Origin: Candidatus Hermodarchaeum yapensis | Lineage (GTDB): Archaea > Asgardarchaeota > Hermodarchaeia > Hermodarchaeales > Hermodarchaeaceae | Direction: 5' to 3' | NCBI GenBank assembly: GCA_016840405.1 | Contig: JAEOSK010000002.1 | Coordinates: 68,042 to 132,041 of the forward strand | DNA length: 64,000 bases | Part shown: piece by piece, positions 1-64,000 of the stretch | Numbering within the stretch: position 1 is the first letter of the stretch | Layout of the letters: each line of letters begins with the position of its first letter | Position numbers and translations under genes: made by a program | Notes under the pieces: model-generated | Database searches by the model: none | Told to the model about the DNA's origin: nothing | What the model saw: only the letters and a program-made list of their open reading frames with translations

Positions 1-118
1 AGCTTTTCCTTCAAGGTGTTAGTATGAGTGGTTCTTAATGAAATAAAACTAGAGGCTGGACTGTTGAATGGCCCATACGTGAAAAGTAATTTAAATTTCT
101 AACAAGAAATGCTATTTC

Positions 119-325
119 ATGTCAAACAATATTCCTATGGAGAAAGCTATTGAATTATGCAAAGAGTACCGGGAGAAGCATAAGGTTCGTATGTTCAGCC
201 AATGTTGGGGCTGCCTGAAATATTCAAAAGAAGAACCCACTAAAATGTGCTTTTACGATGAAAACAATCCTATAGAAAATCGTGGATGTAAATTTGTCAA
301 CAAACTGTTTGACAAATCAGAGTGA
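119..325 (+). CDS. small Cys-rich hypothetical protein (68 aa)
   Basis: ATG ORF. CWGC plus two more Cys hint at a small metal-binding fold. No family recognised. Confidence 0.3.
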   Translation: MSNNIPMEKAIELCKEYREKHKVRMFSQCWGCLKYSKEEPTKMCFYDENNPIENRGCKFVNKLFDKSE

Positions 326-380
326 AGTGCACCCAGGTTTTATGGATTGGCAGACTTCAGAATCATAATATTGAAGTCAA

Positions 381-647
381 TTACACTTCAGTTGGTTTTT
401 CTTTTTCCCGTGGACCAAAACTGAAATCCATTGTTGCAAAGAAGCCAACGATAATTACACTTACGATAGCCAGTGAAACAAGGAAAATTGCCCAATTCTT
501 GTATGGTCCTAAGATATACACGTCTGCCACGAACCACAGATATAGGATAAGAAAGATAAACCAAATGATACAAACAGCAAAAGTACCGAATATTCGTTTT
601 TTCAACCCTGCAAAAATGCCTCCCATCTGTGGTCTTTCGCTAGCCAT
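381..647 (-). CDS. small hypothetical membrane protein (88 aa)
   Basis: Two long hydrophobic segments (FAVCIIWFIFLILYLWFV, AIFLVSLAIVSVIIVGFF). Preferred over the overlapping + strand ORF 322-651, which has no coherent features. Confidence 0.4.
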   Translation of the reverse strand: MASERPQMGGIFAGLKKRIFGTFAVCIIWFIFLILYLWFVADVYILGPYKNWAIFLVSLAIVSVIIVGFFATMDFSFGPREKEKPTEV

Positions 648-860
648 TTAAAATCAATCCCAATAGTTTAAGCTCGCTTGATGTTTTCTTTAAAACTAAC
701 GTGAAAAGATATGGATTCAGGTAGTAACCTCTTGTGTTTCGGTATCCTTTTGATGTACTCAGGCTACCAAATCTAGGGTAGTTCTAGCGAAAATTATCTA
801 TGAGGTTGGAGAAAATCTCACTTGATACTTCTCCTGAACTGGATAAGTAATAAAACACTA

Positions 861-1877
861 CTATTTTCGGGCGATGTCGAGGTCCATTGGTCCCAGAAGC
901 GTATCCATATTTCGTGAGTGGACGGATTTGAATCCAGCTCTCTTCATAGAATCTGCAACGTATCCTCTTTCAATTCCGGCTTCATGTCCCATTAAAGCCA
1001 TTGATAATAGTCCTAAGATGACCGGTTCAGGTTTTGTTCGCTCGTGGGTGTGGGCAAAAGGATAAAGAGAAACGAAGACACCGCCTGGATTAAGGCTCTC
1101 ATAGACTTTTTTCACAATATAGTCAATGTCAAATGCAAATTGGAGTACACCTGACGCCCAGACCAGATCGTATCCTTCACCTATTGAATCCTGGTTGAAG
1201 TCTCCAACAAGGATCTCCATCCGGTCCTCCATTCCATATTCCCTAATGTACGCCTTGGCTTTCCGAGCGACTGGTGGCAGATCAAAGTTTATTGCCTTCA
1301 TATTAGGGTGTTCAGCAACTATTGCCATCCCAATAAGCCCGGGACCGCCACCCAGATCCAACATCTTCTGGAATGACGGGAACTCCGGTAGTTCCAACAC
1401 GATCTTCACTGCTTCCTGAGTGTAGCCCGCTCGTTCCGCGTCAGCCATCATGACGACTCCTTGAGCCACCGCCTCTTCAGAGAATGGCGGCGTTTCCGGT
1501 TGCGGTAGAGGACCTTCTTTAACCAGTTTGGTGAGATTTTCAAATACCTGCGCGTCGGGCTGCAAAAAGGGTAGAATCCGACCCAAATATGTTGGACCGC
1601 CTTCAATTAGAAAGGTTTGAGCTATAGACGAGTTTTTGTAAAGTCCCTTCGTTTTTTCTAAAAGGTCAATTGCTGCCAATCCGTCGAGGAACAGTCTCGT
1701 GTTCGTCGGATCAGTGTTCAGAGTCTTAGCCACAGCATCAGCTGATTTTGGTTTGGAAAGCTCGTTGAACACCTTGAGTTCAATGCTCGTCAACAACAAC
1801 TTCAACTTGATTGGTGCAATGAGAATCTCGTAGAGGTCTCCATAACCAAGCTTAACTTCAGGTAGTATTTTCTCCAT
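861..1877 (-). CDS. SAM-dependent O-methyltransferase (family-2-like, N-terminal dimerisation/wHTH domain)
   Basis: SAM-binding motif LDLGGGPGLIGMAI followed by an acidic loop (NFDLP). N-terminal helical domain typical of O-MTs. ATG at 1877 follows AAGGGA; the ORF extends to a TTG at 1898. Confidence 0.7.
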   Translation of the reverse strand: MEKILPEVKLGYGDLYEILIAPIKLKLLLTSIELKVFNELSKPKSADAVAKTLNTDPTNTRLFLDGLAAIDLLEKTKGLYKNSSIAQTFLIEGGPTYLGRILPFLQPDAQVFENLTKLVKEGPLPQPETPPFSEEAVAQGVVMMADAERAGYTQEAVKIVLELPEFPSFQKMLDLGGGPGLIGMAIVAEHPNMKAINFDLPPVARKAKAYIREYGMEDRMEILVGDFNQDSIGEGYDLVWASGVLQFAFDIDYIVKKVYESLNPGGVFVSLYPFAHTHERTKPEPVILGLLSMALMGHEAGIERGYVADSMKRAGFKSVHSRNMDTLLGPMDLDIARK

Positions 1878-1982
1878 ACTACATCCCTTCCCTTGCAAAG
1901 GTGTTCAGTGATATGTAATAATAATAATCTTCTCTTTTTTTTACTCAATCAATTTGTATTCCGACGATTGAAGTATCATATG

Positions 1983-2828
1983 TCAGGGGAGAAAGGGATT
2001 TCTTAGAGGAAACATGACAAAATAGGGATACAAGCCGACCCACGAGAGGATAAGAATGGTGATGAGGGCGCATAGGGGAATCAAAAAATAATCCGTGTGC
2101 CGTGGGCTCAATGCCTCGACAATCGTAGTTACGCTCGAAACAACAAAGATTGGGGTTATAAGCGTGAAGATGCTGAAAGACTCAAAGATATGCCCGAGGA
2201 TGAGCCAGTAAATCCCTAGTAGAATGAAGGTAAATAGTAGACTGAATAAAAACATGATGAGGCTGCCTTCAAGGCTCTTTTCAGTAACCACATTGAATTT
2301 GTGTCTACCATACCTGCGACCGATCAGGTTGGCAAAGCCATTGCCACCAGCCAATGGTCCCATGATGAGGAAAGCAGTTGGGATGAACATATCGAACTGT
2401 GGAGTACCCATGATGTCGAGAGGAACATACCAGAGATACAAGGCTGCGAAAATCATGAAGAGGATGTAGAGCAGGGGTCCTTTGAGGAGTCCCACTGAAT
2501 CCCCTTCACGGGATAGGGTACGAACGAATCCTTCATTTTGTGCATAACCTAACGTAGTGGTAATGAAAAGGAGTAGAAAGAGGGTGGGTACAGCTGCTGC
2601 CATGTATCGGCTTAAGTACGTGCTTGCAAAGAATAGACAGCAGATTAGGAAGGTGGGGCCTGCAAAGATGTAGAAGACTTTTTGGGATACATGAAGAGGG
2701 ATGGATCCTCGTTGATGGAGCATATCAATGATGCGGATTAGGACGAGGAGGAGAACAAAGGTTACGAGTGCGATGATAAAATCCCAAGTCCAATCCGGGA
2801 TGCTATATACAGCGAGGGGATTAACCAT
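1983..2828 (-). CDS. polytopic membrane protein, polyprenol (dolichol/phytol) kinase / CTP-transferase-1 family
   Basis: About 7 TM helices. GGNGFANLIGRRYGRHKF...KSLEGS resembles the GDGxADxxGRRxGxxK...KSxxGS motif of this family (from memory). Start ATG 2828 or TTG 2840. Confidence 0.5.
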   Translation of the reverse strand: MVNPLAVYSIPDWTWDFIIALVTFVLLLVLIRIIDMLHQRGSIPLHVSQKVFYIFAGPTFLICCLFFASTYLSRYMAAAVPTLFLLLFITTTLGYAQNEGFVRTLSREGDSVGLLKGPLLYILFMIFAALYLWYVPLDIMGTPQFDMFIPTAFLIMGPLAGGNGFANLIGRRYGRHKFNVVTEKSLEGSLIMFLFSLLFTFILLGIYWLILGHIFESFSIFTLITPIFVVSSVTTIVEALSPRHTDYFLIPLCALITILILSWVGLYPYFVMFPLRNPFLP

Positions 2829-2952
2829 ATGCACAACCAAACATGACGCTAAACAACTTAGTAATGAAGCTTACGATTAATGCAAATCAGATATTATCGA
2901 GTTTGCATCTCGACAGACACTGTTTTAGCTTCTAGGTGAACGAAGGAAATAC

Positions 2953-3456
2953 ATGAGCGAATCTATCATAATTCGGAGATATCAAGATAATGACCTGGTA
3001 GCCTGTCGGGATCTTTGGAGGGAATTGACAGAATGGCATCGTGAAATCTATGAAGACTCAACAATCGGCGGCGATCAACCTGAATTATATTTTGATAAAC
3101 ACTTAGCCACGGTTGGAACAAACTGCCTATGGGTTGCTGAACACCAATCCCAGGTCATTGGCCTTGTGGGGCTCGAAACACGAGATGAAGAGCTATTCAT
3201 CGAACCGTTAGTAGTCGCATCGGATCATCGGGGAAAAGGCGTTGGTTCCCAATTACTAGAGAAGGCAAAACTCGAAGCCAAACAACAGGGTGCAAAAAGC
3301 CTTAGCGTGAGACCCGTGACGCGAAACCAACGGGTTATCCAATTCTTGTTCAAGCAGGGTTTTCAGACTCTCGGGCATATCCAGCTATTCATCGACTTTA
3401 CACAATCTGAATGGAAAACAGGACCCAAATTGTATGGTTGTAATTTTAAGTTTTGA
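2953..3456 (+). CDS. GNAT-family N-acetyltransferase
   Basis: Acetyl-CoA binding motif VVASDHRGKGVGSQLLEKA. Size 167 aa. Confidence 0.75.
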   Translation: MSESIIIRRYQDNDLVACRDLWRELTEWHREIYEDSTIGGDQPELYFDKHLATVGTNCLWVAEHQSQVIGLVGLETRDEELFIEPLVVASDHRGKGVGSQLLEKAKLEAKQQGAKSLSVRPVTRNQRVIQFLFKQGFQTLGHIQLFIDFTQSEWKTGPKLYGCNFKF

Positions 3457-3486
3457 CATCATCATAGTGGGTAGGAGTAATAGATC

Positions 3487-3804
3487 ATGATTAGTCGAAT
3501 TTGGCATGGGTGGACAACGCTTGAGAAAGCCGACTCCTATGAGGTGCTTCTTAAGAATGAAATTTTCATAGGTATTCAAGAGCGTCAGATACATGGCTAC
3601 CGGGGAATTCAACTCTTACGTCGAACTCACAAAACTGAGGTGGAATTCATTACCATCATGTGGTTCGATTCCCTTGATTCAGTGCGAACTTTTGCCGGTG
3701 AAGACTATGAAACTGCTGTAGTTCCTCCCAAAGCTAGAGAACTGCTTTCCCGATTTGATGCCCGTTCACAGCACTATGAAGTTAGAGCAGAATCAATGCT
3801 CTAA
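3487..3804 (+). CDS. ABM (antibiotic biosynthesis monooxygenase-like) dimeric alpha/beta-barrel protein
   Basis: ISRIWHGWT...ADSY...LLRR...VEFITIMWFDSLDSVRTFAG...HYEV pattern typical of small ABM-domain proteins. Confidence 0.55.
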   Translation: MISRIWHGWTTLEKADSYEVLLKNEIFIGIQERQIHGYRGIQLLRRTHKTEVEFITIMWFDSLDSVRTFAGEDYETAVVPPKARELLSRFDARSQHYEVRAESML

Positions 3805-4044
3805 CATCTGAAAACCTTCTATGCACTCTCAGCTTGGCTGATACTTTGTGCCTGAATTGTTTTTTCAACGTGAATTGTTGATTATTGGCATCATAGTCTT
3901 TTAGGAGAAGGCCGGACCCGTCGCTCGTCAACTGAGTGTAGATATACAGCGGCCTCAAGCTTTGAGAATGTTGAATAATTGTTCAATGAAATTCAGAAGA
4001 TGGATGCACCTCGTTCTAATCATGAGCAATAATCTGAGTGGTTA

Positions 4045-4473
4045 ATGGCAATTCTTTTGGCTTACCGGTTCCTTGTTATCTCTCGTGATATTATGTCGGG
4101 TGACCCAAAAGACCATGTGGTAGATAACCTCATGGGCTGTGCGGCGTCCTTGTGTGCCTATAATATGGTCACGGATTTGAATAGGAAACTAGCGTTATTA
4201 CAGCAAATCAATAAGGAATATGGTGCTCTGACCAACAAGCTCGAATCTGATAACATTACGATGACTGATTTGGATATTGCTGCTCCCGTTGCGAAGGAAA
4301 AAGTCTCTACTGAAATCCAGCGACGGGAGGCTTTTGGTTTGGATACAGAAGCTGCTGAACGGTTGCAAAAAATGTGTCCGTCGAAAGTGGATCAAATCAT
4401 CAATTTCTTAAAAGAAAAACGCATGCTAGAAATCATCACATCTTTCTCCTTCAAGGAACCACCTAAAGAATAA
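4045..4473 (+). CDS. hypothetical protein (142 aa)
   Basis: ORF only. Helical, charged. No motif recognised. Confidence 0.3.
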   Translation: MAILLAYRFLVISRDIMSGDPKDHVVDNLMGCAASLCAYNMVTDLNRKLALLQQINKEYGALTNKLESDNITMTDLDIAAPVAKEKVSTEIQRREAFGLDTEAAERLQKMCPSKVDQIINFLKEKRMLEIITSFSFKEPPKE

Positions 4474-4627
4474 CAAGACGCCTACTAGCCATTGGTTGTA
4501 TCCATTTGATTCTCACAGCAATTGCTAGTCATGAATTTAAGTAAAGTTAAGTCACATAGAACCAGCAGACAATCAACGGAGAAATGACACCGTAAAACGT
4601 TGACTTCCACGAGCTTGTGGTGGTGTT

Positions 4628-5707
4628 ATGATAAAGACCCAAATATGTGATATGCTTGAAATTGACTATCCAATTGTTCAAGCCGCAATGGGGCCCTTTG
4701 ATACGAAAGATCTTGCTATAGCTGTGGCTTCTGCGGGAGGATTTGGGATGGTGAGTCATCCTGCTCCTCGGCTTGAAGACGGGCTTTTTGAAGCTATTCA
4801 AAATGAAGATGCTAAACAGAAGGCGATTGAGAATGTAAAAGAGCATATGATGGCAGCAATCTGTGAAGTAGGAGAAAAAGCTCAAGGATCTTTTGGAGTT
4901 AATTTTCGTGTGGCTCCGGAGCAGCCTGATGTTCCTTTTTTGTTGGATGCACTTCTTGAGGAGCGGGATAGAAATTCCAATCTGCAAAAGAAGCTCAAGA
5001 TGGTGCTCTGCTCTGCTGGTGATCCGACTCAGCTACATTTGAAAAAAATTCAGGAAGCGGGGATGCTTCGGTTTCATACCGTTCCAAGCGTTTACCATGC
5101 AAAGAAGGCAGAGAAATCGGGTGTCGATGGTTTGATTGTCACGGGGTATGAGGCAGGAGGTCACGTTGCATATGAGCCAATTCATACCTTTGTGGCGGTA
5201 CCAGAGGTGGTTAAAGAAGTCAACGTGCCCGTGATTGGAGGTGGGGGTGTGTGTGATGGGAAGGGACTTGTTGCCATGCTAGCCTTTGGCGCGTTAGGCA
5301 TCTATGTGGGAACGCGGTTTATCGTTACCAAAGAATGTGAATTCAACGATAAAGTAAAAGAGGAAATTATTGCGGCTTCCATTAAATTTCCGAAAAAAGC
5401 GGCAACGATTGTCACTCAAGGTGTATATGGCCCCCTTCGGCACCTGAAGAACAAATATTCACTTGAATTGTTTGAGCTTACTCAGAAGATGCAACGAGGT
5501 GAAATCTCAATGATGGATGTGTTGCTCTTCGAGACGGAAGGCACATACCGGGCCAAGGGTCCTGAAGGAAATATCGAAGATGGTGCTATCTGGGCTGGAC
5601 AGGCATCTCTCCGAATTCATGAAATGCTCACCTGTAAGGAGTTGATTTCTGAAATCATGAATGAAGCCAAGCAAATCATGAACAACTTCGCCAAAACATA
5701 CGTGTAG
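4628..5707 (+). CDS. nitronate monooxygenase / enoyl-reductase-like FMN TIM-barrel protein (NMO family)
   Basis: N-terminus LEIDYPIVQAAMGP, GYEAGGH and GGGGV glycine motifs typical of the NMO/FabK family. GGTGGTG precedes the ATG. Confidence 0.75.
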   Translation: MIKTQICDMLEIDYPIVQAAMGPFDTKDLAIAVASAGGFGMVSHPAPRLEDGLFEAIQNEDAKQKAIENVKEHMMAAICEVGEKAQGSFGVNFRVAPEQPDVPFLLDALLEERDRNSNLQKKLKMVLCSAGDPTQLHLKKIQEAGMLRFHTVPSVYHAKKAEKSGVDGLIVTGYEAGGHVAYEPIHTFVAVPEVVKEVNVPVIGGGGVCDGKGLVAMLAFGALGIYVGTRFIVTKECEFNDKVKEEIIAASIKFPKKAATIVTQGVYGPLRHLKNKYSLELFELTQKMQRGEISMMDVLLFETEGTYRAKGPEGNIEDGAIWAGQASLRIHEMLTCKELISEIMNEAKQIMNNFAKTYV

Positions 5708-5721
5708 GATGTGAGAGTACA

Positions 5722-6198
5722 ATGACAAGAAAACGCATTGAAATTACAACTGGTTTTGTGCAAGCGGATTATAATTTCTGGGTTGGCAAATATATGGACA
5801 AATTCTATGATGGGCTCGAATCCAAGCAGGTACTGGGAAATAGATGTCCGACGTGTAACAGAGTGTTCGTGCCTCCCAGGAAGGTCTGTGGAAACTGTTT
5901 CAAAACCATAGATTTGAGTAATAACTGGGTCAAACTGAAAGATACTGGAACGTTACGCAATTTCACAACAACAAGGATTGCAGTATCTGAAGCAGGCAAG
6001 AAAAAAACTTCTGAAGCGATTCCAATTGGAATGGTCCAATTCGATGGAAGTGATACATCAGTTGTCTATCCTCTTCTTGATGTTCAAGAAAAAGACCTGA
6101 CGATTGGTTTGAAGGTTCAGGTTGTCTGGAATGATGAGTTGAAAGGGCATCCCAGGGACATTAAGGGTTTTAGAATGCTCAAGGGGGGAGAAAGGTGA
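5722..6198 (+). CDS. DUF35 OB-fold/zinc-ribbon acyl-CoA-associated protein
   Basis: Rubredoxin-like CPTCNRVFVPPRKVCGNC followed by an OB-fold-length C-terminus. Its stop overlaps the next gene's GTG start (6195-6198). Confidence 0.75.
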   Translation: MTRKRIEITTGFVQADYNFWVGKYMDKFYDGLESKQVLGNRCPTCNRVFVPPRKVCGNCFKTIDLSNNWVKLKDTGTLRNFTTTRIAVSEAGKKKTSEAIPIGMVQFDGSDTSVVYPLLDVQEKDLTIGLKVQVVWNDELKGHPRDIKGFRMLKGGER

Positions 6199-7343
6199 AC
6201 AAGGTAGGTATTGTGGGTTACTATCAGGTTCCGCCTGCGCTGGATCATAACATGGGTCGTTATGAACTGATTTTCCAAGCCGTTAGGGGTGCGCTCGATA
6301 ATGTGGGTTTGAAACACAAAGATGTTACCTCCGTGGTGAGTGCTACTAATGACTACTATGACGGACGAACCATCTCGAATTGCTTCACAGTGGAAGCCGG
6401 TGGAGGGTACATGAAAGATGAAACCAAGGTCGAAATGGACGGAGCTTTTGCAGTTCATTATGGAATGCTCCGAGCGTTAACAGGACATCACAAGTTAGTC
6501 CTCGTTTGGGGTGGAAGCATGTCCTCCTGCTATCCCTATAGTTCGTCCACACTGCTTTCGACAGATCCCACCTTTGAACGTCCTCTCGAATTGATTAACG
6601 ATATGACTGCTGGGGCGTTTCAGATGCGAGCTTACATGAACCACTTCAACGTGTCTGCTGAAGACATTGCTCAAGTTGCAGTAAAGAATCGGAGGAATGC
6701 CACTTCAAATGAGCTAGCTTTACCTGAATCCCAGTTACCAGCAGCAACGACCGAAATGATTCTGAAAGCCGATGTACTCAGTTCACCAGTCACAGAACTA
6801 ATGTATTCTCATCCCTGTGACGGTGCGGCGTGCATCATCTTAGCTCCAGAACAGCAGGCCTTGAAGATTCGTGATGATCCCGTGTGGATTACCGGAGTGG
6901 GCTATTCGCAAGAAGCCTATTATCTAGGTGATCGAGACCTCACACAAAGCCAATCAATGAAAAATGCTGCGCAAATGGCGTATAAAATGGCGGGAGTGAA
7001 AGACCCGAAAAAGGAGACTGATGTCGCCGAAGTATTTGAGCACTTTGCCCACGAAGAGATGATTTTCTCTGAAGCATTGGGATTCTGTAAACCTGGAGAA
7101 GGGGCATCATTGTCAACTGAAATTGGCGGAGAATTACCCATTAATCCCTCAGGTGGTGCGATGAGCGGAAATACTCCTTGTGCCACGGGTATGATTCGGC
7201 TGATTGAAGCAGCGAAGCAAATTCATGGTGACGCTTCGGAGCATCAGGTGAAAGATGTCCACCGTGTTGTGGCCTCGGGTCAAATTGGCTTATGTGCCCA
7301 GAATAATATTCTCTTTGTGTTGGAAAGAGGTGGACGGAAATGA
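6195..7343 (+). CDS. thiolase-fold (SCP-x type) protein lacking the nucleophilic Cys
   Basis: Thiolase-like layout (NPSGGAMSG...ATG C-terminal motif). The aligned nucleophile position reads VEMDGAFAV (Gly at 6441-6443). GTG start after GGGGGAG. Confidence 0.75.
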   Translation: MNKVGIVGYYQVPPALDHNMGRYELIFQAVRGALDNVGLKHKDVTSVVSATNDYYDGRTISNCFTVEAGGGYMKDETKVEMDGAFAVHYGMLRALTGHHKLVLVWGGSMSSCYPYSSSTLLSTDPTFERPLELINDMTAGAFQMRAYMNHFNVSAEDIAQVAVKNRRNATSNELALPESQLPAATTEMILKADVLSSPVTELMYSHPCDGAACIILAPEQQALKIRDDPVWITGVGYSQEAYYLGDRDLTQSQSMKNAAQMAYKMAGVKDPKKETDVAEVFEHFAHEEMIFSEALGFCKPGEGASLSTEIGGELPINPSGGAMSGNTPCATGMIRLIEAAKQIHGDASEHQVKDVHRVVASGQIGLCAQNNILFVLERGGRK

Positions 7344-8581
7344 GTAAGCAACAAGCGGCGATAGTGAGTGCGGGTTTCTGTGAACATGCTTCCAAACGTT
7401 CCGATGTGAATATGGCTGAAATGGCCAACGAAGCGATCCAGGATTGTCTGAATAATGCGAATATTGAGATGGATGCGGTTGATGCCATCGTGATGGGAAA
7501 TATGCCTGCCTTTGAGGGAGCGAATCTACCAGAGTTATGGATGACAGATTGGGTGGGTGCCCGTGACAAGCCACTTATCCGAGTAACCACTGGGGGCACC
7601 ACGGGAGGGTCGGTTGCGATTGCTGGATACTATCATGTTGCTGCAGGACTTCCGGGGATAGAAACCGTGTTGGCTGTTGCCTTTGAGCAACAATCCTGTG
7701 GGAATACCAGTGTTGGTTTGTCATCTGTAGCATTAGGTGAAATTTCCATTGTGAACGCTTTGGGTTTACCCGCTGAGAGTGCCATGCGTATCTTTGGTGC
7801 TGGGGCAGCAATTGGTATTGCCTCCTATCAAGCCATCAACTATATGAAACGAAGTGGTTGCACCGAAGAAGACCTTGCCCGCGTTGTGGTGCAAAATCGC
7901 CGAAACGCTGCCAAGAACTGGTGGACCCACCTTAAGATGCCAGACTATACTATCGAACAGGTCATGGCTACACCCTACGTATCTTATCCCCTCAGATTTG
8001 GCATGGTGACTCCAGCATCTGATGGTGCTTGTGCAGTGCTCTTTACCAGAGAAGAAATCGCCAAAGACACGGTTGATATTCCTGCCTATGTCAATGGAGT
8101 ATCCAGTGTAGCGAATGAAACCGGCATCGTAGGTTATGCCGCTGCAGGAGCAGGACAGCTAGATCCCTGCGAACAACTGGGTGCCGTGGAATCAGCGAAA
8201 CTCGCATATTCGCAAGCGGGAATCTCATTTCCAGAAAAGGAAATTGATTACGCAGAAGTCTATTCACCGTTTCCCAATCAAGAACTAATGTGGCTAGAAA
8301 GATTGGGACTATTCAAGGAAAACACTGCCCACCTGCGATATCGCGATGGAACAACTGCTCCAAACGGCGAGTTACCCGTAAACTGTTCTGGGGGCGTCAA
8401 TTCAACCAACGCAATCGGCGCTTCCGGATTAGAGCGAGTTGCTGAAGCCGCATTACAAATCATGGGGAAAGCAGAAAATCAGGTTCCCAAAACGGTTCAT
8501 ACATCGATTGGCCATGGTTGGGGTGGCTGCATTAACTTCGTAACACTGACAGTACTCAGTGATCAACCACGACGAAAATGA
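7340..8581 (+). CDS. thiolase-fold (SCP-x type) protein lacking the nucleophilic Cys, paralogous partner subunit
   Basis: VNCSGGVNS...GASG C-terminal motif. Nucleophile position reads RVTTGGTTGG (Gly at 7595-7597). ATGA-type 4-nt overlap with the upstream gene. Confidence 0.75.
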   Translation: MSKQQAAIVSAGFCEHASKRSDVNMAEMANEAIQDCLNNANIEMDAVDAIVMGNMPAFEGANLPELWMTDWVGARDKPLIRVTTGGTTGGSVAIAGYYHVAAGLPGIETVLAVAFEQQSCGNTSVGLSSVALGEISIVNALGLPAESAMRIFGAGAAIGIASYQAINYMKRSGCTEEDLARVVVQNRRNAAKNWWTHLKMPDYTIEQVMATPYVSYPLRFGMVTPASDGACAVLFTREEIAKDTVDIPAYVNGVSSVANETGIVGYAAAGAGQLDPCEQLGAVESAKLAYSQAGISFPEKEIDYAEVYSPFPNQELMWLERLGLFKENTAHLRYRDGTTAPNGELPVNCSGGVNSTNAIGASGLERVAEAALQIMGKAENQVPKTVHTSIGHGWGGCINFVTLTVLSDQPRRK

Positions 8582-8594
8582 AGGACGGAATAAA

Positions 8595-9107
8595 ATGGTG
8601 AAACTGGAATATCTCAAAAAAGAGTATGAAAAAACACGACAAATGCCCGGGAAATGGCCTCTCTCATCGTACCGCTACAAATTCAACATCACCCATTTCC
8701 AACCCTTTCTTAAGGCATTGAAGGAGAAACGGTTAATCGGATTGAAATGTCGAAGCTGCAACACTGTAAGTTTTCCACCCAAACTCGTGTGTGGGAAGTG
8801 TCTTGTCCAACCCGATCAATGGGTGGCACTACGTGACACAGGCATGGTTGCCACCTTCACAGCGAACTACATGAAAGATGAAACCACAGGAGAACTGCAG
8901 TCATTCCCAGTTATTGCAATCCAGCAAGATGGGGCCGACACAACATTCCTAACCCAACTGAATCCGGCTGTCAAATTCGAGGATGTGTATGTAGGTATGC
9001 CGGTGAAGGTCAAATGGAAAAACCAACCAGAAGGCAATCTCGGTGACATCGAATACTATGATGTTATAGACGATGCTACCAAGAAAATGAAATTACAAAA
9101 CGAGTAA
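8595..9107 (+). CDS. DUF35 OB-fold/zinc-ribbon acyl-CoA-associated protein (second copy)
   Basis: CRSCNTVSFPPKLVCGKC zinc ribbon plus OB-fold region. ATG at 8595 follows GAAGGA; the ORF opens at 8559, overlapping the upstream gene. Confidence 0.75.
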   Translation: MVKLEYLKKEYEKTRQMPGKWPLSSYRYKFNITHFQPFLKALKEKRLIGLKCRSCNTVSFPPKLVCGKCLVQPDQWVALRDTGMVATFTANYMKDETTGELQSFPVIAIQQDGADTTFLTQLNPAVKFEDVYVGMPVKVKWKNQPEGNLGDIEYYDVIDDATKKMKLQNE

Positions 9108-9156
9108 CTATTATTGACAATCATCCAACTCATGATCGCATTTGGAGGAAAGAACC

Positions 9157-10716
9157 ATGACAATAGGAGAATTAGTTGAAAAACAGGCTCAACAATATTC
9201 CGATAAAATCTTCCTCTACTGGCAAGATGAAACAGTGACTTATACTCAATTGAATGCGCTTACCAATAAGGTTGCAAATATGCTCCACAGCCTAGGTATT
9301 CGTAAGGGAGATGTCGTCAGCGTTTTACTTCCCAACATGCCAGAATACGTCTATCTCTACTTGGGCATCCCCAAACTTGGTGCAATCGTGGGACCAGTCA
9401 ATGCCCTTTTCAAAGCACGAGAAATTCAATTTGTAGTGGGGCATTCTGAAGCCAAGGTCCTAGTTACGATTCCACGTTTTATGGACATTGTAAGCACTAT
9501 TCAGAAAGACCTACCTTGTTTAGAACATGTCATTGTCATAGATGAATCGAGTCAAGAAGCTCTAAGTTACCACGACCTAATGGAAAAAGCCGCAGCAACC
9601 ACTCCACCAACAGTATCCATAGATGAAAAAGAGGATCCCGCTGCTATTCTGTACACCTCGGGAACCACTGGGTTTCCCAAGGGTGTATTGCAGACCCATT
9701 TCAATATCAAACGGAATGCCCAGATGATCATTGATCATCTGGGAGTAGACGCCAATGAAGATCATCGATTCATGCTTATTTTACCTCTCTTTCATGTGAA
9801 TGCTCAAATTGTCACCGTCATGTCTCCTCTCACCCTTGGCGCAAGCACCATACTCACACCAGGTTTTTCCGCAAAAACCCATTGGGAAACTGTCGCGAAA
9901 TATCGCGCAACCACCTTTAGTGCTGTTCCAACCATACTTTCAATCCTTTTGCGAATGCCCCATGAAGGTTTAGACCTGTCCTCCATTAAATGGATTATCT
10001 GTGGTGCTGCCCCACTTCCCATTGAGATCATGAAAGCTTTCGAATCAACCTTCCATTGCAGCGTTGTCGAAGGATATGGGCTCACAGAAGGAACCTGCGC
10101 CTCCTCCTGTAACCCGCTCCCCACAGAAACCGAAGATAGACGCAAAGTTGGCAGCATTGGCGTTGCTTTACCTGATACCAAAATGAAAATCGTTGATGAT
10201 TCAGGGAATGATGTTCCAGCAAAGGGAACAGGTGAAATCATCTGCAAAGGCGATAACGTTATGAAAGGCTACTTCAAGAACCCTGAAGCGAATGCTGAGA
10301 CTCTCAAAGATGGATGGTTATACACTGGAGACCTGGGCTATGTGGATAACGATGGGTTCTTCTACATTGTGGGTCGGAAGAAGGATTTGATTATTCGCGG
10401 GGGCGAGAACATCTATCCAAGGGAAGTCGAAGAGGTGCTCTACGCATACCCGGGGGTCACAGAAGCTGCTGTTATCGGTGTCTTTGATGAAATCTATGGC
10501 GAAGTTCCTAAAGCTTTCATCGTGATGAAAGAAGCCTACGAAGCATCAGAGGACCAGATCCTTCAACATTGTCTAGAGAATCTCGCTGACTTCAAAGTTC
10601 CTCAATATGTGGAGTTTCGCTCAGAATTACCCAAGAATCCTACCGGAAAGATTATGAAAACCCCACTCCGCGAAGAAGAAGCTGAGAAATTACAAGAAAC
10701 AAACCCGTCGGACTGA
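9157..10716 (+). CDS. AMP-dependent acyl-CoA synthetase (fatty-acid--CoA ligase family)
   Basis: AMP-binding signature LYTSGTTGFPKGV, plus GYGLTE, YTGDLG and GRKKDLIIRGGENIYP. ATG 9157 preceded by GGAGGA. Confidence 0.85.
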   Translation: MTIGELVEKQAQQYSDKIFLYWQDETVTYTQLNALTNKVANMLHSLGIRKGDVVSVLLPNMPEYVYLYLGIPKLGAIVGPVNALFKAREIQFVVGHSEAKVLVTIPRFMDIVSTIQKDLPCLEHVIVIDESSQEALSYHDLMEKAAATTPPTVSIDEKEDPAAILYTSGTTGFPKGVLQTHFNIKRNAQMIIDHLGVDANEDHRFMLILPLFHVNAQIVTVMSPLTLGASTILTPGFSAKTHWETVAKYRATTFSAVPTILSILLRMPHEGLDLSSIKWIICGAAPLPIEIMKAFESTFHCSVVEGYGLTEGTCASSCNPLPTETEDRRKVGSIGVALPDTKMKIVDDSGNDVPAKGTGEIICKGDNVMKGYFKNPEANAETLKDGWLYTGDLGYVDNDGFFYIVGRKKDLIIRGGENIYPREVEEVLYAYPGVTEAAVIGVFDEIYGEVPKAFIVMKEAYEASEDQILQHCLENLADFKVPQYVEFRSELPKNPTGKIMKTPLREEEAEKLQETNPSD

Positions 10717-10821
10717 CTTATCAAAATATCCACGAGTACAATGTCAGATATTTTATTCAAAGAATTTCCACCTAATATCCAACCATATGCCATGCGTTCA
10801 TGTTCGTAAGAAGGGGCTTTA

Positions 10822-11562
10822 CTAAACCGAAATCAGATCATGGAGTAAGTCAACCAGCTGAGGATAGGTTGCTACAGTATAATCATACAAGTCTTCAGAT
10901 ACAGCTAGGGTGGGCTCTTCTGGGTGTTCTGCCTGGTGCCAAGTGCTATAGATGTATTTGATGCCTAATTGACGACAGGCACCATCATGACGAATGCTAT
11001 CGCCAATATGAATGGTCCTGTTTGGTGGAACCTTAAGTTTGTCAAGTGACAACTGAAAGGGCTTCAAATCTGCTTTGAGGGCTCCTGCTTTTTCTGAGGT
11101 CATAATGGTGTCAAAGAAGTGTCGAATCTTTAACTGGTCTAGATAACCTTCAATCATCTCTTGATACCAGTTAGAAACAACAGCCAGTTTCAATCCTTGA
11201 TCTCGAATCCATTGAAGTGCTTCACGGGTTCCAGGGAAGCACGTGACTTTTGTGCGGAGATATTCCCAGCCTTCTCCTTCAATTTCCCGAAGTTGGTCAA
11301 CGGGGAAATCTTTGTATCCCATAAGGTCGACTATGTGTTTCAGGAAGGGTGTCACTTCAGAAAAAGGTTTGATTGGTGCCGCGATGTATTCGTATTCACT
11401 TTTTACGAGCACTTTATCCTTGGCTTTATTGAAATCGTCATACGGGCCTAGCACTCCAATTTCTTGGAGTCTAGGCCAGATGCATTCGCGGTTCATGTCT
11501 TCGATGACTAAATCGCTAGCGAGGGTTCGACCATGATCAAAGAAGATGGCTTCGATTGGAAT
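10822..11562 (-). CDS. HAD-superfamily hydrolase (start probably non-canonical ATT)
   Basis: Motif II LAVVSNW, motif III K (KADLKPF), motif IV IGDSIRHD. Motif I (AIFFDHGRTL) lies upstream of the first ATG (11496), in frame, after GGAGAG-N7-ATT. Confidence 0.6.
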   Translation of the reverse strand: MPIEAIFFDHGRTLASDLVIEDMNRECIWPRLQEIGVLGPYDDFNKAKDKVLVKSEYEYIAAPIKPFSEVTPFLKHIVDLMGYKDFPVDQLREIEGEGWEYLRTKVTCFPGTREALQWIRDQGLKLAVVSNWYQEMIEGYLDQLKIRHFFDTIMTSEKAGALKADLKPFQLSLDKLKVPPNRTIHIGDSIRHDGACRQLGIKYIYSTWHQAEHPEEPTLAVSEDLYDYTVATYPQLVDLLHDLISV

Positions 11563-11654
11563 GAGGGCTCTCTCCTATGGTTGTATAATGGCGAGGTGTA
11601 TGGTCTATGGGTTTTTGAAGGTTTTCTGAATGGAAAGATTTAAAACCTACTGAG

Positions 11655-11702
11655 TATAATTATACTAATGATTATACTGGATATAATTTACATAAATTTA
11701 CA
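11655..11702 (+). promoter_or_regulatory. AT-rich tandem 12-mer pairs / promoter region of the AbrB-like gene
   Basis: TATAATTATACT|AATGATTATACT (11655-11678) and ATATAATTTACA|TAAATTTACA (11681-11702), immediately upstream of the CDS. Confidence 0.25.
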
Positions 11703-11713
11703 GCGTGATTAGA

Positions 11714-11974
11714 ATGTCAAAAGAAAAACTTCCCGAATCTCCTGAACCGGCTGAACCCATGGTTCATCATCGGCCACCCCGTCATGTGCGAAAGAAAGTA
11801 CGTATTATTGTGAAGGGCTACATGCGCCCCGATGGTTCGTCATATCATGTTGTCATTCCTAAACGGATCCGAGAGATGATGAAGCTCGAGGGTGGAGAAT
11901 ACTTCTTGATGGCAGCTAGCCCCATGCGGGATGAAATTCGTCTCAAGAAGGTTGAACTCTTCGAAGAAGAATAA
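11714..11974 (+). CDS. SpoVT/AbrB-domain DNA-binding protein
   Basis: YHVVIPKRIREMMKLEGGEYFLM matches the swapped-hairpin AbrB/MazE motif (xVxIPKxIRExLxLxxGD). Basic Pro-rich N-terminus. Alternative GTG start at 11705. Confidence 0.5.
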   Translation: MSKEKLPESPEPAEPMVHHRPPRHVRKKVRIIVKGYMRPDGSSYHVVIPKRIREMMKLEGGEYFLMAASPMRDEIRLKKVELFEEE

Positions 11975-12210
11975 CTTCTCTCGATTTGTTGTGCCTAATA
12001 TGAGGTGTCGTTCAGTTAGGTTTCTGTTTGAGTAAATTTTCTACTCGTCGTATTTAGTAGATGTTTAATTAAGGAAAAGGATTGGTATCTCTTTCTATTT
12101 ATCACGATATTGTATAGATAATAATTGTATCAAATTCTTCCCTTCCTCAGAGTATTTGTACTTGTTACAATTCTATCCAATGACTATCACTTGGATTGTG
12201 CTGTTTCACC

Positions 12211-14187
12211 ATGACTGAAGATCGATCAAATTCAGTATTCCCTCAAGCCTCTAAGGAATTGGAGCGAAGTGTCTACACGGCACTAAAGACCTATTCCAAT
12301 GTCCATCGGGGTTCGGGTCATAACTCCATGGTGACTACAGCGCTGTTTGAGGGTGCCAGGGATGTTATTCTTGAATGCATGAATTTGGAGAAGGAGCAGC
12401 ATATGATCGTGTTTGGATCTCCAATGCGGTTGGATTCACTGGAACGGCATTTTGATTCTACGCAAATTCAGAGGGTTTCAAGTCGTGATATCGGTCTGCC
12501 ATTGGGGATTGGGGCACTGGCTATTGAACGCAGAGCGTTGCCGAAAGGTGCTTTACTTCAGATGGGTGGGGGAACTGTCAACATGGTGTATTCCAAGTCC
12601 GTCATCTGGGCTAATCCTCCCGCAAGATTTGAGGCAGGGACACCTAGTATTATCAATGCTATTGCCCTTGCCAAGGGGCTTCAGCTTATCAGGCGTTTCG
12701 GTAGAAACACTTTCAAAATACAAGGGAGTCCGGTTTCAACTTCGCAAGAACTTCTGTATAAGGATGAATTTGAAGGATTCTCTGGGAAGGAATTGCTCCA
12801 AAAACTGAGATTGTCACTTGTTGGTCATGATGTTCGTGTACCAACTGTTGAAGGTGAACAACCGTATAGTAATCTGGATAATGCTGCCAGTACACCGACA
12901 TTTGAGCCAATTTGGCAAGTGGCCAAGCAAATTCTTTGGCAGCCTCACAATTTCCACATAGATCTCGTTTCAAAGGTGAAAGAAATTTGTGCGGAATTCT
13001 TGGGAGCACCACTTAACGATTATGATGTTTTGTTTACTTCCAATACAACCGAAGCCATCAATATTGTAGCACAATTCCTCGTTCGCGACCAGGATGATGG
13101 TTCAACACCAGTAATTCTAACAACCTTGCAGGAACACAACTCGAATGAACTTCCTTGGAGGTATATCTCAGGGGTTTCAGTCAATCGAGTTTCCATAGAT
13201 GATGAAGGTTTTCTGAACCTGGATGAACTTGAACGCATGCTACGGGAATACAACCAGCTACACCGATATGATGCGAAAAGGATTCGAATTGTAGCGGTGA
13301 GTGGAGCATCCAATGTTATTGGATCAATATTTGACGTTCAAGCCATAAGCCAGCTTGTCCATCAGTATGGGGCACGGCTTTTAGTTGATGGGGCACAAGT
13401 GGTCGCCCATCGTCACATTTCTTTGAGTGAACTCGACATTGATTACTTTGCCTTTTCTGGCCACAAAGTGTATGCGCCTTTCGGGAGTGGAGCTTTGGTT
13501 GTGAAGAAGGAACTTATCAATCTCCAATCAGATGATGTTTCGAAAATTAAGATGTCCGGTGAAGAAAATGTGGTTGGCATCGCTACTCTGGGCAAGGCGA
13601 TTATTCTTCTGCAACGAATCGGCATGGAGACGATTGAGGAGTGGGAGCGAATGTTAACTCATCGTATGCTACAAGGTCTTGCTCAGTTACCTGATGTTGA
13701 AGTATTTGGGGTTAGAAATCCCCAATCCCCGAGATTCAGTCAACGTGGCGGGATAATTGCAATTAGCTTGAAAAAAGTGCCACATAATCTCGTTGCAAAA
13801 GAGCTTGCTGAATTGGGTGGAATTGGCATTCGGAATGGCTGTTTCTGTGCCCATTTACTCGTCCAACGCATTTTAAGAATTCACCCAGTCAGAATTTTTG
13901 CTACAAGGATTTTCTTTCGTGTACTCCCAAAACTCACCAATCTTTTACTGCCCGGTTTAATCCGAGTGAGTTTCGGCGTAGAGAATAATGAAAATGATGT
14001 AGATCACTTCATTCAGACCTTGAGGTTAATCGATCAAACAACACGTTCACGTGCAAATAGACTCGTTGCATCGACTAATAATGGAACGATTTTCTTACCT
14101 GTTTCGCAAACTCAAAATCGAATGATTGCCTTTACCGAAAATATTGTGAAGACAGTCTATTCGTTTGACAACGGCATAATTGTGTAG
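12211..14187 (+). CDS. class-V aminotransferase fold cysteine desulfurase (SufS/CsdA-like) with an extra degenerate N-terminal desulfurase-like module
   Basis: C-terminal module: [21 protein letters not shown], PLP-Lys FSGHKVY and catalytic Cys loop [9 protein letters not shown]. N-terminal about 220 aa repeats the NVHRG and GGG..RFEAGTP motifs. Confidence 0.7.
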   Translation: [658 protein letters not shown]

Positions 14188-14564
14188 TTGACTTGGTGAA
14201 GACCTCGCATGGCTCGGATGCGACTGATAAATTCTAAAACGCTTTCGGCTTCACCTTCGGTGATGAATACTTCTAAGCAATAGGATTCACCTAAATGTAG
14301 ATGCATGTTGCCTGACACTATGTGATTAAAGTTGTGACGGAGTCGGGTTAATCGCTCATCCACTCCCGGCAGTTCGTGGGCAGTGATGGCTGTGATGGTG
14401 GCAGTAACCCGACCGTGCTCAAATTTGCTTAGCTCAAATTCTGAAATGGTGGATCGGACCGCGTCACGGATTGCTTCTGATCGACTCGAATATCCTCGTT
14501 GTTTCATGAATTTGTCCAACTGTTTTAATAACTCTGCAGTGAGAGATATGCTGACAATAGGCAT
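14157..14564 (-). CDS. nikR: nickel-responsive regulator NikR (RHH + ACT-like metal-binding domain)
   Basis: N-terminal ribbon-helix-helix (VSISL...RGYSSRSEAIRDAV). C-terminal H-x-H-x5-C (MHLHLGESYC) plus upstream HNFNH, matching the NikR high-affinity site pattern. Confidence 0.8.
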   Translation of the reverse strand: MPIVSISLTAELLKQLDKFMKQRGYSSRSEAIRDAVRSTISEFELSKFEHGRVTATITAITAHELPGVDERLTRLRHNFNHIVSGNMHLHLGESYCLEVFITEGEAESVLEFISRIRAMRGLHQVNYTIMPLSNE

Positions 14565-14625
14565 GAATTCACCTTATTAAATTACGTCGTTAATATTAAT
14601 AAAATTTATTATAAATTGGCATTAG

Positions 14626-14642
14626 ATTAGCACTAAGCTAAT
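14626..14642. promoter_or_regulatory. inverted repeat ATTAGC-N5-GCTAAT in the nikR / P-type ATPase divergent intergenic region
   Basis: Perfect 6-bp arms read directly from the sequence. AT-rich context, so chance occurrence is possible. Confidence 0.25.
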
Positions 14643-14686
14643 AAATACCTAATTCTTTCCTCTCTCAACAACAATAGTCTGATTAC

Positions 14687-16666
14687 TTGAAGGGATTGAG
14701 TTTGCACGGACCAAATGAAGAAAATGGCTGTAGCACCTGTGAAATGGATTATTCACAAGTCATAACACGCGGGTCTTTGTGGAGTGATCGACGGTTTCTC
14801 ATCATTCTTGTTTCTGTTATCCTGTTTAGTTTTGGTCTTGTTTTCGAACTTCTCCTTGGTCTACCAGGGGTTTCACTGAACCTATTTTTCTTTACAGCGT
14901 GTATTGCTGGATTCTACATCGCTAAAGCTGGAATTTCAGGTCTCATCTTCCGTCATCAATTAAACATTGCATTCTTGATGACCATTGCTGCGGTTGCGAG
15001 TTTTCTCATCGGTCATCCAGCAGAGGGTGCCGCAGTGATGATGCTTTACTTCATTGCGGAATTTCTCGAAAGTAAGGCTAAGGAGAAAGCTCAGCGATCA
15101 GTTGCATCGCTTATGAAACTTGCTCCTGAAATGGCGACGGTAAAACAGGCTGGAAAAGAGGTCAATGTGCATGTTCATGACGTTGAAGTCGATGAGATTG
15201 TGGTTGTACGTCCAGGTGAAAAAATCCCTCTAGATGGCGCTGTGAGTAGCGGTACTTCGAGTGTGAATCAAGCCCCTATTACGGGCGAGTCTATTCCCGT
15301 GAGGAAACAAGTCAACGATGAAGTGTATGCAGGAACCATCAATAATGAAGGCTTCCTTGAGGTTCGGGTTACACGGCTTTCTGATGAAACGGTGCTCTCA
15401 AGAATCTTGACCTTGGTTGAAGAGGCGCAGAAGGAGAAATCAACTACTGAGCATTTCATCGACAAGGTTGCTAAATATTATACACCGACGATTGTCTTGC
15501 TTGCTTTACTCGTGGTAGTAATTCCTCCTTTGTTATTTGGTGTTCCGTGGTTTGAATGGGTGTACCGTGGACTTGTTCTCTTGGTTATCTCTTGTCCATG
15601 TGCTTTTGCGATATCGACTCCTGTGGCGATGGTGTCAGCCCTCACTAGCGCAACCAGGAATGGTGTGTTGATTAAGGGAAGTCGGTATGTTGAGGAATTG
15701 GGGAATGTGAAAGTTGTGGCGTTTGATAAAACTGCTACATTGACTGAGGGGCAGCTAGTGGTGACTGATATTGTTTCTGTGAATGGATCCACCAAAGAGG
15801 TCCTCGAAATTGCGGCTTCATTAGAAACGTTTTCTGAGCATCCCATTAGTCAGGCAATCGTTGAGAAGCTTGCAAACCCAGGCGGGGAAGTTCTGCCTGT
15901 GAAGAATTTTAGTGCGATACCCGGCCGTGGTGTCTCAGGAACGATAGATGGGGAGGAGTTCTTTGTGGGAAGTGAACGATTATTCACTGAGCACGGGATT
16001 ACATTTTCACGGGAACTGGTTAATCGACTTGAACGTGAGGGCAAAACAGTGGTGCTTGTAGGCACAGAAAGCGAAGTGATTGGTGTTATTGCGGTTCAAG
16101 ATATTGTGCGTCAGTCTGCGGTTGTAGCAATCTCAGTGTTGAAGAAAATGGGGATCTCGCCTGTCATGTTAACTGGGGATAATGAAGAAATAGCAAGGGC
16201 TATTGCGTCTGAGGTGGGTATTGAGGAAGTCTATGCAGAGCTGTTACCCGGGGATAAGGTGAAGGTCATCAAGGCATTACAAGAGAGATATGGATCGATT
16301 GCAATGGTAGGTGATGGCATTAATGATGCACCTGCTTTAGCGACAGCTGATGTTGGTATTGCGATGGGTGCTATTGGCAGTGATGCGGCTATTGATACGG
16401 CAGATATCGCATTAATGCAAGACGATCTTTCGAGCTTACCCTATTTATTCCGGTTAAGTAGAAAGACTCGTGGCATCGTTCGACAAAATGTCGTTACCTC
16501 ATTAGTTGTGAAATTCAGTCTTGCAGTACTCACATTCCCTGGACTCATATCGTTATGGGTTGCCGTTGCGGTTGGTGACATGGGCTTATCCTTAGCAGTG
16601 GTTCTTAACGCCATGCGTCTGTCAAGAATTCGAACGGACATCAATGGCTCAGAGTTATTGGATTAG
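14687..16666 (+). CDS. heavy-metal P1B-type ATPase (Zn/Cd/Pb-type signature)
   Basis: CPC in TM6 (SCPCAFAIS), phosphorylation motif FDKTATLT (Ala where Gly is usual), SEHP, GDGINDAP, TM Lys (VVKF) and DMG (VGDMG). TTG start; N-terminal GCSTCE. Confidence 0.85.
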   Translation: MKGLSLHGPNEENGCSTCEMDYSQVITRGSLWSDRRFLIILVSVILFSFGLVFELLLGLPGVSLNLFFFTACIAGFYIAKAGISGLIFRHQLNIAFLMTIAAVASFLIGHPAEGAAVMMLYFIAEFLESKAKEKAQRSVASLMKLAPEMATVKQAGKEVNVHVHDVEVDEIVVVRPGEKIPLDGAVSSGTSSVNQAPITGESIPVRKQVNDEVYAGTINNEGFLEVRVTRLSDETVLSRILTLVEEAQKEKSTTEHFIDKVAKYYTPTIVLLALLVVVIPPLLFGVPWFEWVYRGLVLLVISCPCAFAISTPVAMVSALTSATRNGVLIKGSRYVEELGNVKVVAFDKTATLTEGQLVVTDIVSVNGSTKEVLEIAASLETFSEHPISQAIVEKLANPGGEVLPVKNFSAIPGRGVSGTIDGEEFFVGSERLFTEHGITFSRELVNRLEREGKTVVLVGTESEVIGVIAVQDIVRQSAVVAISVLKKMGISPVMLTGDNEEIARAIASEVGIEEVYAELLPGDKVKVIKALQERYGSIAMVGDGINDAPALATADVGIAMGAIGSDAAIDTADIALMQDDLSSLPYLFRLSRKTRGIVRQNVVTSLVVKFSLAVLTFPGLISLWVAVAVGDMGLSLAVVLNAMRLSRIRTDINGSELLD

Positions 16667-17301
16667 GATTTACCAAAGGAGCTTTTGTACTCTTGAAGGA
16701 GCTTTTCATCGACTTCTAGATCTTGAAAAATAACTGGGGCGATTTCTTTCACAAGTCGAAGCATTTCATTGGCAATTGCTCGTATTTCAAATTGGGCGGT
16801 TTGATGCAATCGGAGAGGGAAGAAGGATTCGAGGAGGGTTCGGCCATTGAAGGTGGCAATGATTGCAGTCTCGGAACCCATTGGAGCTAGATATCGGGCA
16901 TCTTCCATGGGTACACCACGCCGGTAATATTCGCGGTAGAGTGTCTCTGCAGCCTTTTGCAGTTTTTCTGGGTCTTCGGCAGCTTCAAGTACGGACTTTG
17001 GGAGAATGAGCTCTTTGATTTTGGTACGTCGAAATGATTTCTGCAAATAACTGGCAATGCGGTGGCGCACAAATTGATGGGTGAAGACGCGGGAAACACC
17101 TGTGATTTCAAAGGTGAAGACAGCGTGTTCTAGCACAGAGGTATGACCCATTTTGATGACCTTTCGCAGGAATGTCTCCCAACCGCCACTTGGAATTTTT
17201 CGGTCAAGCTCTTCCCAAGTTTCCAATACGTTTGAATACCGACCAATCTTCGCACACAGTTGATCGGGATTTTCAGTGTGAGAAAGAATTGTGACTTTCA
17301 C
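16663..17301 (-). CDS. thyX: FAD-dependent thymidylate synthase ThyX
   Basis: ThyX motif FVRHRIASYLQKSFRR (RHRxxSxxxxS). GTG at 17301 follows GGAG-N9 and gives the typical MKVTIL start. The ORF extends to another GTG at 17430. Confidence 0.8.
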   Translation of the reverse strand: MKVTILSHTENPDQLCAKIGRYSNVLETWEELDRKIPSGGWETFLRKVIKMGHTSVLEHAVFTFEITGVSRVFTHQFVRHRIASYLQKSFRRTKIKELILPKSVLEAAEDPEKLQKAAETLYREYYRRGVPMEDARYLAPMGSETAIIATFNGRTLLESFFPLRLHQTAQFEIRAIANEMLRLVKEIAPVIFQDLEVDEKLLQEYKSSFGKS

Positions 17302-17420
17302 GAGCTGCAACTCCGAATTGGAGGGATAGTACTGACTAGCTTGGATATATCTTTTCGCCGATAATACACGCTTATATCTCCGATATCCCCTCAAATTACT
17401 AGCAACGTGTATTACTTTAA

Positions 17421-17981
17421 ATGTGGACACACATGATTGAATTTCTCGTGCTTTTCATTTTCATGGGGATTTGTATCTGCATCGCCGCAATGGCAAGATT
17501 GGGTCGAAGTGATTTGGAGGAAAGCAGGACTGTGAGTTATCGTCCAACACGTTCGAGGTCACGTCCAAGCAGTTCGAGTTCTTTTAATCGTTATAAACGG
17601 TCTCAAACGCGAACTAGGGATCAAAGCTCTAGTCCAATTGGAGGGACTTGTTTAGATTGTGGGGCAGTCTTTAAAGAAGAAACTTCTCTGCAGTGTCCGA
17701 ATTGTGGAGCTGACCGACAGCGTTGTCCTATTTGTCAGCGGTTTGTCACAGCTAACCAAGATTTGTTGGCTTGTCCGCATTGTAAAGCAATTGGTCATGC
17801 AAATGAAATGGAGTTGTGGGTTCATGAGGAGCGAGTTTGTCCATATTGTGGGAGGAAACTTGGCACCCTTGATTTACAGGAGCCGAAAAGACGTCCCAAA
17901 AAGCGAACAAGAACACGTCGTACCAAGCGAACGAAAAAATCGACGAAAAAAGTTACTAAAAAGCTAACTAAAAAGAAATAA
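17421..17981 (+). CDS. membrane-anchored multi-zinc-ribbon protein with Ser/Arg-rich linker and Lys-rich tail
   Basis: N-terminal TM helix, five CxxC-type pairs (CLDC, CPNC, CPIC, CPHC, CPYC), C-terminal KKRTRTRRTKRTKKSTKKVTKKLTKKK. Confidence 0.5.
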   Translation: MWTHMIEFLVLFIFMGICICIAAMARLGRSDLEESRTVSYRPTRSRSRPSSSSSFNRYKRSQTRTRDQSSSPIGGTCLDCGAVFKEETSLQCPNCGADRQRCPICQRFVTANQDLLACPHCKAIGHANEMELWVHEERVCPYCGRKLGTLDLQEPKRRPKKRTRTRRTKRTKKSTKKVTKKLTKKK

Positions 17982-17988
17982 GATTCTT

Positions 17989-19005
17989 TTATGGAATTCC
18001 AGGTACTTTAGGGAATGGGGAACATTCCCAGATATGGGGGATGCCACAGATATACCGTGTTAGTCGCTCCATACCAATACCAAATCCTGCTGAAGGAGGA
18101 ATGCCTTCTTCTAGCATGTCAATATACCATCCATATTTTTGAGGGTCGTCACCAGTTTCCCGCATGCGCCGTGTGACTCCCTCAACCGTATATTCTCGCT
18201 CACCCCCACTGGAGATTTCTCCGTAACCTTCAGGTAACAGCAGATCCATTGAACGTACTACTCCGGGTCGATCGTCATCGACAAGGTAAAAGAAACCACG
18301 GGATGTGTATGGGTAGTCAGTAATCCAGAATGGTGTGTTAAAGAAGAGTGAGAGATGGTGTTCTGCTATCCAAGGAATCTCTGCTTTAGGATCTAAATCA
18401 AATCCCTCATCAGCGAGAATTTTTAGGGCTTCAGTGAATGTGATTCGTGGGAGGTGCCGGGGAGGTAAGTGAAGGGTGCGTCCAAGCTGTTCTAGCTGCG
18501 TTTTGCACTCCTTATGGACTGAATTGATGGCCTCGTACAGTAATCGGTCTCCAAGCGCCATCACTTCGTCACATGAGGTATTGGCCATTTCTAAATCGAG
18601 TTGATAGAACTCAGCAAGGTGACGACCCGTACTCTTACTTGCTGATGGCTCCAGCCGGACGTTGGGAGAAAATGAATAAACGCGGGGGTAACTCGCCATC
18701 GCCATTTGTTTGTACAAAATCATGCTGGTCATCAGCACGTACATCTTCCCATAGAAGGGAACCACAACGGTGCCAGCCCCACGAATACCTGGATCGGTAA
18801 CGGGACCAATAATTGGCGCCAACACTTCCATGAACCCTTTACTATCAAGGAAGCGACGACATGCTCGAGATATTTGATGCTGCACCTGTAGGATTGCTCG
18901 AGCTCGCGGAGTACGGATCGACCGGTATCGGAATCGAACACCGCTTTCCACGTCTTTTGCTACTTCGCTTGAGAGCCGACGACGCGGAATTGGTTCCAAT
19001 ACCAT
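17989..19005 (-). CDS. archaeal AsnA-type asparagine synthetase / class-II Asx-tRNA synthetase catalytic-core paralog (no anticodon-binding domain)
   Basis: Class-II motif 2 GRHLAEFYQLDLEM and motif 3 GFGIGMERLTRY. At 338 aa it is too short to hold the N-terminal OB domain. Confidence 0.7.
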   Translation of the reverse strand: MVLEPIPRRRLSSEVAKDVESGVRFRYRSIRTPRARAILQVQHQISRACRRFLDSKGFMEVLAPIIGPVTDPGIRGAGTVVVPFYGKMYVLMTSMILYKQMAMASYPRVYSFSPNVRLEPSASKSTGRHLAEFYQLDLEMANTSCDEVMALGDRLLYEAINSVHKECKTQLEQLGRTLHLPPRHLPRITFTEALKILADEGFDLDPKAEIPWIAEHHLSLFFNTPFWITDYPYTSRGFFYLVDDDRPGVVRSMDLLLPEGYGEISSGGEREYTVEGVTRRMRETGDDPQKYGWYIDMLEEGIPPSAGFGIGMERLTRYICGIPHIWECSPFPKVPGIP

Positions 19006-19122
19006 GTTGACGCACCCAAGGTATCTACAGATGGTCTAACCATATTATCTTTTTGCTAACGGCAATGGCAAAAAGACAAAATATAACAATAATTATATAT
19101 CATAATTGTCTATTTGATAATT

Positions 19123-19566
19123 ATGATTGATAAACAGGATTTCAAGATACTAAACGAATTGCAGCAAGATGCCAGTCAATCTGTACTCAGCATATCCCGT
19201 AAAGTGAAAATGCCCCGCTCGACAGTGCAACATCGAATAGAAAGGATGAAAGCAAATCAGATTATAAAGCGAGTTGTAGCACTTCCTGATTATGCAAAAA
19301 TTGGGTTACCAGTTACCGCTTTTGTGTTGGTGAATTTTCATCCCACAAGTGGACTCTCTCAACAGGACGTAGCTCAATCGATTGCTAAGCTAGAAAATGT
19401 GGTTGAAGTACACGTGGTTGCTGGTCAATGGGATATAATTCTGAAAGCCCGGGGGGCATCATTGAAAGAGATTGGTGAACTGGTGGTAAATCAGCTTCGC
19501 GAAATTCCTGGTGTAGGTCAGACCGTAACGTCGGGTAGTTTCTTCGTTATCAAAGAAGATCCGTAG
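19123..19566 (+). CDS. Lrp/AsnC-family transcriptional regulator
   Basis: N-terminal HTH (DKQDFKILNELQQDASQS...ISRKVKMPRSTVQHRIERM) and C-terminal RAM domain (AFVLVNF...VVAGQWDIILKA). Confidence 0.85.
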   Translation: MIDKQDFKILNELQQDASQSVLSISRKVKMPRSTVQHRIERMKANQIIKRVVALPDYAKIGLPVTAFVLVNFHPTSGLSQQDVAQSIAKLENVVEVHVVAGQWDIILKARGASLKEIGELVVNQLREIPGVGQTVTSGSFFVIKEDP

Positions 19567-19569
19567 TCA

Positions 19570-20055
19570 TTAGATTTTTTTGAGAAGTGGTCGGAGTTTT
19601 GTGTATCTATCATCAGTAGCAATGGTTTCACTCAGAGTGTCTTCAAGGGCTTGATCGAGGGCTTGTTTAAGCTGTTGTTGGGCTTCTTTTTCTTTTCCGA
19701 GTTCTATAAGGGCCCAGGCATGGTTGAGGTAGATGGTAGGTGAGGGATTGGGGAGTTTGGCGGCTTTTGCATAGCATTTTTCGCCTTCTTCCCAATTACT
19801 TTGAAGGAGGTAGAGGTGGCCAAGATTGTTCCAGTTTTGAACATTCTTGGGGTCGAGGTCTGTGGCTTGTTTAGCAGCTTCAGTGGCTTGTTCGATTTCT
19901 CCGCTTTGTTTATGGATGTTGGCAAGAAGACTCCATGCATCGACGTTCTTTTTATCAAGGTCTATGAGTTCTTTTGTCAGTTTTTCTGCTCGTTCATAGT
20001 CGGAGTCACTGAGGGCAATTACTGCCCGTTGAAAAAGGTCACTTTCTTTACCCAT
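19570..20055 (-). CDS. TPR-repeat protein
   Basis: Repeated W..LG..Y...G....A...Y..A..L.P 34-residue pattern, about 4 units. Confidence 0.75.
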   Translation of the reverse strand: MGKESDLFQRAVIALSDSDYERAEKLTKELIDLDKKNVDAWSLLANIHKQSGEIEQATEAAKQATDLDPKNVQNWNNLGHLYLLQSNWEEGEKCYAKAAKLPNPSPTIYLNHAWALIELGKEKEAQQQLKQALDQALEDTLSETIATDDRYTKLRPLLKKI

Positions 20056-20131
20056 ATGCCAACACCAATCCGTATAACCTCCGGTATCGTACCTCTAAAA
20101 TGCTTCTTTCAGCTTGCTTCAGTGGCTTGGA

Positions 20132-20527
20132 TTATCCGGATTCTTCATCCGGTTCATTGCGGATCCTCATTCTACGGATTCGATTTCGTTGTGATTCATG
20201 GCTCCTATCATATCGACGTTTGAATTCGTGCTTCATAACCGTGTGCATTACGAAATACGTTAATCCCAACATCAAGCCGACGCCTAGTGATACCCAAAAT
20301 ATGATTGATGTAATTAATAGCAATCCCATGGCGAGTTGTTGATTTCCTGTTAGACTGGCAACTGTTGTTACACCGTAGAGAATACCTATGAAAATTGCTA
20401 GTCCTATGATGATTAGAATGATTGCGCGAGTTCTCGATTGTGGTTGAGGTCGATCTTGTTGGTGGGTTGCTCCCTTTCGGGGCGCTGGAAATATCCGAGT
20501 TGAGCTATGCATTAGGTTTCTCTCCAA
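20132..20527 (-). CDS. hypothetical membrane protein with Arg-rich cytoplasmic tail
   Basis: Three hydrophobic helices. Basic N- and C-termini. Confidence 0.4.
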   Translation of the reverse strand: MERNLMHSSTRIFPAPRKGATHQQDRPQPQSRTRAIILIIIGLAIFIGILYGVTTVASLTGNQQLAMGLLLITSIIFWVSLGVGLMLGLTYFVMHTVMKHEFKRRYDRSHESQRNRIRRMRIRNEPDEESG

Positions 20528-20694
20528 AAACTGGATATCTTCACAGAGTACCTTTAGATAAAATGTTTTGGTTCACAAACCAATGGAAAACACTTCAATG
20601 CTGTAAAACTCCTCAAATTTTCTTGCACACAAACCTTATCAGAGAATAGCATGCAGAGGGTAGGAGGCTTCTTTGAAGGAGGCTTGCAGAAATC

Positions 20695-21003
20695 ATGTCA
20701 ATGATGGAATACGTTAAACCCTTAACCTATTATGGTGCTATTATCGCTATTATCGTTGGGTTTGTCGAAATCGTGTTTGCGATTTTCTCATGGTCTTTCA
20801 TTACCATTGTACTTGCTGTTCTTGCCATTGTTTCTGGATTCCTTGTTTTTTCACGGTATTATCCGCTCCTTGACAAGGCACCAAGTGACACTGCTATTTG
20901 GCTAATCATATTTGGTATCCTTTCGTGGTCAGCTATTGGTGGTATTCTGATCTTTATTGCCGGACTCTTCCTCATCATCGAGAAGGAAAGTGAAAAAGGA
21001 TAA
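20695..21003 (+). CDS. small 4-TM membrane protein (paralog family)
   Basis: Hydrophobic 102 aa. C-terminal SWSAIGGILIFIAGLFLIIE resembles the next gene's SWGIAGLLLVISGILILID. Confidence 0.5.
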   Translation: MSMMEYVKPLTYYGAIIAIIVGFVEIVFAIFSWSFITIVLAVLAIVSGFLVFSRYYPLLDKAPSDTAIWLIIFGILSWSAIGGILIFIAGLFLIIEKESEKG

Positions 21004-21165
21004 TCAAGGCAGGGGTTTCCAATTCGAGGAACTAGCGATTTGAATCGCAAGTTCCTTTGCTTCATTTTTTTTCAGATTCGCCACCTAGGAAATGTGTTTT
21101 AAGGTTATAATGGTTACTTTGAATACTGGAGTGTAGTAGCCATAGATATCATAGACACCGCACGG

Positions 21166-21492
21166 TTGCTCATGCGATGTGGATCCATTCTTGGGATTGT
21201 GTTAGGTGTATTATCAACGTTATTTTGGGGGAATCTTATCTTTGTTCGGTCTCTAGCACCGGTATTTTCAGTGAACCTCTTTGAACTATTTTTGCTACTG
21301 GTTAGTATTGGTGCAATAATTTCCTGCTACTACCTCTACACTCGGTTTCCCCCAAGAATTGAAAACGACCCTAGCAACACAGGCTTGGTATTAGTGGGAT
21401 TAGGGATATTTGTAGCAATAGGGTCTTGGGGCATTGCTGGACTGCTTCTTGTAATAAGTGGGATTCTCATCTTAATTGATGAAACAAGTTAA
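21166..21492 (+). CDS. small 4-TM membrane protein (paralog of 20695-21003)
   Basis: Same size and topology, and the same C-terminal motif, as the upstream gene. Confidence 0.5.
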   Translation: MLMRCGSILGIVLGVLSTLFWGNLIFVRSLAPVFSVNLFELFLLLVSIGAIISCYYLYTRFPPRIENDPSNTGLVLVGLGIFVAIGSWGIAGLLLVISGILILIDETS

Positions 21493-21515
21493 TCCTAAGA
21501 ATTCTTTAAGTAAAA

Positions 21516-22658
21516 TTAGAAGTTAAGTTTGCCTTCCATTATCACGGCTGTGGGACCGATACTGACAATCGCATCATTCAAGGTATGGTCATAGACCAGA
21601 TTACTCTGGCTTCGTCCGCCGATGTAGGTGTTATCACCAAGACCTAAGGTTATGGTACCAGGGATGAGGGTATCGGTGTGTTGACCGAAAGTCGTTGAGC
21701 CACGTGGATTAATTCCAAAGGCTAGTCGCGTTAACCGGTCTTTTACTTCAGTCCCAGCATGTAGTGCTTGTTCTATGGTCTTGGCTCCTTTGAGAACTCG
21801 GGTATGTGTTAGCTGGCCCTTTTTGAAATCTAATCGGAGATTTTGGATGGTTTCACCTAGATAGGCTCTGGGAAGATTGAATATCACAGAACCTTCAGCA
21901 CTGGATTCATCGATTGGAATGGTGATGGTTCCCGCAGGTAATTGGGCGAAGACGTTCTTGTTTTGTATATCTGCTTGGTCGATAATTCCGTCATCGATAC
22001 GTGGTTTTCCTCGAGTTCGAAATCGTAAATCGGTTCCTTCGCTGGAACTGAGATGAATTTCACGATATTTGCTGAGGAGACTTTCGAAACGTTGACCTAA
22101 TTCGACAATTTCGCCTTGGTTTGCGGAAAGGGCTCGGTTACTTTCGTTCATCAGATTTGATTGGGAGATACCATATGTCTTTGCAGCTTTTTCAGTAAAT
22201 CCCGTAGTTCTTACGAAAAGTGTACGAACTTGGCTAAAGAAAGCTGTTCCGAGTAAACGTGTAATTTGGCTGGTGACACCCAAGACTTTGCTTTTATCAG
22301 CGCTTTTGTAAATACCGGGGTCTTCAGGACCATCAAGTACAATTAGCACATTGCTTTTTGATACACCACTGAGCCAATGGTCAATTGGTGTGTTGACTGC
22401 TTCTTGGGGAGCTTTCTTTAACACGTGAGTCACTGAACTTTCTGATGTTACGCTGAGAACGGCAGCAGCTCCATGAAGCTGGGCTTGTTCCACTATCTCT
22501 TGTGCTAGATCAAAGGAATGATCCCAAGTATGTACCCAAACGCGTTCCTGATCACGAATTCGTAAAGCATCCTGGACAATCTGACGCGCAAAGCTTGTTG
22601 ACATTCTTATGAGCTTCCCATTTGATATTGTATCTCGTGAATGAAAGCCTAAATTCAT
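21516..22658 (-). CDS. M29 (aminopeptidase T/AmpS)-like protein, possibly non-catalytic
   Basis: Overall pattern GTDLRF...LPAG...P..ESSAEG...G.NP resembles M29 aminopeptidases. Several expected metal ligands are not obvious by eye. Confidence 0.4.
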   Translation of the reverse strand: MNLGFHSRDTISNGKLIRMSTSFARQIVQDALRIRDQERVWVHTWDHSFDLAQEIVEQAQLHGAAAVLSVTSESSVTHVLKKAPQEAVNTPIDHWLSGVSKSNVLIVLDGPEDPGIYKSADKSKVLGVTSQITRLLGTAFFSQVRTLFVRTTGFTEKAAKTYGISQSNLMNESNRALSANQGEIVELGQRFESLLSKYREIHLSSSEGTDLRFRTRGKPRIDDGIIDQADIQNKNVFAQLPAGTITIPIDESSAEGSVIFNLPRAYLGETIQNLRLDFKKGQLTHTRVLKGAKTIEQALHAGTEVKDRLTRLAFGINPRGSTTFGQHTDTLIPGTITLGLGDNTYIGGRSQSNLVYDHTLNDAIVSIGPTAVIMEGKLNF

Positions 22659-22734
22659 TTAAGGCTTCATGAAGAACCTGTACTTTTAAGGATGGGATGA
22701 ATCGTGGAGTTTAAATAAGTTATTAAAATTCTCT

Positions 22735-22945
22735 AATCGAGGTTCCAGTCAGTAACCGAGAACCAAGGTTTTAAGACTGGGCAACATCGCCGGAACGGCG
22801 AGTAGGTCCTGTGGACCAGTCGATCCAAATCGATGGAATGAAGCGGGAAGGTCCATCCTTCAGGGTAGAGTAGTTCACACTGTCTTGATTTTCCAACAAG
22901 AGAACTTGGGTTCAGTTACACTGAACCCTCTCTTTTGTTTTTATT
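22735..22945 (+). ncRNA. candidate structured non-coding RNA (unknown family)
   Basis: TTTAAATA box at 22710-22717. Seven consecutive perfect hairpins between 22745 and 22928, the last (GGGTTCAG-ttaca-CTGAACCC) followed by a T-rich tract. No plausible ORF. Confidence 0.3.
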
Positions 22946-23215
22946 TTAGAAAGTGTATAGAGATATATGCGTGAGTTCATTGACTAAAGATCCTCTCCTA
23001 AATCCCAAACGACCCTACCTGAATCCCCATGATTGGCGGATTACTTACTTACCGGATGATGACTCAGTCATCGACCTCGACCAATAGGCATTCAGCCTGT
23101 CCATTTCACATCGTTTCTCAAATTTGAGGAGAGGGGGAGCACAGGGAATCTCAGGCACATCTCCCCCAAAACCATAACATGTAAAAAGAAACCAAAACTC
23201 GCGACGCTTGCAGAG

Positions 23216-23692
23216 GTGACCTTCATCTTGAGGGTAGCACGTCTGCAATATGTCCTGATATTGGTGTTTCTACTCTTTGTGAGCGTTAGCTTATGCAAAC
23301 CCGTACACGCTAGTGATGGATTCTGGGTTCGAAAAGACTACGATTACACAGGAATCTTTCAATCTCTTGGTGGGTTTGAAGAGTGGAACTTTAATACATC
23401 GAGAGGTCCCGATGACCGTTGGGTCATTAACCTTACTATTAGTGGGTACGGCTTTAGCCCAATAACTGTGCTCGTATGTAATCAACTCGGGTATGATCAA
23501 TGGAAACAGACGGGGTCCACTAATCAATGTGCATTTGTAGAAGCTGTGATGTTAACGCTTGATGTGGCAGTTAATCTAACTCAGCAGAGCAATTGGTTTT
23601 TTGTACTCAATAACACTGGTGCGGTCACTCTTTTCTATACTCTTTTTATCACTCACTTTAAGTGGTATACTGAACTTCCCCCAACTGCGTAA
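23216..23692 (+). CDS. secreted hypothetical protein (ectodomain part of an interrupted type-I membrane protein?)
   Basis: Signal-peptide-like N-terminus (VLILVFLLFVSVSLCKPVHA). Ends at TAA 23690-23692, after which the frame stays open. Confidence 0.5.
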   Translation: MTFILRVARLQYVLILVFLLFVSVSLCKPVHASDGFWVRKDYDYTGIFQSLGGFEEWNFNTSRGPDDRWVINLTISGYGFSPITVLVCNQLGYDQWKQTGSTNQCAFVEAVMLTLDVAVNLTQQSNWFFVLNNTGAVTLFYTLFITHFKWYTELPPTA

Positions 23693-23923
23693 ACAGATAC
23701 TTTCTCGTTTTTTGGGGCCTTCTTAGGTTACCTAATTATTCTAGGCATTATTTGTTTCAGAATCATTCCGTGTTTACGTAATTGCAGTTGTATTGGTCGA
23801 TTGCGTCGTAGTTCAAGGAAGAAATACGAAGGTTCAGAAATCCACTATCACTACTATTTTGTAGGGCAACTGGATTCATTTCCCGCTCATCAAATCCATG
23901 ATGATGAGGAAGATGAATGGTGA
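23693..23923 (+). other. in-frame continuation after TAA encoding a TM helix plus basic/acidic tail (no start codon of its own)
   Basis: Hand translation: TDTFSFFGAFLGYLIILGIICFRIIPCLRNCSCIGRLRRSSRKKYEGSEIHYHYYFVGQLDSFPAHQIHDDEEDEW*. Confidence 0.4.
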
Positions 23924-24054
23924 GTCTTCATGAAATGCTCTGAAATCTTGGCTATTCTGGAACGAAGTAAAATGCAATAAGCACCAATCCAATTAAAAGC
24001 CAACACAGAAAATAAATACTAAGGGTACTACTGAGCCCAAAGGAGCACTCGCCT

Positions 24055-25188
24055 ATGAGCAAACCCACATATATCTTCAAAGTTCCAGTTGCCGGTGATG
24101 GAGCAGTTGGAAAAACAAGTCTTATTGTTCGTTACACACAAGGGACCTTCACTGATACTTACAAAATGACAATCGGAACATCCTTTGCGGTAAAAACTGT
24201 GGACTTGGACAGTGTGATGGTTAAACTCCAAATCTGGGACCTAGCTGGACAACCACACTTTGGTGGAGTACGCCCCTTATTCTATCAGGGTTCTACTGGC
24301 GTTATTTACGTGTTCAGCGTAATCGATCGGTCATCCTTTGAACACTTGGTTGGGTGGCTCGAAGAGGCCCGAAAGAATGCAGGGAATGTGCCCGGTATTT
24401 TAATTGGAAATAAAACGGATTTGTTGGAACAACGAGAAGTTTCGCGTGAAGAGGCTGAAGCCTACGCTGCACAAGCTGGGTTGAAGTATATTGAGACGAG
24501 TGCGAAACTAGATGAGAACGTAGGGGATGCGTTTCAGCAGGTAGCAGTTACGATTATTCAAACGAAATGGCCGGAGTGGGGAGAGGTCGTGGAAGAACCA
24601 GTCCCTGCAGAACCTGAACCCGCCGTTAAAGCTCCAGCTGAGCCAGAGCTGGAGATTGAACCAACTGAAGAACCCGCAGTTCCCGTTGAAGAACCGACTC
24701 CTGAGGAGCTATTAGTCGTAGAGGCAGAAATACCTGAAGCAACGTTTCCAGAACCAGAAATACCCGAACCCATTCCTGTACCAGAATCTGAACCGTGGGT
24801 GGAAGAGGAGCCTGTTCCCCTTGACGAACCGGTTCCAATTGAAGAACCTGCTCCAACAATTGAAAGTGTTGAACCCATTGAGCCAATAGAACCGCCGGTA
24901 TCTGAGGAACCAACGATTACTCCTGCTGAATCTGTTCCTGTGGAAACACCACGTGAAGAAGCAGATATCGTTGTTGAGCATAAGGCTGAATCAAGTCTAG
25001 TAGAGTTTATCGGGGTTGATCCCCACTCACTCCAGGATGATGATTTTGAAAAACGAGCCGTGCACGCCATGAACCGTTTGGGTGTAAGTGAAGTCGGTGT
25101 ATTGGGCACTTTTTTGCGAAGTCTTATCCGTCAAGGTCAACGTGATGTGGTAATTGAGAGTCTAGAAAGCCTTCAAGAAGAACGCTAG
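24055..25188 (+). CDS. Ras/Rab-like small GTPase with long Pro/Glu-rich spacer and C-terminal helical domain
   Basis: G1 GDGAVGKTS, G3 WDLAGQ, G4 GNKTDL, G5 ETSAK. AAGGAG precedes the ATG. Confidence 0.85.
   Translation: MSKPTYIFKVPVAGDGAVGKTSLIVRYTQGTFTDTYKMTIGTSFAVKTVDLDSVMVKLQIWDLAGQPHFGGVRPLFYQGSTGVIYVFSVIDRSSFEHLVGWLEEARKNAGNVPGILIGNKTDLLEQREVSREEAEAYAAQAGLKYIETSAKLDENVGDAFQQVAVTIIQTKWPEWGEVVEEPVPAEPEPAVKAPAEPELEIEPTEEPAVPVEEPTPEELLVVEAEIPEATFPEPEIPEPIPVPESEPWVEEEPVPLDEPVPIEEPAPTIESVEPIEPIEPPVSEEPTITPAESVPVETPREEADIVVEHKAESSLVEFIGVDPHSLQDDDFEKRAVHAMNRLGVSEVGVLGTFLRSLIRQGQRDVVIESLESLQEER
24586..24960 (+). repeat. low-complexity Pro/Glu/Val/Ile-rich coding tract (about 125 aa)
   Basis: PEPEIPEPIPVPESEP, EPIEPIEPP and similar. 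It generates mirror-image spurious ORFs on the opposite strand. Confidence 0.7.
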
Positions 25189-25245
25189 CACTATCGGTTC
25201 ATCATAGAGTGTTTGCCTTGAATTTGTTGGAAAGCAAAGTAGACA

Positions 25246-25659
25246 CTATCGACCTTGTTGGCGCGCTGCTAGTGCGGCAATGAAAAGCAACTGGGCAACG
25301 AGGATCATAATCGGATAGGTGATGGGGTCCCAATACCCATGGTCAGCAGTCACTAATATGAGGCCGACTTCGTCAACTGCTAATCCCAGTCCTAATCCCA
25401 GAAAGAAGGCTCCAAATACTTGGGAATGACGGCTTTCCCAATAGAGTCCGATAAAGGCTCCCATGGTCATTAGGATAAGTCCCCAGAGGATATGGTGATA
25501 ATGGTAGATGCCGGTTTCAATGCCAATACCGGGGGCAATCACCACGGTAATGAGCCGGGAGGCAACAATTGCAATGATATACCACACCAAAGTTATAGAG
25601 GTAATTTGAGCAATGGTCGCTGTTTTGAATCTCTCTGAAATTCTTTTTCTCGGACTCAT
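25246..25659 (-). CDS. hypothetical 4-TM membrane protein
   Basis: Hydrophobic helices. ATG at 25659 follows GGAGTG. The longer ORF to 25809 adds a non-hydrophobic extension. Confidence 0.45.
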   Translation of the reverse strand: MSPRKRISERFKTATIAQITSITLVWYIIAIVASRLITVVIAPGIGIETGIYHYHHILWGLILMTMGAFIGLYWESRHSQVFGAFFLGLGLGLAVDEVGLILVTADHGYWDPITYPIMILVAQLLFIAALAARQQGR

Positions 25660-25827
25660 GTCATTATCACTCCATAAAAGAAATGAGTTAGAGCTTAGTG
25701 TTGTTGGGTTCTCTGTTAAATAGCTTCGCCCCAAGATATGATGTTCAACTTCTAGAAGACCAAGTGAGAAGTTATTTATGGAAGCGTGTTCGTTAGGTAG
25801 CGCTATCACTTTCTGAGCGGATATGCA

Positions 25828-26229
25828 ATGTTGTTTCTTACTCCTGAACAGATTGAGTTTATCTTCACTTTTGCAATTGAATTATTTGTGGCGACCTTAG
25901 CATTCTTCCTGTCTGGTCGGCTATTGTCAGGCGTGAATGCAAAATTCACAGATGCTATTTTCGTAGCCTTTTTGGGCCTACTACTCAAGTTTGCAATTGA
26001 CTTTACGATTGGTATGGTACTGGTTCCCGGTCTCAATGAAATCGTGGTCTTTGCATGGAGTATTGTTTCATTGCTCGCCGCCTTTATTGTATGGATGTTA
26101 TTGGTTCAACACTTCTTTGATTGTACATTCGTGCGAGGTCTTTTCATAGTGCTGATTGCATTCATTCTGATTTTCGCCATCGACTTCGCTGTCTATTACA
26201 TATTCTCAATCATTTTCCCTGGGCCATAA
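25828..26229 (+). CDS. hypothetical 4-TM membrane protein
   Basis: 133 aa, four hydrophobic segments. Confidence 0.5.
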   Translation: MLFLTPEQIEFIFTFAIELFVATLAFFLSGRLLSGVNAKFTDAIFVAFLGLLLKFAIDFTIGMVLVPGLNEIVVFAWSIVSLLAAFIVWMLLVQHFFDCTFVRGLFIVLIAFILIFAIDFAVYYIFSIIFPGP

Positions 26230-26367
26230 CGCGTTGCAGCATTGATTAGTTCGATTCAAAACTTAACTCATTCATATCATGACCGGAGAATTTATAGTTA
26301 AAAGGTATGACCGCAAATAAAAGAGGAGCTATTCGAGATTTCTCCACTCTATAGAGAAGTGTAAAAA

Positions 26368-27063
26368 ATGACAAAGCAATTAACGATGCCTGTTTACAAG
26401 CCTTGGTTTAAAGGGCCTGTTACGTATACTGACTCAGACATGGTTCAGGTAATCTTCACACCTACCGCTGAGAGCTACAAACGCATTCTTCCGAAACCTC
26501 TAGCCCCTGGGCTATTGGGGGGTGCCTATATTGCTAACTTCAGAAATTCCCAATTTGGGGATTTGTGGGAAGCTGGAATCGTAGTACAGTGCACGTATAA
26601 AGAACATTTCGGGGTGTATTCAGTTATTCAAATAACTGACAATGAAGCTTCCTCGATTGCACACCGTGAAATCTGGGGATTCCCTTCGAAACTTGGGAAA
26701 ATAAAGTGTTCCCGAAAAGATGATCGATTCAAAGCGTCCGTTAAACGAGGGAAAGACACTCTAATGAAGCTTGATATCAAGCTTGAAGGTCCTGGAGAAT
26801 GGATTGACACTGGCTCAACAATTAATCTCAAACTCATACCAAGTGTCGATGGAGAAGGGTATGATGTTAATCAGCTCATTGCAGCAGATTTGCACACCAC
26901 AGTTCATGAGGGTCTTGCTGGTGAAGGAAAACTAGCACTTGGTAGCACTGAACAGGATCCATTAGCTGATCTGGTCCAACTCGAAAATGTGGTGGCGGGA
27001 ACATGGTTTAAGATTGATATGCATTTACCCTTTGGAAAAGTGATTGGCGAAGCTGAATTATAA
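26368..27063 (+). CDS. acetoacetate decarboxylase (ADC)-family protein
   Basis: Size (231 aa) and N-terminal PVYKPWFKGP... beta-rich pattern recalled for the ADC family. Not verified by search. Confidence 0.5.
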   Translation: MTKQLTMPVYKPWFKGPVTYTDSDMVQVIFTPTAESYKRILPKPLAPGLLGGAYIANFRNSQFGDLWEAGIVVQCTYKEHFGVYSVIQITDNEASSIAHREIWGFPSKLGKIKCSRKDDRFKASVKRGKDTLMKLDIKLEGPGEWIDTGSTINLKLIPSVDGEGYDVNQLIAADLHTTVHEGLAGEGKLALGSTEQDPLADLVQLENVVAGTWFKIDMHLPFGKVIGEAEL

Positions 27064-27133
27064 TCTTAACTGAAAAATTTGGCATAGTATTCGAAAAATT
27101 AGGGGAATATCTCAGATAAAATCTGTCGCGTGA

Positions 27134-28264
27134 TTATTTTGCTATGGCTTTGCCTTCCAGTAATTGTTTAATATGTGAAGCGAAAGGATCATCTTCGATT
27201 TTGAGTATAATTGCATCACTGTGGTTTACATGTAACTCCTTTTTATCACCTATTTTGATAGGTGTGTCAGGGTCAAGTTCCGCGTTGACAGAGTTGGTTC
27301 CACCAACATCAGCGTAGACGTGGTAGTAGCGTCCAGTGAAAACAACGCTTTCAATCGTGCTAGGTATTACGTTAAAGGGTTCTGTGGGTCTACGGACTTT
27401 GAAATCTTCAGGGCGTATAGCCACATAGACCTCTTCGCCTTTTCTTAAGGAGACGTCTTTGCTTGTTGTTCGTCCCTTAAGTTCTAAACCCCAAGGTGTC
27501 TCTATTACTGGCTTTCCACTATCGGTTTGTTTGATAGTTCCAGGGATGAAGGTACAGGATCCTATGAAGTCCGCAACAAAGAGATTATGAGGTTCTTCAT
27601 ATATTTCTCGAGGAGAATCTACCTGCATTATTTTGCCAAGTTGCATTACGGCTATTCGATCAGAGATGCTCAAAGCTTCTTCTTGGTCATGGGTTACGTA
27701 AATGGTTGTTATCCCGAATTCTTTTTGAATGCGTTTTATTTCGTGGCGCATTTCCAAACGGAGCTTTGCGTCCAAATTACTTAATGGCTCATCAAGCAGA
27801 AGTACTGTAGGTTCGATAACTAATGCTCGAGCCAATGCGACACGCTGTTGTTGACCACCACTTAATTGGAAAGGAGTTCGACCAGCTAAACCACCAAGTC
27901 TTACTAATTCAAGGATATCTTCAACCTTTTTTCTTATTGTCACTTTGGGAATTTTCCGGATTTTTAATCCGAATGCTACGTTATCGAATACTTTCATGTG
28001 TGGCCAAATGGCATAATTTTGAAACACCATACCCGTATTTCGGTTGTTTGGTGGCACACGGGTAATATTTGTTTCATCAAAAAAGATCTGTCCTTCTTCG
28101 GGAGTATAGAAACCTGCGATACATCGAAGAATGGTGGTTTTTCCACACCCTGAAGGTCCCAACAGGGTGAATAGTTCTCCATCTTCGACGTGAAGGTCAA
28201 TATCATCACAGGCTACGACTTCGCCAAACCGTTTGGTTAGTTCCTTTAAATCGATTGTTACCAT
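27134..28264 (-). CDS. ABC transporter ATP-binding protein (PotA/FbpC-like, with C-terminal TOBE-like domain)
   Basis: Walker A GPSGCGKTT, signature LSGGQQQRVALARAL, Walker B LLLDEP, H-loop. Confidence 0.9.
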   Translation of the reverse strand: MVTIDLKELTKRFGEVVACDDIDLHVEDGELFTLLGPSGCGKTTILRCIAGFYTPEEGQIFFDETNITRVPPNNRNTGMVFQNYAIWPHMKVFDNVAFGLKIRKIPKVTIRKKVEDILELVRLGGLAGRTPFQLSGGQQQRVALARALVIEPTVLLLDEPLSNLDAKLRLEMRHEIKRIQKEFGITTIYVTHDQEEALSISDRIAVMQLGKIMQVDSPREIYEEPHNLFVADFIGSCTFIPGTIKQTDSGKPVIETPWGLELKGRTTSKDVSLRKGEEVYVAIRPEDFKVRRPTEPFNVIPSTIESVVFTGRYYHVYADVGGTNSVNAELDPDTPIKIGDKKELHVNHSDAIILKIEDDPFASHIKQLLEGKAIAK

Positions 28265-28281
28265 TTATTGTTCACCTTTCT

Positions 28282-30207
28282 TTACAATCCCACCATTGAT
28301 TCTGTACGACTCTTCAATACTACATTGACAATAGTAATGATGATGATTTGGATTATCATCAGGAGAAGTCCTAACACGGCCGCATGATGCGATCCCGCAG
28401 CGACTTGGGACAAGATATCGGCCATCTTCCATGTGAGTGGCGCTTCCGCAGGTTGGACTCCGCCTAAAATTAGGCTAACGCTGACCTCCGACATGCAATA
28501 AACAAAGGACATCATCGCACCTGATAGCACAGAGACAGCGACCAGGGGAATCACTATTCCTGCAAATACTCGGGCACGACTAGCGCCAAGGTTTTCTGCC
28601 GCTTCTTCGTATTCAACATTCGTTTGTTGGAGACCTGCAAAGGTTGACCGCACGGTAAATGGGAATTTCCTGACAGCGAACGCCATTATCAGTAGCGGAA
28701 CAGCTGTTACTAATGGGTTCAGAATTGTGGTCGTGAAAATGGGTATCCGTACAAAGAAGAGGAAATAGCCCATAGCAATAACAATACCCGGTAATGCGAT
28801 AGGAATCGTTACGAGAAGATCTAGACTGCCAATTCCTGGCAGTTTCTTTCTTGCCACGATATATGCGGTCCCTGTGGCTAAAATTACAATGAAGAGAACA
28901 GCTACGCCACTATAGAAGAGGCTGTTAAAGATCGATTGGAGGACGAGGGGGTCCGTAAAAACTTGAAAGAAGTTGGCGACAGTGGGAAAGTTAAGTGGAA
29001 GAATTGTTATCCCCCATTCCGTGGAGAAGGCTAGAAATATGATACCTAGTGGTGTGAGTAATGCCAAGAAGAGAACTACGCCAATAAATCCGTAAATTGC
29101 AATATATTGCCACCATTTCGGTTTGTGTAATCGTGGATTCCATGTGCCCCCTTTACTCATCATAGCATAATGTCTAAGAGACATGTACCTTCGGATAAAC
29201 AGGAATCCAATAATCGCAATAAGCAATAAGATAACACTTAGAGCCGGAGCAATCGGATTTATGGATCCTGTAGGCGCGAAGATAAGCGAATACACTTGAT
29301 AAGTGATTGTCCGTCGAACTACTGCGTCGGATTCATACACAATGAGAGTCCCAAGATCTTCGACACTGAGAATGAAAGTGAGAATGGCTCCCGCTTCTAT
29401 TCCAGGCAAAGCAAGGGGAAGTGTAACCTTTCTGAAAAGTCCAAATCCTTTTGCACCCATATTCTCTCCCTGTTCTTCGAGTGAAGGGTCAATGGCAAGA
29501 AAGGCCGCATAAGTGGAAAGGTACACTAACGAAAAGAAGTGAAGAGATTGAACAAGAATCACTGCAGCTAATCCTTCAAAGATCACTCGGTAGGGCATAA
29601 TTCTCAAAATGTCGTGGAAGAGCAAATTCAACATGCCGAATTCTCCGAATATCTTTTGGATGGCAATAGCGCTCACAAAGGGTGTGGAAAGAATGGGTAT
29701 GAGGATCAGAATTCGGAGAATGGACTTCCCGTGAAAGTCATAGCGAGCCATGAAAAAGGCTAGTGTTACGCCGATCAGGGTGGAGATGAGGGTTGTTGCG
29801 AGACCTACATATATTGAATTAATGATGGCACCACAATTAACACCACGAATATAGAGATAGTCACCAGTAATTTCGATAGGTGGTTGGGGGGAACATCCAT
29901 TGACTGGCCAAAACCGGGCGTCACTAAAAATGAGACGGAACCATAGGAAATCAAAGACACCATTAACACTGAATGCTGTTCCAATTACTGCAAACAAAGG
30001 TATAACCATGAAGAATAAGAATACAAGTACTACGGCGATTAGTTGGACAGATGAAAAAACACCCATTTCCTGTCGGTACCGATGGGCAAGCTCCTTATAG
30101 TAGTCAAAGTGGAAAAGTTTTCGTCCAGAAAGAATCCAATCCTTCGTGCGATTAAACAATCCAGAAGCTCTTTGTTTCAGCCCTTCAACCGAGAAGATAC
30201 TAGCCAT
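28282..30207 (-). CDS. ABC transporter permease, fused double permease domain (FbpB/ThiP-like)
   Basis: 641 aa, about 12 TM. Two EAA-like loops (EEQGENMGAKGF..., EEAAENLGASRARVF). Confidence 0.85.
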   Translation of the reverse strand: MASIFSVEGLKQRASGLFNRTKDWILSGRKLFHFDYYKELAHRYRQEMGVFSSVQLIAVVLVFLFFMVIPLFAVIGTAFSVNGVFDFLWFRLIFSDARFWPVNGCSPQPPIEITGDYLYIRGVNCGAIINSIYVGLATTLISTLIGVTLAFFMARYDFHGKSILRILILIPILSTPFVSAIAIQKIFGEFGMLNLLFHDILRIMPYRVIFEGLAAVILVQSLHFFSLVYLSTYAAFLAIDPSLEEQGENMGAKGFGLFRKVTLPLALPGIEAGAILTFILSVEDLGTLIVYESDAVVRRTITYQVYSLIFAPTGSINPIAPALSVILLLIAIIGFLFIRRYMSLRHYAMMSKGGTWNPRLHKPKWWQYIAIYGFIGVVLFLALLTPLGIIFLAFSTEWGITILPLNFPTVANFFQVFTDPLVLQSIFNSLFYSGVAVLFIVILATGTAYIVARKKLPGIGSLDLLVTIPIALPGIVIAMGYFLFFVRIPIFTTTILNPLVTAVPLLIMAFAVRKFPFTVRSTFAGLQQTNVEYEEAAENLGASRARVFAGIVIPLVAVSVLSGAMMSFVYCMSEVSVSLILGGVQPAEAPLTWKMADILSQVAAGSHHAAVLGLLLMIIQIIIITIVNVVLKSRTESMVGL

Positions 30208-30354
30208 TAGTAAACCTTCTTTGAACTTTTTTAGTCGTTAGGATGAGAGTTATGGTTGTGACCATGAATAGATTATACGAATTATAAAAAGATAATATTG
30301 TACGCACACTTATCCAGAATTAAATAGAGATACATTTGTAATATCAGCTTAGTC

Positions 30355-30397
30355 TTTAAATAAATAAAGAGGGGGCGTGAGGTAAACACTACCTCAC
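30355..30397 (-). terminator. intercistronic hairpin + T-tract after the substrate-binding-protein gene
   Basis: On the minus strand, GTGAGGTA-gtgtt-TACCTCAC (30377-30397) is followed by GCCCCCTCTTTATTTATTT. Confidence 0.35.
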
Positions 30398-30414
30398 ATT
30401 TGATGCACGTCCGG

Positions 30415-31845
30415 TTATGGAATAAGCGCTTCAACGGCTGCATATTGAGCAATAGCCGCAGTTGTCCAGAGACTTTTAATTGATTCTCGGAACACGTCAT
30501 CAGCTCGTATGAGGTCGTTGATTGATTGCGCGTAGGCTTCATCGAATTTCTCTGGTGTCGCTGTGTATGGGTCAGTCACCGTCATTGTCTCGGCTAATTG
30601 AGCCGCCCACGTGTCAAACTGAGCTTGTCTGCCCACGGGGTCCACAAGATACCAGTTGATTAGCTTCCCCCATACACTCCGTAATTCGGTGTGGGCACTA
30701 GAGAGCACGGATTCGAAGTAGTGGACGAAAGCCCATTCATACGATAAAACAAGGTCGTCATCGAAGGGGATGCCAATATTGGCAATTGTTGAATTGTAGA
30801 AGTTATAGAGGTCGTCTCGGGTTTCACCGATGGTTGTTTCAAATGCTTCTTCCAAGACTGGCATTCGATTAATTGTTGTTCGCAACCATTGACTTTGTCC
30901 TTCTGGAGATAGGACGAAATCAACAAAGGCTTCAGCTGCTGCCCGATGCTGACATGTAGTTGGAATGGCAATCGGATCACCGTTTACTATCGATCCGTTC
31001 TGAGGGACGACATATTGGCAGAAACTGTATTTGTACATAGATGTGTATCCATAGAAGTCAATGGTCATTCCGACGGCTACTTCACCTGTTTCTACTGCTG
31101 TTTGTGTTTGGACAGATCCACCATAGATTCTGGCGTTCCCTGCCATCCAAGTAAGTGTATCCCATCCGAGATCCCATCCAAATTTTTGGATGATGATTTC
31201 ATAGATTCGAGTATTACTGGTTGTTCCAGGCGCATTCCCCATTGCAACTGTGGCAGTAGGATGATAATACTCGGGGCTGGTAAGGTTTTCCCAGGTTGAA
31301 GGCCAAGGCAGTGATTTCGCTGCCCACGTTTCGTTATTAACGGTAAATCCGAACGAACTAATCGCGGCCGCAACCCAGAGATTATCACCATCAGTATCAT
31401 TCCGCTTCATAACTGCACCGGCGATTTCATCAGGAACTCGATCAATGACATCTTCCATGTATGTACCATTCATTTTCGAAAGCAATCCTGCTGCAATAAG
31501 CTCATCGAAAAGGGTGGGTCCTCCACCCCATGCCACGTCAGGCATTCCAGCAGGATTCAAGATAACGTCTATCCATTGTGGCGCTAGAGGTGACACAAAA
31601 TCTATCCCTGTAACATTGGTATCCGCTGCTAAGTCAGAGGCAAGGAAAGCATCTCGAAAGATGTTCCAGATGGCTGTGTCATGACGTGTAATGATTTTGA
31701 GTGTAATTCCCTGTTCTGGTGGGGGACCTGGAGGATGAGTCATGATCCACCATCCAGCAACACCAGCACTTGCACCCACAATTATGACAATTGCGATGAT
31801 TGCATAGAGTTTCGTGCGAGAAGAAGTTTCGGCTACATTCGACAT
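30415..31845 (-). CDS. ABC transporter extracellular solute-binding protein, N-terminally membrane-anchored
   Basis: N-terminal TM (LYAIIAIVIIVGASAGVAGWWI), about 450-aa periplasmic-binding-protein-sized domain, operon with permease and ATPase. Start at MSNVAETS. Confidence 0.7.
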   Translation of the reverse strand: MSNVAETSSRTKLYAIIAIVIIVGASAGVAGWWIMTHPPGPPPEQGITLKIITRHDTAIWNIFRDAFLASDLAADTNVTGIDFVSPLAPQWIDVILNPAGMPDVAWGGGPTLFDELIAAGLLSKMNGTYMEDVIDRVPDEIAGAVMKRNDTDGDNLWVAAAISSFGFTVNNETWAAKSLPWPSTWENLTSPEYYHPTATVAMGNAPGTTSNTRIYEIIIQKFGWDLGWDTLTWMAGNARIYGGSVQTQTAVETGEVAVGMTIDFYGYTSMYKYSFCQYVVPQNGSIVNGDPIAIPTTCQHRAAAEAFVDFVLSPEGQSQWLRTTINRMPVLEEAFETTIGETRDDLYNFYNSTIANIGIPFDDDLVLSYEWAFVHYFESVLSSAHTELRSVWGKLINWYLVDPVGRQAQFDTWAAQLAETMTVTDPYTATPEKFDEAYAQSINDLIRADDVFRESIKSLWTTAAIAQYAAVEALIP

Positions 31846-32034
31846 TATAATGTAACACTCCAAGAGGAAACTGCTATGTGATTGGCAACAAGGTGTTCTT
31901 ATATCTTTTATTATCACGGAAAATTAGTGTGAATAAGATAGATTTTGATTTGCATATTAGAGTAAAGGCTTTATAGAACCTAGGTCGCCTGATTAAACGA
32001 ATCGGAGATAATAATGTCTCTGAGGTAAATCAAA

Positions 32035-33099
32035 ATGCCAAAAAATAAGAAAGCTATACTATTACTATCGGTACTAGTTCTTACTTTGACCCTTGGCTTC
32101 TTGGCACCGAACCGTTCAGCCCGTGCTCAGGATCTTTTTGCTGGGAAGATCTTTGCATTCTACAACGTCAATGGAGCTGATCAAGCTAATTCTCCAGAAA
32201 CAGTTTCTGAATTCACTGCTTGGTGGAGAAGTGAGGGTGGAGGTGCTGAGAACATTACCGACTTGACTGCTGAAACATTAGAAGGTGTTAACTTTCTAGT
32301 TCTCAACTGTCCTGATGCTGACCAAGATGAAACCCATCCAATTTCAGAATTCACAACAGCGCAAGCTGAAGCTGTGAGAGATTGGTTCCTTAACACCACG
32401 ACAGGTCACCATTTCCTCTGGTCAAGTTCTGACTCATCATTTACATACGCTGGTTACGCTGATGCTTATCGATCCAATAATGCTTCGATGATTCTTGAGG
32501 TTCTCGGTTCGCAATTACGGTATGAACCAACATCCGTTGAAGATCCTGACTATAATACCGGTGATAGGCCATATCGTCCAATACTTAACACAACATCTAC
32601 TGATCCTATGGTAGCAAGTATTGTGGCAAACGTTACTGACGTCTTGGCTCACAGCCCAACACTCCTCTATGGGATGCAAGATTCTACTCCCGTTGCTCTC
32701 GAAGATACAACTTTGCCCAATGTGTACCCCATTCTAATGACAGGTGCAGCCGGTATCATTAACGATCCGACACCGTTAGATGTAATGTACGCCCACACCA
32801 ATGGTGAAGAAGGCAACTTTGTTATGGTTGCTGCTGAACTGGGTATCGGTGGTACAACACACCGATTGATTGCTTCTGGTGCAGCTCCTATTGGCGGCTA
32901 CAATGCAATGTGGTTCGACGAATCCAAAGGCACCGAACTTACTGGCTCTCTCTTCATAAAACAAGCAGTCATGTGGGGCATGGAAGAACCAGCAGGACCG
33001 CCACCGCTTCCGATGGATCTCATCCTCATTGGTGGAGTCGCAGTGGTAGTCATCGTTGTAGTAATTGGTCTCGCCTACTTCCTGCTACGAAGACGGTAG
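32035..33099 (+). CDS. secreted hypothetical protein with C-terminal TM anchor
   Basis: Signal peptide, many N-x-S/T sequons, C-terminal LILIGGVAVVVIVVVIGLAYFLLRRR. Confidence 0.5.
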   Translation: MPKNKKAILLLSVLVLTLTLGFLAPNRSARAQDLFAGKIFAFYNVNGADQANSPETVSEFTAWWRSEGGGAENITDLTAETLEGVNFLVLNCPDADQDETHPISEFTTAQAEAVRDWFLNTTTGHHFLWSSSDSSFTYAGYADAYRSNNASMILEVLGSQLRYEPTSVEDPDYNTGDRPYRPILNTTSTDPMVASIVANVTDVLAHSPTLLYGMQDSTPVALEDTTLPNVYPILMTGAAGIINDPTPLDVMYAHTNGEEGNFVMVAAELGIGGTTHRLIASGAAPIGGYNAMWFDESKGTELTGSLFIKQAVMWGMEEPAGPPPLPMDLILIGGVAVVVIVVVIGLAYFLLRRR

Positions 33100-33286
33100 G
33101 ATTTATCCTACCCTCCTCTCATTTTTTTGCACTCACTCATCCATCTTTCTCCTTTTTTCAATCGTTTTCATTCGCTGTACCGATGAAAGAAAATGGCTAC
33201 TTCTGTGTCTCTGACAGGATTTTTTTTGCACGTGAAGTTCAGCTCTTTTTAGGTGTATGTGACGGTTAGCCTTTGGTGACTAATCC

Positions 33287-33604
33287 TTGGGACGCACGGT
33301 ACCTACCTATCGGTTGCAATTGGAAAAGGAGCGCCGCCGCTGGGGTCTTTTTCGCACAGCTCTTCGGGCGGACGAACAACCTGCCTTTGATAATCTCTTC
33401 ATCTATGCTCGGACCTATGCAGATGCTGCCAGCGCGGTGGCCCGCCCCTGTCCTTCTGAGGCGATTTTCATGTCCATGATTCTGGGGCTCTATCAGGAGG
33501 TGCAACGCCTCCGGCTCGCGCTTGCGGCGGCTGCACGCAACGCCCGTCCTTTTGAGGATCAGAATTATCATGAGTATGTGCGGCGCGTACAAGCCGAAAT
33601 ATGA
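33287..33604 (+). CDS. hypothetical protein in a GC-rich islet (TTG start)
   Basis: 105-aa helical protein (PTYRLQLEKERRRWGLFRTALRADEQPAFDNLF...). The strand choice over the antisense ORF 33266-33607 is tentative. Confidence 0.4.
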   Translation: MGRTVPTYRLQLEKERRRWGLFRTALRADEQPAFDNLFIYARTYADAASAVARPCPSEAIFMSMILGLYQEVQRLRLALAAAARNARPFEDQNYHEYVRRVQAEI

Positions 33605-33691
33605 CACTGTATTTGTTCATTCGGAAGCATTGCCTGTATCGTGTCAGTTTTTAAACAGAACCTGTGAGGGTGATGGCTGACAGGAGGCACA

Positions 33692-34897
33692 GTGCTAGTG
33701 ACTAAACGGTGGGTTCTGATCCTTTTTTCCTTGCTCTTAGTAGCTCCAGTCAGTTTCTTGAGGAAATCGCCGCTGAGCTCATCAACCGTACCAGAGCCAG
33801 ACTACTGGCCCACCGATGATTGGCTAGTTTCCACACCTGAAGAACAGGGTATGCGATCAGAGTTGTTGACGCAATTGATGGACACAATTCATGAACTAGA
33901 CTTGAATGTCCAATCATTTCTCCTGATTCGCCATGGTTATATCGTCTTCGAAGAGTATCCTGATCCATGGTATCACGAAGATCGAACCCATTTCTTGGCT
34001 TCAGTCACCAAGAGCTTCATGGCTGGGTTGATAGGCATTGCGTTGGATAAAGGATACATTGGTAGCCTTTCAGATCGTGTGATCGACTATTTCTCTGACC
34101 GGACCATTGCGAATGTTGATACTTTGAAAGAAATGATGACGATTCGTGACCTCCTGACAATGAAGACAGGTATGCTCTGGGACGAAGGCAGTTATTCCTA
34201 TTGGGATTCACGAAATTCGTTTGTTCAGATGGAAAACAGCGATGATTGGGTACAGTTTGTCCTCGACCGTCCTATGGCTAGGTTTCCGAACCAGAAATGG
34301 TACTACAACACCGGGGCTTCACATCTGCTTTCAGCGTTGATTAATCAGACAACCGGAAATTCAACCCTCTCTTTTGCCCGAGAACATCTTTTCACACCAC
34401 TGGGTATTGGTCAATCGACTTGGCAAACCGATCCTCAAGGTATCAATCCCGGTGGGTTTGGGTTAGACCTTACTCCACGGGATACCGCGAAATATGCCTT
34501 TTTACATTTACACCAAGGAATGTGGGATGGCGAACAAATCATTTCGTCCGGCTGGATAGCTGAGTCAACGCAAACCCATACCATGCTAGTCTACGGGAAT
34601 GGATATGGCTATCACTGGATTACATACCCGCTCTTCAATGCCTATGCTGCCTTTGGAGCTGGAGGACAAGGTATCTTTGTCTTCCCAGATTATGACCTCA
34701 TTGCAATTGTGAATTCTGAAGAGGCTGTGGGTATTCCGTTTACTGAGCTCATTCTGAATTTTGTGCTTCCTTCATTCACTGATGTACCATCTGCTGCGAT
34801 TATCCCTTGGAAGATTGGTTTTGTGGTATTGTTGATTATGGGTGTGTCGATTCCTTTTATCTATGTTTACGGTTTCAAGAGAAGGCGGGGTATTTGA
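33692..34897 (+). CDS. serine hydrolase, beta-lactamase/transpeptidase-like (class-C type), C-terminally anchored
   Basis: S-x-x-K motif SVTKSF, Y-x-N (YYNTG), signal peptide, C-terminal TM + KRRRG. Confidence 0.8.
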   Translation: MLVTKRWVLILFSLLLVAPVSFLRKSPLSSSTVPEPDYWPTDDWLVSTPEEQGMRSELLTQLMDTIHELDLNVQSFLLIRHGYIVFEEYPDPWYHEDRTHFLASVTKSFMAGLIGIALDKGYIGSLSDRVIDYFSDRTIANVDTLKEMMTIRDLLTMKTGMLWDEGSYSYWDSRNSFVQMENSDDWVQFVLDRPMARFPNQKWYYNTGASHLLSALINQTTGNSTLSFAREHLFTPLGIGQSTWQTDPQGINPGGFGLDLTPRDTAKYAFLHLHQGMWDGEQIISSGWIAESTQTHTMLVYGNGYGYHWITYPLFNAYAAFGAGGQGIFVFPDYDLIAIVNSEEAVGIPFTELILNFVLPSFTDVPSAAIIPWKIGFVVLLIMGVSIPFIYVYGFKRRRGI

Positions 34898-34997
34898 AGA
34901 CTTTGAGGCAATCGATTTAAGAGGTTTGTTTTCACAAGTCATCTTGGACTCTCTTAACTTGATTTAAGAGAATTAATTGAAGGAAGCTGTGGCTCGA

Positions 34998-35624
34998 ATG
35001 ATTCATGATATTTTGATTATTCATCGTCAGACTGAGGTCCCACTGTTTCATCTTATTCCTGCTGGTAAAAGTAAGCTCACGGAGATGAGTATGGACGCCC
35101 CTGTATTTTCCAAACTTGCTGTGACGATTGTCAGTGTGCTCAGGAATGCTGGTGCTTTAGAACGACTCCGGCTATTACAAGTGAAAATGGCGTTCAATGT
35201 GTTTGAAAACCTCATCTTTGCTATCTTAAGCTCCAATGATCATGATGAATTCGAACTCAACCATGCCCTCAACCGGTTTAGTTCGATGTTCCTTCAATCC
35301 TTTACACCTGAGGTTATCGACAAGTATAAGAACCAGCCATTGAGCTTCAGTGGATTCAATGTCAGCAATCTCTTCCGGTCTGATCGCGTTGTCATCAGTG
35401 ATACAGACACGCTTATGAAAAGCATGATTCAACGGTTAGCTGACATGATTGCTGTGGCTGGACGTCTGCAAATAGAAGCGGGGATGCTCGCGGAAAAGCG
35501 AAGTCTAGATGCCACTGTGATTATGAGCATCCAAGCTATGCATCAGGAACTTTTGAATAAGCTTGGTGAGCTAAAACAACGGATGGACCAGTTCCCCGTT
35601 CTTTCTGGAACAGGCTTTTCTTAA
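34998..35624 (+). CDS. longin/SNARE-like-superfamily domain protein with helical C-terminal extension
   Basis: MIHDILIIHRQTEVPLFHL... and VKMAFNVFENLIFAILSSNDHDEFELNHALNRFSSMFLQSF parallel the AP-sigma/longin pattern MIxxILIxNRxGxxRL...FKIIYRRYAGLYFCICVDxxDNxLAYLEAIHxFVEVLNEYF (from memory). Confidence 0.45.
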   Translation: MIHDILIIHRQTEVPLFHLIPAGKSKLTEMSMDAPVFSKLAVTIVSVLRNAGALERLRLLQVKMAFNVFENLIFAILSSNDHDEFELNHALNRFSSMFLQSFTPEVIDKYKNQPLSFSGFNVSNLFRSDRVVISDTDTLMKSMIQRLADMIAVAGRLQIEAGMLAEKRSLDATVIMSIQAMHQELLNKLGELKQRMDQFPVLSGTGFS

Positions 35625-35646
35625 ACGCTGAAGGCTACTAGCCATT

Positions 35647-36453
35647 TCATTTCTTGGGCTTGATTTTAAATGTGAAGCCTTGTTTTTCAAGAGTGGCAAG
35701 AAGGGGGTGCTTCGCCCAACCGCCCTGACATAATTTTCGAGAGATGTGCTCACACCATGAATAGGTGTCATAATCGATTGTATCTTTGCCTTTCCTGAGT
35801 GGTATCTTCGCGCTTCGTTTTATGTAGTAGTTTTGCGCGAGGTAACCTTCATCCATAGCTTTCATGCATGAAAGAATATCCTCGTCAGAATGATCATGGT
35901 AAACGTCTTTATAGGCACTAAACTCAAGTGGATATCGTGGACGAATTTCGGTATGTTCTGCTGGGTCAGGGTACCCCAGGCACAATCCCACCATGGGAAA
36001 TACTCGGTCTGGAATATTGAATAATTCGGCTAATGGCTCTGCAAAGTGTGGAATTGCACCCAAAAAAACAGATCCTAATCCGAGTGCTTCAGCTGCAAGA
36101 ATGACATTCTCGGCAACTAAACTGGCATCCTGAACCCCAAGCCATAGGGTAAAAGCATCATCTGCATCATAGCTATGTCCTCGTTTTGTCATGATTTTTT
36201 CGATTCGTCGAAGATCGATTAAGAACAGCATGAGAACTTGTGTGGTTGGGTAGGCGCCAATTTTTTGAAGTTCAGTAATTTTTTCTGAATCGCGAGTGTA
36301 GATGATGCTGCATAATTGTGCTGCAAAGGGGGCTTGGAATCCAGCTTTCAAGATTTTCTCTAATACTTCATCTGAAATGGGTTTGTCGAGAAATTGACGC
36401 ATTGATCGTCGATTGAGCATGATATCAAATACCCGTTGATTTTGATTTGACAT
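35647..36453 (-). CDS. nitroreductase-family oxidoreductase
   Basis: NRRSMRQF N-terminal motif. FMN-nitroreductase-like length and pattern. Confidence 0.8.
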   Translation of the reverse strand: MSNQNQRVFDIMLNRRSMRQFLDKPISDEVLEKILKAGFQAPFAAQLCSIIYTRDSEKITELQKIGAYPTTQVLMLFLIDLRRIEKIMTKRGHSYDADDAFTLWLGVQDASLVAENVILAAEALGLGSVFLGAIPHFAEPLAELFNIPDRVFPMVGLCLGYPDPAEHTEIRPRYPLEFSAYKDVYHDHSDEDILSCMKAMDEGYLAQNYYIKRSAKIPLRKGKDTIDYDTYSWCEHISRKLCQGGWAKHPLLATLEKQGFTFKIKPKK

Positions 36454-36535
36454 TTCGAATCACTCTTATTGTGGATTTTAGGTTCTTTGATGTGTATCTA
36501 TCAGATTAATATCATGGATACAATAATATCTTGAG

Positions 36536-36775
36536 GTGGTGGTTAAAATTCCTGTTGTTGTCTACATTTTGATTCGGGTTGAAGCTGGTAAAGTGTGGGA
36601 TGTCGCTCAAGCTATTGGAAAAATCTCGGGTGTTGACCGATCAAACGTGGTCACTGGACCTTACGATGTGATTGCGTATGCTGTCCTTCCGTCAACTGAG
36701 GATTTACGACAGTTAATGGAAGGAATTCACAGTATCGATGGTGTTACACGAACAGAAACCTGTATCGCAATCTAG
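36536..36775 (+). CDS. stand-alone Lrp/AsnC ligand-binding (RAM) domain protein
   Basis: 79 aa. VYILIRVEAG...VTGPYDVIAYAVL...IDGVTRTET pattern, no HTH. Confidence 0.7.
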   Translation: MVVKIPVVVYILIRVEAGKVWDVAQAIGKISGVDRSNVVTGPYDVIAYAVLPSTEDLRQLMEGIHSIDGVTRTETCIAI

Positions 36776-36796
36776 CAAGAAAGGTTATTAATCGAA

Positions 36797-37129
36797 TTAC
36801 CAAACCATGGGAATATAACCCTGCTTGATTAAGTCTGCTATGATGGTTCCCACGTATTCAATTTTCACGCCTAATTTCGATAATGGTTCTGAGGTGCCTT
36901 CATTATCTGAAATGAATTTACAAGCGATGGCTTCTCCAGCTAAGCAGATCTCTTGCACTTCTTTCGATAATTCCAAATCATTGGCAACCAATTGCTCAGA
37001 GGGTCCAAAAAGGATGGTCTTCACATCCTCAAGCCACTTATATTTCAACGTGTTTTTCGCATACAATAGCGCTGTTTCAACGACAGCTTTCTCACTTGAG
37101 GTAATGATTACTACAATCTTTGAACCCAT
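36797..37129 (-). CDS. DsrE/DsrF-like family protein
   Basis: KIVVIITSS...ETALLYA...ILFGPS...ACK pattern and size. ATG 37129 follows GAGGAGG, 17 nt after the upstream stop. Confidence 0.45.
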   Translation of the reverse strand: MGSKIVVIITSSEKAVVETALLYAKNTLKYKWLEDVKTILFGPSEQLVANDLELSKEVQEICLAGEAIACKFISDNEGTSEPLSKLGVKIEYVGTIIADLIKQGYIPMVW

Positions 37130-37145
37130 ATTATTGGCCTCCTCT

Positions 37146-38549
37146 CTAGCCATGGTCATGCTCGTGATGTTCATGAAAGTGTGATGGATCATAGAGATTT
37201 CCCAAAGTGGTCACGATGAGCTCGGTGAGGGCAGGGTGGATGTGCATCCCTTGAGCCAAGGTCCACATGTTGCCCCCAATCGCCATGATGTCAACGACTT
37301 CCTGTATCAGCATGGGTGCGTATGGACCAATGATGTGAAATCCTAAAATCTTGTAGGATTCCTTTTCAACAATCGCTTTGGCAAATCCGTCTTCTTCGAC
37401 CATGGCTTCACCCTTTGCCACATCGGAGTATTGTGCAGTGCCGAGGAGGAGAGCATGGGACTTTTCAGCTTCAGCCTGCGTAAGTCCGACACCGGCAATT
37501 TGTGGGTACGAAAATACCGCATAGGGAACGGCATGGAACTCCATCTTCTGCTTATGTTCATTCATAGCGTTATTCCATGCAATTTGAGCCTCGCGATTCG
37601 CGACGTGCTTGAACATATAGCGCCCTGTAACATCACCGAGTGCCCAAATATTCTTCTTACTGGTTTCAAGGAAATCATTAACAACGATGAACCCTCGATC
37701 ATCAGTTTTAACTCCCGTTTTTTCCACACATAGCACATCGGCATTTGATCGGCGACCTGTTGCGACGAGAATACGTTCACCCAAAAACTCCTGTTCTTCA
37801 GCAGTTAGGCGGTTTTCACCAATGACCATACCTCCTTTCGCAGCGCGTTTCACTTCCTTAGCCGTGGTGTTCAGGTAAATCTTCATCCGTCTTGACAAGG
37901 TTCGATAGAGGGCTTCTGAGATTTCAGGTTCATTATTCGGAACTAAACGTGGTCCACGTTGGAGTATTGTCACTTGAGAACCCATAGCAGCAAGAAAATG
38001 CCCATATTCCGCAGCAATATATCCACCACCAATGATGACGACACTTTTGGGTAATTCAGTGATTTCAAGAAGCGTCTCATTTGTTAAATAATCAATCTGG
38101 TCAAGTCCTTTAATGGGTGGAATGGAAGGTCTGGCACCTGCAACAATGAAGATTTTTTTCCCCTCGATTTTCTCACCTGCCACTTCCATTGTGTAATCTC
38201 TAATGAAATAACCTTCAGCTTCATAGAAGTCTAGGTCTCGTGCATGTTGCAGACCTGCACGCATGTGGCTGAGACCATCATCAATGGGTTGTCGCATACG
38301 CGCCATGATCGCTTTGAAATCGATCTTCTTGATTTCTGCATCAATACCGAGTCGATTGGCCTCCTGAATTTCCACGATACGATCAGCTGGATAAATGAGC
38401 ATCTTGGACGGAATACAACCGACATTCAAACAGGTTCCACCCAGCGGTCCACGATCCACATACGCAACTTTAAGACCAGCGCGGTATGCAGAATCCAAGA
38501 TGATTCCACCTGAACCAGAGCCAATCACAATAACATCGTATTTCTTCAT
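37146..38549 (-). CDS. class-I pyridine nucleotide-disulfide oxidoreductase (dihydrolipoyl dehydrogenase-like) with His-rich tail
   Basis: FAD motif VIVIGSGSGG, redox disulfide GGTCLNVGCIPSK, NAD motif VVIIGGGYIAAE, C-terminal HPALTE, tail HFHEHHEHDHG. Confidence 0.85.
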   Translation of the reverse strand: MKKYDVIVIGSGSGGIILDSAYRAGLKVAYVDRGPLGGTCLNVGCIPSKMLIYPADRIVEIQEANRLGIDAEIKKIDFKAIMARMRQPIDDGLSHMRAGLQHARDLDFYEAEGYFIRDYTMEVAGEKIEGKKIFIVAGARPSIPPIKGLDQIDYLTNETLLEITELPKSVVIIGGGYIAAEYGHFLAAMGSQVTILQRGPRLVPNNEPEISEALYRTLSRRMKIYLNTTAKEVKRAAKGGMVIGENRLTAEEQEFLGERILVATGRRSNADVLCVEKTGVKTDDRGFIVVNDFLETSKKNIWALGDVTGRYMFKHVANREAQIAWNNAMNEHKQKMEFHAVPYAVFSYPQIAGVGLTQAEAEKSHALLLGTAQYSDVAKGEAMVEEDGFAKAIVEKESYKILGFHIIGPYAPMLIQEVVDIMAIGGNMWTLAQGMHIHPALTELIVTTLGNLYDPSHFHEHHEHDHG

Positions 38550-38786
38550 AACAGAAGATTTCTGATTGTCTCCTAATATAGATTCACAACCTGCTAGTAA
38601 ACATGGGCGATTTTTCCAATTATGCCAATAAAATTGGAAAAATTCGGATATTCGCAGATTTTTCCACTATGATTTGAGCCTGAAATCTTTCAAGATATAA
38701 ATAGCAGAAGCCGTCACTTAGTTGCTGGTGACAGACACTAAGAATCGTGAATGTCATCAAGTACGAATTAATTAGGAAAGGTAAAA

Positions 38787-40457
38787 ATGACTCGGGCAAA
38801 TAATAAACGACTATTCGTTGTAGGCGTAGTAATTGGACTAATATTTCTTGGTGGCTTATCGCCGGCCCTGAATATGGTCTCAGCAACTTCAGAATATACA
38901 ATCATGCAAATTCAGGGTGATTCGTGGGAATCTCCTTATGAGGGTATGAACGTGTGGACTACTGGAGTAGTGACTGCAGATTATGTACAAGAATCTCAAC
39001 GTGGTTACTTCATTCAAGATCCTACTGGCGATGGCAATCCGGATACATCCGATGGTATCTTCGTATATGAACGATATCATCAAGTTGATGTTGGGGACTT
39101 CGTTCGTGTTAGAGGTTGGATCAACGAATATTATAATTTGACTGAGATCTCTGAATCTGAAACCGTGATACTTTCATCAGGTAATCCAATTCCTGAACCC
39201 ATAGAACTTGATCCACCAAGCGATGACAATGATTCTGATGTATACTATGAAAAACTGGAAGGCATGTTGGTTACAATTCCTGATATGCAGGTAATCGATG
39301 CCTGCAACCAGTATGACGAAACTGCGGGTTGTCGTATTTACCATAACATTGATCGTGTCTTTGAAGATGATGAAGAAAAAGGCATGATTATCGTTGTAGA
39401 TGATGCTGGTGGATTCGATCTCATTGCTCGACCAGGGAACCTCGTTTATGGCCTTACAGGTCCACTAGACTATACCTTTAGTGATTACAAAGTAATACCT
39501 CCAAGGAATTCAAAGCCTAAAATTATCCCTAAACAGTCGTCTTCTGGCATAGGAATTGGTCAAGGACGAGCTGAGGTCAAGGGACTTTCTATTGCCACAT
39601 ACAACATGTACAACTTCTTCTCTTACTATGATAACTTTGAAACGCAAAAAGCAAAACATGCCCAAGCAATCCATCGTTACTTCCGCGAACCAGACATTCT
39701 GGTGCTTGAAGAGGTCCATAATTCGTTGGTGCTTGAGGAATTAGTAGCTACAGCTCCAATCAAAGTGGACTATGGCATCGTCCATGTTGACGGTCCAGAT
39801 GAACGAGAAATCGACGTTGCAGTTCTATATAATACAGAAAAAATTAATCTCATCAATTTTGCAGTACGACAGACATGCACAGACCTTGACGATGGTTATG
39901 GACCCGGTTATGATCCCAATTTTCCATGCGATCCAGGCTTTAACCCACTGTTCTCACGACCTCCGCTAGTCGTTCATTTTGAAGTTCTAGGCAAGAAGGG
40001 CGCTTCAACAGAACTCTGGGTGATTGCAAATCACTTCAAATCGAAATCCGTGTATGAGCCATACTTTGCAGATACACTTCCACGTCGTATTGAGCAAGCT
40101 GAGTGGGTTAGCAGTCTAGTCGATGAAATTCAAGAAGGGGATCCTGAAGCAAAAGTGATTGTCGCAGGTGATCTCAACGACTTCGAATATAGCGATCCTA
40201 TCGGGGTTCTCGAGGCTGGTGGATTACGAGCTCTGATTTGGGATGTTGAGAAGGAAAATCGATACACATACAACTACCTCGGTTATTCGCAGGTACTTGA
40301 TCATATCCTCATCACTCCGTCCTTGGAGGAGGCGTATTCCGAAGTATTTATCGTTCACTTCAACTTGGACTTTCCGTTTCCATTGTATCGTGACGATACA
40401 TCTCTTGGATTGTGCAGCTCTGATCACGACGCAATAGTAGCAGGTTTCAGAATCTGA
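38787..40457 (+). CDS. secreted ExeM/NucH-type extracellular nuclease (EEP family)
   Basis: Signal anchor. N-terminal IMQIQG...GYFIQDPTGDGNPDTSDGIFVY module. EEP motifs ATYNMYNFF, LVLEEV, GDLNDF, SDHDAIV. Confidence 0.75.
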   Translation: MTRANNKRLFVVGVVIGLIFLGGLSPALNMVSATSEYTIMQIQGDSWESPYEGMNVWTTGVVTADYVQESQRGYFIQDPTGDGNPDTSDGIFVYERYHQVDVGDFVRVRGWINEYYNLTEISESETVILSSGNPIPEPIELDPPSDDNDSDVYYEKLEGMLVTIPDMQVIDACNQYDETAGCRIYHNIDRVFEDDEEKGMIIVVDDAGGFDLIARPGNLVYGLTGPLDYTFSDYKVIPPRNSKPKIIPKQSSSGIGIGQGRAEVKGLSIATYNMYNFFSYYDNFETQKAKHAQAIHRYFREPDILVLEEVHNSLVLEELVATAPIKVDYGIVHVDGPDEREIDVAVLYNTEKINLINFAVRQTCTDLDDGYGPGYDPNFPCDPGFNPLFSRPPLVVHFEVLGKKGASTELWVIANHFKSKSVYEPYFADTLPRRIEQAEWVSSLVDEIQEGDPEAKVIVAGDLNDFEYSDPIGVLEAGGLRALIWDVEKENRYTYNYLGYSQVLDHILITPSLEEAYSEVFIVHFNLDFPFPLYRDDTSLGLCSSDHDAIVAGFRI

Positions 40458-40475
40458 AACAACTCTCAATCAATT

Positions 40476-40530
40476 GGGAGCCAAGCGCACGAGCGAATCG
40501 CTGGTGAGGCTTGGACTCCCTTCACCTTTT
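40476..40530. terminator. GC-rich hairpin + T-tract between convergent genes
   Basis: GGGAGCCAAGC...GCTTGG(A)CTCCC (40476-40520) with inner AGCGA/TCGCT stem, followed by TTCACCTTTTATTT. Confidence 0.4.
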
Positions 40531-40532
40531 AT

Positions 40533-41441
40533 TTAGGATCCTTCTTCTTCAGAAATTTGGATATCAAGGATTAGTTCTTGATTCTGGATGGCGGTTCGAA
40601 ATGGTGATCCAGGGAGTTGAAGTTGAGTTACAACTGGAAGATGATCCGAAGCAAGTGAGGAAGGAACTGAATGAGATAGAACCGTAATTGATGATGTAAC
40701 AAAGACGTAATCAATTCGTTGATATGGTGCGGTTGATGGCCACGTTAAATTACCATTTTGGGAAAGGGCTACTTCAAAGGAATCGTTGAGGAAAGCAGTG
40801 ATGTCAGCATAGATGCCCTGATCTACTGGGTCGGTTGTGTAGGCATCAATGTTGAAATCGCCTGCCCAAATTTTGATGGTGCTCCCTGTTGAGGTAACAT
40901 AGGGAATTGCTACGTCGGCTTGAATGCGTCGATCTGTAGAACTAAACACAGAGAAGTGGACTGCGTAGACTGAGACATGTTGTCCGGCAATTTCGATATC
41001 GGCTCGGAGAAGCGTGTCATCCTCACTAGGACTCGGTAGGATAGTCTCCTCATAATCAAGAATAGGATACTTGCTAAGGATTACGTCACTTTGCCATATG
41101 TGATCAGCTGAGATGATGGGGGCGAGGAACATGTTGAGTTGTTGAGCGAGCCATCTGGCTTGGTCGGTGGTTCCTGACATGATGACTCCCGTATCCACTT
41201 CTTGTAGGACAATGATATCGGGATCAGATTGTTGGATGGTGGTGAGGATTCCATTCAAGTCTAGCCGGTTGTTTACGTCAAAGGCTTCATGGATGTTGTA
41301 TGTCATGACAACCACTTGGCCGGTGGGTTGTGGATTTACTTGATATGTGATGCCACCCCAAACTCCCGTTAAAATGAGGGGGAATAGGAGTAATGTGATG
41401 ATCAGAACGGAGTTCGTGTGGCGTTGGATGAATGTGCTCAT
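40533..41441 (-). CDS. membrane-anchored endonuclease/exonuclease/phosphatase (EEP) family protein
   Basis: N-terminal TM (VLIITLLLFPLILTGVWG). EEP motifs MTYNIHEAF, IIVLQEVD, AGDFNID, ASDHLPV. ATG 41441 overlaps the upstream stop (ATGA) after AAGGAGG. Confidence 0.75.
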   Translation of the reverse strand: MSTFIQRHTNSVLIITLLLFPLILTGVWGGITYQVNPQPTGQVVVMTYNIHEAFDVNNRLDLNGILTTIQQSDPDIIVLQEVDTGVIMSGTTDQARWLAQQLNMFLAPIISADHIWQSDVILSKYPILDYEETILPSPSEDDTLLRADIEIAGQHVSVYAVHFSVFSSTDRRIQADVAIPYVTSTGSTIKIWAGDFNIDAYTTDPVDQGIYADITAFLNDSFEVALSQNGNLTWPSTAPYQRIDYVFVTSSITVLSHSVPSSLASDHLPVVTQLQLPGSPFRTAIQNQELILDIQISEEEGS

Positions 41442-42679
41442 TGGCTCAACCTCCTTAGTGTATACACGGCATAGCTTGAAGCGATGCCAAGAAGAATAGC
41501 GGCGCCTAATATGATGGTTGGTGTCTGACCTGCGAAGATGCTTCCAATATCTCCAAGATAGGCGTAGGTGAAGCTGAAGGCAAACATGAAGTCCCAGAGC
41601 AGAAAGAAGAGGAAGGCTACGAACACTACGAGACAAAGAATAGTTGGGGACCATTGAAGTCTGGGATGAAGCGCAAATTGCAGAATATAGTATAGATTGA
41701 AGAGAAGTACGATGTTTATGATGATGAGAACATATGTATCAAACCATGTGGGATAGAAGGCAAATCCCGCGAAAAGCAGAATGGTGATGAAGTTTGAAAG
41801 AGCCAATGTGTACCATTTTTCTTTTTCAAAAAAGTTTCTTCCTTTGGTATGAAGAAACATTAGACCCACAAGGGTCAGAATGGAAAGAGGTAATGTTTGG
41901 ACAATAGCTATATCGAGAAGGTTATATGTCGGGAAAAGTCGGCGGAGTAGGGTGTGGGGACTCATTAACAGGCTGTGCTCAAGGAAGAGAAATGCCCCGA
42001 TTCCCGCGATAGTAAATAAGCCAGCGATTCGCGAGGTGAGTGGTTGTGGTTCCGTTTCTTCATCCAGATTTTTCGGAACGGTTGTTGGAGTGTGTGGAGA
42101 TTGTCGTTGTCTCAAAATAATGAGCCCAATCACAGTAATTGAAAAAAGAAGCTGGAGTGGAAAATAAATCATGGTCCTAGATATGTCAGAAGTTGTTCCA
42201 ACTCCCCGAAACAGAATATCAAAACTGAAGGCGAGAATGAAACATGTAGCAAGGAGGGCGGATTCACCAACTTGTCCAATTTGATGTTGGTCTTGACCTC
42301 GGCTATAAAGATAGAATGGAAGGAAAATGGCATAAAATGCTACGACCAATGATGAGAATAGAAGTTCGAATTCGTAAGCAAGTTGAAGGCTGATTGGGAT
42401 AGCAAAGATTGAGGTCAGTATGGCACTACCTATAATCATGTGATTGAGGGAGACTTTTCGATACACCAGCAGACCAAGTAGTGGTGCTCCAAATACTAGG
42501 AAGGAAATTAATGGTGTGTAGTTGCCTGTGCCCTCCCAGAGGATGTTGAAGAATGATATGTAGATGTTGACTACATAGGTTCGGAATCCTTGGAGAAAGA
42601 AGAGGGTGACAAAGAACGGTACAAGTAACTGGAAGATGAAATTTTTGGAGGGAATTTCATCAAAGGTGAAGCCATTCAT
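41438..42679 (-). CDS. polytopic integral membrane protein of unknown function (about 11-12 TM)
   Basis: 413 aa, almost entirely hydrophobic helices. Translationally coupled to the EEP gene. Confidence 0.6.
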   Translation of the reverse strand: MNGFTFDEIPSKNFIFQLLVPFFVTLFFLQGFRTYVVNIYISFFNILWEGTGNYTPLISFLVFGAPLLGLLVYRKVSLNHMIIGSAILTSIFAIPISLQLAYEFELLFSSLVVAFYAIFLPFYLYSRGQDQHQIGQVGESALLATCFILAFSFDILFRGVGTTSDISRTMIYFPLQLLFSITVIGLIILRQRQSPHTPTTVPKNLDEETEPQPLTSRIAGLFTIAGIGAFLFLEHSLLMSPHTLLRRLFPTYNLLDIAIVQTLPLSILTLVGLMFLHTKGRNFFEKEKWYTLALSNFITILLFAGFAFYPTWFDTYVLIIINIVLLFNLYYILQFALHPRLQWSPTILCLVVFVAFLFFLLWDFMFAFSFTYAYLGDIGSIFAGQTPTIILGAAILLGIASSYAVYTLRRLSQ

Positions 42680-42832
42680 TTACTATTCATTCCTTCGAGT
42701 TGTGGTCACTTTTCGCTATTACGTGTGTTATTGGATAAATATCTTGGTGCATAACTTCTTACCCATTGAATACCTTTTCAAGGGCAGATAATGCTGTATT
42801 ATGAACCATTTACAGTGAGGAAGCTATCAATT

Positions 42833-44026
42833 ATGACGAAACCAGTGAAGACTGCCGCTCGTTTGCAGGATGTCTCTCCTAGTGGTTTGCGAGAATTTTT
42901 TGAAATCGGAGCGAAGCTCGAATCGCAAGGTATGGATGTCATCTCGTTGGGAATTGGGGATTTGGATTTACCTCTTCCTCCGTTCCTAAGTGATGCAATC
43001 GCAGAGGCGTTTGCAAAGGGGCAAACACACTATTCCTCGAATGCAGGCATCATCGAGTTACGTCAAGCGATTGCTGATCGTTATGTGGACACCTATAAAA
43101 TCGAATATAACCCACAGGAAGTCCTTGTTACCTGTGGTGCTCTTGAAGGGCTCTTAGACACCATGTTAGCTCTAGTTAATCCGGGTGACCGTGTTCTAGT
43201 TCAAGATCCTGCATTTGGCTATTTCAGTAATCAAGCTAAAATTGCGGGGGCTGATGTGGAACTCATTCCCATGACTCCTGACTTTGATCTCGATGTGGAC
43301 GCCTATAGGAAGACAATTGAAGCAAACCCTCCGCAAATTGTGATTATCAACTCTCCCTGTAATCCTACTGGATCAGTGGCATCGCGAAAGAACGTCAAAG
43401 AAGTAGTTGAACTAGCCCGTGAATATGATAGTATTTTGCTTTCAGATGAGTGTTACGAGTTCCTTCGATATGATGGTCACAAACATACTTGCGCAGCTGA
43501 ATTCAACCGTGATAACGTGATTATCGTCAACAGTTTCTCGAAGACCTTTGCCATGACAGGATTACGACTGGGTTATATCATCGCTCCCACTCATTTGATG
43601 CGCCCAATCTACCAAGTTCACCAATACAATACGGCTTGTGCTCCTACACCCATCCAAGTAGGAGCTACAAAAACCCTCAACAATCCGAAAGCCTTCAAAG
43701 GTATAATTGGTCATCATCGGGCTGTGTTAGATGATCGTCGGAAAGTAGCAATAGAATGTATTAAACCGCTTAAAGGGTTCAAACTCACTTATGAACCAGT
43801 TGCTGGCTTCTACCTCTTTCCCAATGTTGAACAAACGGGCATGACAGGACCAGAATTTGCCATCACGCTATTGGAGGAAACGGGAGTTATCGTGGTTCCT
43901 GGTGATCAATTTGGTATAGCCTTCCCAAATAATATTCGAATCAGCGTAGGATCTGCTCCACCTAATCGAATTCGGGAAGCCGCATCAAGAATTACTACGT
44001 TTCTTGAAAAAAGATCAGAGGGGTAA
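42833..44026 (+). CDS. class-I/II pyridoxal-phosphate aminotransferase (aspartate aminotransferase-like)
   Basis: PLP-Lys motif NSFSKTFAMTGLRLGY and SPCNPTG. ATG 42833 after GTGAGGAAG. Confidence 0.85.
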   Translation: MTKPVKTAARLQDVSPSGLREFFEIGAKLESQGMDVISLGIGDLDLPLPPFLSDAIAEAFAKGQTHYSSNAGIIELRQAIADRYVDTYKIEYNPQEVLVTCGALEGLLDTMLALVNPGDRVLVQDPAFGYFSNQAKIAGADVELIPMTPDFDLDVDAYRKTIEANPPQIVIINSPCNPTGSVASRKNVKEVVELAREYDSILLSDECYEFLRYDGHKHTCAAEFNRDNVIIVNSFSKTFAMTGLRLGYIIAPTHLMRPIYQVHQYNTACAPTPIQVGATKTLNNPKAFKGIIGHHRAVLDDRRKVAIECIKPLKGFKLTYEPVAGFYLFPNVEQTGMTGPEFAITLLEETGVIVVPGDQFGIAFPNNIRISVGSAPPNRIREAASRITTFLEKRSEG

Positions 44027-44037
44027 GTACCCCTCAT

Positions 44038-44370
44038 CTATTTGAAAATAAGAAGTATTGCGCCAATTATCACCAAAATGGCACCAATGTCTCCACCAAA
44101 GATGAAGAGAATGATGCCTAGGATAAGAAGCATGATCCAATTCTTTTCAAGCTTCCAGGGGAGATTGATGAAACCAGATGTAGCTAGCGTGATCAAGGAT
44201 ACAATGATTACAATGATACCAAAGATAAGTTCGAGGCCCCAGCCCCAGAATATTGGAAATATGCTCCAACCGATACCGGGGATGAGCCTGATGATACCGA
44301 AAATCAGTGAAATGATTGCACCAATGAGTACGAGAATCTCGCCAACTTTTTGAATAGAACTTTTTGCCAT
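44038..44370 (-). CDS. small 4-TM membrane protein (similar to 20695/21166 family)
   Basis: 110 aa, hydrophobic, C-terminal GGDIGAILVIIGAILLIF. Confidence 0.5.
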   Translation of the reverse strand: MAKSSIQKVGEILVLIGAIISLIFGIIRLIPGIGWSIFPIFWGWGLELIFGIIVIIVSLITLATSGFINLPWKLEKNWIMLLILGIILFIFGGDIGAILVIIGAILLIFK

Positions 44371-44470
44371 TGTAGATACCTCTTGAAGTATTTGGTATTA
44401 CTATCATCAAATGATAGTTGAACTGCACCACAGCTGTATTATCTTAAAAATCTAGTGAGCCCAACTAGTT

Positions 44471-47400
44471 TCAACCCCTAAGATGCGGGTCCAAGAGTGT
44501 TTGGATTGGTTTTTCATTGAAATGTTCAACCAGCCGTTCGTAATTCCAGCCAAGCGGCGTGAGGAGAGTATCTGCTGCGCGGAGTAGCAGTTGTGCGTAT
44601 TTGTCTTTGTCGTAGTGGGTTGCAGCTGATGTGTGAGGAAGTGCGACGCGGCGTAGGGGATGGCGTGACAGGGCATCAGTATGTACGTAGCGAACGGGTT
44701 GTCCAGGCTGGATGTCTTGGCCATACCGCATCGCTAGTTCAGCTGCGATGGCTTGGCTACACTGCTGTTGATATTCGCCTGGTGACCGACTGATATTTTG
44801 GGTGATGACGAGATCATCGATAGCCACGTCACCATTATGCAGACGTTCTAGATAGTCTTTGACGATGTCGAAGAGCTGGGGCAGCATCTCTTGCATCTCT
44901 TCAGCTTCTTCGGCACCCGCAAGACAGGTCAGTAGGTCCATTTGAAGCTGCTTGATATATGGTGGGGTGTCACGGCGTCGGAGTTCGATGCCACGTACTT
45001 TGATGGTGCCATCTTCTTTGACGCCGCAGTAACGGGTTAGAGCACCATAGGGCTGATTGCGGCAGGGGAGGAACATAATCCAGCGGTAGCGCCCTTCAAA
45101 CTCCATCGACAGTCCCGTTTTCTCTTGGATGGCTTCACCTACCGCTAGATAGTCGTCGACGGTGGCTCCCGGTTTTTGGAGCCAGACACAATCCACAATA
45201 CCATGGAGCACTTGGAATCCTCGCTGTTCGCTTACGGCTTTGGTCTGTAAGAGGACGCGACGACTAAATGCCGTGACACACTCATAAGCTTCGACACGAC
45301 CAAAACGTGAGGCCCGAAAACCCAAATAGCCAAAACAGTTGTGTGTAAAGATGCCTCCTTTCCCAGCTGCGAATCCTGATAAGGGGCTATCTACTTCGAA
45401 GCAGTACACATACTTGGATGTGGGTGTTACTTTAGCGATTTCCGTAACCTTGGAAAAACCAATATCGCTTTCTATCAACTGTTTGATGAAGGCTAGTTGC
45501 TCTTGGTCTATTTTGGAGAGCGTCGGTTTATCAAGAAGTTTGGCTATCTGTGTTGTTGCAGCTGCTCGTTGAGTTCTCTCAGCTAGATCAATTCGTGGGT
45601 TTCTGACTGTTCGATACTTCTGAGCAAGCTGGCGTAAACGAGTTTCGTGAACGGGAATTCCTCTGATTAGTGAATGTGGACGTTGGCTAGCGTTCTTGCT
45701 GCGGAGGATCCGCTCGTGTTTTCTTTTCAGGGAACTGTGGGATAGGATTTCGGTCAGGCTTCGCATTCCATTGATGCGGAATGCATGTGTCACGCCTTTC
45801 TTTTTGGAACGGTTTAGCAGGAAATCGATGTCCAAGGTTAATGCCATGTAGCCCAACTGGTTGAGTAACTTTTCGCTTTTAGTGCCTATTCGAATTACGT
45901 TTCGGGTCTTTTCGATAGATCCATCGCTTGCGATGAGGCCTGCAAGAAACTCGTAACGCACTGCTCTTGGCGCATTAAGGATATAGAACGGTATTTGAAG
46001 TCGACCTTGACTCGCTGTATGTCCAATCAAGAATGCCTTTTCCAATAATTCAACGAGAGCGGTGCTATTGATTTGTATGACGTACATGTTTGCATTTGTT
46101 TCTTTACGGATCTGTCCTTTCAGACCAAAGCTCGTCGAAATGATTCGGTTGATTCTCTTGAGGAGGGCAACATCTTCTGCATTCACATCTAGTCGGATCA
46201 TGTTCCGAGTTGCACTTCCATCTCCGACAAAGAAGCCTAACAGGAAAGCTAGATTCTCATCAAGCGACACTGTGGCAGGAATCCATTTCACTAGTCCACC
46301 CTTGCGTCTTCCCCGCCCAATTTGCAACTGTCGATGTTTTTCAGCAGAGAGGTGAAGCAACTTGAAATATCGGAGGGGGATGTACCCTTCTCGCTGCCAG
46401 TTGTTGAGGGCTTGGACAGTATGACTGCCCTGAGACAAAGCAGACATGATTGTATTGCGATTCTCTATGATGGCTTTTCTTAAGATAGGACCATGGACTC
46501 TCCACGTATCAAGGGTGTTCCTAGAATGCTGGTTGAGGAGAATTTCTATGAAGTCAAATTGCTTTTGTTTCGAGCTTGAAGGAACAGATAGCATGACAGG
46601 TAGAAAGTCACCGCGTTTGAGTTGTCGAGTTTCTTTAGTCATCAATCGGCCATTGTCAAGAACATAGGATGGGTGATCGGGGGTAAGGGTAATCTCTCGA
46701 CCTCCCTCCAAAATGACCTTAAGAAGAGTGTCTGGTGCGTTAAGCTTGAAGAACTGCTTCACTGGGGCGAAGGTTGCTTTGTACTGCTCATCCAGCCCGA
46801 TAACCTGGACATCAAGATGGCAAGGTTGTACGCTAGGCGACGTAAGATGTTGGTCGATAAATTGTCCTATCTTAACAAGTTGTAGGTCACCATTGATTCT
46901 TACTGGTACTATCTCGTCAGAATCCAAACACACAACGAGCAACCATTTGAGGGCAGATTGTCGGGCTTCATAGATTGGATTGTCGTGGCGGCGCTTCTTG
47001 TAGTAAGTGCGTTTCTCAAGTATTGGTTTGAGGAAGGTAGGGACGATTCCGATTTCTCGTTGGCACAGCCAGTAGCCTAGTTCGGGGACGATGGTGGCGT
47101 CATCGGGGCAGCAGTCACAGAAGAGTGCCTCGGGGGAGATGTTGTGTTTGACCATCAGTGATGGATACATGGACAGAAAATCGAGTTCCCCCACATCACT
47201 GAACACTCCGACACGCGGAGTAATGACATGACCACCTCGGTCTGCGTTGAGCAGTTCGATGCCCGTCTTGTACTGTTCGGGGTCGGCTTTGGTTTCCGGG
47301 ATTAGCACACCACGTCTGAGGGCTTCCTGCATCTGTAGCATGTTAATCCCTGTGCCGGGGCTGCTGCGTGCCATGCGTTGTGGCGGAAAGGCAGTGAGTC

Positions 47401-48265
47401 GACATCCCTCAATCAAGCCGTGGAAGTCGCCAAAGGTCATATATGATCGGTCCAAGTGTAACCGTCCTCGCAGAATGAAGGGGTGCGGTCGATAGAAGAC
47501 TGGACCGCCATATCGGAACACGGCACGGCCAGCAGGCAAGGTCTTATCACTAAAGACGTGGGGTGTGTGGTCACGGTTCAAGGAGAACTGTTGTAACATT
47601 CCTGCCTCGCCGACGCGTTGGATGAGTGCTGGTAAAATGTGGGCGTCACCTCTCTCGGTGAAAATGATGTCGGGATTCTGGGCGGTGATCCAGTCTTGGA
47701 GCATCATGGGTTCGGTGGTCTGTAGGGTGTCCCCTTTGGAGCTGGCTGCGGTGAAAAGGTCCTCCCCTTCCAGGCGGAGGTCCACGGTGTCGAAGGGAGG
47801 GAGATCATAGTCGAGAGCCAATTGGGAGTCGCAGGAGTCGATTCGGGTCACGCGGGTCCTCGACTGATTGGTGTGGACCTCTACCTGTTCGAAGGGGTAG
47901 CGCTGCTGCTCGAGATACCACAGCTGCGTTGCAGAGAGATCGCCGTTGAAGACGCGAAAACGGGGAACGGCGAGGGCTTTGAGTTCGCGGACGACACGGG
48001 GGAGTTGGGTGCAGGAGGAAACTGTAACGGCGAGAACCGGACGTCGCGGGCCCCGCAGCTGCAGCCGATGAAACTCGGGTGTCACGGCGCTCACGTGGGG
48101 GTGACTCTCAAATAGCGGCGCATAGTCCTCGAATTGGACGCCCGGCGCATGTAAGTAGAACCGTGGCTGATAGGACACCTCCAGCGGTACACACGCCTCA
48201 GCCGTTCGTAACCACAGGATCAAATGGTCCGGCTGGGCGGTTATGTCGAGGATCCAGCCACGCAT
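44471..48265 (-). CDS. polB: family-B DNA polymerase homolog with non-canonical Exo and Pol-C motifs, interrupted by an intein
   Basis: N-terminus MRGWILDI, motif A ELDFLSMYPS, motif B KWLLVV|CFGYLG split by the intein, motif C position HGIVDC, KxY-region IKVRGIELRRRD. Confidence 0.85.
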   Translation of the reverse strand: MRGWILDITAQPDHLILWLRTAEACVPLEVSYQPRFYLHAPGVQFEDYAPLFESHPHVSAVTPEFHRLQLRGPRRPVLAVTVSSCTQLPRVVRELKALAVPRFRVFNGDLSATQLWYLEQQRYPFEQVEVHTNQSRTRVTRIDSCDSQLALDYDLPPFDTVDLRLEGEDLFTAASSKGDTLQTTEPMMLQDWITAQNPDIIFTERGDAHILPALIQRVGEAGMLQQFSLNRDHTPHVFSDKTLPAGRAVFRYGGPVFYRPHPFILRGRLHLDRSYMTFGDFHGLIEGCRLTAFPPQRMARSSPGTGINMLQMQEALRRGVLIPETKADPEQYKTGIELLNADRGGHVITPRVGVFSDVGELDFLSMYPSLMVKHNISPEALFCDCCPDDATIVPELGYWLCQREIGIVPTFLKPILEKRTYYKKRRHDNPIYEARQSALKWLLVVCLDSDEIVPVRINGDLQLVKIGQFIDQHLTSPSVQPCHLDVQVIGLDEQYKATFAPVKQFFKLNAPDTLLKVILEGGREITLTPDHPSYVLDNGRLMTKETRQLKRGDFLPVMLSVPSSSKQKQFDFIEILLNQHSRNTLDTWRVHGPILRKAIIENRNTIMSALSQGSHTVQALNNWQREGYIPLRYFKLLHLSAEKHRQLQIGRGRRKGGLVKWIPATVSLDENLAFLLGFFVGDGSATRNMIRLDVNAEDVALLKRINRIISTSFGLKGQIRKETNANMYVIQINSTALVELLEKAFLIGHTASQGRLQIPFYILNAPRAVRYEFLAGLIASDGSIEKTRNVIRIGTKSEKLLNQLGYMALTLDIDFLLNRSKKKGVTHAFRINGMRSLTEILSHSSLKRKHERILRSKNASQRPHSLIRGIPVHETRLRQLAQKYRTVRNPRIDLAERTQRAAATTQIAKLLDKPTLSKIDQEQLAFIKQLIESDIGFSKVTEIAKVTPTSKYVYCFEVDSPLSGFAAGKGGIFTHNCFGYLGFRASRFGRVEAYECVTAFSRRVLLQTKAVSEQRGFQVLHGIVDCVWLQKPGATVDDYLAVGEAIQEKTGLSMEFEGRYRWIMFLPCRNQPYGALTRYCGVKEDGTIKVRGIELRRRDTPPYIKQLQMDLLTCLAGAEEAEEMQEMLPQLFDIVKDYLERLHNGDVAIDDLVITQNISRSPGEYQQQCSQAIAAELAMRYGQDIQPGQPVRYVHTDALSRHPLRRVALPHTSAATHYDKDKYAQLLLRAADTLLTPLGWNYERLVEHFNEKPIQTLLDPHLRG
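45338..46930 (-). mobile_element. 531-aa intein with LAGLIDADG homing-endonuclease domain, inserted in polB motif B
   Basis: N-terminal Cys (VV|CLDSDE), C-terminal THN|C junction, dodecapeptide motifs LAFLLGFFVGDGSA and EFLAGLIASDGSI. Junction codons checked by hand (TGT at 46928-46930; AAC 45338-45340; +1 TGT 45335-45337). Confidence 0.85.
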
Positions 48266-48293
48266 TGTCGGTCAGAGCGTGTCTCCCACTTAC

Positions 48294-48301
48294 CTATTTA
48301 A
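48294..48301 (-). promoter_or_regulatory. TATA box (TTTAAATA on the minus strand) about 28 nt upstream of the polB ATG; near-leaderless transcript predicted
   Basis: Sequence read directly. The spacing fits archaeal TATA-to-TSS distance, with a TSS a few nt before the ATG. Confidence 0.4.
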
Positions 48302-48427
48302 AGCCGGAATCTCGAATGCAAAAGAATCACCCTCCTTTGGAACTAAAAGGGGTTTTTTTGTACGGATGTATCTCGCCTCTTGCAACGCAGGTTAGTCGTG
48401 TGAGAAGGAGCTTCCCTGACAATACTG

Positions 48428-51400
48428 CTATACCGAGGAACCGCAGACAGGACAATATCGGGCTCGTGAAGGGATTAGTGCACCACAATAGGCACAAAAC
48501 CGCATAGTTTCTGGTCGCTCTGATGAAGGAGTGTCTGGAGGATGTCTGTATTGACGTGGTGGGGATTTCGGTATTGAGGGACCTCTTCTTAGCAGAAAGA
48601 CCATAACTGCAACCGAAACCACAATAATCGTATCAATTCCAATAGCCATGACGAGTAGCCATAATTCAGCTTGAGGTAATGTGGTCACACCCTGTTGAAC
48701 GGTAAGGTGAAAGACACCAACGCCGTCAGTATCACCCGGAAAGGAGTACACTTCAATATAGTATGTATCTCCACGGGTCAGATGAACAGTGAATGACTCA
48801 GTCGAGTCACTCCCAAGCGAACTTGCTAAGACATCATTGTATTCATCGTAAAGATACAAATCAAAGTCTGTGAAATAATCCAGCAAGAGCGCTTCCAAAC
48901 CAAAAGTGTATAATCCAGTCACTGCGGGTACGAATTCATAATAAACCGAATCATCAGCCCACTCCAAATACCCAAAATATTCAGCATACGCACTTAACTC
49001 AACAGCCGTTCCCCTAGTGGATCCCACATCAGTAAATTCATCCATGAATTCATCCCAAAGCGTATCATCCGCGAGATCCAAATCATCAATGAACTTGTTA
49101 AGAACCACAGCTAGCCCCGTAGCCTCTGGGACACCAGAAAGATGTTCTTCATGAACTATTGCAGCTGCAACAACGTCACCAAGATCCCTGGCTAAGGGTA
49201 TTAACTGGGGATACGCTGAGTCACTAAAGACATTGGCTAAAGCTGAGGCGAACCCGCCCAAATCAACAAAATCCGCACGAGTGAAACCTTGAGCAAACAC
49301 GCGAGCAACACAAACTCTATCATACACCATTGGTGAATCAAGTAAATAGCTGAGTTCTGAACCGAGTATATGCAAGCAAGTGACAATGTCCTGAAGCTGA
49401 GACGTATCAACAGAGGACAAACAAGCCCAGTTTAATAAAGGATCATGATATCGACCGCCAACTCGATAAGCAGCACCATAAAAATACGGCATACCTTCAG
49501 CCACAGTCAAAGGTTTTGAATCGGGGAATGAAGTGAGGTTTGCCAGAATATCCTCATATGGAAATCCACTAACTGGCACACCCTCTTCGGAAAAGACGAG
49601 ATAATCCGTAACATCACGCAGCTCATAGGCTACCTCGAGTTGTCCCATCATACAGGCATCGAAGGCAACAACGTCCAAATACTGAACCTGGGGATCGCTA
49701 AGTGCAATTTGGACCTCATGCATACTCAGATAATCAGCACTGGTTTCGTCAACGCATACCGATTCATATCCCGAACCATGATCCCATAGTACAAGGAGAT
49801 AATTTTCTGCTGGAGCATATGATTGTCCAAACACGATGAAATCCCGAAGGGTTTGCCAATCGCCCATATTCGGCTCCAAAGGTAGTGGATGTGAGAGCTC
49901 AATGGAATTAATTGTATTCAGATTAGTATCATAAGTGACTTCGTAACAACGCGCTCCGCTATATGGTGCGATTAATGTCGACCAAAAATCTACGAACACA
50001 AGAATATGGACGTCTGGTGATGGCAACACGGTTTCCATAGAGTTCAAATCACTGAATGCATACTCCTCCAAGTCGTTATCACCATCAAGATACACCAGCA
50101 CAGTCCATGCATCTGAATGTGTAACGGTGACAGAAAATGACGCATTTATTACCTCATTATTCGTATCATTGGCCCAAACCTCTATCCCATATTTACCTGG
50201 TGTCAGTGGTGTAACATTGCGGATTTCTCCCCACAAATCAATGGAGAAATGAGTAGTATCATTAATCCAATACTGATCAATTAATACCACTGTTAATGCT
50301 TCAACGTAGTAAACAAACTGCTCATCAGCAACAACAAACTGGTCATTAGGCACTTCTCTCCAGACAATATTCAACGGCTCATAATTCACAAGCCAGAAGG
50401 CGTGATGACCATCAATTGATCTATTCACATGACCAGCAATAATAAGATTCCCAAAACTATCTTCGACAATAGACCCGCCATATGACAAATCCGGAGATGT
50501 ACCAAAAGCGCCATACCAGGTCATATTTCCCCATTCATCTGTTCGGACAACCCACAAATTCGAATAATACGTTGAGTCATAGCTATAAGAAAATCCACAA
50601 AGGGCATAACCACCAGCATCACATGCAATCATATCACGAAACACATCAAGCCTAGTCCCACCATAGAAATAGTCCCACATTAAATCCCCATTATTGTTAA
50701 GAAAAAGAATCCGACCATCAGTACTTCCAGAAACCGGGTTATACCCTTCTCCAGCAAGAACAATGATTCCATTACTCGCCCGCCAGACTGAATGGCATAA
50801 ATCATAACTCGGTCCAACATACGTGCGTTCCCAAAGGGAGTGGCCCGTTGAGTTGGTTCTGATACAATAGAAATCATAGTCACCTGGTGGACCTGAATAA
50901 CCTCCAATGACAAAACCATTGTCGGGATGTTGAACTAGATCAGTTCCATAATCAAATTGCGTTCCACCATAAGTGGCGTTCCAGAGGTGATTTCCATCAT
51001 TATCGAGTCGTATCAACCAAACATCCGTTTCACCAGCGCCAAAACTTGTTGTATATCCGATTATTGCATATCCGCCATCATTACATTCAATCATGGATTG
51101 GGCATAGTCACTACCTGTTCCCCCAAAGGTCGTATTCCACAGAAGGTTGCCTATTGCATCAATTCGCAGAATCCAGACATCGAAATCGCCCGCACCATAA
51201 CTCCGGGTATAACCTGCAATGATGAATCCTCCACTAGAATTTTCGAGTATTGCTGAGCTACTCTCAAATTCCACTCCTCCATAAGTCCGATTCCATTGAT
51301 GGATTCCGAAACTATCAGTACGATCAACTCTAATGTCAAAACCAGACACACCAACAAGTGCGTAACCACCATCACTACACAAAACATGATCCTCTGCTGC

Positions 51401-51664
51401 TTGGACATGGTTCTCATATCCGTACATATGATTCCAGGTAGGTTCATGCTGATAAGGAACTGGAGGTAATACTGATGGCAAAGGAGAGTCGGATACACGA
51501 TATTCTTCAAGTTCTGTGCTTTGCACACCTTCGGAGAAAATGTCAGCACCAAGCACTTCTGAATTCTTCACATCAATAATGTGTGGTCTTTGATCGGAAA
51601 CAAGTGGCAAACAAAGGAGAGCAAGAGTGAACACAAGGATAATTGCAATACGAATTCGTCTCAA
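48428..51664 (-). CDS. surface multidomain protein: signal peptide, 7 propeller-type repeats, clostripain-like (C11) cysteine peptidase, PPC domain, TM helix, cytoplasmic zinc ribbon
   Basis: VLVYLDGDNDLE, catalytic His in LWDHGSGY (49778-49780) and Cys in AFDACMMG (49652-49654). PPC-like DFDLYLYD...GDTYYIEVY. TM LWLLVMAIGIDTIIVVSVAVMVFLL. Zinc ribbon FCAYCG...YCPVCG. Confidence 0.75.
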   Translation of the reverse strand: MRRIRIAIILVFTLALLCLPLVSDQRPHIIDVKNSEVLGADIFSEGVQSTELEEYRVSDSPLPSVLPPVPYQHEPTWNHMYGYENHVQAAEDHVLCSDGGYALVGVSGFDIRVDRTDSFGIHQWNRTYGGVEFESSSAILENSSGGFIIAGYTRSYGAGDFDVWILRIDAIGNLLWNTTFGGTGSDYAQSMIECNDGGYAIIGYTTSFGAGETDVWLIRLDNDGNHLWNATYGGTQFDYGTDLVQHPDNGFVIGGYSGPPGDYDFYCIRTNSTGHSLWERTYVGPSYDLCHSVWRASNGIIVLAGEGYNPVSGSTDGRILFLNNNGDLMWDYFYGGTRLDVFRDMIACDAGGYALCGFSYSYDSTYYSNLWVVRTDEWGNMTWYGAFGTSPDLSYGGSIVEDSFGNLIIAGHVNRSIDGHHAFWLVNYEPLNIVWREVPNDQFVVADEQFVYYVEALTVVLIDQYWINDTTHFSIDLWGEIRNVTPLTPGKYGIEVWANDTNNEVINASFSVTVTHSDAWTVLVYLDGDNDLEEYAFSDLNSMETVLPSPDVHILVFVDFWSTLIAPYSGARCYEVTYDTNLNTINSIELSHPLPLEPNMGDWQTLRDFIVFGQSYAPAENYLLVLWDHGSGYESVCVDETSADYLSMHEVQIALSDPQVQYLDVVAFDACMMGQLEVAYELRDVTDYLVFSEEGVPVSGFPYEDILANLTSFPDSKPLTVAEGMPYFYGAAYRVGGRYHDPLLNWACLSSVDTSQLQDIVTCLHILGSELSYLLDSPMVYDRVCVARVFAQGFTRADFVDLGGFASALANVFSDSAYPQLIPLARDLGDVVAAAIVHEEHLSGVPEATGLAVVLNKFIDDLDLADDTLWDEFMDEFTDVGSTRGTAVELSAYAEYFGYLEWADDSVYYEFVPAVTGLYTFGLEALLLDYFTDFDLYLYDEYNDVLASSLGSDSTESFTVHLTRGDTYYIEVYSFPGDTDGVGVFHLTVQQGVTTLPQAELWLLVMAIGIDTIIVVSVAVMVFLLRRGPSIPKSPPRQYRHPPDTPSSERPETMRFCAYCGALIPSRARYCPVCGSSV
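50375..51382 (-). repeat. seven tandem about 45-50-aa beta-propeller-type repeats (coding)
   Basis: Recurrent GG(Y/F)xIxGYTxSxGAGxxDxWLIRxDxxGNxLWNxTYGG units read in the protein. Confidence 0.6.
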
Positions 51665-51770
51665 TATCTCCCACCTTATTCACCATTCACATATCTGATA
51701 ATAACCGTGCCTAATAAATTTGCAGTTTCAGGAAAAACAGTTGAAATGAACTGGATGAACTGCTGGGTTA

Positions 51771-53081
51771 TTACGCTTTTGTCAAAGTGTTATTCTGTTC
51801 TTGGAGGTCAATATCACGTTGTTCTTCGGCATTCCAGAAGAAGAGTGCGTATAAAACAACTTGAACGCCGTAAAAGCCGAGTGTTAACCAGAAGGGAATA
51901 AGGTATAGGCCTTGGTCGAAGAATTGCCCCGCAAATTGAACACTAGTGGCCCGCCCTAAACTCATGGCTGTACTGTTCAACGCTTGAAGGTTTGGTCGCC
52001 AAGAAATGGGAACCAATTCCATGCGTAAGGTCTGACCCACTGGCATGGCGGCATTCATTAGGGCGCCTCGGAGCAGAAAGCTCAAAATGGCTACAACTGG
52101 GTTAACAACTGAAGCCAACAGCAGAATGAAGGGAAGTGAAAGCGATTGTGTCAATACGACGGATTTTATTTTGCCAATCCGGGATGCGAGAATGGGTGAT
52201 AACAATACTCCCGTTGCCATCGTTGCTTGTCCAAGTCCAATAATCGTACCCACAATGTATGTGGGAAGGTTGTAGAATTCCCAAAAGAAGACGTTCATTA
52301 ATGGAACAATGAGCCCAGCGCCTAGCCCAACTAATAGACTACATATGAAGAACCGGATAACAATGTTGACCTTTCCTGTTGGTTCGGTTGATGCTGCACT
52401 TGATCCTTCAGGCTGAACATCTTCTAACTTGGTGTTGAAAGGTTTTGGTTCTTTTAGCCAGAGAAGTGGGACGATTCCGATGATACAGGCTAGAATCCAG
52501 ACAATTAGTGTGAGTTGAAAGGTTATCGGGCTGTCTATTGGAACAATAAGCCAGAGAGCAAACAATCCTGGTAAAAACCCACCAATCAAACTACCGAAAA
52601 AACTGGTTGCAATACGAGAAGCTTGCCCAGTACCAAATAGGTAGGTCCGCTCAAAAGCTGTACTACTCCGTGCCATCAACGGGCTGTATGAGGTAATCTG
52701 TAAGCTGTTTCCAAAATAGAATACAATGATCATCATGATGAGAATGCTGGGAACAGGTAAGGCAATGAGCATTCCCGCTGCGATGGCACAGATCATCCCT
52801 GAGAGAATCATTGAATACTTTTCGCCAACCCGGGAAGTATAGGGACCAGCTAGTAATGCCCCTACAGCCATTGTATACAGACCGATTGATAGGAGTCCTG
52901 CTACGAATGCCGTAGAATAACCTAGTGACAGCAAATATAGGTTGAAAATTGCCTGATACAAGCCAAACCCGAGTCGACTAATGGCTTGGCTTGCGATGAT
53001 TCGGCGAGCATCAGGGGTAAACCGTTGAACCCGTTGCCAATATACACTGGCTTCTGTACTAATGCTCTGAGAGAGATTCAA
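51771..53081 (-). CDS. MFS transporter
   Basis: 12 TM. Paralogous to 55876-57219 (shared RFTP..R, NLYLL.LGYS.AF, PYTSRVG.KYS). Confidence 0.8.
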   Translation of the reverse strand: MNLSQSISTEASVYWQRVQRFTPDARRIIASQAISRLGFGLYQAIFNLYLLSLGYSTAFVAGLLSIGLYTMAVGALLAGPYTSRVGEKYSMILSGMICAIAAGMLIALPVPSILIMMIIVFYFGNSLQITSYSPLMARSSTAFERTYLFGTGQASRIATSFFGSLIGGFLPGLFALWLIVPIDSPITFQLTLIVWILACIIGIVPLLWLKEPKPFNTKLEDVQPEGSSAASTEPTGKVNIVIRFFICSLLVGLGAGLIVPLMNVFFWEFYNLPTYIVGTIIGLGQATMATGVLLSPILASRIGKIKSVVLTQSLSLPFILLLASVVNPVVAILSFLLRGALMNAAMPVGQTLRMELVPISWRPNLQALNSTAMSLGRATSVQFAGQFFDQGLYLIPFWLTLGFYGVQVVLYALFFWNAEEQRDIDLQEQNNTLTKA

Positions 53082-53560
53082 CGGTTTGTACCTCCAACAC
53101 CAACAAGTGAGAAGGAGAAACGTCTCCCAATCCTTGCAGGCGCAATATCCTCTCAGGCGGGATAATTAAATAATAAAATCTTGTGAAGGCATCAGAAAAC
53201 AAAAGGATGCGACGTCACAATTCGAAATGGACCTACGATGCGAAATTGATGTTTACGCGTTTCCCTTCTTTCCTTTTTCCACCTCTTTAATACATTCATC
53301 GATATATTATCACCTTAAGAAAGCAATCAAAAACACTAATCTCTGTGACTTTCGCACCCCACTTCTCTGGGTACTAAATACGCATAAATAGTATAGTTGT
53401 AGAAAAAATATTGTAGCTCTTCAACAGCTATTGCTACACTTGGTCTGAAGAACAGAAATCATCCAGCGGAATGGCATAAACCCTCGCTTGGCATTTCGAA
53501 GTGCCAAGTTGTTGAAAAGAACCTTAGATTGTTAAGAGCTACATCGAGGTAGAACGAAAA

Positions 53561-55813
53561 ATGCGTCGAATTACCTTGCCACTGACTATCTTTGTACTAG
53601 CTCTCACGCTACTCCAACCAACCATCCCCTTTACGCTTGCATCAGCAACACCTAGAGTTCGGGCTTCATTGCAACCTTCCTTAGCTCCAATGAATACCGT
53701 TCCTGTGGACACCACCGCCTTTTTCACACTCAACGAAACACACGAACAACAAGTCTTCAACATCCCCATTGATCAACCAGGACAATATGGTTTTGATATG
53801 TCCTTTACTATGGACAACGGATCTGCCGGACCCTGGCGGAATCTTGATTTGGAATTACGTGAAAGTGCTTCTCAGTATGTTCCTCATCTGAATAATTATC
53901 TTCATACGAGTTACAGTCTTGATACTGGTTTCTGGAGTTGGAATACAGCGAATTACACATCCAACATGATTAGCGAATTTGTTGCAGTGCATCCTGGGTT
54001 CCTTGTTGTCGCCCTTGACTTCCAATCCGCTACAGCCGATGACCGAATTAATGGTAACTTTTCAGTGAACCAACTCTTCGATTTCAGTTCAGCTGTAATG
54101 CATCCATGGGATCAGAGCCAGACCATTTCTTGGACAGCCGATGATTCCTGGAATTCTTCTATGTTCACAATTGCTGAACATGGCTACTATAACATCACCC
54201 TCTATAGCGAATTACCCTACGATACAACCGCAGGTTGGGTTGGTGAGCCCTTCTTCCAACCCTTCGCCAAACTACGACTGTTTGATATCACCCATGGTGA
54301 AGAACCCGGTCTATTCTACAGCTTTACTCCCCAGATGGATGTTCCTGCAGGTGCAGGGACAGGAACAGCGAACTGGACCCAGTATCGGTTACTGAAGCTT
54401 GCTCCCGATGACTATTACTTCCTCGGGAATACCTTCGATTTCCTGTTCCTCAATGGTAGTTACGTTGATGTCAATATCGATATCCAAAGAGTGACAATGC
54501 CCACCCTACTCATGAACGAATCCATAACCCTGAGTTTCGACAATAGTTTACCATTGAACGAAGCCCATGTAGCCATTACTGCACCCAAAGGATTCGAATA
54601 CAGTTTGTATTATGATAATCCTATTGGTGCAAATTGGAGTGTTCAAACCCACGATGTGGATACTACCTGGATACCAGCAACCTATTTCCATTATGAAGAC
54701 GCTTCTGGCTCAAATATCGTTGAAGACCGATTCGAAAACTGCTTTTCATGGGCTGGATCTGCCTTTTTTGTCATGGCACCTGATCCATCCTTGACCGGTG
54801 ACTCTTGGGCTGAATATTATTCGTTTGATGGTACAGATGTCGTCTATAACAATGATACCGCCGTTGCTGCAGTCATGGCTGGTTCTGGGCTAGAAGGTTT
54901 CACAGACACCTTCTTCATGGTCATTCAGGCTAATCCATGGAGTGGTACCCCTACTGCAATCTATAATATTACATTGAACTTCATAGGCGAACTCCTTCCG
55001 ACTTTCGCAGAGTCCGGGAATGTGATTCCTGTCAATACAACGATTGGTCCGATGTATCAAATATTTGCCCTTCCTGTTACCAGTGGATGGGAATATGATA
55101 TTACAGGCTGGGCATCAGCGTACACGTCAGCCGGTGGTGTAAGTCTATTCGTTGCTCCAAGTTCCGAATTTTATTTGGACTGGCAATGGTTTGGGTCCTA
55201 TGGGCTCTACGAACCTTTAGTCTTTACAGATCCGATTTCTTTTATGCCACTGATGACCTCAAATGTCAATGATTCAGCCACAATACGATTTGTACCAGTG
55301 CGAAGTGGAATTCAATATGTCATCGTTTTCGGAGCAAACATGATGGGTCCACCAGGGGATAGTTCGGAGGTTACAGTCAATGCTACTGTAACACCTCCGA
55401 CTCCGTACACTATGGGCGCTGTCATGTCACATAGTTTTGAAGAATGGACATATGAGATTTACAGCGTGAGTATCATGGCAGGTGCCAGTTATCGATTAAG
55501 TCTATCATTGGATATTACAGGGGATCAAGCCTATTGGTCCGCTTTCAACGAAATGGGATTCTTTCCCTTCGCGATAACTGCGTCAGATCTTTGGGGCATG
55601 GTGAGTATGAGTACTCTTGACCTAACCCGAACCTATACTGCCTTGGTATCAGGAGTAATCTCTATTGTGGTATACGGTGTAGGTCCTGTCGAGTTCAGCC
55701 TTGTTCCTATTGGCGAAGCACCTGGCTCATTCATACTAGGGTTGGTCATTGGACTTATCTTCATGGCCGTAGGTGTCATCATCGTTTACGTAGTTATGAG
55801 ACGTCGATATTGA
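53561..55813 (+). CDS. large secreted hypothetical protein with C-terminal TM anchor
   Basis: Signal peptide, 750 aa beta-rich with many N-x-S/T sequons, C-terminal FILGLVIGLIFMAVGVIIVYVVMRRRY. Confidence 0.55.
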   Translation: MRRITLPLTIFVLALTLLQPTIPFTLASATPRVRASLQPSLAPMNTVPVDTTAFFTLNETHEQQVFNIPIDQPGQYGFDMSFTMDNGSAGPWRNLDLELRESASQYVPHLNNYLHTSYSLDTGFWSWNTANYTSNMISEFVAVHPGFLVVALDFQSATADDRINGNFSVNQLFDFSSAVMHPWDQSQTISWTADDSWNSSMFTIAEHGYYNITLYSELPYDTTAGWVGEPFFQPFAKLRLFDITHGEEPGLFYSFTPQMDVPAGAGTGTANWTQYRLLKLAPDDYYFLGNTFDFLFLNGSYVDVNIDIQRVTMPTLLMNESITLSFDNSLPLNEAHVAITAPKGFEYSLYYDNPIGANWSVQTHDVDTTWIPATYFHYEDASGSNIVEDRFENCFSWAGSAFFVMAPDPSLTGDSWAEYYSFDGTDVVYNNDTAVAAVMAGSGLEGFTDTFFMVIQANPWSGTPTAIYNITLNFIGELLPTFAESGNVIPVNTTIGPMYQIFALPVTSGWEYDITGWASAYTSAGGVSLFVAPSSEFYLDWQWFGSYGLYEPLVFTDPISFMPLMTSNVNDSATIRFVPVRSGIQYVIVFGANMMGPPGDSSEVTVNATVTPPTPYTMGAVMSHSFEEWTYEIYSVSIMAGASYRLSLSLDITGDQAYWSAFNEMGFFPFAITASDLWGMVSMSTLDLTRTYTALVSGVISIVVYGVGPVEFSLVPIGEAPGSFILGLVIGLIFMAVGVIIVYVVMRRRY

Positions 55814-55827
55814 AAATACTCTAAACG

Positions 55828-55877
55828 CCGGGCACAGGAGTAAATCCTTCCGCGTGTCCGGTTCCCTTCTCTTTTTT
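55828..55877 (+). terminator. hairpin + T-tract terminator-like element
   Basis: CCGGGCAC...GTGTCCGG (one G-U pair) followed by TTCCCTTCTCTTTTTT. Confidence 0.4.
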
Positions 55878-57219
55878 ACTCCTGACCCATATCATTCTTG
55901 TTCCTATTTACTGTAAACTTTCTTTGGCTTTCTTCAATTTTCCAGAAGAAAGCTGCATAAAAAACTGTTGCAGCGGAGTAACTCGTAAGGGTAAACCAGA
56001 AGGGGACCAGATATAACTCTAAATCAAAGAGTGGTCCTGTTACTAGTGTACTAAACGCCCAGGGGAAGTTCCAGGCAAAGCTGGTGACGGCCTCCATATT
56101 TGGTCGCCAATGTTCGGGTGTGAGTTCCATTCGCAATGTTCTATCGACGGGACCGCCAGCATTCATTAGAACGACGCGAAGGACGTAACTAGCAATAGCA
56201 ATATAGGGGTTGATGATGGTGGCGATGAAGAGGAGAAATGGAAGGGATAATGCTTGGGAAAAGAGAACTGTCTTGACTTTACCTATGCGAGTGGAAAGGA
56301 CTGGGGAGAGAAAAGTGCCGATTGCAACAGAGAGGGATCCAAGACCCTGTACTAATCCGATAATGGGGAGTGGTAGGTTATAGAATTCCCAGAAGAATAT
56401 GCTGAGGTAGGGAATAACGAATCCAGCGCCCAGGCCGATTAGCAGGTTGACGATGCCGAATTTTAATGCTATTTTCCTCACCGCATTCCGTTGAACGGGT
56501 GTGAGTTCACTCTGAATTTCATTCATTGGGTTAGATGCAGGAGCTTCCAATTCGTGGATCGTAAACATTGGAATAATGCTGAGAGCAAGGGGAATCACGT
56601 GAGCTAAAAGCGCTAGCTGAAGAGCTAATGCACTGCCAAATGGGATGCCAAGAAATAATGCAATTACGCCTGGAAGAAATCCAGCAAGAGTATTCGAAAA
56701 AAATGAACTGAGAATGGTTAAGGAGTGGCTGGTTCCAAAGGCATGGGTGCGTTCGTAAGCTGTGCAACTTCTTGTCATTAGGGGACCATATGAGACATTG
56801 ATGAGTGCAGCACCAAGTCCAGCTAATACCGCAGTTATCATCAAGACATCAGGAAATGGAAACACTACTCGCGTAAAGCCACAAATTGCAGAGGTGAGCA
56901 ATCCAACAATAATAGAATATTTGGGGCCCACTCGAGAGGCATAGGTGCCTGCGGCGATTGAAGATATTGCCATTGAAAACGCGTTGAGAGACATTAACAC
57001 GCCGAGGAAAGCGTTACTGTATCCAAGGATGAGCAGGTAGATGTTTAAGATGGTTGAGGTGATGCCCCATGCAAAGGCTCGAGTGACGTTGCTGAGGATA
57101 AGCTTGCGAACGTTTGGAGTGAATTGGCGTATCCGTAGCCAATAACCCGTGGCTTCAGCTCTGAATATTGCGCTCACTGGGATCTCCTCAACTTGTTGCA
57201 GGGGACAAATTGCATGCAC
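55876..57219 (-). CDS. MFS transporter (paralog of 51771-53081)
   Basis: 12 TM. Conserved blocks shared with the other MFS gene. Confidence 0.8.
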   Translation of the reverse strand: MHAICPLQQVEEIPVSAIFRAEATGYWLRIRQFTPNVRKLILSNVTRAFAWGITSTILNIYLLILGYSNAFLGVLMSLNAFSMAISSIAAGTYASRVGPKYSIIVGLLTSAICGFTRVVFPFPDVLMITAVLAGLGAALINVSYGPLMTRSCTAYERTHAFGTSHSLTILSSFFSNTLAGFLPGVIALFLGIPFGSALALQLALLAHVIPLALSIIPMFTIHELEAPASNPMNEIQSELTPVQRNAVRKIALKFGIVNLLIGLGAGFVIPYLSIFFWEFYNLPLPIIGLVQGLGSLSVAIGTFLSPVLSTRIGKVKTVLFSQALSLPFLLFIATIINPYIAIASYVLRVVLMNAGGPVDRTLRMELTPEHWRPNMEAVTSFAWNFPWAFSTLVTGPLFDLELYLVPFWFTLTSYSAATVFYAAFFWKIEESQRKFTVNRNKNDMGQE

Positions 57220-57254
57220 ATTTTAACTATATGCTTAGTCCGCTAGGAACCTCT

Positions 57255-58424
57255 TTACAGGTCGTATTCTTTGAATACCTCGCGCTGAATTAGATAGCGG
57301 AGAATTTCAGCAGTTCCCCCACCAATGGTCATGAGTCGAGCATCACGTAGATATCTTTCCACTGGCTTTTGTTTTGTATAGCCAATACCTCCGAGTACTT
57401 GAAGAGCTTGAGATGCAGACTCGATGGCAGTTTCACACGCAAAGAGTTTGGCAATAGCGGCGTCTTTGGTGGCTGGTTGATTGGCATCAATGATTCGAGC
57501 AGCTTTAAACGTGAGGAGTCTAGCTGCTTCGAGTTTCGTCGCCATATCTGCAATTTTAAAACTGATTCCTTCAAACTCTCGAATCTTTCGACGGAATTGG
57601 ACACGGTAATTGCTGTAATGGATGGCTTCTTCCATGGCTGCTCGAGCTACGCCATTCATCTCTGCAGCGAGAATAGTTCGTTCTGCGTCCAAACCAGCCA
57701 TAACGACGCCAAAACCACCGTTAACGTCTCCCAGAATATTTTCTTCGGGAACCACCAAGTCTTTGAAAGCTAAGCGTCCAACATGTGCTCCATGCATTCC
57801 CAGGAGATCATATTCTTCAACGACTTCGAATCCCTTCGATTTTGTTTCGACAATAAAGGCAGTCATACCCTGCTTTGCTTTCACTTTGGGATCTGTAACA
57901 GTATAGCATAATAAAAAGTCAGCAACAGGACCATTCGTAATGAAACGTTTCTCGCCGTTTATCACATAACTGTCACCTTGTTTTTCAGCCCGGGTCTCAG
58001 TAGCCGCGACATCACTCCCCACATTGGGTTCCGTGATTCCGAGTGCTCCAATCTTCTCGCCCCTAGCAACTGGTGTCAAATACTTCTTTTTCTGGGCTTC
58101 AGAACCAAATTCATAAACCGGGTGGGCAAACAGAATACAAGAAGCAACGCGGGCCATATCTAGCCCTGCGTGTACAGCACAAATCTCTTCGGTAGCCAGA
58201 ACCTCATACATCAGACCCCTACCTGTGCCTCCAAACTCGACAGGATAGCGTGATCCTAAATACCCCGCTTTTCCGAACTTTCGCAATATGTCCCATGCTT
58301 CGAGTTTCCCTTGTTCGATGTCCTCAGCATGTGGGGTTAGGTTCCGTTGAACAAATGAACGGGCTTCGTCTCGAAACTGAATTTCTTCCTTCGATAAAAA
58401 CGACAATTCTGTCATTGTCATCAC
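57255..58424 (-). CDS. acyl-CoA dehydrogenase
   Basis: ACAD pattern GITEPNVGSD, FITNG, C-terminal IGGGTAEILR with the catalytic Glu region. Confidence 0.9.
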   Translation of the reverse strand: MMTMTELSFLSKEEIQFRDEARSFVQRNLTPHAEDIEQGKLEAWDILRKFGKAGYLGSRYPVEFGGTGRGLMYEVLATEEICAVHAGLDMARVASCILFAHPVYEFGSEAQKKKYLTPVARGEKIGALGITEPNVGSDVAATETRAEKQGDSYVINGEKRFITNGPVADFLLCYTVTDPKVKAKQGMTAFIVETKSKGFEVVEEYDLLGMHGAHVGRLAFKDLVVPEENILGDVNGGFGVVMAGLDAERTILAAEMNGVARAAMEEAIHYSNYRVQFRRKIREFEGISFKIADMATKLEAARLLTFKAARIIDANQPATKDAAIAKLFACETAIESASQALQVLGGIGYTKQKPVERYLRDARLMTIGGGTAEILRYLIQREVFKEYDL

Positions 58425-58525
58425 ATCAAATGGAGATCGATTCGTTTTTGCAGCGAATCACAGTATATTAAGGCGTTTAAAGTGCTTTGCCACACACAAA
58501 AAAAGCTAGCAATAACATACAAGGG

Positions 58526-58933
58526 CTAAGTGTCGGCGTCTTTGCGTTTGGATTTATGTAAGGCTGTGACTGCTTGCTGCCTAGTTTGACGTTTAATCTC
58601 TTCAATCTGTTCAATCGCTGGAAGAATCGTGTCAACGAGATCGCTCTTAGCCTGAATACCTTCGTGAGTGAGAAAGGCTACCGCCTCACTACGACTTTTG
58701 AAAATCTCAAGGGCAATTAGAGCATCAACAATTCTGAGATCGCTGTCCCATAGACGAGTCATTACAATATTGTCACGACGTTTCGCTTCGGGTAGGTCAC
58801 CCTTCATAAAAACTTGTTTTAACTCCTGCATTACTTCTTGCTTCAATGCTGCTGAAATGACCGGTTCTTCTACCCTGCTCTCAGAGGCTTTACGTTTTAC
58901 TTTCGTCTTTGATGTTCGGGACAAGATGTTCAC
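58526..58933 (-). CDS. ribbon-helix-helix (CopG/Arc-like) domain protein, candidate regulator
   Basis: IVMTRLWDSDLRIVDALIALEIFKSRSEAVAFL has a beta-strand / helix / SRSEA-helix layout like the NikR N-terminus. Basic termini. Confidence 0.4.
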   Translation of the reverse strand: MNILSRTSKTKVKRKASESRVEEPVISAALKQEVMQELKQVFMKGDLPEAKRRDNIVMTRLWDSDLRIVDALIALEIFKSRSEAVAFLTHEGIQAKSDLVDTILPAIEQIEEIKRQTRQQAVTALHKSKRKDADT

Positions 58934-59121
58934 TATCCATTAAGTGGTGATTCAAACATAGCATTTTAGCGTTACGCCTACCTGTCTTTTTCCGTTACAC
59001 GCTTGCGTCTTTCACGTAAATAATACTTGGTAAAGACGACAAGCTTAAATACGAGGTAAAGTACCTGCAAGATAATCTTAACACTGTAAAGTTTAATTCA
59101 AGTTTCTGGAGACGTAACGTA

Positions 59122-59391
59122 ATGCCAACTAACCCCAAGAAATCAGACGACACCGATATCGAAATCCATCAAAAAATTGATGCTCGAGGATTGTATTGTC
59201 CAATCCCTGTTTACAAGACTCGACAAGCGATACTCGAAGCAAAACCCGATGAAGTAGTTGAAGTATTGGCTGATGATCCAGCGGCGGAAGAAGATATCTC
59301 ACGTTGGGCTAAACGCACTGGAAACACAGTTCTAGCCTTTGAGCAGTGTGATGATTACATCCGATTTCTAATTCGAAAAACAAATGGGTGA
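59122..59391 (+). CDS. TusA/SirA-family sulfurtransferase
   Basis: DARGLYCPIPV (CPxP persulfide-carrier motif). 89 aa. Confidence 0.8.
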   Translation: MPTNPKKSDDTDIEIHQKIDARGLYCPIPVYKTRQAILEAKPDEVVEVLADDPAAEEDISRWAKRTGNTVLAFEQCDDYIRFLIRKTNG

Positions 59392-59397
59392 AAAATC

Positions 59398-59760
59398 TTG
59401 GCAAAGAAAATATTATACGTATTGACAAGCGGCTTAGATACGCCTGAAAGGCTGTATGCCCCTTTTGTACTTGCCACAACTGCTAAAGCGATGGGTATCG
59501 ACGCAACCGTTTATTTCGTCGTTAAAGGTGTCGAGGTCGTCAAAAAGGGTGAAGCTGAAAAAATCAAAATGGGAAACTTCCCCATTCTAAAAGAAGTAAT
59601 TGATCAAGCAATCGAAGCGGGTGTAGAGCTTATGGCCTGTGACCAAAGCACACAAGTACTCGGCATTGAACGAGGCGGTTATGTGGATGCTTGTGGTGTC
59701 GTGGGAGCAGCTACGTTAAATGACCTCGCACTCGAAGCGGATGCGATTTTAACCTTCTAA
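59398..59760 (+). CDS. DsrE/DsrF-family protein
   Basis: KILYVLTSG...PF.LA..A...G..A.V.F...G pattern and conserved Cys (MACDQS). TTG start after GGGTGA. Confidence 0.65.
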   Translation: MAKKILYVLTSGLDTPERLYAPFVLATTAKAMGIDATVYFVVKGVEVVKKGEAEKIKMGNFPILKEVIDQAIEAGVELMACDQSTQVLGIERGGYVDACGVVGAATLNDLALEADAILTF

Positions 59761-59792
59761 AAGAGATACGAAATGGATGGGAGGGGTGGGAA

Positions 59793-61004
59793 ATGACAAA
59801 GCAAATCAACTTCAATCATAGTGCAGGAGTACCGGTAGATGAACAAGTACTCAAGGCCATGAAACCTTATTTCCGACAGTATTATGGTAATCCCTCTTCT
59901 GTTCACGCAGTCGGACAGCAGTCAGCCAAAGCAATTGCCAACGCACGTGTGCAAGTTGGTCAACTTATTGGAGCCGCGCCAAAGGATAGAGTCATTTTTA
60001 CCAGTGGAGCGACTGAAGCGAACAACCTAGCCCTCCAGGGCTTTGCCTATCGGCACCGCCGAAAAGGTAACCACATTATCATTTCCAAAATGGAGCACCT
60101 CAGTATCATCAATACTGCAAAATTCTTGAGCAAGCAAGGCTTCGAATACACCCAAGTTGGCGTGGACAAACACGGAATAGTGGACACGAAAGCCCTCAAG
60201 AAAGCCATCACTGATCAAACCATTCTCATTTCCATCCAACATGCGAATAACGAAGTCGGAACAATTCAACCAATTGCTGACATTGCACAAATCGCCAATA
60301 ACGCTGAAATTCCCTTGCATGTCGATGCAGTAGCAAGCGCAGGCCTTATTCCAGTGAATGTCTCAGAACATGGCATCTCCCTACTCACCCTCTCATCCAA
60401 CGATTTATACGGACCCAAAGGAGTCGGAGCCCTTTATACACGAAAAGAAGTTGCTCTTCAACCAATCCTTACCGGAGGTGGCCAAGAATATGGCATCCGT
60501 TCTGGTTCCGAGAACGTCTCGGGAATTGTGGGCATGGGGGCAGCTGCGGAACTCGCCAAGGAACAACTTGCTGATAACGTGACGCGCCTGACATGGCTCA
60601 GGGATCAATTAATCAAAGGCGTGCTAGAAAAAATCGATGATTCTTATTTGAATGGACATCCCACCCAACGGCTTCCCAATAACGCCAATATTCGGTTCAG
60701 CTACATTGAAGGAGAGGCGATAACGCTCCATCTCAGCTTTCAAGGGTTCTTGGTGGCTACCAGTTCTGCTTGTACATCCAAAACCCTCGCCCCTTCCCAC
60801 TGTTTGATGAGTATGGGTGTAGCTGAAGCCGAAGCCCACGGAGCCCTTCAACTCACTCTAGGACGTGAAAACACCCAAGCACATATAGACAAATTCGTCG
60901 AAGTACTACCACCCATCATTGAAAAACTTCGAGCGATGTCACCATTATCAAAAGATGTCCCATATGACATCTTTGAAGATGAGGAGCATGATCACCATCA
61001 TTGA
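59793..61004 (+). CDS. iscS: IscS/NifS-like protein with Asp at the PLP-lysine position
   Basis: Class-V fold motifs (SGATEANNLA, HVDAV, active-site loop SSACTS). The SGHK position reads SSND (Asp codon GAT 60402-60404). His-rich tail EEHDHHH. Confidence 0.85.
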   Translation: MTKQINFNHSAGVPVDEQVLKAMKPYFRQYYGNPSSVHAVGQQSAKAIANARVQVGQLIGAAPKDRVIFTSGATEANNLALQGFAYRHRRKGNHIIISKMEHLSIINTAKFLSKQGFEYTQVGVDKHGIVDTKALKKAITDQTILISIQHANNEVGTIQPIADIAQIANNAEIPLHVDAVASAGLIPVNVSEHGISLLTLSSNDLYGPKGVGALYTRKEVALQPILTGGGQEYGIRSGSENVSGIVGMGAAAELAKEQLADNVTRLTWLRDQLIKGVLEKIDDSYLNGHPTQRLPNNANIRFSYIEGEAITLHLSFQGFLVATSSACTSKTLAPSHCLMSMGVAEAEAHGALQLTLGRENTQAHIDKFVEVLPPIIEKLRAMSPLSKDVPYDIFEDEEHDHHH

Positions 61005-61030
61005 GCCAACACAAAGGAGATGAAAAATTC

Positions 61031-61420
61031 ATGTATAGTAAAACCGTCATTGACCACTTCACCAACCCACGTAACATGGGCGAAATGAAAGACGCTGATG
61101 CAATAGGCAAAGTTGGAAATCCAACGTGTGGAGATCTTATCTGGATTTACATCAAAGTCAAAGATGATGTTATCACAGATGTCAGTTTCAAAACCTTCGG
61201 ATGCGCAGCGGCTATTGCCACCAGTTCCATGATTACAGAAATTACGAAAGGTAAAACACTCAAAGAAGCCTATCAAATTACGCGAACTGATGTCGCAGAA
61301 AACCTGGAAGGCCTACCACCGATTAAAATGCATTGTTCAAACCTTTCGGCTGATGGGTTACATAAAGCAATACAAGAATACTTACGTAAAACCGGACGCA
61401 CTGTCGAGGATCTCAAATAA
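61031..61420 (+). CDS. iscU: IscU/NifU-type Fe-S cluster scaffold
   Basis: VIDHFTNPRN, three ligand Cys (NPTCGD, FGCAAAIA, MHCSNL). ATG 61031 after AAGGAG. Confidence 0.9.
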   Translation: MYSKTVIDHFTNPRNMGEMKDADAIGKVGNPTCGDLIWIYIKVKDDVITDVSFKTFGCAAAIATSSMITEITKGKTLKEAYQITRTDVAENLEGLPPIKMHCSNLSADGLHKAIQEYLRKTGRTVEDLK

Positions 61421-61433
61421 TCTTCTTGAAGAT

Positions 61434-61817
61434 TTATCCGGATTCTTTTGTATGCCGTTCAATGATCGATTTGAAAGTGTCCGAAGATAGGGCACCCTTA
61501 ATGAGATAATCCTTGGCTCCCATTTCAAGAACTTCTTGCACGGTTTCATCATCATCAATTGCAGTTAGCGCGACAATGGTAACATCAGGATAATCCACCG
61601 TTACTTTTCTGATGAGTTCTGTACCGCTAATTTTGGGCAGAACTAAATCCACAAAGAAGATATCTGGCGGATTGGCTTTGATTTTTGATAATGCCTCTTC
61701 GCCGTCTACAGCAGTTTCGATATCATATTCTTTGAGTAAGACTTGGGCGGCACGGAGAAATGTTTCTGAGTCATCTGCTAAGAGGATTCGTATTTTATCC
61801 GATTTCTTGGAAGCCAA
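61434..61817 (-). CDS. stand-alone CheY-like response-regulator receiver domain
   Basis: LLADDS, phospho-acceptor FFVDLVLP, ALTA, AKDYLIK. Start uncertain: TTG 61817 after GGAGGG, or ATG 61883 deep inside the upstream gene. Confidence 0.75.
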   Translation of the reverse strand: MASKKSDKIRILLADDSETFLRAAQVLLKEYDIETAVDGEEALSKIKANPPDIFFVDLVLPKISGTELIRKVTVDYPDVTIVALTAIDDDETVQEVLEMGAKDYLIKGALSSDTFKSIIERHTKESG

Positions 61818-63249
61818 TTTTGGGTTTACCCTCCACGAGGTGTGTATAGATACAGTATTGGGGTGTTGAGGGGTTAATGCCATGGAAGATGGTAACACCT
61901 TCCTTGACAGCAATTTCAACGTGAACATCAGCAAGATCAGCCAGATATTGGTTGATTTCAGGTGTACTACTATAACCAATTGTTACTGCGAGATTACTCT
62001 CAGTAGCAGTATCATTGGCAATACGTGTGGCCCATCGGGGGAGTTCTTGGGGGCCAAGCCAAGAGTGTAGCCATCCAAAACCAACAACGCTGAGTAAATT
62101 TTTACATCCTTGATTGCGGAGTTCTTCAAGAACCATGCTCCACGCGTTTTCTAAATCAGAGCTCTCTCTAAATGCTACTGTTTTGTAATACGGCTCACCC
62201 AGTTCAGCTGCAGCGCTAGTTACGCCGAGACTGGAAGCTGCACTAGTGAATAAACGAAGATGCGTGTTAAGTTGGTCCACAAAGCCATACCGTAAAGCCG
62301 CAGCTTTGAGGCGTCGGAAGCTGAGTTTGTTGGGTGGAACGATAATCACTCCACTTTCTTGGCGAATGAAATTTGCTACCATACTCAGGGCTATTGTGTT
62401 GATCACTTCATTAGCTACACCTTCCGATACGTCCATGAAGAAAGTGCTACCCCGACGAAATCCACCAAATATGGTATCGAGTTCTTTGATACCAGAAGAA
62501 AATCTACCTGCAGTATGAGGAATTACTTCGAAATCAGATACTCGGAAGGCTTGTTCTGCATCATAGGAATGTAGTGTACAAAATCGGTTGCCTCGCAGTG
62601 AAAATCCTCGCATTCCACGTTCGATGGATGTTCCACGAAGTTTGATCAATCGCAAACTTCGCCACATCCGCCCTTCCGTCTGTGTTTTTGTCACGCACAC
62701 AATTCCGTCAACTATGTGATCTAACGGTGATTCTTCTATTCCTTCCACAACTAAAATGATCTTCGCACTCAATACTCGACCAAGATTAGATAGTGCAGCC
62801 GTGAGACGTTGTGGGTCCGCCTGGGCCGCTTCAATTATTGCATCAAAGGAATCGATGAGACACACAGGTGATGTGAGATTACGAAGCAAATCATTGACTG
62901 CACTAATGAAGGTTAATTCATCAGAATAAATAATTCGAGATTCGGAAACATTACCCGATTCCAAAGAAGCTTCAGGAACTCCCATCAATGAGGGAGTTGC
63001 ATCAATGATTCGACTTTCAGGTAGAAGTTCAAAAGCCCACGGAAATTGAGTTCGTAAATTCGCACTTGCCACACGAGTTGAGAGATATACAAAATTCTCA
63101 ACGTCAAACTGATCAGGAAGTAGTTGAGCCAGCTGATCTAGCAATGAAAGCACAAATGTAGTTTTTCCAGTTCCTGACTTGCCTTTAACAAGGACCGTTT
63201 GACCTTGTTCTTGTTTCAGGAATTCGATGATTTCGTTTGGCAAGCTCAT
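61795..63249 (-). CDS. tandem KaiC/RecA-like ATPase (active N-lobe, P-loop-less C-lobe)
   Basis: Walker A GKSGTGKT, Walker B VCLIDSFD, RSLRLIKLRGT. Second lobe SSGIKELDTIFGGFRRGSTFFMDVSEGV lacks GxxGxGKT. Confidence 0.75.
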   Translation of the reverse strand: MSLPNEIIEFLKQEQGQTVLVKGKSGTGKTTFVLSLLDQLAQLLPDQFDVENFVYLSTRVASANLRTQFPWAFELLPESRIIDATPSLMGVPEASLESGNVSESRIIYSDELTFISAVNDLLRNLTSPVCLIDSFDAIIEAAQADPQRLTAALSNLGRVLSAKIILVVEGIEESPLDHIVDGIVCVTKTQTEGRMWRSLRLIKLRGTSIERGMRGFSLRGNRFCTLHSYDAEQAFRVSDFEVIPHTAGRFSSGIKELDTIFGGFRRGSTFFMDVSEGVANEVINTIALSMVANFIRQESGVIIVPPNKLSFRRLKAAALRYGFVDQLNTHLRLFTSAASSLGVTSAAAELGEPYYKTVAFRESSDLENAWSMVLEELRNQGCKNLLSVVGFGWLHSWLGPQELPRWATRIANDTATESNLAVTIGYSSTPEINQYLADLADVHVEIAVKEGVTIFHGINPSTPQYCIYTHLVEGKPKIGFQEIG

Positions 63250-63275
63250 GTGCTTTTACACCTTTTTCTCAATCA

Positions 63276-63827
63276 TTATATAGACTTTGTCGTGTGTTGA
63301 TGGAGGAGCTCGGAAATAGTCTGAAAGAGATCTTTAACGTTTGCGCCCGTTTTCGCAGAAGTTTCCATATACCCTAGCATGTTAAGTTTTTTCGCGACTT
63401 TTTCAGCCTGTTCTTTTGTAACAACCCTATCTTCTTTCAAATCTACTTTGTTACCGACCAAGTACAGGAGAACTTCGGGTGCACCTTTACGGACATCATC
63501 GACCCATTCGTTAACGCATTTGAGTGAATCTTTTCGGGTAAGATCGTATACGACGATAGCGAAATCAGTTCCAAAGAGATATTGGACTCGTACTCGCCGA
63601 AATGAAGTTTGACCTGCAAGATCCCAGACCTGTAAGGAAATGTCCGAATCCTTCGCCTTGGTCTTAAACGTTGAAATCGCTGCTCCTAACGTCGCCTTGT
63701 ATCCTTCATCGAAAGAATCAGTCATGTAACGTTTGATTATCGAAGTTTTTCCGACGGCGTAGTCACCAATGACGGAGACTTTGAATCTGAATTGGCTGCC
63801 TTTCGCTTCCATTTTTTTAAACACCAA
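63276..63827 (-). CDS. Ras/Rab-like small GTPase
   Basis: G1 GDYAVGKTS, G3 WDLAGQ, G4 GNKVDL, G5 ETSAK. 183 aa, no C-terminal lipidation Cys. Confidence 0.85.
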   Translation of the reverse strand: MVFKKMEAKGSQFRFKVSVIGDYAVGKTSIIKRYMTDSFDEGYKATLGAAISTFKTKAKDSDISLQVWDLAGQTSFRRVRVQYLFGTDFAIVVYDLTRKDSLKCVNEWVDDVRKGAPEVLLYLVGNKVDLKEDRVVTKEQAEKVAKKLNMLGYMETSAKTGANVKDLFQTISELLHQHTTKSI

Positions 63828-64000
63828 ACCCTTGTATTGGTAACCCTCACGTCAAATTGTATCTAATTAAATTTAAGCCCGTCGGTTTCATTTCGTAGTT
63901 TTTCTGCGTCATTGCCAAGTTATTGAATCGGTGGTAGATCAGACACTTGGACTCCTTTTTCGTTAATTATGAGGAGAAGCGGGTTCATTTGGTGACTGGT

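Follow-up and report, generated by a model that had tools for sequence, protein, structure and literature searches.

A Cys-less, paired thiolase-fold/DUF35 gene block of Asgard archaea as a probable counterpart of the bacterial Ltp3-Ltp4 module

Results

The window, a 64,000-nucleotide stretch of Candidatus Hermodarchaeum yapensis DNA, carries a run of six plus-strand genes at 4628-10716, in which a four-gene core (DUF35-A, T1, T2 and DUF35-B) is enclosed by genes for a FabK-like flavoenzyme and an acyl-CoA ligase (Table 1). The ligase is the last gene of the operon, and the gene after it lies on the opposite strand. Both flanking enzymes had been named in a first-pass annotation of this DNA, and the Pfam matches agree with it. 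The same annotation described the four core genes as overlapping or abutting. This holds for the 4-nt overlaps of DUF35-A with T1 (GTGA, 6195-6198) and of T1 with T2 (ATGA, 7340-7343), both of which have a Shine-Dalgarno-like GGAG/GAGG ahead of them, but most likely not for the fourth gene. The DUF35-B reading frame can be opened at 8559 or 8595; ATG 8595, the start in the gene calls of six public contigs, is most likely the correct one and leaves a 13-nt gap after the T2 stop, with no overlap. The NMO-family gene is separated from DUF35-A by 14 nt, and a GGAGG lies upstream of the ligase ATG. Homologs of the core genes reach E values down to 1e-262, and these are genuine, strongly conserved genes and not chance ORFs. 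The six-gene operon contains neither a hydratase gene nor a sterol context, and sterol-catabolic genes are absent nearby.

Table 1. Genes of the six-gene operon, with positions in the window
Feature	Position	Strand	Description
NMO-family FMN enzyme	4628-5707	+	Pfam NMO, 168 bits; first gene of the operon
DUF35-A	5722-6198	+	158 aa; zinc ribbon CPTC...CGNC (5845-5898) and OB fold
T1	6195-7343	+	382 aa, GTG start; Ltp4-like thiolase fold
T2	7340-8581	+	413 aa, ATG start; Ltp3-like thiolase fold
DUF35-B	8595-9107	+	170 aa; zinc ribbon CRSC...CGKC (8748-8801) and OB fold
Acyl-CoA ligase	9157-10716	+	519 aa; Pfam AMP-binding, 337 bits

Both DUF35 proteins match zf-ChsH2 and OB_ChsH2_C (formerly DUF35) in Pfam and keep their four-Cys zinc ribbons, as previously described, while DUF35-B matches DUF35-A with only 66 bits. 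The CxxC...CxxC ribbons are intact in every Asgard ortholog locus examined, the contig of the window included.

T1 and T2 both match Thiolase_N and Thiolase_C_1, and their catalytic positions were located by phmmer and profile alignments to the solved thiolases 7yvy and 6esq. In T2, the position of the nucleophilic Cys is occupied by Gly86 (7595-7597, codon verified), the HDCF motif reads Y308-S-P-F (8261-8272), and the GHP His is replaced by Asn357 (8408-8410). In T1, the nucleophilic Cys has been removed by a three-residue deletion that leaves the loop KVEMD82-G83 (verified codons 6438-6440 and 6441-6443), the HDCF position reads F281-E-H-F (7035-7046), and the GHP His is replaced by Asn326 (7170-7172). 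The two Gly codons reported in the first-pass annotation were therefore correct, as was its claim that both proteins have lost the GHPxGATG histidine. No thiolase Cys nucleophile is found in either protein, nor does an invariant Cys column occur among 86 T1-like or among 86 T2-like sequences. Since the Cys, HDCF and GHP-His positions are replaced in T1, T2 and their families, the earlier view that this is not a classical thiolase stands. The loss of the HDCF motif and the presence of Tyr308 had not been remarked on in that annotation.

K77, T84, G86, E116, Y168, E306, Y308, N357, R366, Q373 and Q381 are invariant in all 86 T2-like sequences, and H197 is kept in 85 of them. In the T1 family, D82 is present in 86 of 86 sequences, D53, D209, R247 and Q369 are likewise invariant, and the motif ES[KH]VEMD is common to T1 and mycobacterial Ltp4. 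An AF2 model of T1 (pLDDT 70) adopts the SCP2-thiolase fold, with TM of 0.7-0.8. The loss of all thiolase residues from both subunits could indicate a dead pseudoenzyme assembly that binds or carries acyl-CoA or lipid, or that acts as a scaffold for other enzymes; the Ltp4 family goes by "lipid-transfer protein" at NCBI, and DUF35 proteins do scaffold other complexes. However, the active-site-equivalent motifs are the best-conserved parts of T2 (RVTTGGTTGG, EVYSPFPNQEL and CSGGVNSTNAIGAS are near-invariant), and its invariant polar residues span Archaea and Bacteria, a pattern usual for functional active sites. We regard a pseudoenzyme as decidedly improbable.

The best PDB sequence match of both subunits is ST0096 of Sulfolobus tokodaii (4yzo; E 2e-36 with the T1 profile, 2e-39 with the T2 profile), another archaeal "thiolase-like protein" without the nucleophilic Cys, for which we found no published function in the literature. 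It differs from T1 and T2 in having Ser at the Cys position and in retaining the HD and GHP histidines. A true thiolase or acyltransferase with a non-Cys nucleophile might then be envisaged, using either a Ser as in ST0096 or Thr84 of T2, which all 86 T2-like proteins possess. Yet Thr84 lies two residues off the nucleophile position, and the other residues needed by a thiolase, the two His and the acid/base Cys, are missing from T2 as well. Cys-to-Ser variants of thiolases are, moreover, nearly inactive, and such an enzyme is very hard to credit here.

All 85 related loci examined have the T2-like gene immediately preceded by a T1-like one, and in 81 of them two DUF35 domains are encoded beside the pair (14/14 Asgard ortholog, 5/5 paralog and 62/66 bacterial/Jord loci). 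The Asgard orthologs have DUF35 genes on either side of the pair, with DUF35-A upstream of T1 and DUF35-B downstream of T2 in each of the 14 other loci. Both domains lie downstream in Dehalococcoidia and the Asgard paralogs, and they are fused in one upstream protein in Actinobacteria, where it holds the Rv3521 position, and in Myxococcota. By homology, then, the block is no orphan but belongs to a T1/T2 family spanning Asgard archaea and bacteria, in which a crude NJ tree sets the Asgard clade apart as its own branch. The DUF35-T1-T2-DUF35 core is present in many Asgard lineages, across which T2 shows an unusually high identity of 71%-95%. Conservation falls in the order T2 > T1 > DUF35-B > DUF35-A, a gradient consistent with a catalytic core formed by T2. 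The first-pass annotation recorded neither how broad and strong this Asgard conservation is nor the homology to Ltp3, Ltp4 and Rv3521.

The best NCBIfam match of T2 is PRK08313 (372 bits), and T1 and T2 remain below the cutoffs for PRK07937 and PRK08313, respectively; at this level of similarity T1 is Ltp4-like and T2 is Ltp3-like. In M. lehmannii, the corresponding locus encodes an EchA19 equivalog, a P450, an F420_Rv3520c family member, a double-DUF35 protein, and proteins matching PRK07937 (652 bits) and PRK08313 (767 bits). The same order, echA19-cyp142-Rv3520c-Rv3521-ltp4-ltp3, has been published for M. tuberculosis (PMC6429209) and identifies the last two as Ltp4 and Ltp3.

The flavoenzyme scores 198 bits against the NCBIfam FabK model TIGR03151, below the cutoff of 453, and its best PDB matches are the FabK structures 7l00 and 5gvh (E 5e-43); it is closest to FabK enoyl reductases. 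Its ortholog adjoins the block in one locus (L012, 87% identical), lies 5 kb off in a Loki locus (L008, 68%), and is a distant copy in a third (L021). The ligase exceeds the cutoff of NCBIfam PRK06187 (528 versus 476 bits) and has FadD13 as its best PDB match, followed by oxalyl-CoA and 4-coumarate-CoA ligases. In most Asgard loci the block has not kept ligase and NMO genes as neighbours, and a ligase lies within 7 kb in only 3 of the 14 other Asgard ortholog loci, compared with 43 of the 66 bacterial ones. Some orthologs have SDR, ECH and Zn-ADH genes beside them, acyl-CoA dehydrogenases occur in the neighbourhoods, and genes for BKACE enzymes, which handle beta-keto acids, recur beside the block.

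Discussion

Among archaea, the Asgard block is the counterpart of Ltp3-Ltp4, the module of bacteria for aldolase cleavage of sterol side chains, and as such it probably performs retro-aldol C-C cleavage of hydroxyacyl-CoAs and not thiolysis. Ltp3-Ltp4 has been described as a heteromeric aldol-lyase (PMC6678751; PMC10832528) and is genetically required for the degradation of C24-branched sterol side chains in the cholesterol cluster of Mycobacterium and Rhodococcus, although the term "aldol-lyase" rests on genetics and analogy. Both systems have two Cys-less SCP2-type thiolase-fold genes, Ltp4-like and then Ltp3-like, in tight spacing, with two DUF35 domains encoded alongside and an AMP-ligase gene, sometimes also NMO and enoyl-CoA hydratase genes, nearby. 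T1 has the ESxVEMD motif of Ltp4, and T2 has all the family-invariant residues of Ltp3 (K77, T84, G86, E116, Y168, H197, E306, Y308, N357, R366 and Q373). However, identity is only 40% for T2 and 30% for T1, the host is an archaeon without sterol-catabolic genes nearby, and the two separate four-Cys DUF35 proteins contrast with a single fused mycobacterial protein that lacks the four-Cys ribbon.

T2 also carries the signature of the DUF35-bound aldolases Ltp2 and Sal, in which Gly replaces the nucleophilic Cys and the catalytic base is the first residue of a Y-D-C/H-F motif (HDCF in thiolases), both residues being catalytic by mutagenesis (PMC12329534). Gly86 and Tyr308 would correspond to this pair, the equivalence of Tyr308 to Sal Tyr302 and Ltp2 Tyr294 being transitive, via the thiolase HDCF motif. 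The Ltp2-ChsH2 (6ok1) and Sal-Shy (9myr) complexes further share the SCP2-thiolase fold and a DUF35 zinc-ribbon/OB partner that caps the thiolase-fold dimer. Ltp2 and Sal each form a homodimer and have a single kind of DUF35, which is part of a fusion with a MaoC hydratase, whereas in the Asgard block the thiolase-fold subunits are two paralogs and both DUF35 proteins stand alone. In sequence the relationship is distant (E about 1e-10 to 1e-13 for T2; 4e-13 with 6ok1 to 2e-23 with 9myr for T1). T2 also reads Y-S-P-F in place of Y-D-H-F or Y-D-C-Y, with Pro310 where Sal has Cys304, and has Asn357 at or beside the position of Ltp2 Tyr344 and Sal Gln352, and so lacks both known proton-donor residues.

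We therefore lean, with a little better than even confidence, towards a heteromeric, Cys-independent beta-hydroxyacyl-CoA aldol-lyase, DUF35-A/T1/T2/DUF35-B, as the Asgard version of Rv3521/Ltp4/Ltp3; the physical complex itself and its stoichiometry, catalytic subunit, chemistry and substrate are what we infer from the comparisons above. T1 and T2 would form a thiolase-fold heterodimer in which each subunit has a separate DUF35 protein, with zinc ribbon and OB fold, as its cap, as modelled on the solved DUF35-Sal-Sal-DUF35 and Ltp2-ChsH2 complexes. An acyl-enzyme would be impossible because the nucleophilic Cys is absent. Instead, Tyr308 of T2, the presumed catalytic subunit, may be the general base that acts on a 3-hydroxyacyl-CoA at its beta-hydroxyl, so that the C-alpha/C-beta bond is broken by a retro-aldol reaction to yield an aldehyde or ketone and a short acyl-CoA. 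The enolate may be stabilised by backbone amides near Gly86 and Gly395/396, and the proton donor would be of neither the Sal nor the Ltp2 type. T1 has Phe281 in place of the Tyr and may thus be a structural or substrate-shaping partner, although its Asp82 may still contribute, and the invariant D53, D82, D209, R247 and Q369 of its family suggest that it is possibly no passive one. The flavoenzyme may act on the corresponding enoyl/acyl-CoA step, with the hydratase encoded elsewhere in the genome.

As far as sequence can test them, the earlier proposals of a heteromeric and aldolase-like complex are borne out, the former by the T1/T2 pairing, the two DUF35 domains and the DUF35 fusion in Actinobacteria and Myxococcota, and the latter by the homology to Ltp4/Ltp3 and the Gly-Tyr signature. 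For a stoichiometric complex, the gene overlaps alone are weak evidence, and the conserved pairing and fusion are stronger. It is plausible that the operon's ligase makes the CoA ester, but its rarity near the other Asgard loci weakens this proposal.

The same complex could also operate in the synthetic direction, joining an aldehyde or ketone with acetyl-CoA to a 3-hydroxyacyl-CoA that, after dehydration, would undergo reduction by the FabK-like enzyme. Chains would then be elongated by aldol and not Claisen chemistry, for use in lipid or secondary metabolism. The kinship of the flavoenzyme with FabK, the recurrence of NMO genes near the block in L008 and L021, and the SDR, ECH and Zn-ADH genes beside some orthologs are consistent with it, and archaeal DUF35-containing complexes are reported to draw the formation of C-C bonds forward (bioRxiv 10.1101/2024.07.05.601840). 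Nevertheless, the characterised relatives Ltp2, Sal and Atf1 are all catabolic and work in the cleavage direction, the CoA ligase and acyl-CoA dehydrogenases better fit degradation, and no acyl-CoA reductase for aldehyde supply was seen; synthesis is thus unlikely, if worth bearing in mind. The missing aldolase acid residues of T2, the invariant Asp in the T1 nucleophile loop and the recurring BKACE genes could instead suggest another Cys-independent acyl-CoA reaction, whether isomerase- or hydratase-type or a decarboxylation of malonyl- or beta-carboxyacyl-CoA as in chain-length factors. TbSLP, which has the same fold without a nucleophile, weakly decarboxylates malonyl-CoA, but at a trace, negligible rate; its authors now propose that TbSLP is an aldolase, and Sal has no decarboxylase activity (PMC12329534). 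Aldol chemistry also agrees with the Tyr that is invariant at the base position, and we consider these other reactions improbable.

Beyond the aldol-lyase comparison, other DUF35 systems resemble the block in part. Archaeal thiolase/DUF35 operons likewise encode thiolase-fold proteins and a zinc-ribbon DUF35 protein that staples the complex, but their thiolases keep the Cys and both His for Claisen chemistry, all of which T1 and T2 lack, their partners are HMG-CoA synthase or reductase/dehydratase enzymes, and there is one DUF35 protein per pair. The PhlABC and MucABC C-acyltransferases (5m3k, 9skh, 9vbo) also combine two different thiolase-fold proteins with DUF35 in a hetero-oligomer. They differ in that acyl transfer proceeds via an acyl-enzyme, PhlC retaining the catalytic Cys88 (a structure of the C88S variant exists) and PhlA being KAS-III-like, not SCP2-type.

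Gene organization

The block consists of two adjacent thiolase-fold genes, T1 and T2, lying between genes for two small zinc-ribbon/OB-fold proteins, DUF35-A and DUF35-B. Together with the adjoining flavoenzyme and ligase genes they make up one operon-like unit of six genes, with a 154-nt gap upstream and a convergent gene downstream. The 4-nt overlaps from which the first-pass annotation had argued for a stoichiometric complex are present (GTGA at DUF35-A/T1 and ATGA at T1/T2), and Shine-Dalgarno-like sequences lie upstream of both. The ATG listed for DUF35-B, 13 nt past the T2 stop codon, is most likely its start, rather than the GTG at 8559. The CxxC...CxxC ribbons are intact in both DUF35 proteins and in all of their Asgard orthologs. 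No further paralogs of the block were found in the rest of the 64-kb window. An identical T2 protein is encoded on contig JAEOSB010000008.1 (GCA_016840585.1), as well as on several contigs from sediment metagenomes, and the nearest named relatives belong to Hermodarchaeia.

Table. Genes of the operon-like unit
Feature	Position	Strand	Basis
FabK-like NMO flavoenzyme	4628-5707	+	Pfam
DUF35-A	5722-6198	+	Pfam
Thiolase-fold protein T1	6195-7343	+	Pfam
Thiolase-fold protein T2	7340-8581	+	Pfam
DUF35-B	8595-9107	+	Pfam; start ATG 8595
Acyl-CoA ligase	9157-10716	+	Pfam

Catalytic residues of T1 and T2

T1 and T2 were aligned, as single sequences and as profiles, with the solved thiolases 7yvy (P. furiosus), 7pxp (BbsB) and 6esq, the M. 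thermolithotrophicus thiolase from the HMGCS complex. Alignments to all three agree in placing Gly86 of T2 at the position of the nucleophilic Cys (RVEAAC*ASG elbow), and in T1 the same alignments remove the Cys by a 3-residue deletion that leaves KVEMD82-G83. The HDCF motif is represented by Y308-S-P-F in T2 and F281-E-H-F in T1, and the GHP His by Asn357 and Asn326, respectively. When the T1 and T2 family profiles were compared with hhalign, F281 paired with Y308 and N326 with N357; the C-terminal motifs aligned cleanly in this comparison and the nucleophile-loop alignment was unreliable. The profile alignments thus bear out the first-pass annotation, which had held that both folds lack the catalytic Cys and His, and the codon positions that it gave are correct when checked on the sequence.

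In 86 T1-like and 86 T2-like sequences, archaeal and bacterial, Cys is invariant at no alignment column; in the T2 family it comes closest at position 224 (82/86), where T2 of the window has Thr. This family-wide pattern makes a concealed nucleophile elsewhere in either protein very unlikely. The thiolase fold itself is present, as both proteins match Pfam Thiolase_C_1 (100-104 bits) and Thiolase_N, but the nucleophilic Cys, the HDCF His/Cys and the GHP His of a classical or SCP2-type thiolase are all missing in T1 and T2. The AF2 model of T1 (pLDDT 70) gave TM-scores of 0.7-0.8 to SCP2-type thiolase-fold structures, about equal for all, aldolases and thiolases not being separated, and that of T2, computed from an alignment of 21 sequences all at least 71% identical, reached a pLDDT of 35. 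Databases name both proteins "acetyl-CoA C-acetyltransferase" or "thiolase". Judged by the replaced catalytic positions, they cannot be thiolases despite these labels, in agreement with the earlier view that this is not a classical thiolase.

Three related assemblies were considered and rejected. An archaeal thiolase/HMG-CoA synthase/DUF35 complex is contradicted by the lack of an HMGCS gene in the operon and of the Cys in T1 and T2, a BbsAB-type thiolase by scores of 81-84 bits against a BbsB equivalog cutoff of 750, and a PhlABC-type acylase by its requirement for Cys and a KAS-III-like subunit. Among solved structures, PDB 4yzo (S. tokodaii ST0096) is nearest in sequence to both T1 and T2; it is also Cys-less but differs in having Ser at the nucleophile position and in keeping both His residues. 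No literature was found on the function of ST0096 or of PFC_04095 (7yvy).

Relationship to the Ltp3-Ltp4-Rv3521 module

The gene order published for M. tuberculosis is fadD19, echA19, cyp142, Rv3520c, Rv3521, ltp4 (Rv3522) and ltp3 (Rv3523) (PMC6429209). In Mycobacterium lehmannii, a double-DUF35 protein, an F420_Rv3520c-family oxidoreductase, a P450, an EchA19 equivalog and an AMP-ligase are encoded upstream of the thiolase-fold pair, and this match in gene order identifies PRK07937 as the Ltp4 family, PRK08313 as the Ltp3 family and Rv3521 as the double-DUF35 partner. Actinobacterial pairs score 550-767 bits in NCBIfam, well over the cutoffs, with PRK07937 as the first gene and PRK08313 as the second. 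T2 matches PRK08313 best, with 372 bits where the family cutoff is 514, and T1 matches PRK06065 (best, 211 bits), PRK08313, PRK06066 and PRK07937, the last at 178 bits against a cutoff of 419. The window block therefore differs from the Actinobacterial module in lying below the cutoffs of both families.

By sequence the block is homologous to the Ltp3-Ltp4-Rv3521 module and, by analogy, probably functions like it; the solved DUF35-bound aldolases Ltp2 (6ok1) and Sal (9myr) are more distant. Both systems have adjacent Ltp4-like and Ltp3-like genes, in that order, with two DUF35 domains beside them. T2 carries every residue that is at least 93% conserved in the T2-like set, except at position 224, and those invariant or near-invariant in the Ltp3 family (K77, T84, G86, E116, Y168, H197, E306, Y308, N357, R366, Q373 and Q381). 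T1 and Ltp4 have in common the ES[KH]VEMD loop (Asp82 in 86/86), D53, D209, R247, Q369 and N371. On a Tsukamurella plasmid, a double-DUF35/Ltp4-like/Ltp3-like trio adjoins AMP-ligase, crotonase and NMO genes, the same accessory gene set as in the window. However, the DUF35 domains of the Asgard block are separate proteins on either side of the pair, whereas the Actinobacterial ones are fused, and neither the window nor the Asgard loci contain cyp, hsa, ksh or kstR-type neighbours. A crude NJ tree sets all Cys-less T2-like proteins apart from Cys-bearing thiolases; within it the Asgard T2 orthologs group closely together on a long stem, outside the Ltp3 clade. Because the Ltp3 and Ltp4 cutoffs were failed and the DUF35 domains are arranged differently, we file the block as a distinct archaeal subfamily of the Ltp3-Ltp4-Rv3521 kind. 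The Ltp3-Ltp4 precedent was already known and had been overlooked in the first-pass annotation; no literature was found on a DUF35-T1-T2-DUF35 module in Asgard archaea.

In M. lehmannii (locus L043, 5399-6565) and in loci L010 (4931-5950) and L011 (4990-5919), the protein encoded at the Rv3521 position has two DUF35 domains in tandem, and its annotation goes no further than "OB-fold nucleic acid binding domain-containing protein" or conserved hypothetical. Its 4-Cys ribbon is absent in mycobacterial and other Mycobacteriales copies and kept in Streptomyces copies.

Pairing and DUF35 arrangements

One genome per GTDB species was scanned with a single peptide pattern from the T2-family alignment, yielding at least 80 loci; these and the loci from earlier searches were searched with the six window proteins, leaving 85 non-redundant loci, and the frequencies hold for the loci retrieved. 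In 85/85 the T2-like gene is directly preceded by a T1-like one, and two DUF35 domains accompany the pair in 81/85, in three layouts. The flanking layout of the window occurs in all 14 Asgard ortholog loci and in three bacterial/Jord loci (Jordarchaeia, Chloroflexia and Blastocatellia). Both DUF35 genes lie downstream in Dehalococcoidia and in a second Asgard paralog group (~39% identical), and an upstream fusion, a single double-DUF35 protein of 310-400 aa, is found in Actinobacteria, Myxococcota and others. Because the paralogs are obligatorily paired and the DUF35 domains are fused in other lineages, the four proteins probably form a single complex, for which these genomic patterns are much stronger evidence than the 4-nt overlaps.

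Additional Asgard pairs of T1-like and T2-like genes, with two DUF35 genes after each pair, occur at L007 (838-4284), L030-L033 (L032, 2-3253) and L053, and are ~39% identical to T2 or more distant. The Hermodarchaeota MAG DZ1M.51 holds the ortholog (L019) together with a paralog (L032). In Asgard archaea, Cys-less pairs have thus multiplied.

Aldolase signature and proposed mechanism

In Sal and Ltp2, mutagenesis has established Tyr302 and Tyr294, respectively, as the catalytic base; this is the first residue of the Y-D-C/H-F motif, which is HDCF in SCP2 thiolases. Gly takes the position of the nucleophilic Cys, its backbone contacting the substrate hydroxyl, and the proton donor varies, being Cys304 in Sal (YDCY) and Tyr344 in Ltp2 (PMC12329534). 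T2 resembles these enzymes in having Gly for Cys (Gly86, 86/86 relatives) and Tyr308 at the HDCF/HDAF His position (86/86 relatives). Tyr308 would thus correspond to Sal Tyr302 and Ltp2 Tyr294 through a transitive comparison, from T2 to the thiolase HDCF by our alignments and from HDCF to YDCY/YDHF by the published account (PMC12329534). Two putative DUF35 zinc-ribbon/OB partners are likewise encoded in the window, both with ribbons.

T1 differs in having Phe281 at the position of the base Tyr, where T1-like proteins have F, H or Y. T2 has Pro310 at the position of Sal Cys304, and its Asn357 lies ~49 residues past the Tyr, compared with 50 for Ltp2 Tyr344 and Sal Gln352, in a register accurate to +/-1. 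By this alignment, with the second site in that register, T2 has a proton donor of neither the Sal (Cys304) nor the Ltp2 (Tyr344) type. Regarding the Ltp2 catalytic tyrosines in T2, the base therefore has a probable counterpart in Tyr308, but Tyr344 does not. The aldolase-like activity proposed at first pass gains support from the Ltp3/Ltp4 homology and from Gly86 and Tyr308 in T2. We propose a retro-aldolase with a 3-hydroxyacyl-CoA as its substrate, in which T2 would be the catalytic subunit and T1 its obligate partner, which may shape the pocket or supply Asp82; each thiolase-fold subunit would be capped by its own DUF35 protein, and the proton donor of T2 would be of a new type.

Reviews describe Ltp3-Ltp4 as a heteromeric aldol-lyase, on the basis of genetics, by which the C24 branch of phytosterol side chains is removed as acetyl- or propionyl-CoA (PMC6678751, PMC10832528). 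No enzyme assay or structure for Ltp3-Ltp4 was found in the literature. The comparison ties a strongly conserved Asgard enzyme to this unsolved mycobacterial/rhodococcal system and predicts that the latter is composed of two thiolase-fold subunits and two DUF35 domains, the third component, so far missing, being Rv3521. It also provides candidates for mutagenesis (Tyr308, Asn357 and Glu306 of T2; Asp82 of T1). Thiolase-fold aldolases are in demand for biocatalysis, and a self-contained archaeal version of four proteins would be a tractable target.

Conservation across Asgard archaea

The best 120 clusters (90% identity) matching T2 are all 71-95% identical to it, and the best 120 matching T1 are 63-94% identical; the names on these clusters are Hermod-, Loki-, Thor-, Hod-, Odin- and Sigynarchaeota. 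In a 50%-identity library of 1.84 billion representatives, only one full-length representative is more than 50% identical to T2 (P0097, 73%), and the Asgard T2 orthologs therefore appear to collapse into one cluster; the next full-length match, at 45%, comes from Actinomycetota MAGs. Identity to other Asgard lineages decreases from T2 (71-76%) through T1 (62-67%) and DUF35-B (52-63%) to DUF35-A (46-58%). The T2 equivalents of the active-site loops, RVTTGGTTGG, EVYSPFPNQEL and CSGGVNSTNAIGAS, are near-invariant, which argues for a pocket that works rather than one that has decayed. The strength and breadth of this conservation, overlooked at first pass, raise the biological interest of the block.

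Genomic neighbours and possible role

Conservation of the unit in Asgard archaea is limited to the DUF35-T1-T2-DUF35 core. Flanking ligase and NMO genes are mostly confined to the Hermod-type lineage (the window and L012; partly L017, L020 and L021), and neighbours in the window and the Asgard loci include NMO, ligase, BKACE, ACAD, ECH, SDR and CoA-transferase genes. BKACE (beta-keto acid cleavage enzyme) genes adjoin the block in four Asgard lineages (L007, 4356-5231; L008, 10729-11616; L021, 2702-3616; L022, 3295-5192, with two in tandem), and L007, L020 and L022 have a threonine-aldolase-like gene (PF01212) immediately downstream; these neighbours may hint at the pathway. Other orthologs are accompanied by acyl-CoA dehydrogenase, crotonase, SDR, Zn-ADH and CoA-transferase subunit genes, and the Odin ortholog by 2-hydroxyacyl-CoA-dehydratase-type genes. 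Such neighbours indicate general acyl-CoA or amino-acid-fermentation metabolism, not sterols.

The characterised relatives without exception cleave 3-hydroxyacyl-CoAs that are barred from thiolysis (tertiary alcohol or pathway branch), so that a similar role on branched acyl-CoAs is a reasonable guess, but only a guess. A bolder reading, which we consider unlikely, is that the block is a core Asgard-wide enzyme performing aldol, not Claisen or thiolytic, C-C chemistry on acyl-CoAs. If this were true, it might cleave tertiary 3-hydroxyacyl-CoAs that beta-oxidation cannot oxidise, such as those from beta-methyl-branched, isoprenoid-derived acids, or, run in reverse with the FabK-like reductase, provide an elongation route from an aldehyde and acetyl-CoA. 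Some Asgard "ketothiolase/DUF35 pairs" read as fatty-acid-synthesis potential would then belong to a different, undescribed lipid pathway. Asgard archaea are the closest archaeal relatives of eukaryotes.

A recent preprint counts 3.8 ketothiolase/DUF35 pairs in the average Asgard genome and interprets them as a possible capacity for fatty-acid synthesis. The catalytic residues are absent from the pair that was best conserved in our searches, and Asgard reconstructions that count T1 and T2 as thiolases of beta-oxidation or fatty-acid synthesis are wrong on that point; the multiplied Cys-less pairs may also inflate such counts.

Other features of the window

No tRNA genes or Rfam families at gathering threshold were found in the whole window (1-64000). 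A GvpD/KaiC-like P-loop ATPase (GvpD_P-loop, GvpD_bR2) is encoded at 61795-63249 (-), and no gas-vesicle genes were noted among the window ORFs scanned. A 750-aa ORF at 53561-55813 (+) has zero Pfam matches, and a 1078-aa protein at 48428-51664 (-) has a clostripain (peptidase C11) domain in its middle only. A family-B DNA polymerase of 1264 aa at 44471-48265 (-) is interrupted by an intein with a LAGLIDADG homing-endonuclease domain (Pfam DNA_pol_B, Intein_splicing, LAGLIDADG_3 and Hom_end).

Follow-up and report, generated by a model that had tools for sequence, protein, structure and literature searches.

Within the window, by which we mean the whole 64,000-nucleotide stretch of DNA analysed here, the forward strand carries an open reading frame at 34977..35624 that encodes 215 amino acids when counted from its TTG, as in the ORF listing, and a 208-residue protein with the N-terminus MIHDILIIHRQTEVPLFHL when translated from the ATG at 34998. 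The frame and the ATG are both as described in a first-pass annotation of this DNA, and the translation includes all of the strings quoted there. We prefer ATG 34998 over TTG 34977 because MI[HY]D is the N-terminus of all aligned orthologs, and because a Shine-Dalgarno-like AAGGAAG at 34980-34986 sits upstream of the ATG (12–18 nt to its 5′ side, within the TTG extension); the ATG is the likely start codon, and the TTG extension is probably not translated. The gene and its predicted parts are as follows.

34977..34997, forward strand: in-frame TTG extension of 7 codons, containing the AAGGAAG at 34980-34986 and not conserved among orthologs; probably untranslated
34998..35624, forward strand: likely coding sequence of the longin-hairpin protein (P0001), stop codon included, from the ORF listing and translation; its Met is equivalent to that of the orthologs
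34998..35327, forward strand: predicted longin core, aa 1-110, from AF2, Foldseek, the sub-threshold Fuz_longin_1 match, and a bridging profile against MON1
35232..35255, forward strand: acidic β5-α2 loop, S79-N-D-H-D-E-F-E86, from alignments; S79, D83 and E86 are invariant and D81 nearly so
35328..35402, forward strand: linker, aa 111-135, predicted as extended and well ordered with a small β-hairpin at 126-131, from AF2, alignment columns and hhalign
35403..35492, forward strand: predicted helix A, aa 136-165, from column statistics and AF2
35493..35510, forward strand: predicted turn, E-K-x-S-[LY]-D, aa 166-171, from the alignment, column statistics and AF2
35511..35585, forward strand: predicted helix B, aa 172-196, from column statistics and AF2
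35586..35621, forward strand: tail, aa 197-208, [FL]-P200-[YV]-[VL]-x-G204 followed by a variable end

The 208-residue product contains no cysteine and no hydrophobic segment of membrane-span length, and it is predicted to be soluble and cytoplasmic. Upstream on the same strand (33692-34897) lies a gene for a β-lactamase-fold surface protein that ends in a TM helix and the sequence KRRRGI; the other neighbors are a convergent nitroreductase gene, and then AsnC-type, DsrE-like, and Lpd-like genes. This synteny is kept within the genus only, and when all of the lineages that carry the gene beyond genus level are compared there is no neighbor conserved across families.

Searching 5.8 billion proteins by word index yielded 38 relatives at 53–100% identity, all of them from Asgard MAGs (with Promethearchaeota or Hermodarchaeota labels) and all annotated as 'hypothetical', and an exhaustive phmmer search of 1.84 billion representatives gave nine matches, among them distant full-length relatives at 24–35% identity; a 1716-aa repeat protein (P0041) among the phmmer matches was set aside as spurious. 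Profile searching widened the full-length family to ~60 clusters, with divergent subfamilies labelled in a cluster look-up as Baldrarchaeia, Borrarchaeum, and Asgardarchaeum/Asgardarchaeia, plus one 'Odinarchaeota' label. A survey of 400 genomes from the phylum places the full-length architecture (profile positions 1–205) in only five of the ~30 Asgard families sampled, usually as a single copy, and it is confined to lineages with Hermod-, Baldr-, Borr- and Asgardarchaeia labels. Among orthologs the ratio dN/dS is ~0.05 in the longin domain and likewise ~0.05 over the C-terminal helices, values that are qualitative because dS is near saturation; read in the same way, constraint on the C-terminal helices is no weaker than on the longin domain, and the pattern of substitution points to strong purifying selection over the whole length of the protein. 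Because there are ~60 ortholog clusters and dN/dS is this low, a chance open reading frame is excluded. Across subfamilies that share only ~22% identity, K141 is near-invariant and R146, M181, and P200 are invariant.

An AF2 prediction from 20 close orthologs (pLDDT 52.6) was unusable and was superseded by one from a 62-row alignment of the full-length family, distant subfamilies, and 17 paralogous N-domains from the same genome, for which the mean pLDDT is 89.4 and the pTM 0.79, with a small alignment depth of ~45 sequences over the C-terminal part. The predicted elements of the N-terminal region are β1 (2-9), β2 (15-19), α1 (34-51), β3 (56-58), β4 (63-69), β5 (72-78), α2 (84-101), and a short helix (104-109), and the order β-β-α-β-β-β-α is that of a longin domain. 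When the model was compared with the PDB using Foldseek, as the first-pass annotation had proposed, it returned longin or roadblock folds only: all 23 of the matches at E ≤ 1e-3 are longin-family proteins, headed by AP-1 σ (E 3.5e-7) and AP-2 σ (5e-6), followed by AP-3 σ and COPI ζ/δ, and with Mon1/Ccz1 at E 4e-4 to 1e-3; just past E 1e-3 are Sec22b, VAMP7, the AP μ N-domains, Fuzzy, TRAPP Bet5/Trs23, LAMTOR, and an MK-D1 roadblock protein. Residues 1–110 almost certainly adopt a longin fold, as modelled, and the earlier suggestion of a longin/AP-σ-like N-terminal domain is borne out by both the topology and the best PDB matches, which are AP σ and COPI ζ. That annotation had also allowed for a fold other than longin, or for a C-terminal region that is disordered and not conserved; the model has a longin fold, and its C-terminal part is ordered and conserved.

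Comparisons of sequence profiles place the domain in the same neighborhood at lower scores. With the target protein, none of the curated longin models scores as high as its gathering cut-off, an NCBIfam search of the target gave no match, and searches of the PDB with phmmer and a close-family profile recovered chance matches only (an rRNA methylase and AIMP1). Fuz_longin_1 (PF19036) matches the target with an E value of 0.094 and 13.4 bits, relative to a gathering cut-off of 26.1, and is matched independently by eight of 12 diverse family members (best E 5e-4, still sub-threshold), being the sole recurrent Pfam match. The family HMM finds the N-terminal ~120 residues in many other Asgard proteins, ranging from 125 to 1422 aa (E 1e-15 to 1e-6). 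A bridging profile, in which the full-length family is joined to these wider Asgard relatives and the latter are dominant, matches the first longin domain of MON1 in four solved chains (E 6e-4 to 1.2e-3), with dynein roadblock (0.0095), Trs23 (0.14), and AP σ (~0.3) coming next. One relative, in which the N-domain is fused to an Arf-like GTPase, matches both Fuz_longin_1 (2e-4) and Clat_adaptor_s (7e-4), again sub-threshold.

The domain is of the σ-adaptin/ζ-COP/MON1 longin-domain-1 type, and sequence and structure do not separate σ/ζ from MON1. The Fuz_longin_1 and bridging-profile matches, and the Foldseek matches to Mon1 and Ccz1, point towards the first longin domains of MON1, CCZ1, FUZ, and HPS1, but all of the target-family sequence matches fall under the Pfam gathering score and no Ccz1-like partner has been identified; the target also has one longin domain and 208 residues, whereas the tri-longin RabGEF subunits have three such domains and ~400–650 residues. 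The invariant residues of the longin part are D33, K63, S79, D83, and E86, three of which lie in the β5-α2 loop, a position at which the wider Asgard longin-like superfamily also has an acidic loop. With regard to the Arg finger of longin GAPs such as FLCN, NPRL2, and SMCR8, there is no invariant Arg in residues 1–115 across the family, R146 of helix A being the only Arg that never varies.

The region beyond the longin core is linked to it by a segment with conserved hydrophobic residues at F120, V122, L125, F126, V131, and I133. Its register resembles that of the σ-adaptin C-terminal segment in an hhalign comparison of the target family with AP-2 σ2, which is non-significant (E 0.11) and which we regard as a supplementary check only; the alignment runs on into the VDEMFLAGEIRETS...L segment of σ, and follows the same σ register that had been proposed by eye.

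Residues 136–196 are predicted to form an antiparallel two-helix hairpin with a conserved Asp/Gly turn, on the basis of the AF2 model and of column statistics over 41 family members. Both arms are modelled with high confidence on either side of the turn at 166–171, and each has eight heptad layers, the a/d(e) hydrophobic positions being 140, 143/144, 147, 150/151, 154, 157, 161, and 164 in helix A, and 175, 178, 181, 185, 189, 192, and 196 (also 199) in helix B. The turn has an invariant Asp, D171, and often carries Gly at 168, 169, and 172, with GGYD and LDG as subfamily variants; some family members have a Pro at 176. From the pTM and pLDDT values, the hairpin is predicted to pack on the longin core, and residues 203–208 of the tail are the only ones modelled with low confidence (pLDDT below 50). 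The last ~90 residues had been described as a long helix or coiled coil, and while they are indeed helical and heptad-patterned, this applies only to ~62 residues (136–196), which form two helices. PDB matches of a profile of the C-terminal 93 residues are all to generic coiled-coil and helical-bundle proteins.

Longin and roadblock domains are scaffolds for eukaryotic small-GTPase switching in membrane traffic and nutrient signalling, and the Asgards are rich in such proteins, of which to our knowledge almost none has an assigned partner. Some 130 Roadblock/longin asCOGs have been catalogued in Asgards (10.1101/2020.10.19.343400), and the N-domain described here is homologous to catalogued Asgard longins (10.1101/2020.10.19.343400; PMC10933270) over the range of HMM scores given above. 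These longin-like relatives are stand-alone proteins, or are fused to Arf-like GTPases or to wHTH, TM, or coiled-coil regions. Judging from these relationships, the longin-hairpin family is an Asgard-only one within this large, already catalogued longin class; it differs from the rest of the Asgard longin superfamily in that α1 lacks the typical L-x-S-G-F-L-S-A motif, and in its helical hairpin and P-x-x-x-G tail, which are specific to the family and highly conserved. We found no published description of the family or of its hairpin. The current picture is unchanged, in that the class was already catalogued and a SNARE-like reading is unsupported; nonetheless, the protein is compact, conserved, single-copy and, at 208 residues, soluble and Cys-free, easily expressed, and should be a convenient bait for a cognate GTPase or other partner.

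Several observations connect the domain with GTPases. The genome of this archaeon, an 86%-complete MAG, has ~30 Ras-superfamily GTPase genes and encodes ~20 proteins with a longin-like domain. Two of its longin paralogs directly adjoin GTPase genes (on C10 and C63), and the ~20 proteins include longin–Arf-like GTPase fusions. Relatives that join the N-domain to an Arf-like GTPase were picked up with the family profile, namely L027 and a protein of the same genome (C65:92755-93624). Two small GTPase genes lie in the window, at 24055-25188 (~10 kb away) and 63276-63827 (~28 kb away; Ras family, 6.8e-48), and neither is syntenic with the longin-hairpin gene in other genomes. In the literature, Asgard proteins with longin or roadblock domains are regarded as platforms for GTPases that are usually encoded outside GTPase operons (PMC10933270), and the fusion or adjacency of paralogs to GTPases, together with the location of this gene outside a GTPase operon, as for the MK-D1 longins, is consistent with that published view (PMC10933270).

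By its likeness to other stand-alone longin proteins (Mon1-Ccz1, TRAPP Bet5/Trs23, AP σ with Arf1, and SRX), the likeliest role of the longin-hairpin protein would be that of a non-enzymatic binding platform. Such a platform would form homodimers, or heterodimers with a member of the set of ~20 longin paralogs, and its docking or regulatory target would be among the ~30 Ras-superfamily GTPases of the archaeon. The hairpin would be built in as a module for packing or oligomerisation, and the P-[YV]-[VL]-x-G tail may be a short docking motif. Taken as a whole, we think it reasonably probable that this is a soluble Asgard longin-hairpin protein of the GTPase-platform type, and not a SNARE; the specific role of GTPase-linked adaptor or regulator, drawn by analogy, is put forward more tentatively, as a possibility a little short of even. 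We note that the target has neither a conserved neighbor nor a fused GTPase, which counts against a GTPase role, and that the support comes from analogy and from paralogs. Because the longin part has no conserved Arg or recognisable catalytic-assist residue, GEF, GAP, and effector functions are not distinguishable, nor does the sequence set any of them apart from a plain scaffold.

The same N-domain is found in quite different company, and the protein might instead be an adaptor with a regulatory or sensing function that does not involve GTPases, with the longin domain serving in dimerisation or ligand sensing and the hairpin connecting it, as a coiled coil, to signalling or transcription proteins. 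The N-domain is fused to winged-helix domains in a 241-aa family (with PF01978/PF16221) and in paralogs of the same genome (HTH_47/MarR), and also to TM regions, TPRs, and coiled coils, and Liu et al. have reported longin fusions with two-component domains (10.1101/2020.10.19.343400). The target, however, has no DNA-binding or signalling domain, and its nearest structural and profile relatives are all longins of trafficking or GTPase-platform type, and we consider a sensor role unlikely.

The affinity with σ and ζ chains raises another alternative, in which the protein belongs, as the small chain, to a coat or adaptor complex of primitive type, nested in an α-solenoid large subunit in the way that AP σ nests in α/γ-adaptin and ζ-COP in γ-COP. 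Like AP σ and COPI ζ, the target is a soluble protein of similar size with a longin core and extra C-terminal helices, and the Foldseek matches to these (E 3.5e-7 to 7.5e-4, target-normalised TM 0.59–0.71) are to the full-length proteins, with 147–164 aligned columns, exceeding a bare longin core. The hhalign register reaching the σ C-terminal segment and the sub-threshold matches of paralogs to Clat_adaptor_s (7e-4 and 8e-4) point in the same direction, and Asgard clusters resembling AP σ and COPI ζ have been published (10.64898/2026.10.28.762692). However, the target itself has no Clat_adaptor_s (PF01217) match in Pfam and no significant profile match to the σ or ζ sequences, and the RMSD over the long alignments is 8–13 Å; the C-terminal helices are therefore positioned differently from those of AP σ and COPI ζ, and they are also longer, forming a hairpin of 2 × ~27 residues. 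No adaptin or COPI large subunit was found in the genome: a search for Adaptin_N in this 86%-complete assembly gave only sub-threshold, HEAT-like matches (best 20.6 bits versus a cut-off of 37), weak matches of a kind also seen in control prokaryotes. The absence of an adaptin trunk weakens the coat small-subunit reading, there is no conserved neighbor, and we regard this reading as distinctly unlikely.

The surface protein encoded upstream suggests that the longin-hairpin protein could be an adaptor in the cytoplasm that binds single-pass surface proteins by their short basic tails, the more so as a neighbor in the sister genus is also C-terminally anchored with a basic tail. The neighboring proteins nevertheless differ between the two genera, and are missing from the other four Asgard families with the gene; moreover, ~13% of the genes of this genome end in a TM helix, such that one of two neighbors would do so by chance at ~24% of loci. 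With the adjacency seen in two of ~7 lineages, matching chance, and only within the taxonomic family of this archaeon, we rejected this candidate as highly improbable.

The longin SNAREs Ykt6, Sec22b, and VAMP7 also have a longin domain followed by ~60 helical, heptad-patterned residues, and Ykt6 is without a TM segment; an R-SNARE or Ykt6-like layout had accordingly been raised in the first-pass annotation, with SNARE-motif and heptad analysis as its proposed test. The analysis does not uphold it. SNAREs are defined by a continuous helix of ~60 residues with 16 layers and a Q/R zero layer, together with a TMD or CAAX box (10.1101/810531), whereas the target has a helix-turn-helix, in which a polar linker rich in Gly splits the two segments. 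Of the central a/d positions, residue 168 is variable (Q, G, K, S, or R) and residue 171 is the invariant Asp, and neither is a conserved Q or R in the family; there is no C-terminal hydrophobic segment, and no CAAX or CCAIM Cys that could carry a lipid anchor, the protein ending ...FPVLSGTGFS. Pfam searches at E ≤ 10 with the whole protein, 12 family members, and 19 C-terminal fragments found no SNARE, Synaptobrevin, or syntaxin match, and the C-terminal profile found no SNARE-type match in the PDB. The longin-hairpin protein is very probably not a SNARE.

An anchor-less, Ykt6-like longin-SNARE, whose helices fold back on the longin domain and open into a four-helix bundle, could still claim the heptad register, which is unbroken through the turn (eight hydrophobic, two polar, and eight hydrophobic layers), and the giant-virus longin-SNAREs that top the viral fold library with weak scores (E 1.4e-3, TM 0.30–0.42), but in addition to the absence of motif, anchor, and profile match, AF2 breaks the helix confidently within the Gly-rich 166–171 segment, solved longin-SNAREs align by Foldseek over the longin domain only, and the full-length architecture is missing outside a few Asgard lineages, and we consider this most improbable of all. 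Because the register is continuous across the turn, it is conceivable, if scarcely likely, that the hairpin is a conformational switch, closed when folded back and, when open, extended into a helix of ~60 residues that enters a coiled-coil bundle formed with other proteins; were this so, it would represent an anchor-less longin protein of pre-SNARE-like or tether-like character in Asgards with no recognisable SNAREs.

A longin domain placed N-terminal to an Arf-like GTPase is an architecture that is already known, and we confirm it, with Pfam Arf matches at E = 1.9e-19 and 1.7e-18, both for the archaeon's own genome and for very small Asgard genomes (1.0-1.4 Mb). Outside the own genome, the fusion is present at loci L027, L028, and L030 (genomes G300-G303).

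C65:92755-93624, +, Arf-like GTPase with N-terminal longin domain, own genome, Pfam Arf
C14:73779-74645, +, Arf-like GTPase with N-terminal longin domain, own genome, Pfam Arf

Ras-family GTPase genes directly adjoin two of the longin-like paralogs (351 and 274 aa) on the same strand, and these neighbours are candidate matched regulator-GTPase pairs of this archaeon. Within the window, one open frame has a Ras-family GTPase domain (Ras E = 8.4e-51; genome C39:92120-92599).

C10:19079-20131, -, longin-like paralog, 351 aa, beside a GTPase gene, own genome, outside the window
C10:18543-19013, -, adjoining Ras-family GTPase gene, own genome
C63:10371-11192, -, longin-like paralog, 274 aa, beside a GTPase gene, own genome, outside the window
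C63:9847-10314, -, adjoining Ras-family GTPase gene, own genome
Window 24055-25188, +, 390-aa open frame, Ras match

The N-terminal longin-like domain of the target type also heads a protein of ~690 aa, in which a long coiled-coil-rich region follows and to which Pfam assigns nothing further; it is kept in several distant Asgard families, with further copies in genomes G117-G121 and G345.

C28:18059-20146, -, ~690-aa protein, own genome
L029:1465-3342, its counterpart in genome G116

Matches from Asgard longin domain profile searches mostly belong to an extremely conserved 241-aa family (P0069-P0155) that joins a longin-like domain to a winged helix (PF01978 / PF16221), and whose N-domain exceeds 60% identity among Loki-, Thor-, and Hermod-labelled MAGs.

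Two target orthologs contain in-frame stops, which may reflect errors in the sequencing or may mark pseudogenes or a truncated variant; the ortholog of G309 stops at 187 aa, within helix B.

L014, G107:C335:2037-2645, one in-frame TAG
L023, G309:C33:1406-2011, in-frame TGA and TAA

Upstream of the target lie two surface-protein genes whose products each end in a single TM helix and a short Arg-rich tail; by a crude count, a C-terminal TM helix terminates ~13% of own-genome genes.

Window 33692-34897, +, surface protein, KRRRGI tail
Window 32035-33099, +, surface protein, LLRRR tail

Follow-up and report, generated by a model that had tools for sequence, protein, structure and literature searches.

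The gene at positions 44471-48265 of the window (the whole stretch of 64,000 nucleotides that was analysed) encodes a member of the known PolB2 family, earlier termed "inactivated" PolB, which was described by Rogozin in 2008 (PMC2527604) and also treated by Makarova in 2014 (PMC4104785). By analogy with the enzymes of Sulfolobus, we consider it probable, at roughly three chances in four, that this protein is a translesion extender polymerase and that in this Asgard archaeon it forms the catalytic subunit of an archaeal PolB2 "mutasome". The new points are minor: an intein, the dispersal of the partner genes and a sister relation, as yet only possible, to the PolB2 of bacteria. The coordinates of all features are collected in Table 1.

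Table 1. Features of the PolB2 gene and of the PPB2 gene in the window
Feature	Position	Strand	Remarks
PolB2 precursor gene	44471..48265	-	1264 aa with intein, single open frame
N-extein, residues 1-445	46931..48265	-	N-terminal domain; exonuclease-like domain devoid of catalytic residues; motif A; first part of motif B
LAGLIDADG homing-endonuclease intein, 531 aa, C446 to N976	45338..46930	-	between KWLLVV and CFGYLG
C-extein, residues 977-1264 and stop	44471..45337	-	remainder of motif B, motif C, thumb, C-terminal tail
Exo I position, PPFDTVDLRLEG	47765-47800	-	no DxE
Exo II region, NPDIIFTERGDAHILPAL	47624-47677	-	
PEQYKTGIELLNADRGG	47231..47281	-	PolB2-specific FxxA-like iRadA-binding motif and D(K/R) motif contacting PPB2 (predicted roles)
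Motif A, ELDFLSMYPS	47159..47188	-	catalytic Asp362 and steric-gate Tyr367 retained; aligns to SLDFRSLYPS of P. abyssi PolB
Motif B, first part, KWLLVV	46931-46948	-	followed by the intein
Motif B, second part, CFGYLG	45320-45337	-	after the intein
Motif C, HGIVDC	45188-45205	-	HxxxD form of YxDTD; distal metal-binding Asp retained
Conserved block after KxY, IKVRGIELRRRD	44969-45004	-	
QTLLDPHL	44480..44503	-	C-terminal PIP-box-like candidate PCNA-binding motif
Putative polB2 promoter	48293..48326	-	TTCTTTTGCA (48317-48326), 14 nt, TATA-like TTTAAATAGG (48293-48302), 37 nt to ATG
PPB2 (arCOG07300-type PolB2 partner), 105 aa	33287..33604	+	starts MGRTVPTYR, TTG start codon
Putative PPB2 promoter	33224..33253	+	TTTTGCA (33224-33230), 14 nt, TATA-like CTTTTTAGG (33245-33253), 42 nt to start

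The product was matched by the Pfam domain DNA_pol_B in two stretches (2.6e-27), as well as by intein and LAGLIDADG domains, and its top NCBIfam matches were NF004418 and NF004416 ("type B DNA-directed DNA polymerase"); the Pfam search gave no match of DNA_pol_B_exo1 in the precursor, which is made of a 733-aa extein and of the intein lodged within motif B. We placed the motifs by alignment to the solved Thermococcales PolB structures and to the canonical PolB1 of the same genome. The Exo I position reads D-L-R or R-L-E according to the alignment used, and the residue is variable among orthologues; ERGDAHI sits opposite the NGDNFD of Exo II, and the YxxxD segment of Exo III is deleted. The catalytic residues of the three exonuclease motifs are thus all absent, which means that proofreading is absent too, as a preliminary description of this DNA had supposed. 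Motif B is devoid of the canonical Asn/Ser/Tyr, HGIVDC aligns to YIDTDG and YGDTDS with its first Asp lost and the second kept, and the counterpart of KxY is T-R-Y in ALTRYCG, where Thr replaces the Lys. The canonical PolB1/PolB3 set (intact Exo I-III, KxxxNSxYG, YxDTDS) is not found in this protein.

The preliminary description had claimed non-canonical exonuclease and polymerase motifs, and all the strings that it quoted are present on the minus strand, including the altered Exo II and motif C and the two halves of motif B on either side of the intein. Some details have to be amended. Motif A is intact and has the string given, but it ends at 47188 and not at 47185; the Exo I stretch does lack a D-x-E, but its end is 47800 instead of 47794; and IKVRGIELRRRD, which had been taken for the KxY region, is the conserved block that comes after it.

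The PolB2 signature (ExDF, KW[IL]LVxCFGYLG, HxxxD and DRGG) is near-invariant and is common to 106 homologues, 18 close and 88 distant, and to the PolB2 of Haloferax volcanii. Asp362 of motif A is present in 106/106 homologues and Glu360, which is PolB2-specific, in 104 of the 106; the H, V and D of motif C are invariant among them. D362, D494 (extein numbering), the motif B Lys K440 and Y367 are invariant across about 65% sequence divergence. Judged from these sequences, the motif changes are family-wide and near-invariant and are not the decay of one gene. The HxxxD motif has been named as a hallmark of PolB2 (PMC8764526).

In a tree built with IQ-TREE (LG+C20 PMSF), in which the comparison sequences were the PolB1 and the PolB1-like paralogue of the same genome, without PolB3 or Sulfolobus PolB2, a 100/100 branch unites the protein with the H. 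volcanii PolB2 and 30 homologues, apart from the other PolBs of the genome. This placement, proposed earlier as a check, agrees with the motifs and bears out the suggested membership of the "inactivated" family. Bacterial PolB2 appears as the sister clade with 97/92 support, but an affiliation with the remaining Asgard PolB2 is not rejected by the AU test (p = 0.235). Among archaeal PolB2, that of this lineage may stand closest to the bacterial PolB2 clade as a whole; if this is true, it would hint at the donor lineage of the single transfer of the PolB2 system that has been proposed from archaea to bacteria, or else at a transfer back.

Compared with 8 orthologues, polB2 has a dN/dS of 0.05-0.09, and its exonuclease-like part of 0.09-0.15. 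This is a functional gene under strong purifying selection. The AlphaFold2 model of a 96%-identical intein-free orthologue (pLDDT 90, pTM 0.86) matches KOD PolB over its full length with a TM of 0.76. The gene is flanked by genes for an aminotransferase, a small membrane protein and a C11 peptidase, and both its position and its synteny, among housekeeping or membrane genes, are kept across the genus. Against a role as replicase, PolB2 is patchy: it was found in 17 of the 31 genomes searched (this one and 30 relatives), and among those that lack it, six have a completeness of 95% or more.

The intein carries the Pfam domains Intein_splicing, LAGLIDADG_3 (twice) and Hom_end. Its splicing features are Cys1 (CLDSDE...), a TPDH block B, the terminal HN and Cys+1 (...FTHN|C), and its LAGLIDADG motifs, LLGFFVGDGS and LAGLIASDGS, each retain an acidic residue. 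Its GC content, 45.5%, equals the genome mean. We rejected a recent copy of another intein of the same genome as its source, as it is 22-24% identical to the inteins of PolB1 and DP2. Orthologues without the intein exist at up to 97% identity, and the intein-bearing and intein-free alleles constitute a natural pair for studies of how an intein splices and homes within a repair polymerase.

The linkage of polB2 with its partner genes in an operon is typical of the PolB2 family and stands outside its definition. The partners are PPB2, a helical protein of about 90 aa beginning with MGRT, and iRadA, a RadA with an inactive ATPase and no N-terminal domain. PPB2 lies directly upstream of PolB2 at 63 of 80 related loci, and an iRadA-sized gene directly precedes PPB2 in 51 of these 63; the HMMs that we used were built from the 63 PPB2 genes, which come from other lineages, and from the 51 iRadA-sized genes. 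Among the immediate neighbours of polB2 we found neither partner. The PPB2 HMM has a sole match in the whole genome (3e-26), 11 kb from polB2 and convergent with it, and the iRadA HMM matches a gene on another contig, C58:75968-76762 (6.9e-17, vs 2.2e-9 for true RadA). This gene and the operon iRadA of an Asgard relative, G029, whose iRadA-PPB2-PolB2 operon is intact, are reciprocal best hits. In the gene on C58, Walker A reads YGSPHCTQ, the Asp of Walker B is changed to Asn, and the product has neither ATPase motifs nor the N-terminal domain. The dispersal of the three genes is repeated across the genus. PPB2 is present in 16 of the 17 related genomes with PolB2 (this one included), its start codon being fixed in position and ATG, GTG or TTG by species; in three genomes of the genus iRadA was found with PolB2 and PPB2 undetected, at a completeness of only 72-87%.

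Upstream of both polB2 and PPB2 we noticed a common T[CT]TTGCA-N14-TATA layout, a putative promoter whose two blocks are kept in 12 species for polB2, where the flanks vary, and in 11 species for PPB2. It is absent upstream of iRadA and from the operons of other Asgard relatives, and a genome-wide scan for the pattern returned 19 sites, about the chance level, with no wider regulon. Taken with a high G+C content that is likewise shared, the co-occurrence across genomes and the promoter layout may be signs that the mutasome genes were separated in this Asgard lineage yet retained together. The joint reading, a mutasome split at the gene level yet kept as a unit and with a PolB2 closest to the bacterial clade, appears doubtful to us. 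This genome also shows that PolB2 partners can be found outside an operon, a relevant point for surveys in which the system is recognised by the adjacency of its genes.

The protein might work as follows. Its intact splicing residues suggest that the intein excises itself from motif B after translation to leave a 733-aa polymerase. This polymerase would have the full PolB fold, its exonuclease-like domain, deprived of catalytic residues, acting as a scaffold without proofreading. The residues used in catalysis would be Asp362 in motif A and, in HGIVD, the distal Asp; going by their sequences, all PolB2 have His in place of the Tyr, and Ile in place of the first Asp, which is not a ligand. Like Sulfolobus Dpo2, the enzyme would extend mismatched or lesion-opposed primer ends made by another polymerase, and the Y-family polymerase encoded in the genome is a candidate for this first step. 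Its probable partners are a PPB2 trimer and the ATPase-dead RadA, which would be bound via the YKTG...DRGG loop. In the family this loop has the consensus PExFK[ST]AxELLxxDRGG, with E, K, L, D and G invariant; D342 of the D(K/R) motif is invariant and R343 near-invariant, while the changes of F to Y and of A to G in the FxxA-like part are limited to the clade studied here. The roles of both motifs rest on AlphaFold models (PMC11791011). Since these iRadA-contact residues are changed and the three genes are unlinked, the complex is possibly different or looser in this lineage. The C-terminal tail Qxx[L]xx[H/Y/F][L/I], kept in the clade (Q in 16/18, L in 17/18) and modelled as a short helix within a disordered region, could provide a tether to PCNA.

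The preliminary description had regarded polymerase activity as doubtful and the protein as a structural or regulatory paralogue, in line with the 2008 proposal (PMC2527604) of a catalytically dead PolB whose role in replication is structural or regulatory only. This would account for the loss of the first Asp and the Tyr of YGDTD, of the Asn/Ser/Tyr of motif B, of the Lys of KxY and of all the exonuclease residues, and strong purifying selection also fits a structural role. However, a scaffold would not demand that the metal-ligating and dNTP-contacting residues D362, D494, K440 and Y367 be all invariant. Moreover, the PolB2 of S. islandicus and S. solfataricus, which have the HxxxD motif C, are when purified robust polymerases without exonuclease that extend mismatches and lesions, and Sulfolobus PolB2 is required for damage-induced mutagenesis (Feng 2022, PMC8764526). 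Hence a dead paralogue appears quite unlikely, and a translesion extender is the best reading; to call the enzyme dead from its motifs only would repeat the inference of 2008, later overturned by biochemistry. We infer the activity of the whole family from that of the Sulfolobus enzymes, the smallest and most divergent PolB2. An active exonuclease-free polymerase could also have a main job other than translesion synthesis, for instance recombination-associated or origin-independent synthesis with its RadA-like partner. That this partner is a RadA homologue, that Orc1/Cdc6 genes adjoin PolB2 in many archaea, that alternative initiation or stalled-fork processing was raised by Makarova 2014 (PMC4104785) and that the unlinked genes permit separate uses all point this way. 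Yet the partner, without ATPase motifs and N-terminal domain, would be unable to act as a recombinase, and genetics and kinetics in Sulfolobus favour damage-induced mutagenesis and extension (PMC8764526), so that we find such a main job unlikely.

Finally, the full-length PolB fold would also suit the main replicase, a pseudogene in decay or the polymerase of a mobile element, but we regard these as very improbable. As the preliminary description had anticipated for the replicase, the genome encodes both PolD and, on contig C40, a canonical PolB1 with all the expected motifs (DIE/NGDNFD/YGDTDS; 6e-198 to Sso Dpo1). Its survey, also suggested earlier, revealed on contig C33 a PolB1-like exo-less paralogue, for which we rejected a split gene as no exonuclease half adjoins it. 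The polymerase set of this Asgard genome is thus PolB1, the PolB1-like exo-less paralogue, PolB2 with PPB2 and iRadA, PolD and PolY. Against a pseudogene stand the intact frame and the low dN/dS, and against a mobile element the conserved position and synteny and a neighbourhood free of genes for Cas1, a terminal protein or an integrase. The N-extein has a GC content of 57.1%, above that of all 1120 long ORFs in the genome, and the GC-rich exteins could hint at a foreign origin; the RadA gene has just as high a GC content, so that composition by itself does not speak for horizontal transfer. The apt annotation would remain, by analogy, an exonuclease-free translesion extender polymerase.

Among known systems, eukaryotic DNA polymerase zeta (Rev3) offers a functional analogy, being a multi-subunit B-family enzyme that lacks proofreading and takes over from a Y-family inserter to extend termini that are mismatched or opposite a lesion (PMC8764526); it differs in its canonical YxDTD and its other accessory subunits, and it is not orthologous to PolB2. 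The Pol V mutasome of E. coli (UmuD'2C-RecA) is similar in architecture, as a protein of the RecA/RadA family and a small oligomeric subunit are joined to its translesion polymerase (PMC11791011), whereas its catalytic subunit is of the Y family and not homologous to PolB2, and its RecA-ATP is active. Nearer is the PolB2 of H. volcanii (HVO_A0065), in the same clade of the tree, which shares ELDF, KWILVACFGY.G, HGIVDS and DRGG; relatives on haloarchaeal megaplasmids, other than the H. volcanii copy, are about 32-33% identical over some 95% of the length. The H. volcanii gene is borne by plasmid pHV4 near PPB2-like and iRadA-like genes (with a TnpB insertion between), SRAP and Cdc6, it has no intein, and it can be deleted (PMC7776575). 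Dpo2 (PolB2) of Sulfolobus islandicus and Saccharolobus solfataricus belongs to the same family, with HxxxD for YxDTD, lost exonuclease motifs and the partners PPB2 and iRadA. Biochemical characterisation is limited to these members, which are active and exonuclease-free extenders of mismatches and lesions (PMC8764526, PMC11791011); damage-inducible expression is likewise known only for the Sulfolobus enzymes (PMC8764526). Sulfolobus Dpo2, the smallest PolB2, has a strongly decayed exonuclease domain, while that of the Asgard protein is structurally complete (model TM 0.76 to KOD PolB); compared with the published descriptions of the Sulfolobus system, the Asgard PolB2 stands out by its intein and its dispersed partner genes.

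The Pfam profile DNA_pol_B matches the open reading frame of polB2 as two stretches, between which lies an intein with two LAGLIDADG motifs. This intein has Cys as its first residue, His-Asn as its last ones and Cys as the following (+1) residue of the extein, so that the extein left after its removal would count 733 aa, with KWLLVV fused to CFGYLG. The motifs quoted in the preliminary description were all found, their coordinates being off by 3-6 nt at most. In the HMMER alignment with the solved structures of Thermococcales PolB, ELDFLSMYPS is aligned with SLDFRSLYPS, HGIVDC faces YIDTDG and DIIFTERGDAHILP faces DVIITYNGDNFAFP; the metal ligands are retained. On one point the reading has to be corrected: IKVRGIELRRRD, previously taken for the KxY region, is the block past KxY, whose actual counterpart is T-R-Y. 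An L-INS-i alignment took in the canonical PolB1 of the same genome (LALDIEVE, FNGDNFD, YNWQD, YGDTDS). In this alignment PolB2 has no Exo I DxE, Ile replaces the catalytic Asp of Exo II and the YxxxD segment of Exo III is deleted. The exonuclease residues are lost, and with them proofreading, as had been proposed.

Table. Features of the PolB2 system of Candidatus Hermodarchaeum yapensis (window coordinates unless a contig is named)
Feature	Position	Strand	Remarks
PolB2 precursor ORF	44471-48265	minus	1264 aa
Intein	45338-46930	minus	residues 446-976 of the PolB2 precursor
Intein junction in polB2	45320-45337 / 46931-46948	minus	Cys+1 association perfect
Putative polB2 promoter	48293-48326	minus	T[CT]TTGCA-N14-TATA layout
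PPB2	33287-33604	plus	105 aa, MGRTVPTYR (Arg3, Arg9), TTG start, GC-rich
Putative PPB2 promoter	33224-33253	plus	T[CT]TTGCA-N14-TATA layout
iRadA	own genome C58:75968-76762 (HMM hit 75911-76762)	plus	outside the window; stands alone
PolB1-like paralogue	own genome C33:39734-41704	plus	656 aa

This motif pattern is exactly what the literature calls PolB2: at least two replacements in YGDTD with the distal Asp kept, DIE absent (Rogozin 2008, PMC2527604), and a motif defined as HxxxD (Feng 2022, PMC8764526). In maximum-likelihood trees the query groups with the PolB2 of Haloferax volcanii and 30 archaeal and bacterial homologues, and a 100/100 branch parts this group from the two other PolBs of the genome. 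Hence the protein belongs to the family of "inactivated" PolB to which it had been assigned at first sight. Under a site-heterogeneous model, a long stem leads to the Hermod-type PolB2 clade, whose sister group is the monophyletic clade of all bacterial PolB2 sampled (UFBoot 97 / SH-aLRT 92 for the sister branch), the other Asgard PolB2 lying apart; grouping the clade with the latter is not rejected by the AU test (p = 0.235). A relative of the same genus, G012, has a second PolB2 on its 4.2 kb contig C80 (41% identical, PPB2 directly upstream); this could represent another system or else contamination from binning.

Searching 5.8 billion proteins with the extein returned 18 full-length close homologues (65-97% identity), some with the intein and some without, and about 1500 remoter ones (33-40%). 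Over 106 aligned sequences E-[VL]-D-F-x-S-M-Y-P, K-W-[IL]-L-V-[TV]-[CS]-F-G-Y-L-G, H-G-I-V-D-[SC], D-R-G-G and K-V-R-G-x-E-x-R-R-R-D-T-P are near-invariant, and DxE occurs in none of the 106. The odd motifs are thus a family signature rather than decay. The gene is under purifying selection, with dN/dS of 0.05-0.09 against eight orthologues (0.09-0.15 in the exonuclease-like part, 0.03-0.09 in the polymerase part), and the fold is complete: the AlphaFold2 model of a 96%-identical intein-free orthologue (pLDDT 90, pTM 0.86) superposes full-length on KOD and 9°N PolB as well as on E. coli Pol II (TM 0.74-0.76 for the first two, 0.73 for the last), so that the exonuclease-like domain is a folded scaffold. 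The idea of a non-catalytic role is outdated, as Sulfolobus Dpo2, when purified, proved a robust polymerase devoid of exonuclease, efficiently extending mismatches and lesion-opposed termini (Feng 2022, PMC8764526).

PolB2 is not the replicase, as already surmised, since the genome (86% complete) has a canonical PolB1 and the PolD subunit DP2 and since PolB2 is patchily distributed among Asgard relatives. This PolB1 (contig C40, a 1668-aa frame with inteins in motifs A and B) has every canonical motif and matches Sso Dpo1 at 6e-198; DP2 (contig C3, 1698 aa) has one intein, which with that of PolB2 makes four in the replication and repair polymerases of this one genome. A Y-family polymerase is also encoded. 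In the PolB1-like paralogue on contig C33, motif A is canonical and YGDTDS is present, motif B is aberrant (KLLLVSSGGVTIRI) and the C-terminus, QKRLQDFV, is PIP-like; the protein has no exonuclease domain, nor was a split exonuclease half found next to its gene. This gene may be more unusual than polB2 itself.

PolB2 has been linked with two partners, an inactivated RadA (here called iRadA) and arCOG07300 (here called PPB2) (Makarova 2014, PMC4104785). By scanning small ORFs for an MGRT start we found PPB2, whose gene is convergent with polB2 at a distance of 11 kb. A PPB2 homologue lies immediately upstream of PolB2 at 63 of 80 loci sampled from named genomes (Bathyarchaeia, Methanomassiliicoccales, Methanoperedens, Hadarchaeota, many bacteria), and an HMM built from those 63 alone matched one ORF in the genome, that of the window (3e-26). 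This "orphan" ORF encodes PPB2, a subunit of the proposed PolB2 complex. Its start codon varies among species (ATG, GTG, TTG); it is kept in 16 of 31 genomes (ours and 30 relatives), PolB2 being detected in these 16 and one more. PPB2 directly precedes PolB2 at three more distant Asgard loci, and the Asgard relative G029 has a complete iRadA-PPB2-PolB2 operon. An HMM of 51 operon-encoded iRadA scores the C58 protein at 6.9e-17 against 2.2e-9 for the true RadA. This protein, an ATPase-dead RadA paralogue, lacks the RadA N-terminal domain and reads YGSPHCTQ at Walker A and VNG in place of the Walker B VDS; it and the operon iRadA of G029 are each other's best match. About 1 kb downstream lies a convergent EndoIII/MutY-like glycosylase gene. 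With PPB2 in the window and iRadA on C58, no member of the triad is missing, but the three genes lie apart, and they do so in the same manner across the genus.

The G+C content of the PolB2 exteins (57% and 52.5%), PPB2 (57%) and iRadA (51.6%) is in the top 0-2% of the genome (ORF mean 45.5 +/- 2.8%), that of the PolB2 intein being exactly average. This does not speak for a transfer, because RadA is GC-rich too (55%). A T[CT]TTGCA-N14-TATA-N30 layout is common to polB2 and PPB2 and kept in 11-12 species; T[CT]TTGCA-N14-TATA is not enriched across the genome and is absent upstream of iRadA. A site for a common regulator of the two genes is possible.

In motif B, the alignment column that holds the intein also holds the second PolB1 intein, but the two are only about 23% identical. 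In the clade, the +1 residue is Cys (TGT) in all intein-bearing alleles and Ser (TCN) or Ala in all 15 listed intein-free ones; Cys is the most frequent residue there in the wider family. The Ser/Ala allele may be immune to homing, or else Cys may be needed for splicing.

Once spliced, PolB2 would act as a polymerase extending after a Y-family inserter, in a complex with PPB2 and iRadA, and might bind PCNA through QTLLDPHL. Modelled complexes have the composition PolB2 : iRadA : PPB2(3), with an FxxA-like loop and a D(K/R) motif on PolB2 and an N-terminal MGRT in PPB2, PIP motifs occurring occasionally (Timinskas 2025, PMC11791011); in the Hermod-type clade the iRadA-contact residues are altered (F->Y, A->G). 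The PolB2 of H. volcanii (HVO_A0065, on pHV4) carries ELDF, KWILVACFGY, HGIVDS and DRGG, and its neighbourhood holds PPB2-sized, iRadA-sized, SRAP and Cdc6 genes. Since Thorarchaeota PolB2 already figures in a published alignment (PMC8764526), the window PolB2 is a further Asgard member of a known family, its minor novelties being the intein and the separate location of its partner genes.

Follow-up and report, generated by a model that had tools for sequence, protein, structure and literature searches.

The minus strand near the end of the window (the whole 64,000-nucleotide stretch of Candidatus Hermodarchaeum yapensis DNA that was analyzed) carries three closely packed genes for a small GTPase, a KaiC-like ATPase, and a CheY-like receiver, which raises the question of whether these proteins form one signaling unit and, if so, of which kind. 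The reading that we favor on the basis of sequence comparisons, with a probability of roughly 55%, is that the module represents a Thorarchaeota-specific variant of the archaeal KaiC/GvpD signaling hub that receives its input from a two-component system and has gained a Rab-like GTPase of its own.

Direct reading of the sequence confirmed all three minus-strand ORFs reported in a preliminary description of this DNA, together with the 26-nt gap between the GTPase and ATPase genes (63250..63275, minus strand) and the overlap of the ATPase 3' end with the receiver ORF. The gap holds a ribosome-binding site (AAGGTG) and is too short to accommodate a separate promoter. The overlap spans 23 nt from TTG 61817, and precisely this TTG overlap with the ATPase stop codon recurs in each of the 24 related loci that were compared, down to an ATPase identity of 41%; as read from the sequence, translation of the receiver is coupled to that of the ATPase. 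The promoter search consisted of an alignment of the upstream regions of 7 loci from clade A, one of the three clades (A, B, and C) in which the triad is kept. The best-conserved block of this intergenic alignment, which is otherwise 51% identical, was the BRE/TATA-like box AAACCGACGGGCTTAAAT (63871..63888, minus strand), located approximately 60 nt upstream of the GTPase ATG and likely to be the operon promoter. The GTPase, the ATPase, which belongs to the GvpD family (see below), and the receiver appear to be one transcription unit.

A fourth gene on the same strand, which the preliminary description had not listed, reaches into the window at 63920..64000. Its 3' end, comprising the last 26 codons and the stop codon of a single-domain KaiC-like ATPase, is cut by the window boundary; from there, the longest GTPase ORF begins 173 nt downstream and the preferred GTPase ATG lies 188 nt downstream. 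This segment is identical to locus L094 (SMTZ1_10006173), where the full copy (2466-3299) encodes a product with GPGTGKS, MEES, and KMRGT motifs, and the ortholog in L109 matches Pfam KaiC with an E-value of 8.2e-66.

The GTPase gene (63276..63812, minus strand) likely starts at ATG 63812, resulting in a protein of 178 aa, rather than at TTG 63827, from which the longest ORF extends: GGTG is located 9 nt upstream of the ATG, and gene calls of orthologs correspond to 179 aa. While the Ras-superfamily boxes named in the preliminary description (GDYAVGKT, WDLAGQ, GNKVDL, and ETSAK) were all recovered, its length of 183 aa is therefore probably too long. The protein matches Pfam Ras (PF00071) at 6.8e-48 and 162.7 bits (cut-off 21.6), its G1 to G5 motifs are intact (GDYAVGKT, the switch I T, DLAGQ, NKVD, and SAK), including the catalytic Gln, and in the PDB it most closely matches Rab6 (2e-39) and Thor-Rab 7ezb (3e-31). 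The C-terminal Cys prenylation motif of eukaryotic Rabs is missing, as the protein ends in ...HQHTTKSI without any Cys; archaeal Rab homologs usually lack this Cys. The orthologous group is sharply delimited, with identities of 57-95% before a fall to about 40-45% for generic Rab proteins. Between clade A and clade B/C, identity of the GTPases amounts to only 35-36%; the GTPase slot may have been refilled rather than inherited.

The ATPase (61795..63249, minus strand; 484 aa) had been described as a tandem KaiC-like protein of no particular class, but its Pfam matches place it in the GvpD family. The N-terminal lobe (aa 1-225; 62575..63249) has a GvpD_P-loop/KaiC-like RecA fold (PF07088, 1.7e-16; PF06745, 4.2e-13), and the match to PF07088 reaches 61.2 bits (cut-off 24) over model positions 3-188 of 189. 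All motifs noted previously for this lobe, namely Walker A (GKSGTGKT, 63160-63183), Walker B (VCLIDSFD, with D133), and KLRGT, are present, and G23, G26-K29, D133, E169, D181, R197, and K203-G206 are invariant across 27 family members. The C-terminal lobe (aa 240-484 plus stop; 61795..62532) is a degenerate KaiC-like domain assigned to GvpD_bR2 (PF20440, 9.8e-9; 35.5 bits, cut-off 27.9), although this match covers only model positions 2-75 of 254; the remainder of the lobe is conserved in the family alignment. The suspected loss of the second P-loop was borne out by HMMER, which aligned residues 15-283 to KaiC CI and the start of CII (SSGIKELD..GGF) and placed GVANEV at the position of GTGKT in KaiC; the C lobe has neither Walker A nor Walker B and contains no GxxGxGKT. 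Since neither the window nor any related locus contains gvp genes, the ATPase is GvpD-like but not a GvpD ortholog. Identities to non-Asgard members of the GvpD-like family, which is largely unstudied and falls into at least 738 clusters when grouped at 50% identity, are 23-34%.

The preliminary description had further suggested that the ATPase acts as an autophosphorylating timer that passes its phosphate to the receiver Asp, which we consider highly improbable. The overall fold agrees with such a role: an AlphaFold2 model (pLDDT 88.5, pTM 0.83) matched full-length KaiC across both lobes in Foldseek (about 500 alignment columns, E 6e-24), and KaiC systems do reach response regulators, via kinases such as SasA. 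Like the cyanobacterial KaiABC system with SasA/CikA-RpaA, the locus would combine a tandem KaiC fold with coupling of a KaiC-type protein to two-component signaling. However, the lobe that carries out autophosphorylation in KaiC is the one devoid of Walker A and B, and in the N lobe, R59-V60 replaces the catalytic Glu pair (EE) of KaiC, leaving even ATP turnover by this lobe uncertain. The NCBIfam KaiC equivalog models score well short of their cut-offs (NF006799, 33 vs 408 bits; TIGR02655, 21.7 vs 546 bits), neither kaiA nor kaiB was found among the called neighbors with Pfam labels, and conventional histidine kinases are encoded near related loci. Moreover, Ser/Thr-phosphate is, to our knowledge, no phosphoryl donor for a receiver Asp; receiver domains are phosphorylated from phospho-His or acyl phosphates. 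An identification of the ATPase as a bona fide circadian KaiC was rejected based on the degenerate C lobe, the absent Glu pair, and the low equivalog scores.

The third gene (61434..61817, minus strand) encodes a stand-alone receiver of 127 aa. Its start is TTG 61817 (MASKKSDKIRILLADD), preceded by GGAGGG, and a longer ORF of 181 aa was discarded as over-extended. The protein is indeed a bare receiver domain (PF00072 Response_reg, 1.2e-20, 74.1 bits) with no output domain, as had been proposed. D15/D16, D57 (the phospho-acceptor, at 61647-61649), T85, and K107 align to D12/D13, D57, T87, and K109 of CheY, these residues are invariant in 8 partner receivers, and the domain looks chemically competent. 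A function as chemotaxis CheY proper was rejected, as the score against NF041367 (CheY_Halo) is 47 against a cut-off of 200 bits and no che genes were found near the locus.

The claim that the three genes form a conserved unit was examined by comparison of gene neighborhoods, which revealed that the GTPase/ATPase/receiver operon is real and is kept in three arrangements on Thorarchaeota-type contigs: on the same strand, with the GTPase divergent from the ATPase (clade B), and divergent within a small-KaiC operon (clade C). In the latter, the GTPase is co-oriented and overlapping with a DUF7504/sKaiC gene pair, and the ATPase and receiver stay paired. In each of the 22 Asgard-clade loci for which upstream sequence was available, a Ras-family gene lies beside the ATPase, and all GTPase orthologs that were looked up (61-75% identity) adjoin an ATPase and a receiver. 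As tblastx showed that L044 and L102 share their upstream flank, the independent arrangements are A, B, and C rather than two clade B flanks. Three small KaiC-like proteins are encoded beside clade A and C loci, and a conserved, unannotated protein of about 245 aa adjoins the B/C-type GTPase. Among the matches listed, the triad does not extend beyond Thorarchaeota-type contigs; because the scan of genome contigs used a Walker-A pattern only, little weight attaches to the absence of the triad from other Asgard classes. For the metagenome scan, a C-terminal-only ATPase alignment was used; a full-length Asgard ATPase alignment as the query picked generic P-loop patterns and confirmed nothing.

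These comparisons also bear on a narrower interpretation, in which the functional unit consists of the GvpD-like ATPase and the receiver only, while the GTPase is a co-located and perhaps co-transcribed neighbor with a separate job that is kept by synteny. Several observations point in this direction. The ATPase-receiver pair occurs without the GTPase in Syntrophoarchaeum, the closest non-Asgard relative, and in Nitrososphaerota, and ATPase plus receiver is the deeper conserved core. The distance between the GTPase and ATPase genes ranges from 26 to about 440 nt, with an additional small ORF at some loci; the 101-aa ORF that separates the two genes in L003/L004 lacks a Pfam match and is not conserved. 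The A-type and B/C-type GTPases share as little sequence as described above. Furthermore, the clade A region is syntenic over more than 10 kb, which takes in unrelated Fe-S genes including NifU/NifS/TusA, and adjacency within clade A is therefore weak evidence by itself. Nevertheless, a Ras-family gene has stayed beside the ATPase despite the inversion in clade B, the relocation in clade C, and the change of the other flanks, the A-type GTPase group was seen at this locus only, and the short spacer leaves no room for an ATPase promoter. We consequently regard the two-protein interpretation as unlikely, though not negligible.

The same syntenic region could suggest that the operon specifically controls the convergent genes next to it, which serve Fe-S and sulfur trafficking (NifU, NifS, DsrE, TusA) and adjoin it in all clade A loci. 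Distant homologs likewise have Fe-S enzymes as neighbors: an aconitase is encoded beside the Syntrophoarchaeum homolog, and class I fumarase subunits, recognized by eye from ORF translations, beside the L044 homolog. Such a role nevertheless appears very unlikely: the convergent Fe-S genes are not co-transcribed with the operon, clade B and C loci are devoid of NifU/NifS/DsrE/TusA genes, the operon encodes no DNA-binding domain, and Fe-S proteins are so common in anaerobic archaea that chance adjacency is likely.

In lineages other than the Asgard archaea, Syntrophoarchaeum, and Nitrososphaerota, the partners of the GvpD-like ATPase are replaced by Roadblock, small KaiC, DUF835, or wHTH proteins. 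In Thermoplasmatota, the upstream slot is occupied by a Roadblock/LC7 protein (MglB fold); the downstream slot in other lineages most commonly encodes a small wHTH regulator (9/39), and a receiver in 6 of the 39 cases. No fusion of the ATPase to a receiver or GTPase was found among the best 150 of 6222 family representatives (342-621 aa), with domains checked in 5 of them (three long proteins, among them the longest, and two whose match was split). No histidine kinase is encoded in the window's part of the locus, but some 3.7 kb upstream in orthologous clade A loci lies a gene for a 1002-aa multi-PAS kinase with a HATPase_c domain (1288-4296 in L109), genes for PAS-HisKA-HATPase_c kinases (851-2359 in L102, for example) border the clade B loci, and in Nitrososphaerota locus L045, the ATPase is directly followed by a kinase and then the receiver. 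PADLOC gave no defence-system match, only short matches at the P-loop level (E 1e-6 to 5e-4).

For the two-component-fed hub that we favor, both the way it works and the direction in which the signal travels are inferred. D57 of the receiver would be phosphorylated by a PAS histidine kinase from a neighboring gene, and the receiver would then dock on the ATPase and shift its ATP-dependent oligomeric or partner-binding state. The receiver lacks an output domain of its own and is produced together with the ATPase; the proposed docking is modeled on the action of haloarchaeal GvpD on GvpE. The Rab-like GTPase, with its intact catalytic Gln and no lipid anchor, would be the third interacting component and may either serve as a readout of the ATPase complex's state or, depending on whether it carries GTP or GDP, gate the complex. 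The three small KaiC-like proteins from genes beside clade A and C loci are probably part of the same complex.

The GvpD/GvpE pair of haloarchaeal gas-vesicle clusters, on which this docking step is modeled, shares with the triad the PF07088 P-loop lobe and PF20440 second lobe, the Walker A and KLRG motifs, and a small partner encoded directly downstream; it differs in that the triad locus is devoid of gvp genes, has a receiver instead of the GvpE activator, and includes a Rab-like GTPase, while the ATPase is matched only by the first 75 of 254 bR2 positions and is as distant from non-Asgard members as noted above. Haloarchaeal GvpD forms oligomers and depends on its P-loop; it binds GvpE and brings about its depletion (PMC4390858). 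By analogy, the ATPase might act as an antagonist that binds the receiver or the GTPase and removes or sequesters it, providing self-limiting negative feedback without a forward relay. This is the sole experimentally characterized behavior of the GvpD family (PMC4390858), the N-lobe P-loop is conserved, and the downstream slot is the partner or target position elsewhere. On the other hand, the match to GvpD_bR2 is partial, direct reading of the 484-aa translation revealed no RRR run like 494RRR496 of GvpD, no protease or gvp genes lie near the locus, and coupling translation so tightly would be a waste if the partner were a mere degradation target. We therefore consider antagonism rather improbable.

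The preliminary description knew of no described system with this composition. This holds for the literature searched, as the combination of GTPase, KaiC, and receiver was not described in the texts covered, which did not include the 2017 hub paper of Makarova and colleagues. It does not hold for the underlying concept: according to Galperin 2018 (PMC5847659), KaiC-like ATPases have been proposed as archaeal signaling hubs (Makarova, Galperin and Koonin 2017, as cited there), and KaiC-REC fusions have been described in Methanosarcinaceae. These hubs resemble the triad in that a KaiC-superfamily ATPase contains a KaiC-like domain that has been inactivated, input and output partners vary, receivers are linked to the ATPase, and small KaiC/DUF7504 paralogs cluster with it. 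The locus also resembles Asgard GTPase-Roadblock/longin/DENN modules and bacterial MglA/MglB in encoding a Ras-superfamily switch together with a putative regulator, but it contains no Roadblock, longin, or DENN gene and has prokaryote-type partners instead. Likewise, the gene set of the LAMTOR1-like/Rab-like/DENN operon described by Liu et al. differs from the triad. In MK-D1, GTPases are generally encoded outside the operons of their regulators, and gene order seldom helps to find Asgard GTPase partners (Tran et al. 2024, PMC10933270).

Asgard archaea encode dozens of Ras/Rab-like GTPases, which are commonly regarded as precursors of eukaryotic trafficking and for which hardly any partners have been identified. 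One Rab-like GTPase family now has conserved, identifiable partners, and these are of a prokaryotic type, namely a KaiC/GvpD ATPase and a two-component receiver. The triad is a small, soluble, and expressible protein set for direct tests of Asgard GTPase function as well as a concrete, testable case for the proposed KaiC-hub concept. Moreover, because partners vary by lineage (receiver, histidine kinase, Roadblock, small KaiC, DUF835, and wHTH), the comparison suggests that the GvpD-like family is a general modular switch. A bolder and distinctly speculative proposal follows from the Roadblock protein upstream in Thermoplasmatota and the Rab-like GTPase in Thorarchaeota: GvpD-like ATPases might be an unrecognized class of nucleotide-dependent regulators or effectors of archaeal Ras-superfamily/Roadblock switches. 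If this were true, the Thorarchaeota module would wire a His-Asp phosphorelay onto a Rab-like GTPase cycle, the protein of about 245 aa beside the B/C-type GTPase would become a candidate GAP or GEF, and some of the expanded Asgard GTPases would work in prokaryote-style signaling complexes rather than in membrane trafficking.

The three minus-strand ORFs that the preliminary description joined into a signalling module are present exactly as described there, and the 26-nt spacer between the GTPase and ATPase genes, which contains AAGGTG, was confirmed. While the overlap of the receiver ORF with the 3' end of the ATPase gene (61795-63249) also held, the receiver had been over-extended: the start that fits its homologues is TTG 61817, preceded by GGAGGG, giving a protein of 127 aa (61434-61817) and a 23-nt overlap. 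This TTG overlaps the ATPase stop by exactly 23 nt in 24 of 24 related loci, even where the ATPase is 41% identical to that of the window. The TTG falls among the codons of the conserved IGFQE that ends the ATPase, which makes these 23 nt (61795-61817 in the window) a dual-coding junction, retained since the split of clades A and B (two of the arrangements set out below); the junction argues for translational coupling of the receiver to the ATPase. Furthermore, seven clade A loci have AAACCGACGnGCTTAAAT in common about 60 nt before the GTPase ATG, in a spacer that shows little conservation elsewhere; the sequence is consistent with an archaeal BRE/TATA element, a putative promoter that would go with a three-gene transcript. 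At the opposite end, where the receiver and NifU genes converge, their 13-nt gap is the site of a perfect palindrome, ATCTTCAAGAAGAT (61418-61431), with TATTTG after it; this may be a terminator shared by both. In relatives from Guaymas Basin, an additional small ORF (101 or 65 aa) without Pfam match separates GTPase and ATPase; it has no counterpart in the window (contigs L003, 5668-5973; L004, 489-794; L108, 1516-1713).

A census of related loci revealed that the triplet recurs, in three arrangements within Thorarchaeota-type contigs, and a Ras-family gene adjoins the ATPase in all 22 Asgard-clade loci with upstream sequence. In clade A, which includes the window (ATPase identity 60-100%), a small KaiC-like gene (sKaiC), the GTPase, the ATPase and the receiver share one strand, with two small KaiC-like genes, one of them DUF7504, on the opposite strand upstream, and NifU, NifS, (DsrE) and TusA convergent downstream; contig L094 (SMTZ1_10006173) matches the last 927 nt of the window exactly. 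Clade B (41% identity) has, in order, a PAS histidine kinase, an unannotated protein of ~245 aa, a divergent GTPase, the ATPase and the receiver, within dense islands of PAS kinases and receivers. In clade C (43%), the ~245-aa protein and a GTPase co-oriented with, and overlapping, a DUF7504/sKaiC pair are divergent from an sKaiC, ATPase and receiver set. Its GTPase is of the B type (57-59% identity), with only 35% identity to that of the window. The Rab-like GTPase, GvpD-like ATPase and receiver thus stay together through an inversion and a relocation, which is much stronger evidence of functional linkage than clade A synteny alone. As judged from these sequence comparisons, the triad is well supported as a conserved unit, and its distribution is narrow.

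The 183-aa GTPase ORF belongs to the Ras family (PF00071, 6.8e-48), with Rab6 (2e-39) and the crystallised Thorarchaeota Rab 7ezb (3e-31) as closest PDB relatives. G1-G5 are all intact, including the catalytic Gln of DLAGQ, and inspection of the translation found no C-terminal Cys. The probable start is ATG 63812 (63276-63812, 178 aa, GGTG 9 nt upstream); orthologues are called at 179 aa. The orthologue group is sharply delimited, at 57-95% identity, before a fall to ~40-45%, where generic Asgard and eukaryotic Rab6-like proteins are found; orthologues with 61, 62 and 75% identity are each followed downstream by a GvpD-like ATPase and its overlapping receiver. A second Ras-family protein in the window (24055-25188, plus strand, 377 aa; PF00071, 4.6e-50) has a ~200-aa C-terminal extension without Pfam match.

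By Pfam placement, the 484-aa ATPase is a member of an already named family, GvpD (GvpD_P-loop, 1.7e-16; KaiC, 4.2e-13; GvpD_bR2, 9.8e-9), in agreement with the source annotations of its near homologues. The single studied member, haloarchaeal GvpD, forms oligomers and acts, in a P-loop-dependent way, as an antagonist of the activator GvpE, which it binds and depletes (PMC4390858). The proposal that its two lobes are KaiC-like and arranged in tandem, the second being a pseudo-ATPase, proved right. HMMER against PDB sequences aligned residues 15-283 to KaiC CI and the first strand and helix of CII, and matched SSGIKELD..GGF to the KaiC motif, with GVANEV at the position of KaiC GTGKT. With 55 family members as input, AlphaFold2 gave a confident model (pLDDT 88.5, pTM 0.83), whose top Foldseek match in the PDB is full-length KaiC (~500 alignment columns, E 6e-24). 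The TM of only 0.38-0.40 leads us to read the model as two KaiC-fold lobes whose relative orientation differs from that in KaiC. In comparisons of 27 to 55 members of the family, the invariant or almost invariant residues are those of Walker A (G23, G26-K29) and Walker B (D133), together with E169, D181, R197 and K203-L-R-G206. Where KaiC has its catalytic Glu pair, the family carries S57-x-R59-V60 with almost no variation, and the C lobe has neither Walker A nor Walker B. In two near-identical metagenome contigs (L094, 3970-5342; L095, 1180-2620) the ATPase ORF, intact in the window, is split by frameshifts, probably assembly or sequencing indels, possibly a population-level pseudogene variant.

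The receiver (PF00072, 1.2e-20) has no output domain in Pfam. Counterparts of CheY D12, D13, D57, T87 and K109 are invariant in an alignment of E. coli CheY, the window receiver and seven partner receivers from Thorarchaeota clades A and B, Syntrophoarchaeum and Nitrososphaerota, so the receiver looks like a working phospho-acceptor that would need a histidine kinase or small-molecule donor. The earlier suggestion of a KaiC-type timer, in which the ATPase autophosphorylates and passes its phosphate to the receiver, is disfavoured, since the second lobe lacks a P-loop, the N lobe lacks the Glu pair, KaiC equivalog scores fall far under threshold and the chemistry by which receivers are phosphorylated does not suit it.

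Several neighbouring genes deserve mention. About 3.7 kb upstream of the GTPase, past the window end, clade A loci share a gene for a multi-PAS histidine kinase of 1002 aa (HATPase_c; L001, 1-2028; L109, 1288-4296) and, after it, an EpsH/exosortase-like gene; this kinase is a candidate phosphodonor for the receiver. Directly upstream of the operon are three single-domain KaiC-like genes, two on the opposite strand (window 63920-64000, minus strand, with only the last 26 codons of the nearest gene; L094, 279-3299; L109, 5257-7904); the DUF7504 member is probably inactivated. This trio has one-to-one orthologues (45, 45 and 59% identity) in clade C locus L112, in which the GTPase and DUF7504 genes overlap. 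The ~245-aa protein, which has no Pfam match, is found beside the B/C-type GTPase in all loci of clades B and C (34-54% identity; L044, 599-1417; L102, 2478-3215; L111, 4625-5371; L112, 307-1038), was not found by tblastn in clade A loci or the window, and is a candidate GTPase regulator. GvpD-like loci of several lineages have Fe-S-related genes at their flanks, which may be chance in anaerobes: TusA/DsrE/NifS/NifU (window 59122-61420, plus strand), aconitase in Syntrophoarchaeum (L005, 7845-9095) and apparent class I fumarase subunits, judged by eye from ORF translations (L044, 4172-5670). Elsewhere in the window (44471-48265, minus strand), the sequence of a family B DNA polymerase is broken by an intein that carries a LAGLIDADG homing endonuclease (Pfam DNA_pol_B, Intein_splicing, LAGLIDADG_3, Hom_end).

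Outside Asgard, the GvpD-like family is large (at least 738 clusters at 50% identity, E at most 1e-30), and partner genes track the clade of their ATPase, as judged from a rough neighbour-joining tree that carries no support values. Syntrophoarchaeum, the closest outgroup (ATPase 32-34% identity), has ATPase and receiver without the GTPase; Nitrososphaerota have the receiver directly after the ATPase or after an intervening HisKA/HATPase_c kinase; Methanomassiliicoccales have a small KaiC/DUF7504 gene downstream; and Theionarchaea and Thermococci have a DUF835 partner. Thermoplasmatota have a Roadblock/LC7 gene (MglB fold) that runs into the start of the ATPase gene (L010/L011, 4615-5004; L015, 2546-2917; L031, 4587-4958; L065, 5763-5987); there, a classic GTPase-partner fold takes the slot that the small GTPase has in Thorarchaeota. 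Among the matches listed, a biased sample scanned with a Walker A motif pattern, immediate same-strand Pfam neighbours were wHTH, Roadblock and Ras upstream (5, 3 and 2 of 38 loci) and HTH_20 and Response_reg downstream (9 and 6 of 39), with KaiC/DUF7504 (3/39), DUF835 (2/39) and a histidine kinase (1/39) also downstream.

These data agree with the concept of KaiC-like hubs (Makarova 2017, as cited in PMC5847659), with a GvpD-type switch ATPase and exchangeable partners, the partner in the Thorarchaeota/Syntrophoarchaeum branch being a single-domain receiver. Histidine kinases recur near related loci. Beyond anatomy and conservation, the only parts of the triad demonstrated here, the most economical mechanism runs from kinase to receiver to ATPase, with contacts and direction of flow inferred: a histidine kinase would phosphorylate the receiver, which would dock on the ATPase and shift the ATP-dependent state of the complex, and the Rab-like GTPase would be a Thorarchaeota-specific third component, as read-out or gate.

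The statement that no system of this composition had been described stands for the triad, as the literature searched describes neither it nor a small GTPase in a KaiC-like hub module; its components and the hub concept are already known, including KaiC-REC fusions (PMC5847659). The Asgard GTPase operon of Liu et al. is a different one, a LAMTOR1-like/Rab-like/DENN set in contrast to the GTPase, ATPase and receiver found here, and Tran et al. reported that MK-D1 GTPases generally lie outside operons with regulators (PMC10933270). The triad offers a genuinely useful way into the function of Asgard GTPases.
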